Shown here: piece after piece, positions 1-64,000 of the stretch
How positions within the stretch are numbered: the first letter of the stretch is position 1
Layout: each line of letters starts with the position of its first letter
The notes under the pieces: model-generated
Told to the model about the DNA's origin: nothing
The model's input: only the letters and a program-made list of their open reading frames with translations
Database searches by the model: none
Source: Rebecca billardiae RCC1528
Lineage: Eukaryota; Protista; Haptophyta
Direction: 5' to 3'
Assembly (NCBI GenBank): GCA_965240325.2
Contig: OZ251231.1
Span: 806,001-870,000, forward strand
DNA: 64,000 bases
Made by a program: the position numbers and the translations under genes

Positions 1-256
1 CGAGAGCAACTTCTCCATCAAGGGCGTTGGCGCGCTGGGGGCCGACAACGACAACTCGACCACTGCCCAGGTCTCGCGTGGAGACAGCGAGGTTGTCCTT
101 TCGTTTGCCGACTATTATCGTAAGGCGCTCGTTGACCAACAGCCCGTCGAGAGCTCGCCCGTCTCGGACCGGATCGCCAACCAACTGAGCCGCGTGCTCA
201 TCGACGACGGTGACGCGCTCGCCACGAACGCATCAGCAGAGTCGTCACATAATTGA
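1..256 (+). CDS. 3' end of an ORF entering from outside the window (ESNFSIKG...SSHN*); unknown, faintly reminiscent of a hAT C-terminal motif
   Basis: Frame 2 is open from base 2 to TGA at 254-256 with coding-like GC3 bias. The family assignment is only a guess. Confidence 0.4.
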   Translation, partial: ESNFSIKGVGALGADNDNSTTAQVSRGDSEVVLSFADYYRKALVDQQPVESSPVSDRIANQLSRVLIDDGDALATNASAESSHN

Positions 257-728
257 TCGGGGGCACGGTAATGATCCGAAGACTGTCAGTGTCACCGGTC
301 TGAGCCGCCTGAATTACGCTAGTGTCTATCTAGTCGTCTTCGGCGCAGCCCGGCAGGCTCACCGTAACTGACTCAGCTGCCGCATGCGGACCTGACGGCG
401 GGCGCTGTCCGCGTTAGCTAATAGCGGCTAGTAGGTACTATACGTACTTACATTGCGGACTTTATAAATATTCGGCGCCGAAGTCTTATGCTGATCGAAC
501 GTCTACTTAGTATTTCGTATTAGTAATATTTAGTATCGCGACTCGGCGACGTATAAACGGCGGTAAAGTGAATCATTATATTGACATTGTCGTCCGGTGC
601 GTATAATGCGGATAATCGTCCGTGATCTGCTCCGACGAGCCTCCGTGACCGAACGAGCATCTAGCCCGTCTCAGTCTCACCAGGGCCTAGCCCTAGTAGC
701 CCTAGGCACTAGCAGCAGCAGCCGATAT

Positions 729-1310
729 TGGCCCGCGATGCAGGGCGGAGTCGCGCACGGTGCAGAGCCCGCAGCGCGGGCTCGAACCTAACGTCGTCAA
801 AAAGATTATTGACCGCTTTGAGTTTGATTACAGGCTCCTGATCCCAGCCCCTGCCGTCGGCCGTCCCGTAGGGACGGGCAGCCGGGCAGCCCGCGGCAGG
901 GCTGCGGCGCACTGCGGGTCGGGCGCACTGCCTGACCTGGTCCGAGTGCCGAGTGGTCGTGGTCGGAAGGCGCAGACACATGTCTCAGTGGCTGCTGACG
1001 CCTGCCCGTTGGCGTTGCATGCCACGTCGTTAAAAAGGGACGGGGGGCGATTTTCAGGGCTGGTGTCACTGTCAGAGACCGATTTTCGATTTCACGAGAC
1101 CGCATTAGCAGGCATCATTTATTTTCTGAGTCAATACAATATTAGCGATCCGGACGCGAAGAGGGCCGATCTGCAGTGGCGATGCACGTCCACGGTCCCG
1201 AGCACTGAGTCGATCCAGTGAAAGCGTGGACGGGGCGTGAGCTCACGTCCAAACACACACTTAACGTAACGGACCGTTACTAACGATTTTTCCGGCGGCC
1301 AATGAGATTG
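729..1310 (+). mobile_element. Degenerate 5' part of the Helitron2/Helentron-like family, with a ~220-bp insertion
   Basis: TGGCCCGCGATGCAGGGCGG...AAAAAGAT and AAAAAGGGACGGGGGGCGATTTT...TTAACGTAACGG match the 5' ends at 7570 and 21342. About 810-1030 is extra sequence. Confidence 0.7.
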
Positions 1311-1590
1311 AATCAAGGAGCGACGACTACGTTTATTATGGCGATTTTGTATTCGGGCTTACGGATACGACGCGGTCAACCGTGACCTCATCATCATTTG
1401 ATTCTACCGCTTCAGTGCTTCGCGTTTACGGCTATATTTAAACCGCACCTGTCATCAATGAATGCGTACCCATAATTATTACGGCCGCCTCGTTACAATC
1501 ATAGTAGTATTGCGGATAGTGACACCGTGTTCGCCGCCCGCCGTGCGCTGCTTTATTTCACGGCGGTCTTCGGGACGCACATCGGACGCG

Positions 1591-2187
1591 ATGCCGCGTT
1601 GCGGGCGGCGCGCCTCCCCCCACGCGGTCAAGTATTGGTCGAAGATTCCGCCCTCGCAGCTGCGCCAGGCCATCAACGATGATGCGCTCACGCTCGGCGT
1701 GGTCGCCGCCCTTGTGATGACCGGCTCGGCCGCGGCGCTCCTGTTCAGCAGCGACGACTTTGCGGAGGAGCTCTCGGAGGGCGCGCGGTGGTGGGTGCAC
1801 CACCTCTACATCGCGTGCAACGTCGTGTCGGTCATGGCGGGGCTGGCGTGCATCTTAATCGGCGCGTACACCGTCGTGCATGGTGCGAAGGTGCACGACG
1901 ACTACTTCTTGGAGTTCGTCGCGCACGTCAAGGGTGACCCCGTGAACGAGGCCGTGGGGTACTTCAATGTCTCGGTCATCGGTTTCGTGCTGGGCGTGCT
2001 GCTGGGCGTGCTGCTCGTCGCGGGCTGGGTGGCGGCGGGGATTGTGTTGCTCATCATACTCGCCTACCTCTCAGCCATTGTGTACAGCACGATCGCCGTC
2101 AACCACGCCAGCGAGGTCCTGATGCGCAAGTATGCAGAGGGGGAACCACCAGCTGTCAAGCACACCACGCCCACGGCGGTATCGTAG
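1591..2187 (+). CDS. Multi-pass membrane protein (about 4 TM, PGG-domain-like layout)
   Basis: Hydrophobic segments LGVVAALVMTGSAAALLF, LYIACNVVSVMAGLACILIGAYTVV and VIGFVLGVLLGVLLVAGWVAAGIVLLIILAYL, with strong GC3 bias. ATG 1591 is preferred over 1462. Confidence 0.7.
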   Translation: MPRCGRRASPHAVKYWSKIPPSQLRQAINDDALTLGVVAALVMTGSAAALLFSSDDFAEELSEGARWWVHHLYIACNVVSVMAGLACILIGAYTVVHGAKVHDDYFLEFVAHVKGDPVNEAVGYFNVSVIGFVLGVLLGVLLVAGWVAAGIVLLIILAYLSAIVYSTIAVNHASEVLMRKYAEGEPPAVKHTTPTAVS

Positions 2188-3024
2188 GGCACTGCGGCCA
2201 TGAGCGTCATCGTGCGGGCCTCCGCGTTCGTCCCGTGATCCTTGGCGGAGTTGGTGCCGCCTAGGACGAGGAGCAGGTCCTAACTCAAGGGCAGGTGGAC
2301 TGGCCGTGGATGACGGATTCACAGGCGAACGGCGGGCAGCGTTGGCGGCGGGCAGGCGCTGCATGCTCCTTCCTTCGCCCCACACGGCACCACCAGGCAC
2401 CACCAGTAGTGATGCTAATGCTGGGTACGGGCGCGGGCGCGAGCGCGGGCGAGGGGCTGAGCTGGCGGCCGCCCGCCCCACCAACCGCACCGGCGCAAGA
2501 GTGAAGTTAATGTCACACTCACAGGTTACCGTATGCCCCTTCAGGCTTCACACTCTTCAGCCTTCTGCGCGGGGCTGAAACAGCACTGATGGGCATGACA
2601 GATGCCTGACACGAAAGCCACGGGCTGATCTGCGAGCGGCGAGTCCGCGACGATGGCGAGGTCGTGGCATATGCTACGGGCGACGCCGTGCTCCCCTCTC
2701 GTCCGTGCTCGCAGTCCCCCGCTCGCTCTCCGGGCCGTCCGGGCCGCGACAACACAGCACAGCGGCCGTCGCGGCGCCCGACGCGCGCAGAGCGGCCCTC
2801 GCGGGCTCGCACATCGACGCGGCGGCGAGGCTGACAGAAAAAGACGGTCGCGATCCAGGATGTCATAACGAGCCGCAGGGAGCCCAGTGTGCCGTGTACC
2901 ACGGGCCACCGTAGTTCGGTGCTGTGCGCCTGAGGCTCGCGCGGGCCCCGAGCTGCGTGAGCGGCGCTGCATGAGCATCTCCGCCGAGAGCAGCAGCAGA
3001 CGCAGTGAATGAGACCGATATATA

Positions 3025-3575
3025 TGACCGCGTTTCGCGGTCCTTTTCCGTAGAACGAACGTAGTTCGGGGCCCGCGGTGGCGGTGCACCCTCCGTCGCA
3101 GTCGTCTATTGACAGACCAGTTGCATGCCCGTACAACTAGACTCCAGCGGCGCGCCGCTGCGCCCCGGTGCCGGCGCCGGGCGCGGGCCCATCGCAGCCG
3201 CCGGCGCCGGCGCCCGGATTGTGTACAGGCGGATGCGACGAGGCGTGATCGACGCATGAGCGCGACTCCACGTGCACGCCAGGCCACGTGGAGCTGACAG
3301 CCAGGGAACACGGTGCGGGGCCGCGGATTCGTTCTGGCCGCTGCTGCTGACCGCGCTGTCTGTCGTCACCGCGCGCCGCCGGGCAGCGCCAGGAGTAGAT
3401 GATTTGCACTGGTCCGAGTAGGGTTCGACCAGCGCCTGCGCGACGGCCGACAGGCGGGCGCGAGGCGTGATCGACGCATGAGCGCAACTCTATCTACGTG
3501 CACGCCAGGCCACGCGGAGCAGACAGCCAGAGGGAGCACTGTGTGTGCCGAGGTGCGAGGGCACCGGTGATTGTT
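3025..3575 (-). mobile_element. 3' part of a Helitron2/Helentron-like element (5'-truncated)
   Basis: The reverse complement matches about 22420-22955, including the subterminal IR and the hairpin GACCGCG-ttt-CGCGGTC at 3026-3042. Confidence 0.8.
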
Positions 3576-4343
3576 ATTCACTCCGCACGCCGGCGGTTGC
3601 ACTGCACGGGGTCACGGGGTGACACACCTCGGTCACGCCGCGGAGAGCCCAGAGCGCCCGCCGCGAGCGCGACGCACTGCTGGGATGTGTTGTACTGGTA
3701 GTGCACTGGCCCTACGAGGCACGCTTTAGCCCACGAGATACGTGCGATGATCATGGGCAGCTGCAGTAATGTCCACAGGTCGATGGTCGTGTGATAGACC
3801 ATGGACTCTCGTGCAGCGGTAGGAAATGGTCTGGATGTGGGCTGCACTCAGGGGAACGCAAGCGCATGTCAGCGTGGCTATCAGTACATCACATCCTAGC
3901 AGTGCGTCGCGCTCGCGGCGGGCGCTCTGGGCTCTCCGCGGCCGTGTGCTCGCAAGGGTCTGCAAGCAGCGTGGAAGGCCGTGGCGTGAACGGTCGCGCG
4001 CGGCGTGGCGACGAGCGGGAGCGCGCGATCGCACACAGACGCGCGGAAGGCGACTGGCATGCCACAGCGCCGCTGCCGCAGCCCACGCGAGGTCGCGAGC
4101 TACTGCCCTTCGGATCGCGAGCCGGCGCCCCCGCGCGCCCCTCGCCGCCGTGCACGAAGATGGGGCGCGCGGAGGCGGCATTTTCGTTTCTAAAAGTTCT
4201 GCCATAGCAAGACGACGAAGGGTGGCCTCGCCACCGCGGCGAGGCCACCCTCGAAGTGGCCTCGCCACCCCGTGCGAAAGTGGCCTCGCCGCGCACGTTT
4301 TCGCTCGAGTGCACTCTGCCACCGTGAGCCTTACGCACGTTAA

Positions 4344-5870
4344 GGTGGCACGGCAGGAAAACCGCGGGACTGCGACGTAACAGCCATGGCTGCCGCTTGC
4401 GCACGCCGATTCGGGGCTCGTGCGCGCCGAGCGCGTACAGCACGGTCCGGAGCGCATGCCGGGTGGTCAAAGCACGTGCGCCGGCCTCCTGGCTCGCCTA
4501 CCGATGAGCTCGTCGCGTCTCTCGTCACGCTCCAGCCGTGGACCAGCATGCACATGTGCGGGTCAGCTGGCGAGCTGCAGACGCGGTGGATGCGCTGCAT
4601 GGTATGTGCGCCACTGGCCGCCCAGATGGTCAGGGCGTACGGGTGCGGACGTGTACACGTGCGTCCAGTCGTTTGAACCGTGCGCCGAGGCCGTTTTGGA
4701 GGTGTGCACCTACTCGCGGATGTCGGCGGCACCCCGTGGGCAGCCCGTGGGGCCAGAGAAGCCGCGACGGGCAGCATTCGGGCGAGGTGTGCATGGCCCC
4801 ATGGCGGCAGAGAACGCCCTGTGCGTACGCTACGGGCTACGCCGAGGTCAGCGATATGGACTTGGCCTGTGTATGGGCCTTGAACAGTCTGCTTGGGGCC
4901 CTACGGAAGTCACCGCGCGTGCGCAGCGTCCCCGGTGCCCAATAGTAGGCTATACGCGGCATGCCAAAACTCGAAATCTTTTATAGAACTTCAACTGTGA
5001 CCCTATCTACCCTCGAGCTCTTCCCATAAGCTGTGCTTAGCCAGCTCGGCATGCGAATCGGGTTGCACGTTCTGAAATTAACACGAAAATGGTCCAAAAT
5101 CGCCGATTTTGGACCATTTTCGTGTTAATTTCAAAACGTGCAACCCGATTCGCATGCCGAGCTGGCTGAACACAGCTTATGGGAAGGGATCGAGAGTAGC
5201 TAGGGTCCCGGTTGAAGTTCTATAAAAGATTTCGAGTTTTGGCATGCCGCGTATAGCCTACTATTGGGCACCGGGGACGCTGCGCACGCGCGGTGACTTC
5301 CGTAGGGCCCCAAGCAGACTGTTCAAGGCCCATACACAGGCCAAGTCCATATCGCTGACCTCGGCGTAGCCCGTAGCGTACGCACAGGGCGTTCTCTGCC
5401 GCCATGGGGCCATGCACACCTCGCCCGAATGCTGCCCGTCGCGGCTTCTCTGGCCCCACGGGCTGCCCACGGGGTGCCGCCGACATCCGCGAGTAGGTGC
5501 ACACCTCCAAAACGGCCTCGGCGCACGGTTCAAACGACTGGACGCACGTGTACACGTCCGCACCCGTACGCCCTGACCATCTGGGCGGCCAGTGGCGCAC
5601 ATACCATGCAGCGCATCCACCGCGTCTGCAGCTCGCCAGCTGACCCGCACATGTGCATGCTGGTCCACGGCTGGAGCGTGACGAGAGACGCGACGAGCTC
5701 ATCGGTAGGCGAGCCAGGAGGCCGGCGCACGTGCTTTGACCACCCGGCATGCGCTCCGGACCGTGCCGTACGCGCTCGGCGTGCACGAGCCTCGAATCGG
5801 CGCGCGCAAGCGGCAGCCATGGCTGTTACGTCGCGTCCCGCCGGTCCGGGCGATTTCCTGCCGTGCCACC
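4344..5870. mobile_element. 1527-bp palindromic (foldback) non-autonomous DNA transposon, Kolobok-like, copy 1
   Basis: TTAA|GGTGGCACGGCAGGAAA ... TTTCCTGCCGTGCCACC|TTAA, with TSDs at 4340-4343 and 5871-5874. The arms are near-perfect inverted repeats centred on 5103. TTAA plus GG termini fits Kolobok rather than piggyBac. Confidence 0.85.
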
Positions 5871-5965
5871 TTAAAACAAATAAATTATAACTCTGGATCC
5901 TCCGGACGTCCCCGTCCGTGGGCACCGCTGTCCGGAAACGAGAGCCACGTCCGCCCGTCGCAACG

Positions 5966-7198
5966 ATGGCGATCGTCCGCGTGCTCGCACGCGAGGCACA
6001 CCGAGCATGCACCGATTACGACTCAGGCTGGTTCCCGCTGATCGCAGCGAGCCTTCTCTGCGCAGAAGCCGCCCTAGGCGCTGCAATCATCCGTCGCGTG
6101 CCCTACACGGAGATCGACTGGGAGGCGTACATGGATGAGGTGGGCACGATACTCTCCGGCGACTTTGACTACACGCATGCGCGCGGAGGGACAGGCCCTC
6201 TCGTGTATCCCGGCGGCTTCGTGCTCGTGTACTCGGCGTTGTACAACCTCACTGGCGGGGGCGTGGACATCCGATTGGCGCAGTACATCTTCCTCCTCGC
6301 GTACCTCACGACGCTTGCACTCGCGCTCGATGTGTACCGACAGGCGCGCGTCGCGCCGCCGTGGACAGTCGTGCTCCTGTGCCTGTCGAAGCGCGTGCAC
6401 TCGATCTACATGCTCCGCCTATTCAACGATGGCATCACCACACTCCTCTTGTACGCCGCGCTCTCTCAGCTCTCGCGCGACCGATGGGCGATCGGCTGCA
6501 GCCTGTACTCGCTCGCTGTGAGCGTCAAGATGCACCCGCTGCTGTGCGCTCCCGCGCTCTTCGTGCTGCTGTGGAAGCGCGGCGGCGCGCGCTTCGCCGC
6601 CCAGCACGTCGGGCTCTGCGCTGCGATCCAGCTCACCATCGGCGCGCCCTACCTCGTCACGAACGCGCGCGGTTACATCTCGCGCTCGTTTGAGCTCGGC
6701 CGCGTGTTCCTGTACAAGTGGACGGTCAACCTGCGCTTTCTGCCAGAGGCGGTCTTCGTCTCGAAGCGGCTGGCCGCGGCGCTGCTTGCTGGGAACGCGC
6801 TGACGCTGCTCGCCCTCGGCCACTGGCGATGGTGCCGCCGCGAAGGCGGGCTGCCGGCGCTCTTGGCCACGCGTGCGGGCGCGCAGCACGCGCAGCGCCT
6901 CAGCGCGCGCGAGGTGGTGCACACAATGCTAGTCGCCAACTTTGTCGGCATCGTCTTCGCGCGCACGCTGCACTACCAGTTCTACTCGTGGTACTTCCAC
7001 GCGCTGCCGCACTTGCTCTGGTCCCTGCCCATACCCACCGCCTCTCGCCTCCTGCTGTTTGCGGCAATCGAGTCCGCGTGGAACGTCTACCCGCCTGCGG
7101 CCGTCACGTCTCTGGCGCTGCTCGGCTGCCACATCGGCATCCTCGCGGGCCTCAGCTGGGGTGCGCCATCGGCGGCGCCGACGCAGCACACGCTGTGA
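5966..7198 (+). CDS. ALG3: Dol-P-Man:Man5GlcNAc2-PP-dolichol alpha-1,3-mannosyltransferase
   Basis: Motifs VPYTEIDWEAYM, GGTGPLVYPGG, SKRVHSIYMLRLFND, SVKM, FLYKWTVN and RTLHYQFYSWY; intronless. Confidence 0.95.
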   Translation: MAIVRVLAREAHRACTDYDSGWFPLIAASLLCAEAALGAAIIRRVPYTEIDWEAYMDEVGTILSGDFDYTHARGGTGPLVYPGGFVLVYSALYNLTGGGVDIRLAQYIFLLAYLTTLALALDVYRQARVAPPWTVVLLCLSKRVHSIYMLRLFNDGITTLLLYAALSQLSRDRWAIGCSLYSLAVSVKMHPLLCAPALFVLLWKRGGARFAAQHVGLCAAIQLTIGAPYLVTNARGYISRSFELGRVFLYKWTVNLRFLPEAVFVSKRLAAALLAGNALTLLALGHWRWCRREGGLPALLATRAGAQHAQRLSAREVVHTMLVANFVGIVFARTLHYQFYSWYFHALPHLLWSLPIPTASRLLLFAAIESAWNVYPPAAVTSLALLGCHIGILAGLSWGAPSAAPTQHTL

Positions 7199-7914
7199 CC
7201 ACATGCACGCGTACATCGCAGTGCGCCGGGCCGCGCGGCCGCGGCCCAGCCGCCCCGGCCCGTTCGCCCCGCGCTAATAAGATGCCAGCGGGCGCGGCGC
7301 CGTCCGAGCCCGAGGACTCCGACTCCGAGACAGTCTGTAGTACTGTAGTCTGACGCGCCGCCGACTGCTTCTTAGAAGTGCTTATAATATCTATATGTCT
7401 AGTAGTCAACGCAGTCACTCCGCCGAGGCTCCTGGGACGCGGAGTCTTATTAGCTTAGTACGTAGTAGACGAGTAGTAGTGTTAGTACGCGGAATCGGGT
7501 CTCAGAGTCAGACTGGGTCTGTGAGAGTCTGGTATGACTACACTGTGCTGTATAGTCGCAGTGTAGTTATGGCCCGCGGTGCAGGGCGGAGCGCGCAGCG
7601 TGGAGCCCGCACCAGCGGGCCCGAACCACGTTTCAAAAAGATCTTTTATCTAGAAAAAGGGACGCGGGGGCCGATTTTTAGGGCTGGCGGAGACCGAGTT
7701 TTGATTTTTGAGACCCTCTCTGTGACACACGCATCACGGAGAAAAAAATCGCGCCCACGAGATTCCCCTAATCAATCGTGGACGGCCGGGCGTGAGAGTT
7801 CACTTCTGTGTGAAGTAGGACGGTTACAAGTCCAATACAAGCGTCAGCTTCTTTGCGAGGCTATTTTTGCACGTCCTTACGGGATCAGCGAAGTAACCAA
7901 CCGATATATATTGG

Positions 7915-8068
7915 CTTCGTCGGGGTCGTATTCACTACTGGAGAACATTTGCACCGCGCTTCGTATTCATATGTATGGTTCACGCAGGCATAAAATCGCT
8001 TCGTCGGGGTCGTATCCACTATAGGCACTATACTGGAGAACATCATTTGCACCGCTTCGTTTTCATAC
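7915..8068 (+). repeat. Two imperfect direct repeats (GCTTCGTCGGGGTCGTAT...CTGGAGAACA...TTTGCACCGC)
   Basis: Copies at about 7915-7970 and 7998-8068. The continuation (TATGGTTCA) reappears at about 16466, after the nested element. Confidence 0.75.
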
Positions 8069-8229
8069 ATTATGACCGCGTTCCGCGGTCCTTCCATAGA
8101 ACCAACGTAGTTAGGGGCCCGCGGTGCACCCTCCGTCGGCATATGCTGTCCGTCCAACGCGCGGCCGTAGCGGCAGCAGCAGCGCGGAGCGCCGTCGAGC
8201 ACGCGCGGCAAACGAATAATGGAATATTA

Positions 8230-9340
8230 TGCAGCGCGGGCGAGTCGACGGTCTGGAAAATGCGCGATCACGCCACAGCAGGCTGGCAGAGCCCGCCCGA
8301 GCTGCAGCATGCGCCGTAGGTGCTGCCCCAAGCTCTCGACTGCCCGTAAGCGGCGGCATGTGCGGCGGCGCCGGCGGCGGCCATGCTGCCCCGCCGTTGC
8401 GCGCCGCGGGGCGCTGCCGGCACCTCCGTGGTGAAGCGCACAGCGCTCGAGCCCACAGGGGCTGGCGACCGTCAAACCGACACCCCATGACGCGGGGCTG
8501 CGTGTGCCAGCTGCGCGCACCCCCTGGGCCCACCTGGCCCGCTCGAGCAGCTCGCGCCTTGGGTGCGCACAGCGGCTCGAGCATACCGTGGTATGGGACG
8601 CCTGCTGCGGTGCCGCCGAGCACGTGCGGCCGAGGGTCACGCAGCACGGGCGACTCGACGGCGGCGAGCAGGCGCGACGGCCTCGCCGCGCCGCGGTAGA
8701 GCCTGCCCGGGCTGCAGCACGCCGTAGGAGCAGCCCAGCGCCCTCCTCCGCCCTCCAGCTTCGGCGCGCGTAGCAGGCCCGGCGGCGGCCATGCTGGCGT
8801 GCCCAAGCAAGCAGGCAGATGGGCGCGGCCGGCCGCGCCGTCGCAAAGCGCGCAGAACTCGAGCTCGGGGGGGCGGACGGCCGCCAAACTGGCGCCGCAG
8901 GACGTGGCACTGCGTGCGCCAGCTGCGCGCACCCGCTGCGCCCGCGTAGCCCGTGCGAGCGCCGCGCCTCGAGCACACGCCGCAGCAGCTCGACACAGCC
9001 ACTGCAGCGCGCACGCAGCCTGCACGCCGTGGCCCGTCGGCATCTTGGAAGCCGCCGAGAGCGTGTGCTTTCCCCGCACGACGGCGGTAGCTGCCGCGAT
9101 GTATACGAGCGTGCTGCCGCGCCGGCCGCCGCTGCCCGGCCGCCGCGCCGGCCTCCACTCCGCGCCCGCTGCGCGTCCGCAGCTGGCAGCTGCGCTGCTG
9201 CGCCCGCTGTCAGCCGGCGGCGGTGGCTGCCCGCGCTCGCTGGGCGACCACTCGATGATGCGCGCAGCGTAAAGTGCGCGCTGGGCACCTCCTCGTCGCG
9301 TGCAATTTCGAGGTAGTCCTGCATCTGCTCCTGCATCAGC
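8230..9340 (-). pseudogene. Degraded coding-like cargo inside the inner Helitron2-like element
   Basis: Protein-like patches in shifting frames (MQEQMQDYLEIARDEE, YAARIIEWSP, PELEFCALCDG, GVPYHGMLEPLC). No family recognised. Confidence 0.3.
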
Positions 9341-9634
9341 CCCTCCCACCCTGCGCGCGGGCGCGGACGGAGTCGCACGCACGCGGTCCGATCGACGATC
9401 GATCGAGGGCGCGGCGGCCGCGGCACGGGACGGGCGTCGACGCGCAGGTTAGTTAGGTATGGTGCCGGCGCTTCCCGCAGGCGTTGCGCGCTTGGGGCGA
9501 GTGGGGCGCGTGGGCGAGACCAGCAGCCAGCCAGCCCACGCCACCGGCGCGAGGGCACCGGCGCGGCGCGCACGCCTTTGCACGGCATCCTCGCCCGCTG
9601 CCTCGGGCGTGTCGCCTCCCGCAAACGCTGGCGG

Positions 9635-9837
9635 GCGGGTAACCTGTTTTCACAAGCGCCTCTCTTTCATTATGGGCTTATGGCACAGGACGAGGTTCAT
9701 CCATCGAGGCAAGCGGGTAACTGGCTTGAAATAGCGCTATTCAAAAGAATCTCTTTCAATATTATGAGGAGGTTCATCCATCGAGGCAGGCGGGTAACTT
9801 GGTTGGACAAGCGATATTGAAAAGAATCTCTTTTAAT
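9635..9837 (+). repeat. ~78-bp tandem repeat (GGTTCATCCATCGAGGCA.GCGGGTAAC...TATTCAAAAGAATCT) that continues at 16042-16115
   Basis: Units at about 9691, 9769 and 16050. The array is interrupted by the CACAGTG transposon. Confidence 0.85.
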
Positions 9838-10114
9838 CACAGTGCAGAAAAACGGCACAGGGTGACGTTTTAAGTTGTCCGCACCACTAGGCGAGTCATC
9901 GAAAAATTCTGAAGCGGCGCGCCTAAATTCGGCGCACCCTAGGCGCGTCGAATCGTGGCACAGACCTTGGTGCCAGGCCCCTCCCTGGCGCGCTGCGCGC
10001 GCGCCGACGCCCGCGCGGCGCGGGCAAAAAATCACTCCGACCAGCACTGCGCATGCTGCGCCGGCGAGCAGATCGAGCGGAGCCGACCAGATGACGAGCG
10101 GCGACGACGCCCGC

Positions 10115-11013
10115 CTACAGCTCGATGCGCTCGTGCTGTCGCTTGATGATGCCGCCCTCCCTCGCCCGTTTCTCCTTGGCTTCGAGATGCTGGACGCCGC
10201 CGAGCCGGCGAGCCGCGTAGCGGACGAGATCATTCGTGTTCACGAGGAACTCTTTCAGGTACAGCCGCCGCGCGATCTGCAGGAGGTAGTTCGACTTGAC
10301 CATGTACTGCACGATGGTGCTGCCCACCGTGCGGACGTGCAGGCCGATCGGCACGCCGGTCGAGTTGCGCTTGTACATGCGGCGCGCCCGGCTGCCCTTG
10401 AGCTCCTGCCCGTCCTCGCGCATGAAGACCACCTTCTTGCCGTGCCGCCGGATGCAGGCCGGCGCGTCCCACACGCTGTCCGCGATGTACACCGAGAAGC
10501 GGTCGGTCGTGGCGACGGTGTAGAAGGCCGCCGCCCACTCCTTCGCCAGTTCGTGCGCCTTGTCCGCATGCGCGTCACGCCCGGTCTGCGTCGAATCGTC
10601 GTAGTCGATCTTCTCCCAGTGCCAGTGCATCGCGAACAGCGCGTTCCAGACGTTGACGATCATCGGCATCAGGTCCTCCTTCGTCGCGCTCTTGGCGAGC
10701 TCGGCGAGCTTGCGAGGCGCGACGCCGGCGGTTGCAGCGAGCTGCGCGTCGTCACGCTCGAGCATCTCGCCAACGACCGAGTCGGCGTCATCGTCGTCGT
10801 CGTCGTCGTCGTCATCGTCGTTGTGCGCGCGCTCGGCTGAGGCGTGGATCTCAGCCGCCGCCGCCGCCGCAGCTGCTCGCACCGTCGCCGGATCACGCGG
10901 CTGCCGCGGCGGCGGGCGGCGGACAGCCGAGGTCAGCGGCTCTGCGGCCCCGTCGTCGTCGTCGTCGCTGCCACCGCTCGAATGCCCGTCGTCGTCTTCG
11001 TCGTCGCCGTCGT

Positions 11014-11060
<47 letters not shown>

Positions 11061-12550
11061 GACTCGGCTGCCGCCGCCGCCGCCGCCGCCGCCGCCGTGA
11101 CGCGCGCGGTGCTCGGTGGCTCGTACTGCTGCGACACGATGTCGATGATCTGCTTGAGCGCGTTCGCGTTGCAGCGGAGGTGGCCAATCTCGCGGCCGAT
11201 CACCTTGGGCATGTCCACCTTCCCTCCGCGCGACGGCGGCAGGCGGCAGCGGAAGCCGATCCCTCTCAGGATCTTGACGACGTCGTACATCATGCAGCGC
11301 ATGTGGAGCTGGCTCGCGCCGTGCCGCCGTTTGATCATGTTCCAGATCGTGTGCTTGAAGGTGTGCTTGAAGGTGTTCTCCACGCCGTGCAGCAGCGGGA
11401 AGAGCACATCGTCGATGCGCTTGAGCCAGATCACCGGCGGCGACTCCTGCCCGCCGTGCTGCTCGACGTGGTCCAGCCACCCGCCGTGGTCGTCGTCGCG
11501 CATCTTGTGCAGCTTGTCGCGCGAGTCCTTGGCGGCGGCGGCGTTGGCGAACTTCACCTTGCAGCACGGGCACTCGAAGGGCTCGTTCTCGTGGCCCGGC
11601 ACCGGCGCGTGCGCGGCGTTGAAGCAGTACTCCATGGTGCGCCAGCTCGGCTCCGCCGTCGCCGGCTCCTTCCGGCCGTTGGTGCGACGGATGAACGGCT
11701 TCCTGCCGTTGTGCTGCGACACGCCGAGCACGCCGCGCGCGAACTCGCTGTCGCCGTTCAGCAAGAACTCGAGGTGGACGCAGCAGGAGCACTCCGAGTC
11801 GCACGGGTCGCGGTCGGGGTCCTCCACGCAGAGCTTCTTCACGCGCGTCATCTCGTACAGCACGTTGTACTCCGACCCGAGCGCGCCCGCCAGGTCGTGG
11901 TCGGAGCCGTCGAACACCGCGATCGTGTGGAAGTTGTTGGGCGCGCAGTAGCCGACGGTGAGCCCGGCGTCGCGCACGCAGATGATGGTGATCGAGTGGT
12001 TGCGGGCGACCTCGAGCGCGTCACCGCTGAGCGCGACGGAGAAGGGCTTCTTGACGAACTGCTGCTTGTCCAAGCCCGAGCCCTTGAGCGCGAGCTCCCA
12101 CGCGCGGTAGACGGCGCGCCGCACCGAGAGCGTGCACGTCTTGCCGTCGTCCTCGAGCACGATGCCCGCCTCCTCCGCCCACTGTGTGATCACCTTCTTG
12201 ACGCGTCCCCAGGACGGCCAGAGCGGGGCGTACACGCCGGGCATGATCTCGATGCGCTCGAACTTGCCGGTCGCGATGTTCACCTGCTTGCCCGTCATGT
12301 TGCGCGCGCAGATGTAGGTGTCCTGCGTCCAGTCGTTCATGATGACGATGGCCGCGAAGAGCTCGGGCTTGTACACGCGCTCCTCGATGGCGGTGATGAG
12401 AGCGCGGCGCACGTCCTGGTCGTGGCGGAGGAGCGACTCCGTGCGCATGATCTGCCGCGCAAAGTCGCCGCCGGACCCCACGTCGAGGAGGATCTTCGCC
12501 ACCTGGCCCGGATTCTGCGAGCGAAGGTACGCCTTGAGATTGAGGACGCC
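10115..12550 (-). CDS. Catalytic core of a RAG1/Transib-like transposase
   Basis: Collinear RAG1-like motifs: SVALSGD (D1, 12020-12022), DGSDHD (RAG1 DESDHE), LNGDSEFARGVLG (D2, 11750-11752), GQESPPV, FPLLHG, VIGRE, SVYIADSVWDAPACIRRHG and EDGQELKGSRARR (E, 10403-10405). Confidence 0.8.
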
Positions 12551-13636
12551 CCGTGCTCACGCGCTGCCGCACGGCGCGCGGATGCTGCGAGTGCTGCCCG
12601 CCGATCACGCGGAGCGGGTTGGCCGACGGGTCGATGGCGTGATTGGCCGCGACCTGCTCGGTCTGGCCGGCGCGACGAGCTTGCGCCTTCCGAGCTCGGT
12701 CAGATGCCCGCCTGCACTCCCCCTGCGCGTCCTTCAACTTCCTCTCGAGCGTCGCCACCTTGGCCAGCATCTTGTCGTCGCGCGTCCTCGTCAAACTCAC
12801 CTCGGCCATCACCTCGGTGAGCTCGGCCTCGACCAAAGCCAGCTCCGGGACCAGCGAGTGGACGGTCGACTCGAGACGGCGCACGTCCTCGTCCAGGAGG
12901 GACACGCGGCCCAGCACGTCCATCTTCTCCTGCTCCGACACCGCCGCCTCCTTCCGCAGCTCCTCGATCAGCCGGTCGCGCAGCTCCATCGTCGCCTCGA
13001 GCTCGGCAGCGCGGTGCAAGGCCGTCTGGTACGTCTCCACGGTGGTGTTGAGCGTGTCGGGCGTGCCGACGTCGACGAGCGCCTGCAGAGCGACGAGCTT
13101 GTCGTGCAAGTCGGCCACCACGTGGCGCTGCTTCTTCAGCTCGAGCACCAGCTTGTCGTTGTACTCGGCGGTGGTCATGCCCAGGTCGCGCGGCAGCGGC
13201 GGCTCGTAATTCTCGTCGTGGTGGCCGAGCGCGGCGCGAGAGCGCGTGACCGCCGGCAGCGGGGAGGCGAACGGCGGCGGCGACGACGGCGGGGAGGCGA
13301 CGGCGGCGGCGGCGGCAGCGGCCGGCACCGTGGGCGGGGTTGGCGGGGCCGGCATGGCTGGCGGCGACGCCGGCCCGTCTGCGTCCACCTCGATCGGCTG
13401 CGCCGGGTTGACGGCAGCATCGCCGGGTGGCGGCTCGTCGGGCGCGCAGTCGTCTGTGTCAGACTGCTGTTCGTGTGATGCCTTTGCCTTGGCGGCGCGG
13501 ATCGATCTTGCCCGCTTCGACCGCGTGTTGAAGCCAGGGGTTTGCCGCCGCCACCGCCTCTTGGACGAGCCGTGCCCTGTCGCACGCGCACCGGGGTCGT
13601 CGGGCAAGCCCGACGACCCAGCACCGGCGCTCACGC
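12551..13636 (-). CDS. Basic/Pro-rich plus coiled-coil N-terminal region of the transposase, joined to the core across a 1-bp frameshift
   Basis: Heptad-rich stretch LVLELKKQRHVVADLHDKL...VATLERKLKDAQ. Removing one G from GGGG at about 12549-12552 gives QRVSTGVLNLKAYLRSQNPGQVAKILL. A CGCGCAG acceptor lies at about 13637. Confidence 0.6.
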
Positions 13637-14748
13637 CTGCGCGCGAGCACGCGCGGCCGCGGCGCAGCGCGGGGGCGGCGCGCGGCGCGCGGCGGTGAGC
13701 GTGGGCGGGCGCGGGCGCGGGCGGGCGACGGGGCGCGCGGGCGCGCGCGAAGACGCGCCGGCGCGTGCGCGCCGCGCGCGTCGCGCCGACGTACCCGCGG
13801 CTGCGTCCATCCCACCTACGCCCACCTGAGCGCCCGCGCTCGCGTCGCGTGCGCTCGGCGCACCTGCCGCCGTCGCGCAGGCGCGGCGTGTGGCGCGGCG
13901 CGCAACGCCGGAGCGGCGGGCGGCGGTGAGCGCGGGCGGGCGCGGGCGGCGGGGCGCGTGGGCGGGCGCGAGGACGAGCCCGCGCGCGCGCGCCGCGCGC
14001 GTCGACGTACCCGCGGCTGCGTCCACCCGGCCCGCGCCCGGCTGGGCGCCCGCGCTCGCGCCGCGCGCGCTGAGCGCGCCTGCGCGCGAGCGCGCGCGAC
14101 CGCGGCGCGGGGGCGGCGCGCGGCGGTGAGCGCGGGCGGGCGCGGGCGCGGGCGGGCGACGGGGCGCGCGGGCGCGCGCGAAGACGCGCCTGCGCGCGCG
14201 CGGCGGCGCGCGCGTGGCGCGCGCGGCGCGTCGACGTACCCGCGGCTGAGTCCACCCGGCCCGCGCCCGGCTGGGCGCCCGCGCTCGCGCCGCGCGCGCT
14301 GAGCGCGCCTGCGCGCGAGCGCGCGCGACCGCGGCGCGGGGGCGGCGCGCGGCGGTGAGCGCGGGCGGGCGCGGGCGCGGGCGGGCGACGGGGCGCGCGG
14401 GCGCGCGCGAAGACGCGCCTGCGCGCGCGCGCCGCGCGCGTCGCGCCGACGTACCCGCGGCTGCGTCCACCCCGACCGCGCCCAGCTGGGCACCCGCGCT
14501 CGCGCCGAGCGCGCTGAGCGCGCCTGCGCGAGAGCGTGCGGCCGCGGCGCGGGGGTGGCGCGCGGCGCGGGGGCGGCGGGCGGCGGTGAGCGCGGGCGGG
14601 CTCGGGCTCGCGCGGGCGATGGGGCGCGTGAGCGCGCGCGAAGACGCGCCGGTGCGCGCGCGCCGCGCGCGTCGCGGCGACGTACCCGCGGCTGCGTCCA
14701 CCCGGCCCGCGCCCAGCTGGGCGCCCGCGCCCGCGCCGCGCGCGCTCA
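13637..14748 (-). repeat. Five ~215-230-bp GC-rich tandem units, each resembling a 69-nt exon plus an intron
   Basis: The plus-strand anchor GACGTACCCGCGGCTG occurs at about 13788, 14004, 14233, 14448 and 14679. On the minus strand each unit has an acceptor-like GCAG|G and a donor-like GCCGCGG|GTACGT. Confidence 0.75.
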
Positions 14749-15530
14749 CATCTCGGCCGGGCCGCTCGCCGACTGCTGCAGCCGCGCCTGCCGGTCCTGC
14801 CGAAGGATGGTCTGGCAGATGGCGTCCAAGCGAGAGTCGTACTGCTGGCCCCGCTGCCCCGCCTGGTACGGAATCGTTCGCAGCCGCTCCTTCAGCCGCC
14901 GCAGCTGCTTCGCGCGCAGCTCCTTCTCCAGGCCCGTCGGCATCGAGATGCGGCCGTCGGTGTGCAGCGTCGCGGCCCACGCCTCCCATTGCAGCCACTC
15001 CCTCCGCCCGATGGTCGTCGGCCGGCGCTTCCTCGTGTGAGTGAGGCGCAGGCGCACGAGCACGTTGTAGTTGCCCATCGGCGTGCGGCGCGCGTTCCCC
15101 ACCGCCGTCTTTGTGCGCGGGATCGACGTGTGGAAGCCACAGACGCTCTCGAGCACCTTCGGGTCCGTCAGATCGATCGTGAAGACGTCGCGCACCGCCG
15201 AGTGCAGGTCGGAGGCCTCCTCCGCTCGGTCGTCGATCAAAGCCTGCGGGCGCTTGCCCAGCAGAGCCTCCACCATGTGCGCGAACACCGGGAAATCGTA
15301 CGGGTCCCAAACCCCCCGAACGAAGCCACGGCAGGCCTTGAAACGCACCTGCTGAAGGGCGGTCCAGATTCGCCTGCGCAGACCCGAGATGTGCAAATCC
15401 ACGTTGATCAGCGCGAGAACCTTGTGGGCTGGCGGCGGCGGCAGGCGCGGCCGGCCGCGCTTGCCCCCGCGCGCCTTGCCCGCCGCCTTCCGCCGCGGCC
15501 GGCGCTTGTAGTCCTTGCTCCAGTCTGAGC
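14746..15530 (-). CDS. Upstream transposon-encoded ORF or exon of unknown domain (SDWSKDYKRR...LRQDRQARLQQ)
   Basis: About 260 aa of globular-looking sequence with coding bias inside the TIRs, preceded by a CGCGCAG acceptor at about 15531. The true start is uncertain. Confidence 0.6.
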
Positions 15531-16654
15531 CTGCGCGGCGCGGCGATGCGAGCGCATGCGGGCCGAGACGCAGTTCAGTGTACGCGTGCAATTTCACAGC
15601 CTCCCACACAATTTCAGGAGGGTGAGACGCACCGCCAGCGGCACCCGCACACAATCCCACCCTGCGAGAGCCACCTGCCACGTCTGCTGAGGCATCAGGC
15701 TCGGTCGCACTCGCGCGCGGCGCGCCAGCGAGCAGCGCGGCGCGCACCGTGCTTGCTGTGACGGCGAAAGCGGGCCATCCATCCGGTGTCGAGGGAGAAC
15801 TCGCGCGCTGCGCGGACGAGATCAGCACCCCACTCGAACGCGTAGTCAGGCCCGCGCGCCCCCGCGCCGTTCTTGGCCGCGTGCGCGCGCGCTGCTTTTG
15901 GGGGCAAGCTCTTCCGCCCGCGGCTCGCGAAGGTTGGCGGAAGGCGCGCGGCCGGTTGGCAACCCTCCCAGATGGCGATCTGAGCGACTCCGGGCTGCGG
16001 ACCGACCGGAACGTCATGGAAAATCCCGATTCTGCACTGTGATATGACGAGGCGGTTCATCCATCGAGACAGACGGGTAACGTATTTGAACAAGCACTAT
16101 TCAAAAGAATCTGGCTTCATAGCTGTTTTCGACCCAAAACAATCAAACGTCGCTCGGCAAACTCGTACTTCAGCATACAAGAGGGATAGGAATACTCACT
16201 TGTTTCACCCCCGGGGTATCTGATCCCACGTCCGTCCATAGTAGATACAAGAATTGCAGCGGGCGCGGCCTTTTAAGCTGTGATGGACAGCATACCCCCC
16301 CTCAAAAAGTCGAAAACTCACCCTCCAACAGCCCTCAAAATCGTCCCCCATGCCCTTTTCTTTGATCAAAAGATCTTTTTGACAACGTAGTGAGGGCCCC
16401 CGGCGGGGCTCCACGCTACGCGCTCCGCCCTGCACCGCGGGCCAGCACCGCGGGCCATAATGTATATGGTTCATGGACTGCTACGGGGTCGAGCAGAATA
16501 TCATCGATATTTATCAGGCGCACGTGTGCGTATTCATCATCAGCCTTCGGGAATTGGGAGTAGCTATTGGCCTTTTGCCCTCTGGCGAGCCAGTTGTGCG
16601 CACTTGAGCAGGCCTTGAGCAGGCTCGAGGCCACTTTTTTGCGCTCACGTGGAC

Positions 16655-17550
16655 ATGATGCCGAGCACGTCAGCTGGCGACGCCGACGAGGACCGCGCTC
16701 GCCGCGTATTGAACGTGCTGCTCGAATCCGGGGCAGTGAAGAAGGTGGCTAAGAGCACGCTCCAGAGCATCGCTGCTGCCATCTCACTCAGTCGTGAGGC
16801 ACAAGCAGGACGTGCCCTCTGCGGCGGTGAAGTACAACGTGCCCAAATGGTCGATCTACAACTTCGTTCGCAAGGTCCGCACCGTGCTGGAGGACGAGGG
16901 CGCAATCGGCAGGGGGAGCGCGACGCGACTGATCACCGACTTCACCACGCGCCCCGCAGGCCAGCTCCCTCCCTCCTCCGCTCACCCGGCCCAACAGCTG
17001 GCAGCCGCTTTGCGGCACTCGCCGCGCTCGACGGGGAAATGCCCGCTGCAGAGAAAGCACAGCCGCAGCGGGGGCGCCCGGCCGGCTCGCTCAGCCTGCT
17101 GGGCACGCTCAACCTAGGCGTCACGTGCTACCTCGGCTCGCTGCTGGCGGCGCTGCTCGCGTGCCCTTCCATCGTCTCGCTCGCCACATCTGCCGCGGCT
17201 GAGCAGTCCACCAACCCCATCGTGTCCCGAGCATGCGCTCGCTGGCGCTCGCGCATGTCAACTGCGAGTGGCCCAGCGAGGTGGGGCCGACGCGTAGCTT
17301 GCTCGAGCCGCTCCACGACGCGATCGCGGAGGTCTGTCGGTGGACAACGGCGTTTGGGCAGCAGCAGCAGGACGCGTGCGAGGTGCTGTACAAAATCATG
17401 GAGGCCCTGGCTGGCTGCGACGAGGCGTGCTCATACCTTGGCTTGCTCGAGTGCCTCGGTCAGCTGGCGAGCGAGCAGCCCTCGCAGCAGCAGCGCGTGC
17501 CGACGCCGACGATCTCGCAGCAGCAGCGCGTGCCGACGATCTCAGTCGGC
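16655..17550 (+). pseudogene. Frameshifted cargo: HTH (psq-like) fragment followed by a USP/peptidase C19 fragment
   Basis: SAAVKYNVPKWSIYNFVRK (about 16818-16875), Cys-box GTLNLGVTCYLGSLLAALLACP (about 17102-17170) and QQQDACEVLYKIMEAL (about 17360-17410) in different frames. No His box. Confidence 0.6.
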
Positions 17551-17770
17551 CATGACTTCGACTGTACACAATCGGCGCCTCGCCGGCGGCTGCGATGGGC
17601 CCGCCCGGCCGCGCGGCGGGCGGCGGCGCGCCGCTGGAGTCTACTCGCTGCCGGGCTCGCGGCCGGGCGGGCCCACTCTCGATCGCGACGGAGGGTGCGA
17701 CGGAGGGTGCACCGCCACCGCGGGCCCCGAACTACGTTCGTTCTATCTACGGAAAAGGACCGCGGAACGC

Positions 17771-20700
17771 CGCTGCGTTTTTTGTCGGGCCTGGGCCGCA
17801 ACGGCCCGCGAACAATTCACGCTTTTTTTCGCGATGCCCGCGGTTCTGCCTTCCCATTGGTCGGTCGATGGATCATCTCAACTTCTCCCGGGACAAAGTG
17901 AGACATATTATCTCAATAGCATCTTTATGAATCTTTGGAATCAAAGTTGAAAGAGCCAATCGTCATCCCGAAAGGCACGATGATGCCGATTCGGCCTAGC
18001 TGCAATCTTGTTAGCATCTCGGCCACTGTTCGCTGGATTTGTGCGGGTTTCTCAGCGGTCGAAGGGGTCTCAAGCAAAGTTGAAGGCTTGCGGGAGCGGA
18101 AACTAGGAGACCGCGGCGAAGTGGCGACAGCTTGCGAAGGGCGTCCACGATGGGCCATACGGCTTACTGTGCAAGGCAACTCGTGCGGGATCGGGCGCGT
18201 ACGGCGACGTTTGCATGGTCGTCAATGCGCAGGGTGGGCGGCCTGCGGTGAAACTCACACGACGCCCGACCGCTGGCAACCACACCGCCGTCAGGCCGAG
18301 CTTGGCCGCACCCCGCGTGCGGCGTGGACCGGCCGCCGAGTGGCTTGCGGCCCGCTCAGCACGTACGTCGTCTCACGCATCGGGCCGAAGCAGAAGCGGC
18401 GGTACATGAAGCTGGCAGACTCGGTCATGGAGTGCTTGTCGGTGCCGTCGAACGTCCACCCACCGACGTCCGTGCCGATGCCAAACTCCTTCTGCTGGCA
18501 TCCGAGGCACTCGATGATCACGCCCTTCGCCTTCGGCTTGTGGAGGCGTCCACGGCGTACCCGTATTGATTGGGACAGGCGATGCGCGAGGACAGCTGAG
18601 GGCAAGCCAGCCCGCGCGGTCCGAGCGTGCGCAGCGCGCGCCGCTGGGCTTGCGTGGCGGCAACAGGCTCCGTTGTGCGGCAGACGGTCGAGTCCGGGGC
18701 GCACACGTGCTGACGCAGTCGCCTACGCAACTGGCTTCGGCTGCCGTGCCTTCGCGGTCGTGCACCAAGCCTGCGTCGCCGCGCGCCGACGCGCCGCCGG
18801 CGCGGCGGAGTGCGGGACGCGGTGCCGCCGCCAGTCAGTCGTCCGGCTGACGAGTCCGCGTCGTTCAGTCACACACGGACGACGGCTGCCGCGTAATGAC
18901 CGGGCTGGCCCGCGGCCGCCCACCCAGCCAGTCCCAGGGTGTCCGGAGTCGTGACCGTTGGCAACGGTCACGACAGTGCTCAGGCCTCCTCCGAGAAGTT
19001 CGGCGCGTCGGGCTCGATCGTCATGCCGGCTGTCATGCCGCGCGCGCTAAATATTATCGTCGTCGATCGATTAATAATCTAAACGGGCGCCGTCGCCATT
19101 GCAAACTTATTCAAAACTTAAACTACGTCCGTACCGTCGGCTAGTACCGCTCAGATACTGCTCCAGCAGTCAGACTGTCAGTCCGACGGTCACTCCGGGA
19201 CCGCCGGACTCAGACTCAGTGCGTGACTTGTACTCTCCGGACCGGCACGGATGACCGCACGGTCCGACAGACGAGTCGGATCGACGGAGACAGGAGAGCC
19301 AGACTGAGACACGCGTCAGTTCGATAACGTGAGACAGTCATAGCACCGTACTCCGTAGTAGCCGACGAGGGCTCGGACAGTCGGACTCGACGTGTCAGTC
19401 CGTCAGACCGTCCGCCGTACGCGTCAGTGACGAGACAGCGGCGCCAGTCGGTCGCCAGTCGAGTGCGGCACCGGGGCGGGAGCCGGAGCCGCTGTCCCGT
19501 GTCCGAGTGGCACGCGGGTTCGAGCAGTTACACCGTGACGCCCGGCCTAAGTCGGTCCGCGCAAGACAGAAGTCGTGAGAAGACGCCGGCGGATCTGATC
19601 TGACTTACTGAGACTGAGCAGATGGCATCATATTCATATATAGCAGCATGCTGATCATATAAGTATATAGATAGCCATCAGCCGTACCGCAGCAGTAAGG
19701 CTGATGTAGGCCGCCTGCGCGGCCCTGAGCGGGAGCCTGATGCCAGCTGACTCCTGTCTGAGGCGCGCCCGGCGCTGCCGCGCCCGGCACCCGGCTCCGG
19801 CGCGGCCGGTGCAGGTCAGCCGTCACTCGTCAGGGTGTCAGCGGTCAGGACCGCGTCCGGCGTCCAAAATCTACGAGTCTGTCCGCGGTCTCGGCGCCCG
19901 GGTCCGGACCTTGAAGTCACTCAGCTGCGTCCGATGCCGCCATCCACAGAGGTATACAAAGTCCGTCTCCACGATCGTCAGAGTCACGCCGCCTCCTGAC
20001 TAAGGCCGCCGGGCGCGCGCGCGTCGCGCCCCGGCCGTGAGGTGATCGTGAAGAACTGCGCGCGCGTACGGCGCGCGCGCGTGCCGCGAGGGCTGAATTG
20101 GAATGGAACCCTGCCGTGCCAGGATATGCCCATCGCCCTCTGTCCTCGGGCGTCGCCCGTCCCAATGAATACTGGTACGCAGTGGACACCTCCACCTGCA
20201 GGCGTACAAGCGAACGGCGGCGGGCGACGAGGGGCACTGTGATGTGCGTGCTGCATCCAGGCAGCGCGCCGGACGCGTACCTGAGCTTCCTGAGAAGCTG
20301 GGCCTTGCATCGGGCTGTGCTGTTCTCGGCGGACGCGCGTCGTGTGAGCTTCACCATAGCCAGCCCACCCTGGGTGTCGACGACCTTGTAAACATCGCCA
20401 TGCGTGCTCGTCATCGTACCGCATAACGGTTCAGCCTCTCCGTAAGCCGCAGATGGGACATCCATCTGCTCGACTCCTCGCTGGGGAGCCTCGGGTCGCG
20501 CGCCGAATTCACCGACTTGCGCGACCTCAGCAGCCGGCCGAGCGGCGCCCAGCCGCGCATGCTTGCCCCCTCAGCACGGCGCGGCGCGGCGTGCACTCGG
20601 GCCAACGGGTGCCGCACGACATTTAGATAAAGAGCTTCTGCTCCTGCACTCGCAGGTTCCATAGCACGAGCGCGCCCAAGGCGAAGAGGAAGGCGTCGAC

Positions 20701-21041
20701 GGGTGCGGGCAGCGCGTGTTCGTCGTGCTCCCCCGAGGAGCGCGCCGAGGGCAACGCCACGTGCGCGGCGCCGGCGACGCCGGGCAGCGTGCTCATGGTG
20801 TCGTTGAGGAATTCCGAGATTCCTCTCCCAGACGCGGCGGCGGCGGTGAGGCCGCGCCGCCCTGCTTGGAAGGAGCTCCGACTCCCAAGAGGGCCTTCGG
20901 CTGCAAAGCTGATTCTCTTCCGATCTCCTAGCCGATCTTCGTTTAGTCTATTGGTCCGACGAAGCACAGAAAATGTTTTTTTGGGGGCCTCGGCGTGCCG
21001 ATCTCGCACGTTAGTTTGGCAAGCGGTACAGAAACGCTGCG
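17771..21041. mobile_element. ~3.3-kb insertion with short imperfect TIRs (CGCTGCGTTT / CGCAGCGTTT) inside the Helitron2 hairpin
   Basis: The flanks reconstitute GACCGCGGAACGCGGTCATT with a 1-3 bp overlap. The interior holds degraded coding fragments. Confidence 0.65.
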
Positions 21042-21240
21042 CGGTCATTCTATAGCACTTATTAGCAGCAGGCTGCGCTGCTGCTCGGACCTATTCTATA
21101 TAAGTCCGCCTAATAACACGCGGCGGTGATGCCTTTAATAAATTATAATTTTGCTATTAGCTACTGATGATGAAGGTAGTGTGAGACTGATAACTCAGTG
21201 ACTATTTACTCAGTTAATTATTTACTCAGCATCGTCATCC

Positions 21241-21243
<3 letters not shown>

Positions 21244-21273
<30 letters not shown>
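21244..21273 (+). repeat. (AG)n microsatellite followed by (ATT)n
   Basis: Directly visible. Confidence 0.95.
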
Positions 21274-21280
<7 letters not shown>

Positions 21281-21341
21281 ATTATTATTTATGAATATTA
21301 TTCTGATCGCGCGGCCTGCGTCGCCCGCGTAGTCACACTGA

Positions 21342-22956
21342 TGGCCCGCGGTGCAGGGCGGAACGCGCAGCGTGGAGCCCGCTCCGTGGGCCCTAACCAC
21401 GTTTCAAAAAGATCTTTGATCAAGAAAAAAGGGACGGGGGGCGATTTTTAGGGCTGGCGGTGACCGAGTTTCGATTTTTGAGACCCTCTCTACACATGCA
21501 TTACGGAGAAATAACCGCGTCCACGACATTCCCCTATTCAATCGATGGACGGGACGTGAGCGGCCGTGACTTTAACGTAACGGTTCGTTACGAGCGATTT
21601 AGTTTGATAGTGAGATTGCCGCGAACCGATGTGACAATGTACGTCCCTTGAATCAGTTGATCAACTATTCAATCGCGCCCTATCTGTATCAGGAGCCGAC
21701 AAGGCAAGGGTCACTAGTAGCAGAGGGCCCAAGCTCGGCGTATATCTCAATACTATCTGACGCGAACGGACTTGGTTGGGCGCGCGCGTGGCCCCGGGCG
21801 GCGGCCCACCAGAGGCGGCCCGCGTTTGGAGGCGAGCCACGGGCACGAGGCTCACGAGCGACCGACGGGTGAGGACGGCGATGGGCAGGTGCGCGCGGCG
21901 AATGGCGCCTGGAGCGCGCGGCTGCGGCGGGTCCCGACTGCCGTCGACATCGCGTTCGTCGTGCCCCCGCTCACTCCGCGCGCCCCCGCCGCCCCTGCCG
22001 CCCTGTCGATGCCTCGGCGCGGCCTTGCGCGGCCCCGGCGCGTCCGCGAGCCGGCGCCGCAGCCGCCGCCCTGTGTTCGGGCTCTCGCAAGCTCGGGGGC
22101 AGCGGCGCCTGATGCCGGACTGATCGATCTCTGAGCCTTCGACTTCACCACGCGCCGCCCTTGCCATGCCTTTCCGGGGTCTCCCAGAACTCTTCTTGAT
22201 TGAGAGAGAGCAGGCGCGCCGACGATCCGAGTCCATCGTCGGTCGACTCTGAGCGAGGGCTACGCCTCGGAACTGAACGGTACTCTACGAGGAGGACGAG
22301 CTGCGCGGGCGACGGTGGTGCGTGACGTCCCCAGAGCTGGTCGTGCCTCTGCAACGCGTGCCGAGCCTGATCGAGGTGTGTCAGCTGCCCGTGCACGCGC
22401 GGCGAGTGCGCGAACCGGATCACCGGTGCCCTCGCACCTCGGCACCGTGCTCCCTCGGGCTGTCAGCTCCGCGTGGCCTGGCGTGCACGTAGAGTTGCGC
22501 TCATGCGTCGATCACGCCTCGCGCCCGCCTGTCGGCCGTCGCGCAGGCGCTGGTCGAACCCTACTCGGACCCTACTCCTCCAGCCCTACTCCCGGGCGCT
22601 GCCGGCGCGGGGGGTGACCCCGGGGACAGCGGTCAGCAGCAGCGGCCCGAACGAATCCGCGGCCCCGCACCGTGCTCCCTGGCTGTCAGCTCCGCGTGGC
22701 CTGGTGTGCACGTGGAGTCGCGCTCATGCGTCGATCACGCCTCGTCGCATCCGCCGCCTGTACACAATCGGCGCCGCGCCGGCGGCTGCAATGGGCCCGC
22801 CCGGCGCGGCGGGCGGCGGCGCGCCGCTGATGGAGTCTAGTTGTACGGGCATATGCAACTGGTCTGTCAATAGACGACTGCGACGGAGGGTGCACCGCCA
22901 CCGCGGGCCCTGAACTACGTTCGTTCTACGGAAAAAGGACCGCGGAACGCGGTCAT
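21342..22956 (+). mobile_element. Complete ~1.6-kb non-autonomous Helitron2/Helentron-like element (reference copy)
   Basis: 5' terminal GGCCCGCGGTG pairs with the subterminal CACCGCGGGCC (about 22899-22909). About 28 bp further on is the perfect hairpin GACCGCG-gaa-CGCGGTC (22938-22954). No TSD and no Rep/helicase ORF. Confidence 0.75.
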
Positions 22957-22994
22957 TATCATCCCGCGCGCACTACGACTGAGGCCTGCGCATA

Positions 22995-24488
22995 TCAGTC
23001 GCCGTCGGTGAAGTCATCGTCATCGTCGTCATCATCAAGTAAAGTGATCGCAGCTGTCCTTGAGGCGAGGCCGCTGGCAACGTCACGGGCCTCTGCTGCC
23101 GCCACCGGTCCCAGACCGGACGTGGACATCTCCCTCAAGAACACCTCGCCGGAGCTCGATGTTGCAGGCGGGCGTTCCGCCCCCCGCGACTCTGCAGCCA
23201 CAGCAGTGACGACGCCAGGTGCCAGGGCTCGCCGATGAGGCTGGACGCTTGCGCCTGCGCCCGTGGTGGCCGCAGCTGGAGCGCGTCCGCCTGGTACCAT
23301 CGTTGCGTAGATTCGGGCGCTGACCACTGGGCCGACTGTTCGGGACGAGCCCTTTAGCTTGAGCCTTTGCAGAAGCGAGGCGCAGTCCGCTTCGCTCCCC
23401 GCCTGCACGTACGCGTCGAAGAGCGCAGCCGACGTCGGGTACGCGTCCAGCACCGCCGTCGCAATCTTGGCGGAGCAGCCCTGCACCTGCATCAGCATCT
23501 TGCCGAACGCGTTGGTTGCAGAGTGCTCGTCGCGCTTGGACAGCGTGCGCTGGAAGTCCGCGAACGTGAGCCGCGCGCCGTGCTGATCGGCCGCGAGCAC
23601 TGCGGGGGTGTCTCCAGCCGCGAGCAGCGCCTGAAGCCGTGCGTGCGTCGACGCGAGCATCTCCACCGTGCCCGCCAGGTCGTGCGTGTGTGCAATGTTC
23701 AGCTGCGAGTGGCAGAAGGTGTGTGCAACTGCGGTGAGCATCGCGCGCTCCGCACGCTCGCGCCATGCGGGCGGGGCGAATGTGGAGGATGTGCGCTTCT
23801 GCTGCGGGGCGAGGGGCCCTTCCACGACGTACGCGATGTGCCGCAGGCCCATGGCCCGCGACTTTGCGAGGCGGTACTTCTGCTCGTGGTACCTGCCGTC
23901 GCGCACAGAGGAGGCGAGGTCATTGCTTGTTTTGCGCTCTGCGATGCAGTTGAGGAGCACCTCCGTGCCGGACGGGTCGCGGCAGAGCCAGATGTAATCG
24001 CCGACGGCAAGCGCCCGGCGCTCACAGGCCACTCCACGCGCCTGCAGCTCCGACACGATCCGCTGCGACGGGCTCGCCCCGGCCACCCCCCTCGAGCGTT
24101 CCATCGCATCCACGATCAGAATGAGCGATGGCTGTGAGCCGGGAGCCAGGCTGGCGGGGCGCTCGGGCTCAGGCCTTGGAGCACGCGCCGCTCGGACATG
24201 ATCGATCATGGCTTGTGCCAGCAGGTCGACCTCTGTGCGCGCGGCGAGCTCCGTGTCACTTGCAAGGCACGTGTCGATTGCGACCGCAAGGTCCTGCGAC
24301 ACGTTCTCCAGGACATCGTGAGCGAATCCCCCGCTGCGGATGACGGCGGGGTAGCGTGCGAGCGACTCGAGGGCGTGTGTCGTCCAGCCACGCTTGCGCA
24401 GCGCGTCGATGAGTCGAGCATTCGCCGTCGGGTGGCACTGCGAAGCCGGCCGACCGGGCGAACCCGCCGTTGGCTCGAACTCCTCCAT
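22995..24488 (-). CDS. MUS81: Crossover junction endonuclease MUS81
   Basis: ERCC4 motifs IVDAME, LAVGDYIW and ERKTSNDLASSVRDGRYHEQKYRL. N-terminal SLARYP HhH and C-terminal MLMQVQGCS/RTVGPVVSARIY HhH. Confidence 0.92.
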   Translation of the reverse strand: MEEFEPTAGSPGRPASQCHPTANARLIDALRKRGWTTHALESLARYPAVIRSGGFAHDVLENVSQDLAVAIDTCLASDTELAARTEVDLLAQAMIDHVRAARAPRPEPERPASLAPGSQPSLILIVDAMERSRGVAGASPSQRIVSELQARGVACERRALAVGDYIWLCRDPSGTEVLLNCIAERKTSNDLASSVRDGRYHEQKYRLAKSRAMGLRHIAYVVEGPLAPQQKRTSSTFAPPAWRERAERAMLTAVAHTFCHSQLNIAHTHDLAGTVEMLASTHARLQALLAAGDTPAVLAADQHGARLTFADFQRTLSKRDEHSATNAFGKMLMQVQGCSAKIATAVLDAYPTSAALFDAYVQAGSEADCASLLQRLKLKGSSRTVGPVVSARIYATMVPGGRAPAAATTGAGASVQPHRRALAPGVVTAVAAESRGAERPPATSSSGEVFLREMSTSGLGPVAAAEARDVASGLASRTAAITLLDDDDDDDDFTDGD

Positions 24489-24606
24489 GCTGCCGCGTTC
24501 ATTCAAAGGGCGGTCGTAATAAACGGCGTTAGAACTTACTGTTTACTATGATTTAGTCGTCCGGCCTTTTCGGTCCGGTCCTGCTCGGTCCAAGAAGGTG
24601 CGAAGC

Positions 24607-25698
24607 ATGCCGGTCGGCCTCTCGGCCTCGCGAGCTGCTATCGTGGCGACGGCCTTTCTGTCCACGGCGGCAGCAGCGGCGTCGATCCTGGGTGGCGATG
24701 GCCCTATCTTCGGGGCTGGGGTTAGCGGCGGCGCCGGTCCCGTGCTCGCGCAGATGCCATCCCGAATGCTGCCCCTGGCCAACTCGCGCGTGCTGCTGAC
24801 CGGGGACCGATCATCGGCATCGCCACGTCTTGCCGCCGCCCTCGCGGAGCGCGGCGCCCGGCCGATGCTTGCGCCCACAGTGCAACTCGAACCCTGCTCC
24901 GAATCCGGCTTCACACCGCTCGACGAGGCGCTCATGCGGCTGACCGACTTTGACGTGATCTGCTTGCCGTTTGCCGACGCTGTCCGGGCGGTCCACGACC
25001 GCTCCATGGCGCTTGTCGGGTTCAACTCGCAGATGATGATGAACATTCTCAGCTCTGCGCGTCTCGCGGCTATCGGCTCGGATGCTCTCCTCGTGAAGGA
25101 GTTGCTCGGCGTGTCAGCCGAGATCGTGCCAGCCCAGCCGACGCTCGCGGGACTTGCGGGCCTGCTCGAGAGCCTCAGTCTCGCGCGGCCAGGAGCGCGG
25201 ATCCTGTGCGTCCTCCCCGTGTTCGCCGAGCTCACCGAGCCGCCAGCATTCGCCTCGTTCCAACGCCAGCTCGAGAGCACGGGTGCGTCCATCACGCGCG
25301 TGGCCGCGTGCATCGCGTCGCCCGCGTCGAGCGCAGACGTCGATGTCGAGCTGGGGCTGCTGCGTTCGGGCGCGTGCGACTCGATCGTCTTCACGTCGGC
25401 GCCGGAAATCGACAGCCTGCACCGCCTGCTTGCGGCGACGGGCTCGTCCTCGAGCGACGCGAGCGAGCAGACGGGCGTGTCCGCCGTGGAGTGGTCGACG
25501 CTCCTCCCGATGAACGAGAATGGCGAGCTCGCAGTCACGATCGCGTGCCACGGCGCCGAGGCGATCGCTGCTGCGGAACTCTGGGGGCTCCCCGTCGATG
25601 CATCGTCCGGGCTGGGCGTAGTCGAAGAGCTGGTGGCCAACCTCGAGGAGGCTGCCGTCTGCAAGAGGGCTGCGAGCGGTGGTGGGCTGATCTTGTGA
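24607..25698 (+). CDS. Uroporphyrinogen-III synthase (HemD/UROS)-like protein, probably plastid-targeted
   Basis: RVLLTG, LAERGARP..APTVQLEP, LTDFDVI, AAIG.D, PVFAELTEPP, DSIVFTSAPEI and IACHG resemble cyanobacterial-type HemD. The N-terminus is signal-peptide-like. Confidence 0.75.
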   Translation: MPVGLSASRAAIVATAFLSTAAAAASILGGDGPIFGAGVSGGAGPVLAQMPSRMLPLANSRVLLTGDRSSASPRLAAALAERGARPMLAPTVQLEPCSESGFTPLDEALMRLTDFDVICLPFADAVRAVHDRSMALVGFNSQMMMNILSSARLAAIGSDALLVKELLGVSAEIVPAQPTLAGLAGLLESLSLARPGARILCVLPVFAELTEPPAFASFQRQLESTGASITRVAACIASPASSADVDVELGLLRSGACDSIVFTSAPEIDSLHRLLAATGSSSSDASEQTGVSAVEWSTLLPMNENGELAVTIACHGAEAIAAAELWGLPVDASSGLGVVEELVANLEEAAVCKRAASGGGLIL

Positions 25699-26269
25699 CG
25701 AGAACCTCAACCTTACTCGTGGATTCTCGGCATATCGTCGCATCGGCGCCATTGTCAGTAGTGCAGCCTCAGCGCGACTTACTTCTCCTACGACGGTCAA
25801 CCTACGCGCGAGTGATGCACTCACGGACTCACTCAGTCTCACGGTGTCCCCGGCCGGAGGCGGAGGGAACGACTCAACCCCCCCAGACGCGCAGTCACCC
25901 AACGGCAACTCACCCCGATCACTATCCATGATGGCGCCGAACGGAAGCCAGCCGACGCTCTGTGCCACTGCCGATCTGTCTGGCGTCGACGCGTGCGCGG
26001 CCACCGCGTCCGCGGTAGTGATCATCAATAACTGATCGCGATATATATGCAAGGCCCGCGGACCGGTGACTCAGGCACCGAGTTCCGGCATCGTCATCGT
26101 GATGATCGATCGTGCAGCTGTCGTTAATACGGCGGTCGTCGTCCGTGGCTAAGTCAGTAAGTGCAGAGTGCTGCCATCGTCGTCATCAATTATGCCACTG
26201 CGCGATGTGATGACGATGATGCTGACGCTGTGATAATGATGATCGATCATCTCGTCGATCCGGGATAGC

Positions 26270-26270
<1 letters not shown>

Positions 26271-26358
<88 letters not shown>
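26271..26358 (+). repeat. (AG)n microsatellite, about 44 units
   Basis: Directly visible. Confidence 0.97.
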
Positions 26359-26360
<2 letters not shown>

Positions 26361-26675
26361 AGTTTATGCTGACTATAAAAGTCCGCCGTAGTTAAGCTAC
26401 TCTCTGTCTCCCTCATAATCGTAGTCAGCTGTTTCACTCCTAAGTCTCAGGTCCGTTGACAGGACGGTGTACTACTAACTACTAACTAGTCACATCAGAC
26501 TCATCAGAGTCCGAGTCTACCGTGGACTCTACTGAGTGTCAGTCTGAGTGCCTAGCTGCTAATCAGTTACTACTGCGCCTCTGCTGGCTATTGCTAACTG
26601 ACTAGACTGTAACGACGTACGTTTATTTACATTCGTCATATCTAACTACCTAAGCTACGTACGATTCCACGACGT

Positions 26676-29619
26676 ACATGCAGCATCACCTGGTACTTAC
26701 GGGACGTCGCGCAGGTCTACTGCTCTGAGTCCGTTCGAATCATTCGATCGGTCATTTTTCGGAATCGTGCGCGGCGGCTCTGGCCGAATTTCGATATGAA
26801 TTTATGGCGCACGGCCCCCCCGAAAGGTCTGAGCGTGAGCGAAAGCCGGGGGGGGCGGCGCACGTGCTCCGCAAAATCAAAAAAGAGGATGCGCGCGCAG
26901 GATTTGGGGGATTTTTGTAGGTGGATTTAGGTGTGAAACCGCAGCATTTGTGTCCATATCGCTGCTCATGATTGCGTTTGTACTGCTCCTTAATCCTTGG
27001 ATAGTAAGTAATAGAAGAAATCGAAATCAAATAGGACGAAGTCATCTCTGATACCATTCTGATAGTCAAGATTCGTGTGTTGAACTGACCATAAAAAAGG
27101 TGAGATATCGAACTAATTCTCTGGATAGCTGTTCACTCCTCAGATTCATCAAAGCGACGCGATATGGTATTGCGCGGGTAGCTTGAATCGACGTTCCCGC
27201 GCGCCCTGGCCTTAGTCTTGGCCTAATGTGGGTGGCATTCGACGTACCTCTATCTGCGAGGATTAACAGCTCTCTGAAAACGAGTGTGTCCTGGACAGCT
27301 TGAAAGGGGAAATCCAAATTTTGCGGTTTTAACCCAAGATTCTCATGCCCATATTCAGCATGAGTAGTCATAGGACAATTCATCGGTGAACAGAATCAAG
27401 AAGCCTGGCTTCTTGATATCGAGATCCGATTCACAAAGCCAATCAGCGTGGTCTCCAACTGGCTTGTTAATCACCTGAAAATTGTAATGGTGATTAGTGA
27501 TCACCCGCGTGTCGATGTGATTATTGTGAGCAGCCTGAAACCATAATAATAAGCGCGAGTTGCGAGTCGTGAACCGTCACTTTTAAAATCGGACCCCCGT
27601 GCGAGGCGTCGCGCCGCGGACGGCGGCGCCCGGCGTGAGTGACGGCGTCCGCCGGGCCGCCGTGGGCGATGGCGCGCGGCGCGTGACCCGACGTCGCTCG
27701 CGCGGCTATGGACTCGCTCGAGGGAGCGCTGTGCGCGCTCGCCGAGCCGCCGCTGCCCGCCGCCGCCGCAAGCCGCAGGCCGCTCGCGCGCCGCGGCCGC
27801 GGCGAGGCGCGCCGGCGGCGGCGGCGTGGCGCGCTGCGGAGGCGCCGCTGCTGCCGCCGCGCGCGGCGCAGCGGCTTCTCGCGCAGTGGTCGGGCGCGGC
27901 GCTGTGGCTCGCACCACTGCACCGCGCCCTCGTGGCGGACGGCGGCGCACGCGGCCGCGGCCGTGTGGGCGATGGCGCGCGGCGCGCGACCCGCGGCGCT
28001 CGGCCGTGCGGGCGCGCTCGCGCGGCTATGGACTCGCTCGAGGGAGCGCTGTGCGCGCTCGCCGAGCCGCCGCTGCCCGCCGCCGCAGCAAGCCGCAGGC
28101 CGCTCGCGCGCCGCGGCCGCGGCGAGGCGCGCCGGCGGCGGCGGCGTGGCGCGCTGCGGAGGCGCCGCTGCTGCCGCCGCGCGCGGCGCAGCGGCTTCTC
28201 GCGCAGTGGTCGGGCGCGGCGCTGTGGCTCGCACCACTGCACCGCGCCCTCGTGGCGGACGGCGGCGCACGCGGCCGCGGCCGTGTGGGCGATGGCGCGC
28301 GGCGCGCGACCCGCGGCGCTCGGCCGTGCGGGCGCGCTCGCGCGGCTATGGACTCGCTCGAGGGAGCGCTGTGCGCGCTCGCCGAGCCGCCGCTGCCCGC
28401 CGCCGCAGCAAGCCGCAGGCCGCTCGCGCGCCGCGGCCGCGGCGAGGCGCGCCGGCGGCGGCGGCGTGGCGCGCTGCGGAGGCGCCGCTGCTGCCGCCGC
28501 GCGCGGCGCAGCGGCTTCTCGCGCAGTCGTGGTCGGGCGCGGCGCTGTGGCTCGCACCACTGCACCGCGCCCTCGTGGCGGACGGCGGCGCACGCGGCCG
28601 CGGCCGTGTGGGCGATGGCGCGCGGCGCGCGACCCGCGGCGCTCGGCCGTGCGGGCGCGCTCGCGCGGCTATGGACTCGCTCGAGGGAGCGCTGTGCGCG
28701 CTCGCCGAGCCGCCGCTGCCCGCCGCCGCCGCAAGCCGCAAGCCGCTCGCGCGCCGTGGTCCTGGCTGAGGCGGGCGGCGGCGGCGCGGCGCGCGCCGCG
28801 GAGGCGCCGCTGCTCGGCCGCCGCGCGCGGCGCCGAGCAGCTTCTGCCTTCTCGCGAAGTGGTCGGGCGCGGCGCTGTGGCTGCTCTGCGCGCAGCGCGG
28901 CTGCGCACACAACGCGCGTGCGAGCTCGCGTGCACCCCCGGCGCCGCCGCCCGGCTGTCGGATCTTATTGCGCGCCGCTCTGCCTCAGCTGCGTCGCCGT
29001 TCACACTGAGCCGAGCAGTTGGCAGTCGGCTGACTCGCCAGTGTGACTCGGCTGCACGGCGCATGCACCGTCCGACCGTCCGACCGTGTCGTCACAAGCC
29101 GGCTGCTAGGGCCGTGCGCCCTCAACTTCGTTGTTCACTACCCGAAGATCGGCGTAGCCGATCATTTATACTAACAATTAGACCGACGATGATCATGGAA
29201 TATGCACTCTGCACTCGGACACATCATCATGATGCCAGCTGCCAGCACTCAGCAGTTGTCATCAGTCAGCACCATCCGTAGTTAGAGTCTGCATGCTGTA
29301 CTAAGTCAAGTACTCAGGCACGGTCTGCTCGGCCGACATGCAGCATCACCTGGTACTTACGGGACGTCGCGCAGGTCTACTGCTCTGAGTCCGTTCGAAT
29401 CATTCGATCGGTCATTTTTCGGAATTGTGCGCGGCGGCTCAGGCCGAATTTCGATATGAATTTATTTATACTAACAATTAGACCGACGATGATCATGGAA
29501 TATGCACTCTGCACTCGGACACATCATCATGATGCCAGCTGCCAGCACTCAGCAGTTGTCATCAGTCAGCACCATCCGTATAGTTAGAGTCTGCATGTAC
29601 TAAGTCAAGTACTCAGGCA
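26676..29619 (+). mobile_element. Split-direct-repeat (A1...B1-A2-B2) non-autonomous element, Ngaro/PAT/TOC1-like
   Basis: A: 26676-26805 is nearly identical to 29336-29465. B: 29164-29320 is nearly identical to 29464-29619. The interior is non-coding and holds a tandem array. Confidence 0.6.
27660..28885 (+). repeat. ~320-bp GC-rich tandem repeat, about 3.8 copies
   Basis: The anchor GCTATGGACTCGCTCGAGGGAGC occurs at 27705, 28025, 28345 and 28668. Confidence 0.95.
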
Positions 29620-30290
29620 GCTGCCGTCGTACCGTACTCCGTAGTCGGTCGGTAGTTATTAGCTATAGAGTATAGTGACTACTTAGGCGCCGGTTAGCTG
29701 ACGCATTAGGCGCCATACGGCATAGTAGCATGCAGTATATTGCAGTTATTTGTTTGTCATTGTGTCAGACACTGAGTGAGTATAACTAGTCGCGGACCGA
29801 CAGTGACTGAGTACTCACACTTCACAGTGACAGACTGACAGTCACTAGTCAGTGGCCCGAGCGGCGCTGCGGCGCGGGGCCCTGGCAGCGGCTAGCAGCA
29901 CTCCGCGCCCCGCCCGGCCTTGCCCTTATTGGCGCTGCCGTGCACACCAGCACCCCCGGGCGGGGCATGCAGTACTACTATGACTAGCATTACGATACTA
30001 GCAGACTCTAACAATGCACATTCAGCTAACAAATTGACACAATTATAACCGGTCGACACCAGCAGGATGATGCGAACCTAGTCTCGATGTGAGACGACGC
30101 TGAAGTGTTGCTGTGCGAGCGGCCCGCTGGGATGAGGCATGAGACTCTTTGATTCAGGTGGACGAAGATGACGCCGCAGCCGAAATTCGCTTGAAGGTGC
30201 ATGCGGCGGTAGGTCTGCAGCGTTCCATGCACGGCCTTACTTGGCACTTGCGGCAGTACGAGTGCAACTGCAAGGAAACAGGCAGCTTCC

Positions 30291-30656
30291 CTATCCAGCG
30301 CGCGTGCGCGCTCCCTGCACGGCGTCGTCGTACTGAGCGCGTGTGAGAGCCCCACAGCTGAGCGCGTCGTCAAGCGCCTTGAGCTGTTTGCTGAGGAGCG
30401 AGTTCCCCTGCTCCGTGGCACTGGTGCTCTGCTTGCTGAAGATGCGGTCATAGCCGGAGGCGAATCGGTTGTTGAAGCCCCAGCCACCTTCCGTTGGCTT
30501 GAAGGCGATGTCGGTGCTGTGCAGGCGCTTCTCCCCGCTAGCAGCGTCGCTAAACTCACGGCGCGCTCCGTACTGGCAGCGGCGCCAGCACCCGATCATC
30601 ACCTCGTTGACACGCGCATGCGACCCAGCGCGGCGGAGAGCAATAGCCGACGCCAT
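30291..30656 (-). CDS. Small protein with a possible mitochondrial presequence and C-terminal SHOCT-like helix pair
   Basis: Arg-rich N-terminus, STDIAFKPTEGGWG motif and LKALDDALSCGALTRAQYD. Confidence 0.55.
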   Translation of the reverse strand: MASAIALRRAGSHARVNEVMIGCWRRCQYGARREFSDAASGEKRLHSTDIAFKPTEGGWGFNNRFASGYDRIFSKQSTSATEQGNSLLSKQLKALDDALSCGALTRAQYDDAVQGARTRAG

Positions 30657-30774
30657 TGAGGTGGGTGCCCTGAAAGCTGTGGGCGTGACAGGATCGATTC
30701 CAGACGCCGTCGTCGGCTACTCGGCTCGGCACGTCGACTTCGGCAGAGGACGTACCCTAGATCCATACCAAGGG

Positions 30775-31884
30775 GAGTCAGGGTACAGCACGTCCAGTTG
30801 GGCTGCAGCTGGAGCTTGGGTCCAAAAGCTTCCCGCCGCGCAGCGGCACTCGCCGCCGCCGCCGCCGTCGATGGGCGGTTGTGGCGCGCACGGCGTGAGC
30901 CGCTGCGGGCGCTGAGGTGCGCGCGACGGCGGCGCGCCCGGCGGCGCTGCTGTAGGAGACCACTGCCATCCTCTCTGCCCCGCGCGCTTCGCTCGTCGTC
31001 GCCGTCTCCGCGCCTGCGACCAGCGCGCACGCGATCGCCGCACCGCCCGGCAGCCGGGGCAATCTCAGCCGTGACTGCGCATGTGCGTCGCGACCTGGTC
31101 GGCCCAGCGCGCGAGGCGCGTGCGGGCGAGGCAGGGCCAGTGTGGCCGCGCGCCATGCCGCCTCGACCTTGCGCCGGTGGGCATGTCGCCGGCCTTGCAC
31201 CTCTGTCGACAACGTTGACAACCAATGCGGCACGCAAGCGCAGACGTCAGTGTGCACGATCGAGGCAGTAGGCGTACAGACGCGATAGTTGCAGAGCCTT
31301 TTGTGATCATGCGAGTCATGCATTGTCAGCGACTCTCGCCCAGGTCGTCTGCGCGCTGAACTGACGTTTTGACTGAGTGCCTCGAGATCGCCTCGACGAT
31401 GGCCCGTGCATTGCTTGAACACTCACCACAGTCCAAGCGGGCAACCAGACACATGTGCTCAGTTCCCTGTTGTACGCTCTGATGGGCTTACTTGAGGCGG
31501 CATGGCGCGCGGCCACACTGGCCCTACCTCGCCCACACGCGCCTCGCGCGCTGGGCCGACCAGGTCGCGACGCACATGCGCAGTCACGGCTGAGATTGCC
31601 CCGGCGGCCGGGCGGTGCGGCGCTCGCGTGCGCGCTGAGTCGCAGGCGCGGAGACGGCGACGACGAGCGAAGCGCGCGGGGCAGAGAGGAGGGCAGAGGC
31701 CTCCTACAGCAGCGCCGCCGGGCGCGCCGCCGTCGCGCGCACCTCAGCGCCCGCAGTGGCTCACGCCGTGCGCGCCACAACCGCCCCTCGACGGCGGCGG
31801 CGGCGGCGAGTGCCGCTGCGCCGCGGGAAGCTTTTGGACCCAAGCTCCAGCTGCAGCCCAACTGGACGTGCTGTACCCTGACTC
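30775..31884. mobile_element. Foldback element: ~390-bp inverted arms around a ~330-bp spacer
   Basis: 30775-31164 is the near reverse complement of 31494-31884. No TSD identified. Confidence 0.7.
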
Positions 31885-31955
31885 ATTCTATGATTTAACG
31901 ACACAGGTAGGACGGCGCAGGTCTCCTGATTCGTCGTCGGCAGTGCCCGATCGTC
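31875..31955 (+). repeat. ~80-bp dispersed repeat, with an inverted copy at 35475-35555 and the 22-bp core again at 52945-52966
   Basis: ATTCTATGATTTAA(C/A)GACACAG core in all three. The first two extend through GTAGGACG...GTGCCCGATCGTC. Confidence 0.85.
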
Positions 31956-32049
31956 CCCTTGTCCATACTCCGCGCGACATTCTGAATTCGCGCCAGCTGG
32001 CGACTTTCCGAGCGACCGCGGGCGGAGGCGCCGGCCTTCCTGGAGAGCC

Positions 32050-32205
32050 ATGGCGGGGTGGGATAGGAAACTCATGGATCGGACGCCACTTCTGCTCGCT
32101 GCCGTGGTCGGCGTCCTGAGTGGCCTGTACGTCTTTGATCCTATCCTCAAGCAGGAGGCGGAGCGCCAGCGCCTGCTCAAGAAGCACGGAGAATCGCCGT
32201 GGTGA
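32050..32205 (+). CDS. 51-aa single-pass microprotein, PIGBOS1-like
   Basis: MAGWDRKLMDRTPLLLAAVVGVLSGLYVFDPILKQEAERQRLLKKHGESPW*. The TM pattern (A..G...G.Y.F.P) and charged tail recall PIGBOS1. Confidence 0.65.
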   Translation: MAGWDRKLMDRTPLLLAAVVGVLSGLYVFDPILKQEAERQRLLKKHGESPW

Positions 32206-32842
32206 CATGGCGTCATGCCAACTCTGAAGCAGCACAAGCAGCATGGTGATGCTGCTTCACGAGGTCGAGGCCTCGGAGCCGGAAGTGTGGGGAAGGCCCG
32301 ACTGTCGGTTAATCAGCAGCTCCAGGTGCCGAACGTTCGCGGCACGGAACGGGCCGCCCCGTACTGTCCGCAGCCAGCCCTGCAGCTGCGGGCCCACGAG
32401 CCCACGGCGTGATAGTGACCGCGGCAGTGGCACTCTGTGCGGGCGCCAGTGGCAGTAGTTAGCGGACGGGCTCAGCATCGGGACTGTACGCCGGTATACG
32501 TTACCCGTCTGATATGGCTGGACGTAGTCTGCCGCTGTCTAAACTCATGCGTCACACTGATGATGGGCTGTGAAGTCCTGACAATAACGCGGCAGCGTTG
32601 CCATCGGCATCAAGTGACACTGCGCGCGCTGCTTATCCCTATGTCGTAACGCGGGTGAATGCGTCACTCACATCCGACAAATGTGAAGTACTGTTTTCAG
32701 GATGTCGATCCGCCTGGAGCCGATGCCACAGCAGGTGGTCATGCTGTGCAGTGTCTCGGACCCGGGTGCGTGCGGAAGCACCTCACTCCGAGACCACGCG
32801 CACCGGTGCTGGGGTTGGGAAGGGGAGGCGACGCAGCGGTGG

Positions 32843-33172
32843 TCATTTAGTGATCATGGTCAACGGCCTGCGCACGTGTGGACGGGAGAGGTCGGCGCGC
32901 GTACGATAGAACGCAATGTAGGACTTGAAGTGATTTGCCGCCTCCTTGGTTTCATTGTACTGCCACGCCAGCGCCTGGATGGTCTCACCTGTCTCCTTAT
33001 GCGTCACATCGTAGTAGTTGGCGGTTCCCTTCCAACCGCACACTGTGGTTCGCGAGTTGGGGGCGAAGCACTCCTGTCTAATGCTATCAGGTGGGAAGTA
33101 CGGGGTGCCATGGACGTCGATAGTCTTGTCGCTCTCGGCAAGCACCTGCCCATTCCATACAGCCTTGGGCAT
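32843..33172 (-). CDS. DUF427 (NTP_transf_9) family protein
   Basis: KAVWNGQVLAESD, YFPPDSI, TVCGWKGTANYY, AWQY and YIAFY. The 3' end may be spliced (GTACGCGC at about 32905). Confidence 0.9.
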   Translation of the reverse strand: MPKAVWNGQVLAESDKTIDVHGTPYFPPDSIRQECFAPNSRTTVCGWKGTANYYDVTHKETGETIQALAWQYNETKEAANHFKSYIAFYRTRADLSRPHVRRPLTMITK

Positions 33173-34059
33173 ATTGCTGCCGGCAAGCGGCACGCTGCCC
33201 TGCGATGGCGGCTGTGTCCAATAATCTTCCGCCGCCGGCCGGTGGACGGGAACGGCGCCCATGCTTCGTTGCTTCGTCTAAAACAGCGGGGGCCTAGCGG
33301 CCTTTTCCCGGTGGGGCTGGTCGAACACAGCGCGTCTAGGACGCGACGGAGAAGCTTGCCAGGGCCGGCAGACCCGACGACGATGACGGATGAGACGAGT
33401 TGGCCGTTCAGCGCTGACTAACGGTATCATCCGAGCTGCCGCGTCTTCGCGCGTCGCGTGTGCGATTTAGCCATTAGCCAGGTGCGGCAGCGTGGCTCTC
33501 CCAGTTCTGCAAGGCCCACCGAGGCGCCAGCGAGGCGCGCGTCGATGCAGTCGATGCAGTCGTCGCTGCGCACGGCCGCTCGGGCACGGCGGCACGGCAA
33601 CGGCACGCACCGATCACGCCGTGCGTGCGCGCGTCGGCCATCGACGCGTGGTAGTCGTGCAGCAACTGCAGTCCGCACGTCGTGCGCGCTGCTGCCGCCG
33701 TACGCCCAGATGGCGCGCGACCGCGTCGGTCCCGGCGGCCTCGCGCGCCGCGCGCGGTTCGGCTCGACGCGCGGCGTGACCCTCGCGGCGCTCCGCGTTG
33801 CGCGCCTCGTCCACGCCGTTCAGCGTGCTCGCCAGCCGCGCTGCGCGAGGCACGCGTCGAGCGCTGCCGGCGTCTCGCAGTTTGGGTGCGAGGCCGCGGG
33901 CGCGCGCGCGCCGGGGCGCGTGGCCTCGTGCGGGTGCACGGCGAGGCGCGCCAGGTCCGTACCGTTACCGTATTGTATAGGCGGTATGAACTGGGTAAGG
34001 GGGTACCGCTAAGATCGCCGCCAGATTTGTGGGAATCGCAACGACATCTCTATGCGGCG

Positions 34060-34160
34060 CGCGCAAAAATTAACCACATGCGCTTCGATTCCCGAGGCGT
34101 GCCCTAATTGGCGCAAAAATTAACCAAGTGCGTTCTCGATTCCCGAGGCGTGCCTAATCA
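34060..34160 (+). repeat. Two ~50-bp tandem copies (GCGCAAAAATTAACCA...TCGATTCCCGAGGCGTGCC)
   Basis: Directly visible. Confidence 0.85.
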
Positions 34161-34329
34161 AAAAACGTTTGAGGCCCCATTGTTCGTATTCCTACTCCGG
34201 TATTACTTGGGACAGCAGTATTGGACAACCAATTAAAGGGGGTCGGAGCTGGGTCTCCCAGGGCTTTCTCACGAATTAAAATTGTTTAAAGCTGTGTTCA
34301 CCAGAATAATGCAACTAACTAGTAGTAGT

Positions 34330-35307
34330 ATGGAGCGCTCGTTGGAACTTGACGCCGGTTTGGCGCCCGCGCGGCGAGGGCGACTACGGGCGTACACGGG
34401 GCCCGCGGCGGCGGGAAGCGCGCGGGCGCGGCCGAGAACGGCACGGTCCGGACGCCTCTCGCCAGCCGCGGACGCGCACCGCGCCTCCTCCTCGCACGCT
34501 GCTAACTTGATCCGGGTTGAACGGTGGTTTTGCTGCCGACCAGCTCAAGTTCCACGGCTGGCCACGAACACCGAGCCCGAGGGGACTTTCCCCGGCGAGC
34601 TGCGCTTCTCCGACCGCGCACTGTGTGACGGATCGAAGCGCACCGCCGCGGATGGCCTCTCGCGCTGGTGGACCATCACGCTAACGGATGGCACGCGGCT
34701 GACGCACTCCATCGCCAGGCCGGCCACGCAGGAGGATGGCCCTGCTTCTCCACAGGGAAAACCCGCCGGCCCCCGCCGGCGGCGCAAGGGAGGTCGTGGC
34801 GCGCCTCCTACTGCTCCCCCGCGGACCGCCCAGCACGCAGCGCGCACGCCGGCCTCGCCGGTGCGCCCGCCCGCCGCGCAGGGCTCGGACGCTGAGGCGC
34901 TGCAGGCGAACGACGAGCAGCAGCACTCTCAGAAGCGGAAGAAGAAGCCCCGGCGTGGGAAGCGCGGGCAACGGCGCGACGCCGAGGGCCGACGGATTCG
35001 TTCTCCATCGAGCCGTCGCTCCTCGACGCGCCGCGCCGTCAAGGAACGCCAGGCGCGCAAGGCGGCGCGCCTGGCACCGGCCGCTGCACCCACGCCAGTC
35101 CCTGCTGCCCCGCTCCACGAGGACCGAGACTCGCCCCCGGGCGACGACTTGGACGACGAGGAGCTGCCGCAGCAGCGGACGAAGCGCACCCTGGACGACG
35201 CCGCAGCGCCAGCCGCCGCCAGCCAGCCAGCTGGCTCGAGCGGCAGGCGCGTACGCGACCGCTCGGGGAGCACGGGGCAGGCTCGACCAGCTGCCACCAG
35301 CGGCTGA
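34330..35307 (+). CDS. Hypothetical basic, disordered protein, possibly a TE remnant
   Basis: Open frame with an NLS-like KRKKKPRRGKR and one globular-looking patch (SRWWTITLTDGTRL). No family recognised. Confidence 0.3.
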   Translation: MERSLELDAGLAPARRGRLRAYTGPAAAGSARARPRTARSGRLSPAADAHRASSSHAANLIRVERWFCCRPAQVPRLATNTEPEGTFPGELRFSDRALCDGSKRTAADGLSRWWTITLTDGTRLTHSIARPATQEDGPASPQGKPAGPRRRRKGGRGAPPTAPPRTAQHAARTPASPVRPPAAQGSDAEALQANDEQQHSQKRKKKPRRGKRGQRRDAEGRRIRSPSSRRSSTRRAVKERQARKAARLAPAAAPTPVPAAPLHEDRDSPPGDDLDDEELPQQRTKRTLDDAAAPAAASQPAGSSGRRVRDRSGSTGQARPAATSG

Positions 35308-36288
35308 GACTGCCAGCTGACATCCGGACCTGCACCATCGCCCTCGCTCGGGGCACAGCAGGGCCATGCGAGCCGCGCAGCGCAGGTGGATCGCGCTCCA
35401 GCAGCTCAAGGCCGCGCTCAAACAATCCGATCGCGGTGCAGGCTATGCTCTGCCACCAGCGCCGACTTCGTGTCGACGATCGGGCACTGCCGCCGACGAA
35501 TCAGGAGACCCGCGTCGTCCTACCTGTGTCGTTAAATCATAGAATGGGTCAAGGTTCGGCTTGCGACCTCGCCGCTGGTGCTTGCAAGAAGGTACACGAG
35601 TTGGTCGAACTCCCACGCACCCGCTCTGCGCTCGTCGACGCCCTCTGAAGGTGACTCGGGGTGCATGCGGGGCAGTCGGGAATGCAGTGGTTCCGGGCGT
35701 CTTGCGCCGTTGCCTCTCAGTCGTCCAGCGCGTAGGCCATGTAGCGCGGGTGTGGTGCGCGCATGGCCCGGTAATTCGGTCGCGGCATGTCTGTCTGGGC
35801 TGCCCAAGGCCTGCCGCACCGCGAAGCGAGCGCTCAGGAGCGTGTGCCGACCGTGCCAGCCCCGCCGAGATGGGGCACTTCGCTGGGAAATGCGCGCCGC
35901 CGGTGTCAAGTTCCACTACCCCCGCTCAAGTTCCAACGAGCGCTCCATACTGATTACTGTAGCAGTACTATACAACGACCCTGACTACTGCCAGTCACGG
36001 TGCCGGCCAGGCCAAAGCGGCGGATACACTGGACGGCCGCCACCTGAGTCTCAGCGGGCGCATAGCAAGCAGTGATGATGCTATACTTTGGCATATGGGA
36101 TGTACACGTCAGATTGTCTGACGACGACGGTGTACGTCAGTAGCAGAAGAGCAGTGCGCGAGAATAATCGTGACATCAATGCGCATGACGAGTTGAGGAT
36201 GGCGTCCAACCTTGTCCCGATCCGGCTCGGTGACGCAGCCACGCAGGCGCCGCGCAGCGCGCCGCTGCTGCCGGCACATCGACCGCCG

Positions 36289-39200
36289 TCATGACGTGAA
36301 GATCTCCTCGCCCGCGCTGCCATTGACGGCGGAGGAGATGCGCAGGTTGGTGCCGCGCACGGCGAACGCGACGATGACGACGTTCGCGATGATCTGGAAG
36401 ATGATCACGATCACGAGGAACGCGACGCCGCACGCGGCGCCGAATTTGATCAGCCGCTGCCGCTGCGGCGTGTACTGTCGCAGCTGGCGCGCGATCTCCG
36501 CCTCGACGACGGCCTTGCCGCCCTCGACCATCGCCTCGCGCACCTCCTCGCGCACGATGGAGGAGAGCCGCTCGGTGATCGCCTTCGACTTGTTGCGGTG
36601 CGGCTCGGGCAGCACCGGGTTGCGGTTGGGCGGGTCGCGGCCGTGGCCGGCCGGGCGCTTCTTGGCCACCTCTGCCGGCAGGCCCTCCAGGCTGATCAGC
36701 ACCTTGCCTGCGTCGCGCACGTCGGCCTCCGCGGCGCCGCCGCCGTGCAGCAGCGGCACCCAGAAGCGCGAGTTGTCGCCCACGCCCCGGTCCGTCGAGA
36801 TCCCCATCTCCTTCGTCTTGAGGAACTCGCGGCCGAGCCACGCGTCGCGGCACAGCTTGGAGACGCTCACGCGCGCGCCCGCGATCAGCTCGCCCTCGCC
36901 GATCAGCGCGTGGTCCCACGCCTGGATGTCGAGGTAGAGGCCCTCGAGGGAGCGGCGCGTGCTCAGCGGCAGCTTGAGGCGGAAGATGAAGCGCCAGTTG
37001 AACAGCGCCGAGCCGTCCACCACGCCCCAGTGCACGTCCGAGTCCTGCACCTGCTCCGCGCCGTCGTGCCCGCGCAGCGCTATGCGGAAGTAGGCGTCCA
37101 CCGCCTTGATGGTGTTGCCCTTGCGCAGGTAGCGCGTCTCGAAGAGGATGAGGCGCAGCTCGAACTCCTCGGGGACGGGGAGCGGGATGTCCTTGAAGGG
37201 CTGCCGCTTCGCCTCCTCCACGCTCAGCACGTCCACCCACATCTCCAGCGCGCCCTGCGGCGAGGACGCCGTCTCCTTGTACAGCGGCTGCGCCGTGCGT
37301 GCGCGCACCGGCGTGCGCGCGCGGGCGCGCGCGCGCAGCGGCGCGCGCGGTTCGCGCGCGCCGGGGCGCGGGGCGGGCGTCGGCGTGGGCAGGGGCGGGC
37401 GCGCGGGGCGGGTCCACGGCTGCGCGCGCGCGCACCCGCCGCTCCACCGGCTTGAGCCGCATGCCGCGCCACTTGGGCGAGTAGAAGCGGTCCTCCAGGT
37501 CAATATCTGTGGAGCCGATCTCCTCATCCAGCAGCGGCACCGCGCCCACTTCGAACACGGACACGCGCACGCGCGCGTCGCCCGGGAGCAGCGCGGTGAG
37601 CTCGAAGGCCTGGTAGTAGAGCGGCTCGAAGGTGGCGTGCGCCGCCTTGGTGCGGTCGCGCTCCACCCGCCCGCCGTGCGACACCGCGAGGTACGTCGAG
37701 ATCCCCTTCGGCGCGAGCGACTGCATGCGGCGCATCGACGGCGCCGCACTGTGCGCGGGCGTGAGCTGGTGTCCGCTCAGAACATACACTCGGATGAACA
37801 CGCGCGCGCGCCCGTCCTCGCCGTCCGCGCCGAGGCCGCCGAGGAGCGGCGCGATCTCGGCGAAGCCGTCGCCCGCCGCCTCGCGCCGCTGCTGCTCCGG
37901 CTTCGTCGCGCGCGGCGGCGGCGGCGGCGGCGGCGCCGTCGAGCGCGGCGGCGGCGGCGGCGCCGGCCCGGCGTCCGCCGCGTCCGCGCACCGCGCGGCC
38001 GAGCTGCCCGGCGGCGGCGCCCGCGGCGAGGCGGCGGCGGCCGCGGCGACGATCGCGGCGGTGGGCGACCTGGGCTCCGCGCGCCCCGCCTCGCCCGCCG
38101 GCGCGCCCGCCTCCTCCTCCCGCACGCGCACGTGCAGCACGTACTTGAGCGCGGCCACGCGCTGCAGAGCGCCCGCGCGCGAGCGGAAAAGAGGCCGCGA
38201 GCCGTAGGGCGGGCGCACGATCCGCTCGCCGGCGGGGAGAACGACCTCCTCGAGCTCCCGCTCGAAGCGCGGGCGCTCCTTGCGCCGCGTCACCAGCTCG
38301 TGCTCCGGCGCGCCGTAGAACGTCGTGCCGTCCCCGCCCACCTGCTCCTCCTCCTCGCCCTCCGCCGAAACCGAGTCGTCATCTGAGCTGGGCGACAGCT
38401 CGGCGCCGGCGCCGCCGCCCGCGCCGCCGGCGTCGGCGTCGTCGCGGCGCGCGTCGGCGGGCGAGCGGCGGCGGCGGCGGAGCGCGCGCGCGATCGGGCC
38501 CGCCCCGTGCAGCAGCCCCGCCGCGCCGCCCACGCCGCGCCGGCCGCGCCCCTCCTCGCCAATCTGCGTGAGGTCGTCGTGCTTTGTCGAGAGCCGCTGC
38601 CGCGTGAGTCGCGACGGCGCGACCGAGCCATCGATGCTGAGGCGGCGTGCGCGGGGCGCGGGGCGCGGGGCGCGGCGGGAGGCGGCGGAGCCGGCGCCGA
38701 TGCGCGTGGGCAGGCTCCACGGCGCAAGCGCCACCTCCGACCCCCGCTCGCTCGCCGTGTCCGCCGTGATCACCTTCTCCCCGCGCCACCACACGCGCCG
38801 GTGCCGCGCCGATCGATCGGCTCCGGGTGATGTGGGACTGGGAGCGCCGTCCTCCGGGGAGGCGGAGCGGCGCGCGGGGCGGGCGCGGCGCGGGCGGGAG
38901 CGCGGCCTGGGCGCGCCCTCGTCGTCGGTCGCGCTGTCGAGCGCCGAGTCGGACGAGCCCCGCCGACGCCTCCGGAGCGGCCGCGCGAGCCTCGCGCCGT
39001 GCTCGCGCCCGCGGCGCGCGCCCTCGCGCGCCGCCGCCGCCGCCTTTGCGCCGCGCCGCTGCCACCACGACTCATCAGAGCTGGCGCGCGCACGGCCGCT
39101 CCGGCCGAGCTGCGTCACCCCGACGTCGCCGCCGCGCCGCCGCGCCTCGCCGCGTGCCCGCGACGGCGAGCTGCTCCGCGCCCGCCGCTCTCGCGCCGCC

Positions 39201-39471
39201 TCCGCGGACGCGCTGCGCCGCGGGCTCGGCGCCCAGGTGACACCGAGCGAGGGGCGGCGGCGCGGCCGCGCGTTGCGCCCACTGCTGTCGTCGGCGTGCA
39301 GGCCACGCAGCGCGGGGACGCGCGCGCGGCCGTCGTGTGCGCGGCCGCCTGCCGCCACCGCCGCCATGCCACCCGCCGCGCCATGCCGCCGCCCCGCGCC
39401 CTCGCGCCCGCCGCCCCGGCCGCCGCCGCTCGCGTCGCTCGCATCACTCGCGCCCGCGCCGCCGCCGCCGC

Positions 39472-39505
<34 letters not shown>

Positions 39506-42500
39506 ATCGTCGTCGTCGTCGTCGAATTCCGAGTCGAGCTCAGAGTCGGAGGTGGGCGCGCCGCGGCGCGCGCGGCGGGGCGCGTGGCGGGTGCGCGCCG
39601 CGCCGCGCCGACCGCGCTTGCCAAGCGGCGGGTGCGGCAGCCGCAGCGCCGACAGCTGCAGCTCCGCCATTCGCTGCAGCACGCCGTCAACAGACTCGGA
39701 CACGGCCGCGCCGCCGAGCAGCGGCAGCGAGCGGCGACGGTGTGCGCGCGGCATGGGCGACGCGTCGCGGCTGCCGGGCGGCTTGCGCTCGGCGCCCGGC
39801 GCGTCGTCGGCGGGCCCGCCCTCGCCGTGCGCGCGCGCCGCGTCGCGCCTCCGCGCCCGCTCGCGCCGCCGGTACTCGTCCGCCAGCGCGGGCCTGAGCG
39901 GCAGCTCGCCCGTCGCAAAGACGGTGCTGCGCAGCTGCTGGCCGAGCAGGCCGGCCATGATCGGCTCCTTGAGCCGCAGCATGATGGACGGGCAGAGGGT
40001 CGGGTCGGCGGGGAGCTCGCAGGGCACGACGATGCGCACGTACTCCGCCCCGCCCTCCAGCGCGAACCGCCGGCTCACCTTCACCGGCTCCCCCGAGCCC
40101 GGCTGCAGCTCGAGCTCGAGCTCGACCTCCTTGGTCGACTCGTGCGCGAGCGACCGACCCTCGGTCCGAAGGCCGAGGACGAGCAGCTCGATGGCGCAGC
40201 GGACGGTGGGGAGGCCGAGCGGCTCGGCGAGGCGCACCTCCTTGGGCGGCGCGTCGAGCCACTTGATCCCGAGCGCGCCGCTCAGCCCGCCCGGCTGCGT
40301 CACGCCGTCCACCGCCGTCGAGTCGCCGAACTTGAGCCGCTTCTGCTGGTCGCGCGTCGCCGACTGCGCGTAGAAGTACGAAGCGGCTGCCGACTCCTCG
40401 ACGACGAAGCCGGCGAGGACGGCGCCGCGCGGCGCGCGCGGCGCGTCGGCGAGGCGCGAGCTCGCCGGCGTGAGCGCCGCGCCCGCGTGCCGGTGCGCCG
40501 AGAGCTCGTACCACAGCGGCTCCGCCGCGCGCTTGGACGCGGAGCGCGGCTGCACGCGCCGCGCCGCCTGCGACATGGGCACGGCGGCCGAGCCGACGAG
40601 CGTCGCGGCGCCCACCGTCTCGGAGGCGGCCCAGACCTCGAGCGTGGCGACGGGCCAGAGGAGCCGGTCGACGGGGAGCGGCAGCGTCAGCGTGAGCACC
40701 TCGAACCAGCCGGGGCACGTCGTCAGCGCGCGCGTCGCCGAGCGCGCCGCCGAGTAGCAGCCGCCGCACCGGAACACCACGTAGGTGTCGGGCGAACCGC
40801 GCGCGTCGGTGGCGGGCAGCCGGTCGGCGATGTACAGGCGCATCTTGAGCTTGGCGGGCATGAGCACGGGCGGGCGCTCGGGCAGCGGGCCGTTCACGTC
40901 GCCCGCCGGCGCGCGGTGCCGCGGGCCGAAGTGCGTCTCGAGCAGCAGCTCGACCGACTCGCCGACGCCCGCGCGCTCGCGCTCGGCCGACGGACCGTCG
41001 ACGTACTGCAGCGTAAGCCAGTGCGGGCGCGGCCGCACAAAGTTGACGTCGTTCACGCCGGGGTCGGGCGGGAGCTGGCCGAGCGCGCCGACGGGGAGCC
41101 GCGCGAACGCGATCGGCGAGCCCGCCGCGCCGCCGAGCAGCGTCACGAACACGTCGGGCTGCAGCGGCTGCTCGAGCGGCAGCAGCGCCCACACCGCGAG
41201 CTGCTCGTTCCACTCGGCCGCGCGCGCGCCCGAGTGGCCCGCCGGCTTGGTCTCGCGCTCGACGTGGCCGAGCTGCACGCGCACGACGAGCTGGCGCTCG
41301 TCGGGCACGCCCGTCGCCGCGAACACCTTCACGACCAGCGCGTGCTCGTGCATCTGCGCCTGGCTCGGCGCGGTGCGGAAGTGGAGCGTCGAGACGGAGC
41401 CCATCGCGGAGAAGAGAGTGTTCGACTGCTCGAGCTGCGAGGGCGCGCGCTGCCGCTTGCGGTAGAGGCGGCAGAGGAGCGAGCCGCGCCACGCGTTGGG
41501 CGGCGCCTCGCCGCGCGCGACCGCGCCGAACACGCCGGGCTTCGAGCCGATCGCCGCGCCGTACAGCTGCACCGGCTTGTAGGTCGTCTCCATCGTGATG
41601 CCGCGGCGCACGACCGAGATCAGCGAGATGTTGGCGTACCCAATCACGTCGCGCGTGGACTCGTCGACGACGAGGATCTGGATGCGGTCGGCGAGCGCGG
41701 GGAGCGGCAGCGGCATGCGCAGCTTCTGCTCCCACGACGCCTCCGTCGGCTCGTGCGTCGCGTCCACGCGCGCGGGCAGCGTCTGCAGCTCGAGGCCGCC
41801 GAAGCGCATGATGATCACCGCGCGCAGCGCGGACGAGCTCGCCGCGGGCATCGGCCGCGAGGGCGCGTTGGGCTTGAGCCCGTCGGCGGTGAGCACGTCG
41901 AGGCAGAGCTCGCCGAACGCGAGCCGCACCGCCGGCGAGAGCAGCACGCCGCGCCGCGGGCCGTGCTCCAGCGGCGGCTCGACCGGGATCGACGCGGCGC
42001 GGCCTGGCCCGAGGAGCAGCGCGTTCACGCGTACAAACCCCTTCGTGAAGCGGTCGGCGGCGACGAGCGCGCCGTCCATCTGCTCCTTGCTGAAGAGGGC
42101 GAGCCACGCGTGCCACAGCGCGTGCGACGGCGAGCCCCACACGTGCAGCAGCTCGAGCTCGCACGTGCCGATCAGGTCGGACGTGAGCGTGTCCGCGTCG
42201 CGCACCTCGAACAGCACCGAGTGCAGCGCCGCGCGGTCGGTGGTGAGGTTGGGCAGCGGGAAGACCATCGTCGTGCCCCACGTGCACGAGAGGCACTTGC
42301 GATTCACGTGCGTCCGCTGCCGCTGCTTCCCCACCGACACCTGCACGTACGGGTCGGACGTGCCAGTTGGGTCGCGCGCGGCGAGCGCCTCCGCCTCGAG
42401 CACCGTCACGCGCAGCGCGTAGTCGCCCGGCGGGATGGGGTCGTGCGTGTGCCCGCTCACGTTGCGCTGGGGCTGCAGGATCGACGCGAACAGGTCGCCC

Positions 42501-42613
42501 GTCCCCATGCGCGGCGCGGCCGCCAGCCGACTCAGCGTGAAGCCCGACGACACCGCCGACGCCTCCGTGGACGCTCGCGCCGAGCCCGGCCCCTGGCGGC
42601 GCGATGGCGCCAT
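36289..42613 (-). CDS. Ferlin-family tail-anchored multi-C2-domain protein (intron 37288-37435)
   Basis: Several C2 domains (DPTGTSDPYVQV, DARGSPDTYV, IRVYVLSG). Ferlin motifs IGSTDIDLEDRFYS, QGALEMWVD, QDSDVHW, FNWRFIF and GHGRDPPNRNPVLPEP, plus a C-terminal TM. Splicing gives PVERR|PLYKE. Confidence 0.9.
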
Positions 42614-43197
42614 CGGCGCCGGCTAGCGGGCTTGGCGACGCGAGCCGGGCGCGGCGATCGCGAGCCTCACGCGCTGGGCCGCTCGCGGACGGCGCCGCCC
42701 CGCTCCGCTCGCCACACCCGCGCGGGGAGCGCCGAGGCAAGCACGCCTCGTCGCCGCCGACGAGCTGGCCGAGCGCCACCCTGCAGCTGGTGCGCGCTGC
42801 CGCCGCCGCACTTTTTGTACCACTACGTTCTCAGTATGCGCGCGCGCGCTTTTTGGGGCGGCCATTGTCATTGTCATCAGGATTCCCGCGCTCAACTATG
42901 GGTACTGAGTCGCTGTGCTAAATTTTACCCCAGCATCGGGCTTGGCGCTGGTACTTCTCAGCGCGTTGTCGTCGCACTCGTCATCCTGTGACGGGAGGAG
43001 TAGCCACGGAGAACCCGCGCGCCTGCCCAACTGCCAACGCGTCCGTTGCATTGATTGGCACTACGCTGGAGCTCACTTTCCCGCGGCAGCGCGAGCTGCT
43101 CCTCCCTCGGTGGCCTTGACAGTGGGGGGGTTCAAGGCTGCCACCGGGGCCTCGGCCGCCGCCAACGCGAGCGCGCCTCGGGGTCGGCCGCTGCGGC

Positions 43198-46100
43198 ATG
43201 CCGTGGGATGACGACCGCGTGCTCCAGTGGCGCGAGGAGAGCGCGCGGCCCAGTAAGACGCACGGCCGGGCGCACAGCATCCTCCGCGACTTCCGGCTGC
43301 AGCTCTGGTCGCTCGCGCTGAAGAACAGGATCCTCTTCACGCAGTCCAGGGCCATCTTGATCACGCTGCTGGTGATGCCCGTGGGGTGCATGGTGCTGCT
43401 CGGGCTGGTGGACTGGAACTACAACCAGCCGCCTGGGATCGTCACGCCGGAAGGGCCGTTCTACACCCTCTCCTCCTCGCCCACGGCGGGCACGCGCGAC
43501 GTGGGCTGCCGCGTGTTTGCGACCGGCGCGGGCACGGTCATCTCGGGCGCGTGGTGCGCGCCGATGGTGTTCTCACCCACGCTGAACGGCGCCGTGGTGT
43601 CGCTGATGGAGGACGTTGCCGAGCGCAAGGGCTGGGGCGTGCGCACGATGTCCTCGGAGCAGGCGAACAGCACGGCGATGCCGGCCGAGTGCGCGCTGCC
43701 GCGCTGCGTTCTCGGCTTCGAGTCGTCGGACGACCTCGGCACGTGGCTGTCGCAGAACCGCGGGCGCGCGGGCACGGCGATCGTGTTCGTCGAGTACGCC
43801 TCCTCCCTCAACGGCACGCTCGTCGACCTGCCGGACGACGAGCTCCCGCAGAAGCTCGCGTTCGAGGTGTGGTACAACGAGACCGCGCTCGACTTCTACG
43901 CCAAGAATGGCGACGACAAGCTGGCGGCCGGGCTGAACGAGTCGTCGGGGTACCTGATGGGCGCGCAGCACGTGGTGGAGGAGGCGGTGCTCGCGCGCCG
44001 GCTCGGCCGCTCCGAGCTGCGCACGCGCGTCAACTTCCGCCAGTACCCGTACGTCGAGCGCAAGGAGTTCACCGACGGCGTGCGGCTGTTTGGCGGCCCG
44101 TTCTTCTTCATGCCGCTCGGGCTGCCGATGCTGCTGATCGTGAACCAGGTGGTGGGCGAGAAGGAGCTGGGCAGCCTGGCGGTGATGCGCCAGCTCGGGC
44201 TGTACGAGGGCGCGTGGTGGCTCTCCTTCGCGGTGCAGCAGGCCGTGCTCATCGGCGTGATCGCCGTGATCATGATCACGGTCGGGATCACGGTGCGGCT
44301 CCCCTTCTTTGTGATGACCGACTTTGCCGTCCTCTTCCCCGCGCTCTGGCTGTACGGGATGGCGCTCTCGTCGGTGGCGATCAGCATGACCGTGTGCTTC
44401 TCGCGCACGCGCTCGGCCAACGTGTGGGCCGGCGTCGTCTTCGGCTTCCTCATGGTCACCTCGCTGCAGATGGGGCTGCTGTACGCTGGCTCGTTTGCGG
44501 CGCAGGACGTGGTCAATCTGATGCACGACCCGACCGTCGTGCGCGCGCCCGAGGTGAACGGGCTGGCGCAGGTGGTGTACCCGCCGTACGCGTTCTTCAA
44601 GATCGCGTACGACATCACCGAGCTCACGCGGCGCTCGCCCGACATCGACCCGCAGACCAACCTCACCATCTTCGTCATGCAGGACACGTACGAGCACGGA
44701 GACCTGTACCGCGGCAACTACACGGGCGAGATTCAGATGCTGTTCGGCGCGGACGGCGACACGTTCACGCTGCCGCCGACGAGCGAGTCGTTCGAGTGGC
44801 TCGGCGTGTCGATCATCGCGTCGCTCGTCGCGACGTGGTACCTCTCGCAGGTCACCACCTCGGCGTACGGCCAGGGCCGCCCGCCGTGGTTCTTCCTGCT
44901 GCACTCGTACTGGTGGCAGAGCGAGAGCGTGCGCGGCAACGAGCAGCTGCTCGCGCGCTACCGCGCGCACGCGCACCCGCGCGACCTCGAGCACCTGGAC
45001 GTGGACGTCGCCGCGGAGGCGTACGCCGTGCTCGGCGGGAACCTCTCGGAGGAGCGGCGCGTCGCGCTGTACGACGTGCAGCGCCGCTTCGGCAAGAGCC
45101 ACGCGGTGCGCGGCCTCTCCTTCTCGATGCAGGAGGATGAGATCTTTGCGCTGCTCGGGCACAACGGCGCGGGCAAGTCCACAACCATCAACGTGATCAC
45201 GGGCCACTACAAGCCGTCGGCGGGGGACACGCTGGTGTACGGCGCGTCGGTGCAGAACGACACGCAGGTCGTGCGCAAGATGGTCGGGCTGTGCCCGCAG
45301 CACGACGTGCTGTACGACACGCTGAGCGCGCGCGAGCACCTGCGGCTGATCGGGCGGTTCAAGGGCGTCTCGCGGCGCATCCTGCTCAAGCAGGTGCCCG
45401 CGGCGCTCAAGGCGGTGCGGCTGAGCGGCGTCGCGGACAAGGCGCCGGGCACGTTCTCCGGCGGGATGAAGCGCCGGCTCTCCGTCGCGATGGCGTACAT
45501 CGGCGAGCCGCGCCTCGTCGTGCTCGACGAGCCCACCACCGGCATGGACCCGTACAACCGCAAGTTTGTGTGGGACTTGATCTCACACTCGCGCGAGGAG
45601 CGCACGACGCTGCTCACGACGCACTCGATGGAGGAGGCCGAGGCGCTGGGGAACACGATCGGGATCATGTCGCACGGCCAGCTCACCGCGCTCGGCTCGA
45701 ACGTCCACCTGAAGATGCGCTTCGGCGCCGGGTACACGCTGCGCCTCGTCGCCGGCTCGGAGCCGCAGCTGCGCACGCTGCAGGCGCAGGTGCGCGGGCT
45801 CATGCCGACCGCGGAGCTGCTCGACGACTCGGCGGGCAGCTGCACGTACGCGATCGCCGAGAGCGAGATGGGCCACGCCACGCCGCTGCTCAAGTACATC
45901 GAGGAGCTGCAGGTCGCGCAGGGCGACGGGAGCCGCGCGCCCGTCGGCGACGAGGTGCAGCTCACCGACTGGCTGCTCACGCACACCACGCTCGAGGAGG
46001 TGTTCATACGGCTGGCGCAGAGCGCGCGCACAGAGCGCGCGCCGGGCGAGGCTGAGAGCGACGCCGACGAGGACGTGTCCGTCTACGGGCGCGGCGGCGG

Positions 46101-49100
46101 CGGCGGCGGCGGGAGCGGCGCGGGCGCGCCCGCCGCCGCGCCCGCCGCCGACGCGTCCAGCCGCTCGCCGTCGGACGTGTCGAGCTCGCTGGCCAAGGGC
46201 GCGGCGCGCATCGTGCCGCGCATGCTGTCCAAAGGCGTACTGACGGCCAGCTCGGCGAGCGCGCCCGCGGCCGAGACGCCGTCGAAGCCGCCGGGCGGGC
46301 TGAGCCACCCGCCGCTGCGCGCGCGGCTCTTCGGCACCGCCGTCAGGGCGCTCGGCGGCCGCGGCTCGCCCGCCTCGCCGCCCGCCGACGGGCCCTCGCC
46401 GGCCGAGGCCGCCGAGCAGCGGCGGCTCGGCGCGCGCGGCGCGTTCCGCCGCCTCTCCCGCTCGATGAAGCTCGCGTCTCACTTCACCTTTGTGGAGCGG
46501 CGGCGGCGGTCGCGCCCGCTGATGGCGGCGGTGTGGAAGAACATCGCGATCTACCGGCGGCAGACCTCGCTCAAGCAGATGTCCAACCTGTGCGTGCCGC
46601 TGCTGCTGCTCAGCGGGCTCGTGATCTCCCAGGTGCTGCTGATCGACATTGCGGAGATGGAGCTCACGCGCGAGGCCGACTTCATGACGGCGCACATCGC
46701 CGAGGCGTGCGAGAACGTGACGCGGCTGTTCGACGAGGCGTGCGAGGAGCGCATCTCGCTGCGCCGCGGCACCGACCTCGCGGAGGACTGCCGCTTCTGC
46801 GCGCAGGAGGAGTTTGCGGACTACCAGATCTGCTGCGAGCTCGAGCGCTCGTGGATCGACAGCTGCCACCCCAACCAGTGTGTGGGCACGGCCGAGGGCG
46901 CGCGCACGGCCGCGCCGCCCGACTTCAGCCTGTGCGAGAGCGCGCCGAACGCGTCGAGCCTGTGCGTGTGCCGCGACGACGAGGGCGAGCGCTCCGCCGC
47001 GCTGCAGCAGCGCCTCGACGAGACGCCGATGTGCAAGGCGTACAACGAGCGCATCCGCGGCCGGCTCGCGTCTGCGTCCATTGTTTGGATGCCGACCGAC
47101 GACGACATGTCCGCGTTCGAGGGCGTGGACACGTGGCTCGGCTGGCGCGTGCCCGTGTTCGCGCCCTCGCGCGCCGGCTTCGGCCGGCTCGAGACGGACC
47201 AGCGCGGCGGCACCTACCTGCGCCGGCTGCAGCGCGCGCCGTGGGGCAGCGGCACCGTCTTCGAGGGCTCGACGCCCGCGGCGCTCGCGCGCGCGGCCGA
47301 CGGGCTGACGGAGGGCCAATACAACGTGACGCGCGACCTGCGCAACAAGATGGCGGGCGAGGGGCTGGCCCGCTTCTTCCCCGCGACGTTCGCGCGCACG
47401 CGCTTCGGCTCGGCCGACGGGCAGCCCTCCGCCGAGTGCGTCGTCGCCTCGTCCACCGTGCGCTGCTGCTTCGAGGCGGAGCTCTCGAACCTTGGCGCGC
47501 CAAACGCTGAGGGCACGGTCGAGATCTGCGGCGACCTGGGCGCGCTGGGCGAGGACTGCCCCGGCCGGTTCGAGGACGACCCGCGCGAGTTCGCGCGCGC
47601 GCACTTCGGCTGGAACGACGACGTGATCGACGAGCAGGGCGTGGGCTTCGTCAGCCCGCCCTCCGGCCACTACTACCTCGCCGAGGGCAAGCTCGCGGAC
47701 GTGAAGGGCCGGCCGACGCAGTGCACCAAGGCGTGGTCGGCCGAGTGGGAGACGCCGCTGTGCATGGCGGTGCGCGCGCGCGGGGGCGAGAACGCGACGA
47801 GCGCGACGTGCGCCGAGATCCGCGCCGACTTCGACACGTGGTTCCCCCTCGTCGAGCCGGGCAAAGCGCGCGAGCCGGTCACGGGCGACGACTTCAGCTG
47901 GACGGCGGAGGAGTGGCGCTTCGAGCGCTCGTGGCGGTGCTCTGGGCTGGACGACGGCTCCCCCGGCATCGACGGCCTCGACGTCTCGTGCGTGGCGTAC
48001 GAGGCGTTCCTCGTGCCCGCGTACACGCCGCTCGCGTGGCGCACGCAGGACGAGCTCAACGCGCACGTGCTGCGCCAGCAGGCGTCGATCCAGTCCGCCG
48101 AGTACGTGACGCGCGACGACGTGCCTCTTGACGTCGACTACAGCACCGAGCTCAACATCGCCGAGCACCTCTTCCCGTCGTGGGCGGTCGACCTGGTCGA
48201 GCTCGACCTGCGGCGCGGCGTGCTCGAGTGGACGCTCACCTCGTTCTTCCGGCTGCACCCCAACGACCCCTTCGCCGAGTACTTCTACGTCAGCGAGCCG
48301 CTGGGGGAGGACCTGACCGGCCAGCCCGCCGAGGGCCCGCGGCGCGAGAGCCTCGCCAAGCCGTTCAAGCTGCAGGGGCAGCTGCAGCTCGAGCGGCTGA
48401 TGCCGTCGGTGCTGCACAACGCGTTCACCAACGCGCTGGTGAAGGAGGAGCTTGGCCCGCGGTACTCGGTCAGGGTCGGCTTCCGCCCGATGCCCGAGGC
48501 GAAGGAGCGCGTGCCCGCGTGGCGCTTCGACATCCTTGCGTACGTGACGGCGGGCGCGATGCCGATCGTGTGCACGATGCTGCTGCCGTCCATCACGTTC
48601 ACGATCGTGCAGGAGAAGCAGTTCAAGCTGCGCTCGCTGATGAACATGATGGGGCTCTCGGAGATGAACTACTGGCTCGTCGAGTGGGTCTTCGCCTCGC
48701 TCGTCTCGCACTTTGTGCGTGCGCCGCGCGCGCCGCGCGCGCCGCGCGGGCGAGTGGCCTGCCGCGCGGCTAAGCTCGCGCGCCGCACGCGCGCCGCCGT
48801 GCCCCCTCGCGCCCTCGGCCTCGGCCGCCCTCCCGCGGCGCAGTCCATGGCGTTCTTCTGGGCGTGCGGGTACGCGTTCGGCGCGCGCTACTTCACGCGC
48901 TCGCTCGTCGCTCTCTTCCTCGCGCTGCAGGTGTGGGCGCAGCTGCAGGTGTCGCTCGCCTTCCTCGCGTCGTGCGCCTTCCAGCGCGTGCGCCCCGCCT
49001 CCGTGATCGTCAACCTCGTCCTGTTCTCGAGCGTGACGGCGGGCGTGACCGTGTGGGTGCTGAGCCAGGAGGACCCGACGAACGTGCGCTGGCGCACCGA

Positions 49101-51010
49101 GTACGACTTCTGGCCATTCTTCGCCTTCTTCCACGTGCTCTGGCTCGCGACGGAGTCGTCGATTGCCGTGCCGTCGCTGCTCGACCTCGAGTCCGAGGTG
49201 GGCCGGGCGTTCATGTTCCTGCTCTTCCACCTGCTCTGGACGTACCCGCTCGCGTTCTACCTCGACGCGATCCTGCCGCGCGAGTTCGGGCTGCCCGCGC
49301 ACCCGCTCTTCTGCTTCGTGCGCACGGGCGCGAGCAGGCGCCGCGCGGCCAAGCGCGAGCCGCGCGAGGCGCTCACGCGCGAGCACGTGCCGCCAAACGT
49401 GCGCGACGCGCGACGCACGACACGCGACGCGCGACGCGCGGCGCGGCGCGGCGCGGGCCGCGCGACCCGGGCCGCGCGGCGCGCGCGGCAGGCCGGCGGC
49501 GCACGCCGCTCATCGCTCGCCCGACCTGCCCGCGGCACGCGGCACGCGGTGCGCGGTGCGCGGTGCGGCGCCGCTGCGCGCGCAGGAGGACCCCGGCGTG
49601 GCCGCCGAGCGCAACGCGATGCACACGCGCTCGCACGACGCGTCCGCACCCGTGCAGGTGTTCAGCCTTCGCAAGACGTTTGGCCAAAAGGTGGGGCAGA
49701 AGGTGGCAATCAACAACCTGAGCTTCAAGATCGACAGGGGTGAGTGCTTCGGGCTGCTCGGCACGAACGGCGCGGGCAAGTCGACCACGATCTCCGTGCT
49801 CACCGGCCTCTTCCACCCGACCTCGGGCACGGCGACGATCGCCGGGTACGACATCCTTACCCACATGAGTAAGATCTACACGGCGATGGGCGTGTGCCCG
49901 CAGTTTGACATCCTGTGGCCCGAGCTCACGGCGCGCGCGCGCGCGCGCGCGCGCGCGCCGCCGGCCGGCACGCGTGGCAGCGCGCGCGCACCGCCCGCCC
50001 GCACGGCGCCCGCTCGGCCGCCGACCTCCCCCTCGCCCCCGCTGCGCCTCGGCCGCGCTGCGTGCGCGACCGCCCCGCCCTCCCGCCTCGCGCAGGTGCT
50101 GGAGCACATTCTCTTCTACTCGAGGCTCAAGGGCGTGCCGCGGCGCGAGGAGAGCACGTCAGCGCGCCGCACCGCCGAGTCTGTGGGGCTGGGGGCGAAG
50201 CTGCGCTCGCGCATCCACACGCTGTCGGGCGGGCAGAAGCGGCGCGTGAGCCTCGCAATGGCACTGATCGGCAAGCCCGCCGTCGTCTTCCTCGACGAGC
50301 CCACCACCGGCCTCGACCCCGAGACGAAGCGGCTGATGTGGCAGCTGATCGAGGACTCCAAGGCGAACCGCGTGATCGTGCTCACCACGCACTCGATGGA
50401 CGAGGCGGACGGTGCGCGCGGAGGCGCGCGCGCTTTCGCTCGAGGCGCGTGCGCGGAGGCGCCCGCTCAGCGCCCACCTCTCCCCCGCCCCGCGCGCGCA
50501 CCGAGCGCAGCGCTGTGCAGCCGCATCGGCATCATGGCGTACGGCGAGCTGCGCGCGCTCGGCACCAACATCCATCTCAAGAACACGTTTGGCGACGGGT
50601 ACAAGATTGACGTGACGCTGATGCCGAGCCAGGAGGAGCGCGTGCACGGCTTCATTCTCTCGATCATCCCGACCGCCGAGCTGCTCAACGTCTTCGTCGG
50701 CAGCCGCACGTACAAGGTGCGCAGGCGAGACGTCTCGCTCGCGAGCGTGTTCCAGCGCATGGAGCGGCGGCCGGCCAACCTCGGGCTGATTGACTGGGGG
50801 CTGCGGCAGACGACGCTCGAGGAGGTCTTCCTCAAGATCGCGCACGAGGCGGAGGCCGCCGCCTCCGCGGTCGAGCCGCCACGGCCCCCCGGCGCGCTCT
50901 CGCGGAGGAAAGCGTACTACGCCTCCGCCATCAGCATGCTGTCCCTGCGCAACGCGAGGGGGGAGGCCGAGGCCGAGAGCGAGCGCGCCGGCAACCGACA
51001 GCGCGTATGA
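43198..51010 (+). CDS. Full-length ABCA-subfamily transporter (introns 48715-48843, 49399-49585, 49931-50095, 50412-50510)
   Basis: Two TMD-NBD halves with LLGHNGAGKST, FSGGMKRRLS and LDEPTTG in the first, and LLGTNGAGKST, LSGGQKRRVS and TTHSMDEA in the second. Splicing restores HF|SMAF, PPN|EDPGV, ELT|VLEH and EADA|LCSRI. Confidence 0.95.
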
Positions 51011-51361
51011 CCGCGGCCGCGCGCGCTCCGTGGCCGTGCGGTCTCGCATGGCGAATGACTAGGTACCGCCGCGTGGCGCGCGCTTGACGATGATGACGGC
51101 GACGACGACGTCGTCAGGGCGGATGGCGTGTACTCCCATCGATCGATGTCAGTGGCAGGCACGTCATACCGCCTGTGGTAGTCCGGGTTACTATGGTAGT
51201 AGTAGTATCATACTACGTGTCCCATAGTAGTACATACATGCATGTACGCCCATACCGGAGTACGACTACGGACAGGCTGTATACAGTTCGCACGCTCTCC
51301 GAAGAGAGACCTGGAAACTGGTTCTGATCTACTACGCGCACTACTGTCAATCACGCCTTAA

Positions 51362-52888
51362 GGTGGCACGGCAGGAAAACCGCGGGACTGCGACGTAACA
51401 GCCATGGCTGCCGCTTGCGCACGCCGATTCGAGGCTCGTGCGCGCCGAGCGCGTACAGCACGGTCCGGAGCGCATGCCGGGTGGTCAAAGCACGTGCGCC
51501 GGCCTCCTGGCTCGCCTACTGATGAGCTCGTCGCGTCTCTCGTCACGCTCCAGCCGTGGACCAGCATGCACACGTGCGGGTCAGCTGGCGAGCTGCAGAC
51601 GCGGTGGATGCGCTGCATGGTATGTGCGCCACTGGCCGCCCAGATGGTCAGGGCGTACGGGTGCGGACGTGTACACGTGCGTCCAGTCGTTTGAACCGTG
51701 CGCCGAGGCCGTTTTGGAGGTGTGCACCTACTCGCGGATGTCGGCGGCACCCCGTGGGCAGCCCGTGGGGCCAGAGAAGCCGCGACGGGCAGCATTCGGG
51801 CGAGGTGTGCATGGCCCCATGGCGGCAGAGAACGCCCTGTGCGTACGCTACGGGCTACGCCGAGGTCAGCGATATGGACTTGGCCTGTGTATGGGCCTTG
51901 AACAGTCTGCTTGGGGCCCTACGGAAGTCACCGCGCGTGCGCAGCGTCCCCGGTGCCCAATAGTAGGCTATACGCGGCATGCCAAAACTCGAAATCTTTT
52001 ATAGAACTTCAACCGGGACCCTAGCTACTCTCGATCCCTTCCCATAAGCTGTGTTCAGCCAGCTCGGCATGCGAATCGGGTTGCACGTTTTGAAATTAAC
52101 ACGAAAATGGTCCAAAATCGGCGATTTTGGACCATTTTCGTGTTAATTTCAAAACGTGCAACCCGATTCGCATGCCGAGCTGGCTAAGCACAGCTTATGG
52201 GAAGAGCTCGAGGGTAGATAGGGTCACAGTTGAAGTTCTATAAAAGATTTCGAGTTTTGGCATGCCGCGTATAGCCTACTATTGGGCACCGGGGACGCTG
52301 CGCACGCGCGGTGACTTCCGTAGGGCCCCAAGCAGACTGTTCAAGGCCCATACACAGGCCAAGTCCATATCGCTGACCTCGGCGTAGCCCGTAGCGTACG
52401 CACAGGGCGTTCTCTGCCGCCATGGGGCCATGCACACCTCGCCCGAATGCTGCCCGTCGCGGCTTCTCTGGCCCCACGGGCTGCCCACGGGGTGCCGCCG
52501 ACATCCGCGAGTAGGTGCACACCTCCAAAACGGCCTCGGCGCACGGTTCAAACGACTGGACGCACGTGTACACGTCCACTCCCGTACGCCCTGACCATCT
52601 GGGCGGCCAGTGGCGCACATACCATGCAGCGCATCCACCGCGTCTGCAGCTCGCCAGCTGACCCGCACGTGTGCACGCTGGTCCACGGCTGGAGCGTGAG
52701 GAGAGACGCGACGAGCTCATCGGGGGGCGGGTCAGGAGGCCGGCGCACGTGCTTTGACCACCCGGCATGCGCTCCGGACCGTGCCGTACGCGCTCGGCGT
52801 GCACGAGCCTCGAATCGGCGCGCGCAAGCGGCAGCCATGGCTGTTACGTCGCGTCCCGCCGGTCCGGGCGATTTCCTGCCGTGCCACC
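51362..52888. mobile_element. 1527-bp palindromic Kolobok-like element, copy 2
   Basis: TTAA TSDs at 51358-51361 and 52889-52892. Near-identical to 4344-5870, centred on 52121. Confidence 0.85.
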
Positions 52889-53023
52889 TTAACCAAGCAG
52901 TGTGCACGTTAAATTGTCGTCGCGACTCTGACGACTTGCGACTAATTCTATGATTTAAAGACACAGTCTTGCTGACGAGTGACGACGCATTCAATTCGTC
53001 TGGCTGAAATTTCGGGGCGCGCG

Positions 53024-54187
53024 ATGGCGGTCGTTGCAGCAGCGATCTGGTGTGGGTTGGGGGCGGTGCCTGTGCGGCCTGCAGCCCACGTTAGCGCGTC
53101 ACGGATCGCCCACGACCTGCAGCATCAGGGCTATTCGTGCATCGAGCGCGCCGTCAGCCGCTCTGTCGTCTCGGCTGCGCGCAGCGAGTGGGAACGCATC
53201 CTTGCCGACGAGCCCACGCTGATACAATTGTGTGACTACGCAAGCACGGGAGGCATTCGCGGCGCGACCCACGGCGGGAAGGGCACACGCCTCGAGGCTG
53301 CGCTGCCGTACTCGCCCCACTTCGCCGCGCTGGCACTGCTCGACGGCCCGATTCGTGACGGGGTCGAGTCGGCGATGGGTGAAGCAGCATTTGTCGACAT
53401 GGCAGTCGTGATCGAGTCACGCGAGGGGTCGGATGACCAACGATTCCACACGGACTTGCACCTCGAAGGCACTCCGTACGAGGCCGGCGCACAGGGCTCG
53501 CCTCTGGGAGCGGGCGTGGTCGTTGCCGTGCCCCTCGTCGACATCCAAGAGACCAACGGGCCGTTTGAGTGCCTGCCAGCCACGCACACCTGGCCAAAGG
53601 AGCGGATCGGCGCCCTCTTCAACGGGGCGGATCCGGCGTATGCCCCTGCTGGAGCCGAGAGCGTCGTATTCGCACCTCTGAGCGCGGGGTCGGCCATCGT
53701 ATACGCCCGCAACCTTCTGCACCGCGGGCGCGCCAACCGATGCAGCGCGCCCCGACCGACTGCTTTCTTCTCGCTCGTCCCCCGGCGGCTCTTGGATGCA
53801 GCTGTGGGCGATCTGGAGCAGGACTATCTCGGCACGTTCCCGAGGCTTGCGCGTAGGCACGCAGCTCGATGGCTGGTTTCCTCGTCCCGGGGGGGGCTCG
53901 CCTTCGATCCGCGCGCGTGCTCTGCCGTCCGACGCCGCTTCTGGCGCAGGCTTGCCGAGCGCCACCAGTCCAGTGAGCTCAAGCCCGAGACACTCCGCGA
54001 GACGTACGAGAAGCTTCGACGCCTGTCGAGAGTGTCCGATCGACAGCTCGTCCTCGGAGCTGGCATGAGTGGCAATCATGGGGATGCCATGACGAGACCG
54101 CCAGGCGATGCTGATGTGCTAGACGGCGCCATGGCATGCCGTGAACGAGGAGACGACCACTCCGCCATGTTCCACGTCTTCGTTTGA
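53024..54187 (+). CDS. Phytanoyl-CoA dioxygenase (PhyH)-family Fe(II)/2OG oxygenase
   Basis: QRFHTD (HxD), VPLVDI..TNGPFECLPATH, AGSAIVY and LHRGRAN...PRP. The N-terminus is hydrophobic. Confidence 0.85.
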   Translation: MAVVAAAIWCGLGAVPVRPAAHVSASRIAHDLQHQGYSCIERAVSRSVVSAARSEWERILADEPTLIQLCDYASTGGIRGATHGGKGTRLEAALPYSPHFAALALLDGPIRDGVESAMGEAAFVDMAVVIESREGSDDQRFHTDLHLEGTPYEAGAQGSPLGAGVVVAVPLVDIQETNGPFECLPATHTWPKERIGALFNGADPAYAPAGAESVVFAPLSAGSAIVYARNLLHRGRANRCSAPRPTAFFSLVPRRLLDAAVGDLEQDYLGTFPRLARRHAARWLVSSSRGGLAFDPRACSAVRRRFWRRLAERHQSSELKPETLRETYEKLRRLSRVSDRQLVLGAGMSGNHGDAMTRPPGDADVLDGAMACRERGDDHSAMFHVFV

Positions 54188-54440
54188 TTATTGATCGACC
54201 GTGGCCGTGCTGTGCCGGGCACACCGGCCACCCCGCACCCGTGGCGGTGACCGGCCTGACCGGGTCCGGGTGACCGGCCTGACGAGTGACGGCTGACCGG
54301 GCGCGCCGTGCGCCGTCAGGTGTCACCCCGCGGTATAGTGACTAGTGACTCGTGCCGAGCGGACGACGTCGGACACGTCCGGGTCACGGGTGACTCAGCG
54401 ACGGAGCCGACCGGCGGACACGGGTGACGGGACAACGCAG

Positions 54441-56391
54441 TAGGTGGGTCCCTCCCAACTGGGGCGATATTCTGGCGCACTCAGAATGACGTCCTAGATT
54501 TTGTCTCTCACCCAGAATCGACGCTATAAATGCGTCCCATCGGGGCGGAGCAAAAGTTTCGACCTCAAAACCTACTCCGCGTGCCGTCGCGCGGCCGAGC
54601 GCGCGCGCGCCGCGCCAGTAGTGTCACATAGAGATTTTGCGAAGCGTTACTTCATGGTTATGGTGGCTAGATGGCGACATGCGATCGGAATTACTTATTG
54701 ACAACCGTGGACACCCGACCGAAGCATTTTATGAAGCAAAGAGTGGGGCTCTATGCTGTGCGCTGATACCTCCAACAAACTACAGCAAGATCGAGCATAT
54801 TACCCACTTCATATATAGTCACTTACCCGTATATAGTATGAGTGTTACCCACTTTATATTGACCGTGGATGCGGTTCACTATGTATTCAAATTCGTTCCG
54901 ATATGTGGGTACGTTTGTTGGGTCATCGAATAGGCGCCGAGCGACGCGGACACAGGCAACCCGGGCCGCAACCGGACTGCCTGCGAGTGGCAGTGTTTGT
55001 GGCGGGCTGCGTGCCGAGGCACACACCATCGCCCGCCACCGAGCATGCCACCGTCGTCACACGGGAGCCCTCCGCCGTCGAGGCTGGACTATCAGCCAAC
55101 GCCACCGCCGGAGCTTGCCGCGTTCGGCGGCTTCCGTGCTCGTACTCCGCGTGTCACCGGTCGTCGTATGCCCACCCGCGTGAGGCCGCCACCAGTCCAT
55201 GACTACCGCAGCTGCAGCCCATGCCGCCGACGATGCCTCCTACCATCTTCTCGCCAGGCAGCAATACGATAGGTTCACCGACGCTGCTGCTAGGCTGAGA
55301 GCACTCAGCCAGTTGGCCGGCGAGACGTCAGATGGTTGAGCTGCTGGCCTAGCCATCACGTTGCGGCTTCCGCTCGCTCAAGTACACCCAACGTGACGAC
55401 GAGAACGTGCCGGGCAATCATCAGACATGCGTCTGAGGGGTCTACTACGCCTAGCCGTAGAGTTGCTGAGTACGAGTCTTCGCAGACCACAAGCGGAACG
55501 AGTGGGACCACCCAATGGCAGGAGCAACAGCGTGGGGTGGCACCCGCGCCTGTCAACGCGACCGCGTTCTGTCAAGAATGGACCCATATCCTGCGACCAC
55601 CCTCGAGCACCGCATACTATGCCCACACTCGGCATAGGGAAGGATCGCTGAGCGCCTGCTGCCGCTGTCAAAGGCCCTGCTGATCTTCCTGGCGCTGGAT
55701 CGTGCACACGGATGGCAAGTCGGCGTGCTCGCCGCACATCGCGGCGGCTTCTCAGCATCCCAAGTCCTCAGTGCACCCATCCTAGGCCTGCTGGTCGATG
55801 ATTGGTACCAACCCCCACCAAACACGCCCTCTCGGAAGTCGCCAATCGCTCACATGGCTCCCCGAGAGCCCGGGGCTGGCTGTCGTGCGTTCTCACGAGC
55901 AGCTTGCGCACAGCCCAAATGTCACCTTCACGGTGCGTTGAGCTGCTCAAGATGGCGGGAGCGTCAAGAGCATGCCCGTGCACGACACTGGCCCATGCCT
56001 CCCGTCGCCTGACCCGCATGTGGCAAAAACTGGCCCTGCTCGAAGGCACGGGTCGAACACCCGCCGATCGATTCAAGTTGTCTGTACGCGTCTAGCCGGG
56101 CGAGAGTCAAACATGCGGGCACGTGCCAGGCGGGGGATGTGTGACCACGGATCCCATCCGTGAGCACGCGCAAAGCGCTGGAGCGCGCGATAGGTGTTGG
56201 CTGTGGTCTACCCGACACACGGCGGCTCGGTCGCGCTGGAGAGGCGCTCCGACATCGTCGGGAGCGTTCAGATCGGACCTCGGCCGGCGGCCCGGCGATT
56301 TTCCCGAGCCGCGCCCCGCGCGAAAGAAATCAGGCCAGAAAACCCGGTAAATGTTTAAAAGACCGCTGGAAAATCGCCAGGGACCCACCTA
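54441..56391. mobile_element. 1951-bp non-autonomous TIR element, hAT-like
   Basis: 13-bp TIR TAGGTGGGTCCCT / AGGGACCCACCTA flanked by the direct repeat AACGCAG (54434-54440 and 56392-56398). Confidence 0.8.
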
Positions 56392-56611
56392 AACGCAGAA
56401 CGCTGAACGCATCGGCTACTTACGCATCATGCTATGTAGTGCAGTCGATCACTAGACCTAGCTAGTCACTAGACACTATACACTGGATTGGCATCGTCAT
56501 CAGAGTTAGCAGACCTGAGACCAGACTGGTCCGCGTCGCATGCAGTCGAACTACTGTCATAGTCGAAGCCTGCTCTGTGACGTGAGCGTGCCGTCGGACA
56601 TGGAGTCGTCA

Positions 56612-58795
56612 TTATTCGTTGCCGTTTGCGACGGAGGAGCCCTGGATAGCCATCTGCTCCTTGAGGCGGAGTTCCTCCTCCTTAAGGGTGCCATCGCTCT
56701 CGAGCAGCCCCTGCGCGGCGAGGCGGAGAAGGGCAGAAAGGGCGCAACGGCAGGACAGGTGCTGCGATGAGCAGGCTGGCTGCCGACAGCAGGCAGACAG
56801 GTTGCGCGGCTGGACGGCGCAAAGGGCCGGGCGCGCGCCGCACCTCGACAGCCAAGAACTCCATGATCGTGAGTGGCGACATGCCGACGATGTGCGGGGT
56901 GAGGCCGAAGCGCGTGGACGAGGGCGGCGGATCGGCCCCGGCAGGCGCGCCCGTGGGCAGCGCCGCATCTGCCACTGCGTTGACCACGTCGGTCATCCCG
57001 ATCACACTCCCGCCGCTGCCGGCTGGATTCGTGTGGCCGGGCAGGTTGGGCACATCAATCGAGAGGTCGCGCACACCCTTTGGCCTGCGCAGGCCGACGC
57101 TGGGCGCGCAGGCCATCGGCCCAGCCTGCGCGCCGCCGCTTGCGCCTTCGCCTCCGCGCGGCGATGCGGCAGCGCGCGCGTGGATCCGTCCGGAACGCCG
57201 AGAGGGCGCCAACTCGTCCGCGGACGGTGCCGCCGCCGTCGCCAACGGCGCGAGCGCCGCCCCAGCGACGGCGATGGCCCCGTCCGCAGGCGGGGCAGGC
57301 GGGTGCAGCGGAGGCGCGCCCAGCGGCCCCTGCTCCCCCGGGCCGAGCGGCGACGGTCTTCTGAATCCCGAGGCGCTGAATTTGCGCGCACCAAGCGACG
57401 GAGGCGGCGGCGCCATGCTGTTGTTCGGCGCAGCTGCCGCGTCCGCCGGGTGCGCAGCATGCACGCTGACGGCAGCACCATGCAGCCCGGCGGCCGGTAC
57501 TGGCGGCTGCCCGAGCTGCGCGACGCTCGGATGCATGCCGCCGACGGCCGCCGATGCCATCGACGGGCCGCCGCCCAGCGCGAACGGCCGCCCCGGGCTC
57601 ATGATCGGCGTGGGCGGCGCGAGCGTCGAGAAGTCGATGTGCATGCCCGTGCCTGAGGGCGTGAGCAGCTTGTCCACGCCCGTGGGCGTGAGCACCCAGT
57701 CGGACGGCACGGACTGGATGCCCGGCGGCGCGCCCGAGCAGACGGGCGGCGCGGCTCCCGCGTTGGGCTTGATGCCCGTGGTGATGATGTGGTTCAGGAA
57801 CATCGTCGCCGTCTGCAGCTCGCTCGAGTTCCCCGCGCGCAGCAGCGACAGCAGCGCCGAGAAGGCCAGCACCTGCTTCGAGTTGCTCGTGCCCGCCTGC
57901 GCAGGCGAGAGCAGCGACTCGTCGTGCATGACGCCCAGGAGCAGCTGGGACAGCGGCGACGTCGGGTTGGCGTTGAGGAGCCGCTTGATCGCCTGGAACT
58001 CTGCGCTGGTGGCCGGCACCTGCGTCGATGTCGGCGTCGCCAGCGCGCCAGGCGTCGGACCCGTGCGCGGCATCTTTGGCGGCCGAGCGTCCGCCACCCC
58101 GTTGAGGCGCAAGCCAGCCTTGGCGACCTCGGGCTTGAGGGCGCGCATGCCGTGGCGGGACTGCAGCGCGGCGATGCGTGGGTCCTCTTCCTCGATCTCC
58201 GGGTTGTACGGCCCCAGCTCCTCCTCGCGCTGCTTGAACGTCTGGCGAAGCGCCGAGTTCCAGTGGTTCTTCACGGCATTGTCCGTGCGGCCGGGCAGCA
58301 GCTTGGCAATCTCGGCCCACTTGTTCCCGAAGCGCCGGTGGCCTTCGAGGAGGACGGCATCCTCCTCGGCAGTCCACGCGTCCTTCTTGATGTTCTCGTC
58401 CAGCTGGTTGTGCCACCTGAGCGCGCGCGACCAGTGCACCATGCCGCTCAGCCAGATGCCGCAAGATTCGCTCGCGGGCGATCGCAGGCGGTGCGCGCAC
58501 CTCTCGCGGCACTGCTTGCCATTGCGCCCTTGCAGGTGGGAAGCGATCAGCGTCCACTGCTGCGTCCCAAACTTGGTCACCAGATCCCGCAGCTGGTCGT
58601 CCTCCTGCGCAGCACACACGTGAGTGGCGGCCGCATCGGCGCTCAGACGCGCCACAGCGCAACGCGCGGCGCGCGCCAGGCATGACCGGAGCTAGAGGTG
58701 ACGCCTGCGCGCACATCTTTGCTCCACGCGCGGCGGTGGGACTCGGAGGCAGCCTGCAACGAGCGGTGCGATATGACAGGCCGCTGCGTCGCCAT
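56612..58795 (-). CDS. Two-repeat (R2R3-type) MYB transcription factor (introns 58605-58714, 58417-58500, 56711-56843)
   Basis: The spliced product reads RRAWSKD|EDDQL...W..IA..L.GRNGKQCRER|WHNQL...KKDAWTAEED...GNKWAEIAKLLPGRTDNAVKNHWNS, with a last exon GLLESDG...GNE*. Confidence 0.92.
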
Positions 58796-59372
58796 CGCCC
58801 CCACACTACTGCGGGACAGAGGCTCTTCCGCAGCCCTCGTTCGCCAAGCAGTGCGAGTCGAACCCCTCCACCGTGCAGTCCGGCTGTGGATCCGTGGTTT
58901 GGGGGGAATCCGGAAAACTAGTGCGGGCGTGCTCCCAAGTGAGTGTCGGTTCGTCAATGGATGCTGTAAGCGCAGGTACAACATTGTGACATCGAACAGT
59001 ATCAAGTGGGTACAGGGTTTACGAGGTTCTCCACTACTGACTGCACTCTCCCAGCCTGAAGAGCTACTCCGATTGCATCGGGGACCATCAAAGTTCTCGC
59101 GCCCACCCGGTGGCACGGGCGGCTCGGGGCTGCCACCCGTCCTCGCGATCGGGGCTTCCCATGGGGGAGCCGCGCTTGGTCGGAGACTGCTCGCCGACGA
59201 GTGACCTTGCCAAGGAGCGAGTGCACCACGAGATACGGCTCGGACTGGCGATCTCGGCGAGAGGCACACGTGCACCGCTAGGCGTTGTGCGCGCTCATGC
59301 GCGCGGGACGCTGCCCGCGACGGTGAGCATTGACAGCTTGGCTCGGCTCACCCCTTTAGATGACCTGCAGGC

Positions 59373-60292
59373 GATGAGCGACAGGCCGAATCGACGGATG
59401 GACGCGTTAAGCATGTCAAGTGGTGGCATGATGCACCACCTGCGCTACAAAACGGCCAACGTCGACGCAAGTGACGACGAGGACGGGCCCCCTAAAAGGC
59501 GGGTTATTCTCCCGCTCGTCGAGCCGCCACGCACGGTAAGGCCGCACCCGGCGCCGCGAGCGCGCGACGGTGCAGGTCCCTACCACTCACGTGCATCGCT
59601 GCCTGCGCGCCCACCCGTCTCGCCGGCCTGGCCTGCGCCGCGCAGGCAAACAGGCGCACGAGCCGTTATGGCTTTGCCACTCGCGAATGCGATGTGATCA
59701 TGCCGCATCTTCAGGCCATGAAGTATCAGCCCGAGTACGCCCGTCACACGTCACGCGAGGCTCGTGCAACATCGCCCTCCGCGACAACACTTCCGCCTTT
59801 GTTGGCCAAGGGCGCTCGTGCGCGTGGCGCGCACAAGGGTGCGCGCGCCGCAGTGCGTCACTCCATTTGACCTTGCCGGTCTCTGCCGTGAGTGAGGCTT
59901 AGCGTCGTGGCGATGGTCCCATCAGCTGAAGGTCCATGCAGGTTTTACGGCGCGATGCATCGCAGGTGGAAGCACCTCGTCGAGCACGCGCAGCGCTTGG
60001 GCTGGTGACATCGCCGCTCCGAGAGCAACGACCAGCGCAGACGCGATCGGGCTCATTGCGGAAGACAATCACGCTCACGCCCACGGACGCGGAGTCGCAA
60101 GTCCCCGAGTCCCGCCCGATCAGATCTGCATCAGCAGAGCAGACAGTCTCACCGTCGCGGGCGTCGGTGCCCACGCCTCGCGACGTGCCGCCCCGGGAGG
60201 CCGGGACCACGGCACGTCGGACGTCCCGGGGCCGGAATCGTGATGAACTTGTCGCTCGATCAGGAACTCGGCATCAGTGGGCATCACGCTGA
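59373..60292 (+). CDS. Possible spliced hypothetical gene divergent from the MYB gene
   Basis: MSDRPNRR...DASDDEDGPPKRRVILP followed by a GTAAGG donor (about 59536) and disordered S/R-rich frames. The structure is unresolved. Confidence 0.3.
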
Positions 60293-60619
60293 TGAGTGAT
60301 GACCGCCCGACTAAATTAGTATTATTATAATTAGATCGATAACACTGATGACTAATTAAGCTACTTAATATAAGCTCGTAATAACTTACTGAAAAATCAA
60401 CTGATTACTCTCATGAGCAGTATTATACTAACTATAAGACTCGGTGCCACTCATCACGGTTCAGAGTACTACTACCGGGCCGGGCACCTGCCCGCAGCCA
60501 GCTATTGGGCCCGGTACTGAGACTCATCAGACTGCAGTTGGCCGCAGGCGCAAGTGCCGAGTCCCGCGGCCCGTCCGGTCCGTGAGAGTCTGCCCGTGTG
60601 TGCGTCTCTCGTATTCATA

Positions 60620-60620
60620 T

Positions 60621-60651
<31 letters not shown>

Positions 60652-60660
60652 GTATGTATA
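60620..60660 (+). repeat. (TA)n/(TATG)n microsatellite
   Basis: Directly visible. Confidence 0.95.
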
Positions 60661-61394
60661 CGACGCGCACACGGATAACTGACGGCAGTGGATAACGAGC
60701 GCCGAGTGGCCTGGAGCCCACGCGGTCCGCTCACAGCTAATGCTCGCATAGCAGGCACTGTTTCTTGGCCCGACAGCCCCGCCCGGCCCACTCGGCTGAG
60801 TTTGACTGACAGACTGAGACTCTTAGGCTTAGCAGCTAGGTTTGAAAACAGACTACGCCGATACAGTATCGAGGGGAACCGAGGCCCAGAGCGGAGCCGA
60901 GCGCCCTGTCTGAATCAGGTGGGGGCACCCTGACAGCGGACGACATTGTTTGTAGTACTGCTTACGCGACGACAAGTTTGGCACTCTTCTCACTTAGACA
61001 CCGCGAACTGGCACTGAGAAGTGGCACTGGCAGCCGACTACTTCGATGCAAGGCGCGTGATGGCTTTACGTCGGTACTGACGCGTCGTTTAGTCTTACTC
61101 GTTTGACTTTAAAGTAGTATGTTGAGCTGACGAGGCCAGGGGCGCGCATCTCAGCAGATGGCGTCGCCGGCGGTGAGTCAGGGCCGGTGCTGCAGCAGGC
61201 AGACCGGCGGCGCAGCTGCTGCAGAGCAGCAGTGCGGATGAACTGGCACAGTCTGGGGCACGCATCTCAGCAGATGGCGTTGCCGCTGGGGTGTCAGGGC
61301 TGGCGCCGCATCAGGCGGGCCGGCAGCAGCAGCTGCTGCGGAGCAGTGGCTGGCAGCGCGCGCGTCCAGGACGCGCGCGGCAGCAGACGCGCGA

Positions 61395-61710
61395 GCGCGG
61401 AGCAGCGCGGGCGCAGCGGCGCGGGCGCGGAGCAGCGCGGGCGCAGCGGCGCGGGAGCGCGGAGCAGCGCGGGGCGCGCGGAGCAGCGCGGGCAGCGCGG
61501 AGCAGCGCGGAGCAGCGCGGAGCAGCGCGGAGCGCGCGGAGCAGCGCGGAGCAGCGCGGAGCAGCGCGGAGCAGCGCGGAGCAGCGCGGAGCAGCGCGGA
61601 GCAGCGCGGAGCAGCGCGGAGCAGCGCGGAGCAGCGCGGAGCAGCGCGGAGCAGCGCGGAGCAGCGCGGAGCAGCGCGGAGCAGCGCGGAGCAGCGCGGA
61701 GCAGCGCGGG
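61395..61710 (+). repeat. 10-bp minisatellite (GGAGCAGCGC)n, roughly 30 units, degenerate at the left
   Basis: Directly visible. Confidence 0.95.
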
Positions 61711-61764
61711 CGTCATGCTGGTACACTGGATTTGTCCAAGGAAAGCAGGTGAGCAGCACCGGAC

Positions 61765-62480
61765 ATGGACGAGAAGCAGTGGTACAAAGTTGAGCGGCAA
61801 CAGGACGGACGGTGCGATCGCCGATTGGCTGATCGCGGCAAAATCTGGGTAAGTCGGCACGGCGATGATACTACCGCCCCGAGCCCAGGAGCGATCGGAG
61901 CTCGATCGCTGTTTTGGCCCGGCGCAAGAGCGCCGGAAATAAGGGCCAGGTTCAGAGGCTTGAGAGCTGATGAGATCGCGAGGCATGTGATCCTCGCGGT
62001 GGCGTCCGTCCTGTCGTGCGCGGTGAGCTTTTAGCAGGGCTCGAGACGCTCGGAGCTTGCGGTAATCCCAATATGCGCGCAGCAACCCCAGGGAGGGAGT
62101 TGTCCGCACTGTCCTTTCTCATCGATTGGGCTGATGGGCACGAGCGGCCGCGGTTGCAGGATGGGCGGAACGAGGAACTCTGGCGTCGCATGGAATGCAG
62201 CAGAGGTTCCTGGCCGAGAGCGCGGGCAAACTGGCGACGCTCTCGATGGGGCATGGCGCTACGATGCCAGGGATCATCGGCATCATCTTCGCGCATGGCC
62301 CGGACGCGGAACTTCGCGTCGATTGGGAGGAACAGTACCTGTCGGTGATGAGCCCGACACGACAGCCTCCCGGAAGCTCACGATTGGATCTGAGCGGATG
62401 CAGCTGGTGCAGGAGAACTACTGCGTGCAGCGGCGGATGACTGAGCAGCGCTACTGGCACGATCGGCGCGAGCACGCACC
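61765..62480 (+). pseudogene. Degraded coding remnant with a chromodomain-like start (MDEKQWYKVER...RGK)
   Basis: Protein-like patches in shifting frames; weak motif only. Confidence 0.25.
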
Positions 62481-62760
62481 CCGAGCGCCGGGTGGCTGCA
62501 CGGCAGCTGACGGCGGCGACGGCGGGCTCGGCGATCTACTCGGAGGGGCTGGCTCATCAACCTGTCCGGTGGTCTAGGGCACCGGATGGCGGCTGGCAGC
62601 TGGACTGGGTTTTGCGGTCCGGCTGGCACGGCTGGCACGACCGGACTGGACACAGGTCCGGCGGTTGGCACACCCGGATCTATCGGAATCGTCCGGGTGG
62701 AATCTGGCGACACGAGCGCCGTTACGGCGGCGGGCAGTGCTTGGCACTGGTCCTACGCCG

Positions 62761-63010
62761 GCAGCTGACGCGAGGCGCAGCTGGCAGTGCCACCGAGATG
62801 GCGGCGCTGGCGCGACTGTTGAGTCGCGGGAATCGCGCGCGCGCGAGGCGCGAGCGCGGGATCATGACGGGGCGGCGCAGCGGTGCCGAGACTACGTCTG
62901 CAGCTGACGCGAGGCGCAGCTGGCAGTGCCGCCGAGACGGCGGCGCTGGCGCGATCTTTGAGTCGCGGTATCCGCGCGCGCGCAAGGCGCGAGTGCGGGG
63001 TGACGGCGGG
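62761..63010 (+). repeat. Two imperfect ~140-bp-period direct repeats (GCAGCTGACGCGAGGCGCAGCTGGCAGTGCC...)
   Basis: Copies start at about 62762 and 62900. Confidence 0.8.
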
Positions 63011-63605
63011 GCAGTGCATGGCACTCGGCCCACGCCGGGAGGTTCAGCTCGATTCCATGCTGCGGGCCGAGATCATTCGGCGGCAGGTGGGGACCCGACG
63101 CTGAGGCGTCGGAAGCACACGCACGGCGCAGGACGCCGGTGCGGCGTGTGTGCGCGCAGCAGCGCGCGGCAGTGGCTCGGCGGCGCTGGGCGCACCGAAC
63201 CAGGTGGTCGTACGCCCGGTGGTGGCGGCGGCACCCACACGTCCACGCACGAAGCTCATCGCCTGGCTCAGGCGGCGGTGGCGACGGCGGGGATCGTGGC
63301 GGCGGCCAAGACGGCGGAGAGATACCGACTGGCTGCGAGGGCGGAGGAGGCAGCGGCGGCGGCGATCAGCGCGCGCCGCGCGCGGAGCAGCTCCGTGGCT
63401 TCAACGTACTCTGGTACGTATGTCGTGTAGACGACGGACGTCTCTTCACTTGCGTGACGTACGCATCGACGAGACCGACCTGGTCGAGGGGGGGCACTCG
63501 TCGCTGGGCGCACCTGACGGTGGCGCGTACGTGGGTGATGGTGACGGCGCCGCGGTAAGCGGCGGACATCGTCCAGTCGGCGGTGACGCCGACGGTGAGG
63601 ACGAG

Positions 63606-63913
63606 GACGGCGACGGCGGCGAGCAGCCAGCCGACGCCGGGAATGACGACGCGACAGAGTTCGACGTCGGGTACGACGACGACGCAGATGCGTCAACGTC
63701 GGGGCGCGGGCGCAGCAGCGTGGACGCGGGACAGCGCGGGTGCAGCAGCGCGGGCGCGGATGACGGCGACGGCGGCGAGCAGCCAGCCGACGCCGGGAAT
63801 GACGACGCGACAGAGTTCGACGTCGGGTACGACGACGACGCAGATGCGTCAACGTCGGGGCGCGGGCGCAGCAGCGTGGACGCGGGACAGCGCGGGTGCA
63901 GCAGCGCGGGCGC
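63606..63913 (+). repeat. Near-perfect 156-bp tandem duplication
   Basis: GACGGCGACGGCGGCGAGCAGCC... starts at about 63606 and 63762. Confidence 0.9.
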
Positions 63914-64000
63914 ACAGCCGTCGACGCCGACGCCGCAGGGCGGGCGTGGCGGGACAGGCGCGTCGATGACGCAGCCGGGTCGGCAGGGTCAGATACCGCC

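Follow-up and report, generated by a model that had tools for sequence, protein, structure and literature searches.

A transposon with RSS-heptamer ends probably belongs to a rare, apparently undescribed lineage of the CACTA–Mirage–Chapaev–Transib clade rather than to Transib

Introduction

Does a transposon that ends in CACAGTG, the heptamer of the recombination signal sequence (RSS), have to be a relative of the V(D)J recombinase? The question is raised by a locus at positions 9838 to 16041 of the 64-kb stretch of DNA analyzed here (the window). The initial annotation called it a RAG1/Transib-like transposon, placed it in a lineage far from animals, and considered it possibly relevant to the origin of V(D)J recombination.

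The CACTA–Mirage–Chapaev–Transib (CMCT) clade comprises EnSpm/CACTA, Mirage, Chapaev, Transib/RAG1, Plavaka, ESTA, and Lanisha, and its members share the D, D, and E residues together with two Cys and three His, CA..TG termini, and duplications of 2 to 5 bp (Kojima 2025, PMC12730594). Transib is the only superfamily with 5-bp target-site duplications, and 5 bp defines both Transib and RAG transposition (PMC1131882). CAC..GTG termini and 2- to 3-bp duplications are published features of EnSpm/CACTA; in animals, both EnSpm elements and related MITEs have been described that end in CAC..GTG and make 2-bp duplications (PMC6004678). In Repbase, Mirage and Chapaev are treated as part of EnSpm, a merger based on weak similarity.

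Results

The locus is a bounded element that interrupts a host tandem repeat. The interval from 9838 to 16041 is a 6,204-bp element bounded by a perfect 12-bp inverted repeat, CACAGTGCAGAA, which lies at 9838-9849 on the plus strand and has its exact reverse complement at 16030-16041. The inverted CACAGTG ends had thus been read correctly. Allowing up to one mismatch, CACAGTGCAGAA occurs at just these two sites in the 64-kb window, where 0.18 would be expected by chance. Beyond the 12 bp, each end continues with a 13-nt spacer, TGACGTT (positions 26-32 of the repeat), 7 nt, and GTCCGCA (positions 40-46), so that the terminal inverted repeats span 9838-9883 (plus strand) and 15996-16041 (minus strand), with the same blocks at the same spacing. 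Because the two ends are spaced alike, there is no 12/23 asymmetry; an A-rich nonamer is likewise absent from both. The terminal 350 bp of the element show no enrichment for CACTA-type subterminal repeat arrays. A single copy of the element is visible within the window. The genes around it indicate no more than a GC-rich eukaryote whose ORFs are long and uninterrupted.

A host 77-bp tandem repeat (9689-9837) breaks off exactly at the left end and resumes at 16049-16120. Its units start at 9689, 9766, and 16049, and the spacing across the insertion, with the element subtracted, is 79 bp compared to 77 bp. The element is flanked by AT on the left (9836-9837; TTTTAAT/CACAGTG) and on the right (16042-16043; CACTGTG/ATATGAC), a putative 2-bp target-site duplication. 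By itself this AT copy is not decisive, since AT is palindromic and the paralogous repeat units vary at this AT-rich spot: measured against neighboring repeat units, a 0-bp duplication fits about as well as a 2-bp one.

The element encodes a transposase and a second conserved protein. A minus-strand ORF running from 12556 to 10118 has 813 codons when counted from the stop before it (795 amino acids in the ORF list, which starts it at a GTG). All eight peptide motifs quoted in the initial annotation lie within this one ORF in the order given: SVALSGD (residue 173), DGSDHD (216), NGDSEF (267), GQESPPV (369), PLLH (387), VIGRE (452), YIADSV...ACIRRHG (690-706), and REDGQE..KGSRARR (713-726). We assign 10115-12514 (minus strand, including the stop codon) to transposase exon 2, with a predicted RNase H-like DDE core and a Cys/His module. 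Residue mapping and conservation nominate, all on the minus strand, D179 (12022-12020), D269 (11752-11750), and E718 (10405-10403) as candidate catalytic residues and C329/C332 (11572-11561), H390 (11389-11387), and C701/H705 (10456-10442) as candidate zinc ligands. The translation also contains a poly-Ala/Gly/Asp low-complexity insert at about 10720-11120 on the same strand.

Upstream, the frame-1 translation of 12561-13178 (minus strand, ATG at 13178) gives an N-terminal coiled-coil region, transposase exon 1, for which Pfam returned weak coiled-coil-type matches only. A putative 46-nt GT..AG intron (GTGAGC...TCGCAG; 12515-12560, minus strand), read from the sequence and frame maps, would join this coiled-coil exon to the frame-2 transposase exon, the alternative being a frameshift. 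In relatives P0001, P0002, and P0004, the coiled coil and the core lie within one ORF, and P0013-16 also carry the N-terminal coiled coil.

ORF1 (14746-16017, minus strand; 423 codons in the ORF list) is the second element-encoded protein. In its conserved stretch (about 14800-15290) it has a homologue in the related element L001, namely the gene that lies upstream of the L001 transposase (BLASTP against L001:906-1547: E 3e-15, 26% identity). ORF1 matched nothing in Pfam, Kelch included, had no detectable relative outside the family, and showed no homology to the ~246-amino-acid accessory ORF of elements of the sister subfamily described below. It is the sole other conserved ORF, and a RAG2-like gene is absent from the element. 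Between ORF1 and the transposase gene lies an internal tandem repeat (13557-14750; ~84% G+C) of ~5 copies of a unit of ~216-231 bp (TRF consensus, 229 bp).

The family is rare, mobile, and matches no Pfam family. An exhaustive phmmer search of 1.84 billion protein cluster representatives recovered 9 relatives (best E 1.8e-15), all of them metagenome proteins without names. P0013-17 were added by a word-indexed search with a sister-subfamily protein as the query; together with P0009 they make up that sister subfamily. Word-indexed searches found nothing with the N-terminal core of the window protein and nothing beyond one already-known member with a family profile. No relative was found among IMG/VR viral contigs, and Foldseek against BFVD gave no match below E 0.09. 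Three metagenome contigs with the bipartite end pattern (L005, L006, and L007) show no DNA or protein similarity beyond that pattern and were set aside as chance or unrelated.

Pfam scans covered the transposase (whole and in halves), the coiled coil, ORF1, every relative, and the accessory ORFs at related loci, and they returned low-complexity, coiled-coil, and C2H2 noise only; a match of P0009 to DUF1280, a Caenorhabditis elegans family and the sole hint of a link to Mirage, of which C. elegans MIRAGE1 is a reference, was nonsignificant (E 0.011). Even at E values of up to 10, no family member matched Pfam RAG1/Transib or the plant CACTA transposase (Transposase_21). Against all PDB sequences, phmmer and three family profiles hit C2H2 zinc fingers matching the PxxCPxC module only, and no transposase.

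Two of the related elements, the 5.9-kb copies L002 and L004, are 99.5% identical and have different flanks. Hence, the family is mobile.

Conserved residues and the predicted fold point to the CMCT clade. The family alignment shows D179, E718, and C329 without exception and C332 with almost none. The fragment P0006 is the only sequence in which D269 and H390 are not conserved, and H316 and H705 are invariant wherever the column is covered. The subfamilies differ in how the presumptive zinc ligands are arranged. In the sister subfamily, the second D is followed by C(2)C at +19/+22, and H(4)H precedes E by 20 residues. RAG1 has the same spacings, D-(19)-C(2)C and H(4)H-(20)-E. In the window's subfamily, no canonical C(2)C directly follows the second D; its C(2)C (C329/C332) lies ~60 residues downstream of that residue, within a C2H2-finger-like module. 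P0002 and P0013-16 have H-x4-H; the window protein and P0001 have C-x3-H.

We searched two independent AlphaFold models, of the window protein and of relative P0002, with Foldseek. The window model has a pLDDT of 54 overall, about 65-85 in core residues 40-450, and <50 in the C-terminal part that bears E718. Its secondary-structure elements are predicted to run beta1-beta2-beta3-alpha1-beta4-alpha, which puts D179 in beta1 and D269 directly behind beta4. All 44 top PDB matches of this model were HzTransib, RAG1, or BbRAGL (6pqx, E 3.1e-4; 6cim, probability 0.99), as were all 46 top matches of the P0002 model (6oep, E 1.5e-5, probability 1.00). TM-scores in these matches were 0.15-0.25 and rmsd was high because both models are mediocre. 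The order of the secondary-structure elements and the positions of the two aspartates fit a putative RNase H-like fold related to RAG1/Transib, for which the Foldseek matches also speak at these low TM-scores and with the E718 region poorly modeled. Together with the conserved D, D, E and Cys/His residues, the two models bear out the earlier assignment to the DDE transposases of the Transib/RAG1/Chapaev/CACTA radiation, and the comparison with RAG1 core and HzTransib that had been proposed for it returned only those proteins and BbRAGL as top PDB matches. CACTA, Mirage, and Chapaev have no structure in the PDB, so a best match to RAG1/Transib cannot place the family within the clade.

Duplications of 2 bp flank elements across the family. 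Could the target-site duplications place it? All seven family elements start with CAC and end with GTG. Identical dinucleotides flank six of them: the window element (CACAGTGCAGAA; AT), L001 (CACAGTGATCCGA; AG), L004 (CACAGCGTTCCTC; TT), L002 (CACAACAAATCCG; TT), L010 (CACGACAAATCAG; GA), and L011 (CACAACACTTCC; AT). The seventh, L009, has CT on one side and AT on the other, a mismatch. With a chance of 1/16 for each match, six of seven has a binomial probability of about 4e-7. No element has a 5-bp duplication, and in all of them the five flanking bases are unlike on the two sides (window, TTAAT/ATATG; L001, TGCAG/AGCTG; L004, CGTTT/TTTGG).

The exact CACAGTG heptamer is present in the window element and L001. 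The other five elements open with CACAGCG, CACAACA, or CACGACA, so that conservation goes no further than CAC(A/G). The one constant part is CAC, and the same holds for the CMCT clade as a whole. The reading of CACAGTG as an RSS heptamer therefore holds as an exact match in the window and fails as a family trait, being carried by just two of seven related elements.

Discussion

From its 2-bp rather than 5-bp duplications we conclude that the family is probably a rare, apparently undescribed branch of the broad CMCT clade and is neither Transib nor a RAG ancestor. The element at 9838-16041 is probably an intact, apparently autonomous cut-and-paste DNA transposon of this clade, CMC-like, from a rare lineage that Pfam does not detect. 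Fold and motifs place it in the CMCT clade. The length of its duplications, which are of the 2-bp EnSpm/Mirage type, and the symmetry of its ends align it with the CMC side and not with Transib/RAG. Given the ends, ORFs, conserved residues, and fold-level match that we observed, and the 2-bp duplications seen in relatives, transposition may be pictured as follows. The transposase probably oligomerizes through its coiled coil and probably binds the ~46-bp imperfect terminal inverted repeats. It would use the conserved acidic residues in catalysis and the Cys/His residues to hold zinc, cut at the conserved 5'-CAC...GTG-3' termini, and reinsert the element into a target cut with a 2-bp stagger, which would leave the 2-bp duplication. 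The window element, with the proposed splice site in use, may be active at present.

The family resembles described members of the clade in its conserved D, D, E and Cys/His ligands, with positional variations, in its 5'-CA..TG-3' termini, and in duplications within the 2- to 5-bp range. As with ESTA, a link to RAG1 emerges only in structure-aware comparison. The family differs in having no sequence-level similarity to any member compared, in its family-wide N-terminal coiled coil, in the ~60-residue displacement of C(2)C in the window's subfamily, and in the C-x3-H that replaces H(3-4)H in the window protein.

Could the element simply be one more copy of an EnSpm/CACTA, Mirage, or Chapaev family that Repbase already lists and Pfam misses? 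The invariable CAC...GTG termini and 2-bp duplications are those described for animal EnSpm elements and related MITEs (ENS1_Cis, CMC-NA MITEs; PMC6004678), and the breadth of an EnSpm group into which Mirage and Chapaev were folded on weak similarity leaves room for such a copy. The layout is also alike: a two-gene element of several kilobases with internal repeats. CACTA elements carry two genes, and Mirage, like the window family, makes a 2-bp duplication. Against this stand the failure to match any Pfam entry, the plant CACTA transposase included, at E up to 10; the recovery of just 9 unnamed relatives from 1.84 billion cluster representatives; terminal 350-bp regions without subterminal repeat arrays; and an ORF1 without a detectable relative outside the family. 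The coiled coil and displaced C(2)C are also missing from the cited CMCT descriptions, which is an absence of evidence only. On balance we consider a known family unlikely. The lineage appears to be undescribed as judged against Pfam, the PDB, and the cited papers. Since the family is rare and without a Pfam match, the undescribed branch proposed by the initial annotation remains plausible; its emphasis on a lineage far from animals is weakened by the RAG1L/RAG2L transposon of the alga Aureococcus and the Transibs of bacteria, plants, and fungi (Tao 2022, PMC9435367).

We think it distinctly improbable that the window subfamily and the P0013-type sisters form a deep, independent CMCT lineage that branches beside Transib/RAG1 and not inside CMC. 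If they did, a RAG1-like catalytic and zinc architecture and CACAGTG ends would coexist with 2-bp integration and symmetric ends, and the family would provide an outgroup against which to ask how a 5-bp stagger, ends of the 12/23 type, and the pairing with RAG2 arose.

Is the family instead a true member, or the immediate sister, of Transib/RAG1, with a heptamer inherited from the RAG/Transib ancestor and a bearing on the origin of V(D)J recombination? HzTransib, RAG1, and BbRAGL are its sole significant PDB fold matches, but no CMC structure was there to compete for them. The CACAGTG of the window element and L001 equals the RSS consensus, and each end is bipartite in that a spacer separates the terminal block from a second one. 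The sister-subfamily spacings equal those of RAG1, but such spacings and Cys/His motifs are common to the whole CMCT clade. Compared with HzTransib, ProtoRAG, and AanRAGL, which share the D, D, E and zinc-ligand arrangement, the family makes 2-bp duplications (six of seven elements, 5 bp never) where 5 bp is the Transib/RAG hallmark, has symmetric ends in place of 12/23 asymmetry, and lacks the A-rich nonamer, a Kelch or RAG2-like gene, and any HMMER-detectable similarity to RAG1 or Transib by phmmer, family profiles, or Pfam. We therefore regard membership in Transib/RAG1 as highly unlikely, and the original label of a RAG1/Transib-like element is not supported.

A last reading would make the locus immobile, with 12-mers that pair by accident in DNA rich in GC and in repeats and with an ORF that is a host gene or spurious. 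In its favor, the high GC content of the region produces numerous long ORFs that are spurious, along with weak inverted repeats by the hundred, but this reading is effectively refuted by near-identical related copies in different flanks and by homologues at ~25% identity bounded by CAC(A/G) inverted repeats and 2-bp duplications, and it is at odds with a 12-mer pair unique in the window and placed exactly at the break in the host repeat, the conserved candidate catalytic residues, and the specific fold match.

What, then, does a rare branch of the CMCT clade with such ends mean? The picture of V(D)J origins is unchanged because algal RAG-like transposons and bacterial Transibs had already been published, and the relevance claimed for the locus in this respect is modest. 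A RAG1/Transib-like fold and an exact RSS heptamer coexist here with 2-bp duplications; hence, end sequence alone is no evidence of RAG ancestry. The presumptive zinc ligands, canonical in the sister subfamily and moved in the window's, amount to a natural experiment on what the zinc module does. To the clade behind RAG1, the family adds a rare protist-borne lineage whose copies are intact, whose ends are defined, and whose second gene is conserved. Its value is moderate and for specialists, as a possible new transposon tool or phylogenetic outgroup.

Ends and insertion site of the window element

In the initial annotation both ends of the DNA transposon at window positions 9838-16041 (6,204 bp) begin with one and the same sequence, and this is confirmed: CACAGTGCAGAA occupies 9838-9849, and positions 16030-16041 carry its perfect reverse complement. 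These were the only two matches to the 12-mer in the window when up to 1 mismatch was allowed (0.18 expected by chance). Both ends share, at identical spacing, the 12 bp, a 13-nt spacer, TGACGTT, 7 nt and GTCCGCA. The element interrupts a host 77-bp tandem repeat whose units lie at 9689, 9766 and, beyond the element, 16049. The dinucleotide AT stands on each side. By itself, this pair is poor evidence for a target duplication, being a palindrome at an AT-rich variable spot of the host repeat.

The neighboring genes in the window point to a GC-rich eukaryote whose ORFs are long and uninterrupted; these genes include those for ALG3, a MUS81/EME1-type nuclease, an ABC transporter, a C2-domain protein and PhyH. 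The window also contains a perfect (AG)44 microsatellite (26271-26358), a 320-bp tandem repeat (27695-28882; 3.7 copies, 96% identical, 83% G+C) and a 10-bp tandem repeat, AGCGCGGAGC (61394-61709; ~32 copies). A strong GC skew extends from 61 kb to the window end, where a 139-bp repeat (62753-63012; 1.9 copies, 87%) and a perfect 156-bp tandem duplication (63606-63913; 2.0 copies, 100% identical) are found.

Two genes on the minus strand

All eight previously noted peptide motifs were present, in the order described, in a single minus-strand ORF of 813 codons that runs without interruption from 12556 to 10118. A coiled-coil coding stretch on the same strand, with its ATG at 13178, is in a different frame. 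A putative 46-nt GT..AG interval (GTGAGC...TCGCAG, minus strand, 12560 to 12515) would join the two frames exactly, and relatives carry coiled coil and core within one ORF. We infer one spliced transposase of ~1,000 aa.

ORF1 (423 codons, minus strand, 16017 to 14746) adjoins a tandem repeat at 13557-14750 (unit ~229 bp, ~84% G+C). It is homologous to a gene upstream of the transposase on metagenome contig L001 (E 3e-15); hence, the two-gene layout is conserved within the window's subfamily. By analogy with two-gene CACTA elements, ORF1 may have an accessory role in DNA binding or regulation; no feature detected in it points to either.

Relatives and conserved residues

A Pfam search with the transposase and its parts matched no family, and a PDB sequence search with the same queries returned low-complexity matches only. 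Exhaustive phmmer comparison with 1.84 billion cluster representatives yielded nine related proteins (best E 1.8e-15 and 3.3e-15), all unnamed, from metagenome assemblies and without a Pfam domain. A sister subfamily (proteins P0013-P0017, P0009 and P0008) was reached via a protein on one fetched contig. The N-terminal coiled coil occurs in both subfamilies.

Conservation was counted over all sequences covering a given column. D179 (SGD/ADS) and E718 (GQE/GLE) of the window transposase are invariant, while D269 (GD.xF) is kept in all except the fragment P0006. Of the cysteines, C329 shows no variation and C332 almost none. Two histidines, H316 and H705, are the same in every sequence that covers them, and a third, H390, is kept everywhere except in P0006. 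In the sister subfamily a C(2)C follows the second Asp at +19/+22, and an H-x4-H precedes the Glu by 20 residues. The window's subfamily, which has lost this first C(2)C, retains a PxxCPxC module further downstream; in this subfamily the motif 13 residues ahead of the Glu is C-x3-H in the window protein and P0001 and H-x4-H in P0002.

The PxxCPxC module (11480-11575), between the second Asp and the Glu, is invariant and present in all relatives. It matches C2H2 zinc-finger chains of multi-finger proteins in the PDB (E 3e-8 to 6e-7). It looks like a finger inserted into the catalytic domain, and in the subfamily that has lost the canonical C(2)C it may have replaced the latter in binding zinc.

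Mobility and target duplications

We sought inverted repeats around the transposase genes, flank identity not being a criterion. Besides the window element (flanks AT/AT), this gave elements at L001:323-5189 (CACAGTGATCCGA, AG/AG), L004:7580-13527 (CACAGCGTTCCTC, TT/TT), L002:13135-17484 (CACAACAAATCCG, TT/TT), L010:9670-13977 (CACGACAAATCAG, GA/GA), L011:1202-5489 (CACAACACTTCC, AT/AT) and L009:5388-9687 (CACGACAAATCA, CT/AT), all on metagenome contigs. Flanking dinucleotides are identical in six of the seven (1/16 each by chance; binomial ~4e-7). None of the seven has a 5-bp duplication. A 3-bp duplication is ruled out in six, and the L004 flanks (TTT and TTT) fit 2 or 3 bp. Only two of the seven carry the exact RSS heptamer, CACAGTG; what all share is CAC(A/G).

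Two 5.9-kb copies from one sample, L002:7025-12956 and L004:7585-13527, are 99.5% identical with different flanks. We conclude that the family is mobile. Both ends of the L004 copy read CACAGCGTTCCTC; the L002 copy has other sequence at its left end in place of the initial five bases, CACAG.

On L001, an outer inverted pair, CACAGTGACAGT (1 mismatch; at 22 and 5272), brackets the 323-5189 element; the flanks outside this pair, TA and AC, form no duplication. The autonomous element may sit within a MITE-like relative of ~380 bp whose ends are likewise CACAGTG. On L010, the sister-subfamily element has a Ty1/copia-type retrotransposon polyprotein (gag, integrase, RVT_2; 5744-9772) immediately upstream, and a cytosine DNA methyltransferase gene stands at the start of the locus. 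Given this polyprotein, sample ERZ25071359 comes from a transposon-rich eukaryote.

The bipartite end pattern (CACAGTGCAGAA, 13 nt, TGACGTT) was also matched on metagenome contigs at L005:11635-11666, L006:1164-1195 and L007:6521-6552. L005 and L006 share the same locus, each ending ~1.1-1.2 kb inside. Beyond this pattern, none of the three resembles the window element in DNA or protein; the matches are due to chance or belong to the ends of an element that is unrelated or non-autonomous.

Predicted fold and mechanism

An AlphaFold2 model of the window protein (9 sequences; mean pLDDT 54) reached pLDDT 65-85 over most of residues 40-450, and its C-terminal third was poor. The predicted order, beta1-beta2-beta3-alpha1-beta4-alpha with D179 falling within beta1 and D269 immediately behind beta4, is the RNase H-like pattern. 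A Foldseek comparison had been proposed in the initial annotation; run against the PDB, it gave 44 top matches, all HzTransib, RAG1 or BbRAGL (6pqx, E 3.1e-4; 6cim, probability 0.99; 6pqy, probability 1.00), the next being Hermes, a hAT transposase, at E 0.35. For P0002, a distant relative that was modeled independently, there were 46 top matches, all to the same three proteins (best E 1.5e-5, probability 1.00). We treat the match as specific at the level of predicted models; TM-scores are low (0.15-0.25), and it is no proof that the catalytic residues converge.

The transposase probably multimerizes via its coiled coil and probably binds the ~46-bp imperfect inverted repeats. It would cleave at the CAC/GTG termini, with candidate residues D179, D269 and E718 coordinating metal ions, and the excised element would be inserted across a 2-bp staggered cut. 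Excision may proceed via a hairpin on flanking DNA, as with RAG, Transib and hAT enzymes.

Placement of the family

Is this a Transib? The defining features of Transib are a 5-bp duplication and ends built of heptamer, spacer and nonamer with 12/23 asymmetry (PMC1131882). Here the duplication measures 2 bp, and the window element has symmetric ends; the family is not Transib by this definition. Nor does the fold match place it beside Transib: the PDB holds no structure from CMC, the non-Transib side of the CMCT clade, so RAG1/Transib is the expected best match for any CMCT member. The reading initially proposed, a RAG1/Transib-like element that bears on how V(D)J recombination arose, is unsupported, given that duplications are 2 bp long, the ends are symmetric, no RAG2-like gene is present and sequence similarity is lacking. 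Its presence far from animals is also less surprising than assumed, since the alga Aureococcus has a published RAG1L/RAG2L transposon that makes 5-bp duplications, and bacteria, plants and fungi have Transibs (PMC9435367).

The broader assignment to the Transib/RAG1/Chapaev/CACTA radiation was right. CMCT comprises EnSpm/CACTA, Mirage, Chapaev, Transib (with RAG1), Plavaka, ESTA and Lanisha. Its members have in common D, D and E together with 2 Cys and 3 His, CA..TG termini and 2-5-bp duplications (Kojima 2025, PMC12730594); the window family, with the zinc-ligand variations given above, conforms to this description. ESTA was itself recognized solely via an HHpred match to RAG1 (PMC12730594). 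Chapaev duplications are 3-4 bp (PMC4079192); CAC..GTG termini with 2-bp duplications, as found here, are described for EnSpm-type elements (PMC6004678). The main uncertainty is that Repbase might already contain the family under EnSpm. Because relatives are extremely rare, no Pfam model applies, the N-terminal coiled coil is conserved and the zinc ligands have shifted position, it is plausible that the family represents, as first suggested, an undescribed branch of CMCT.
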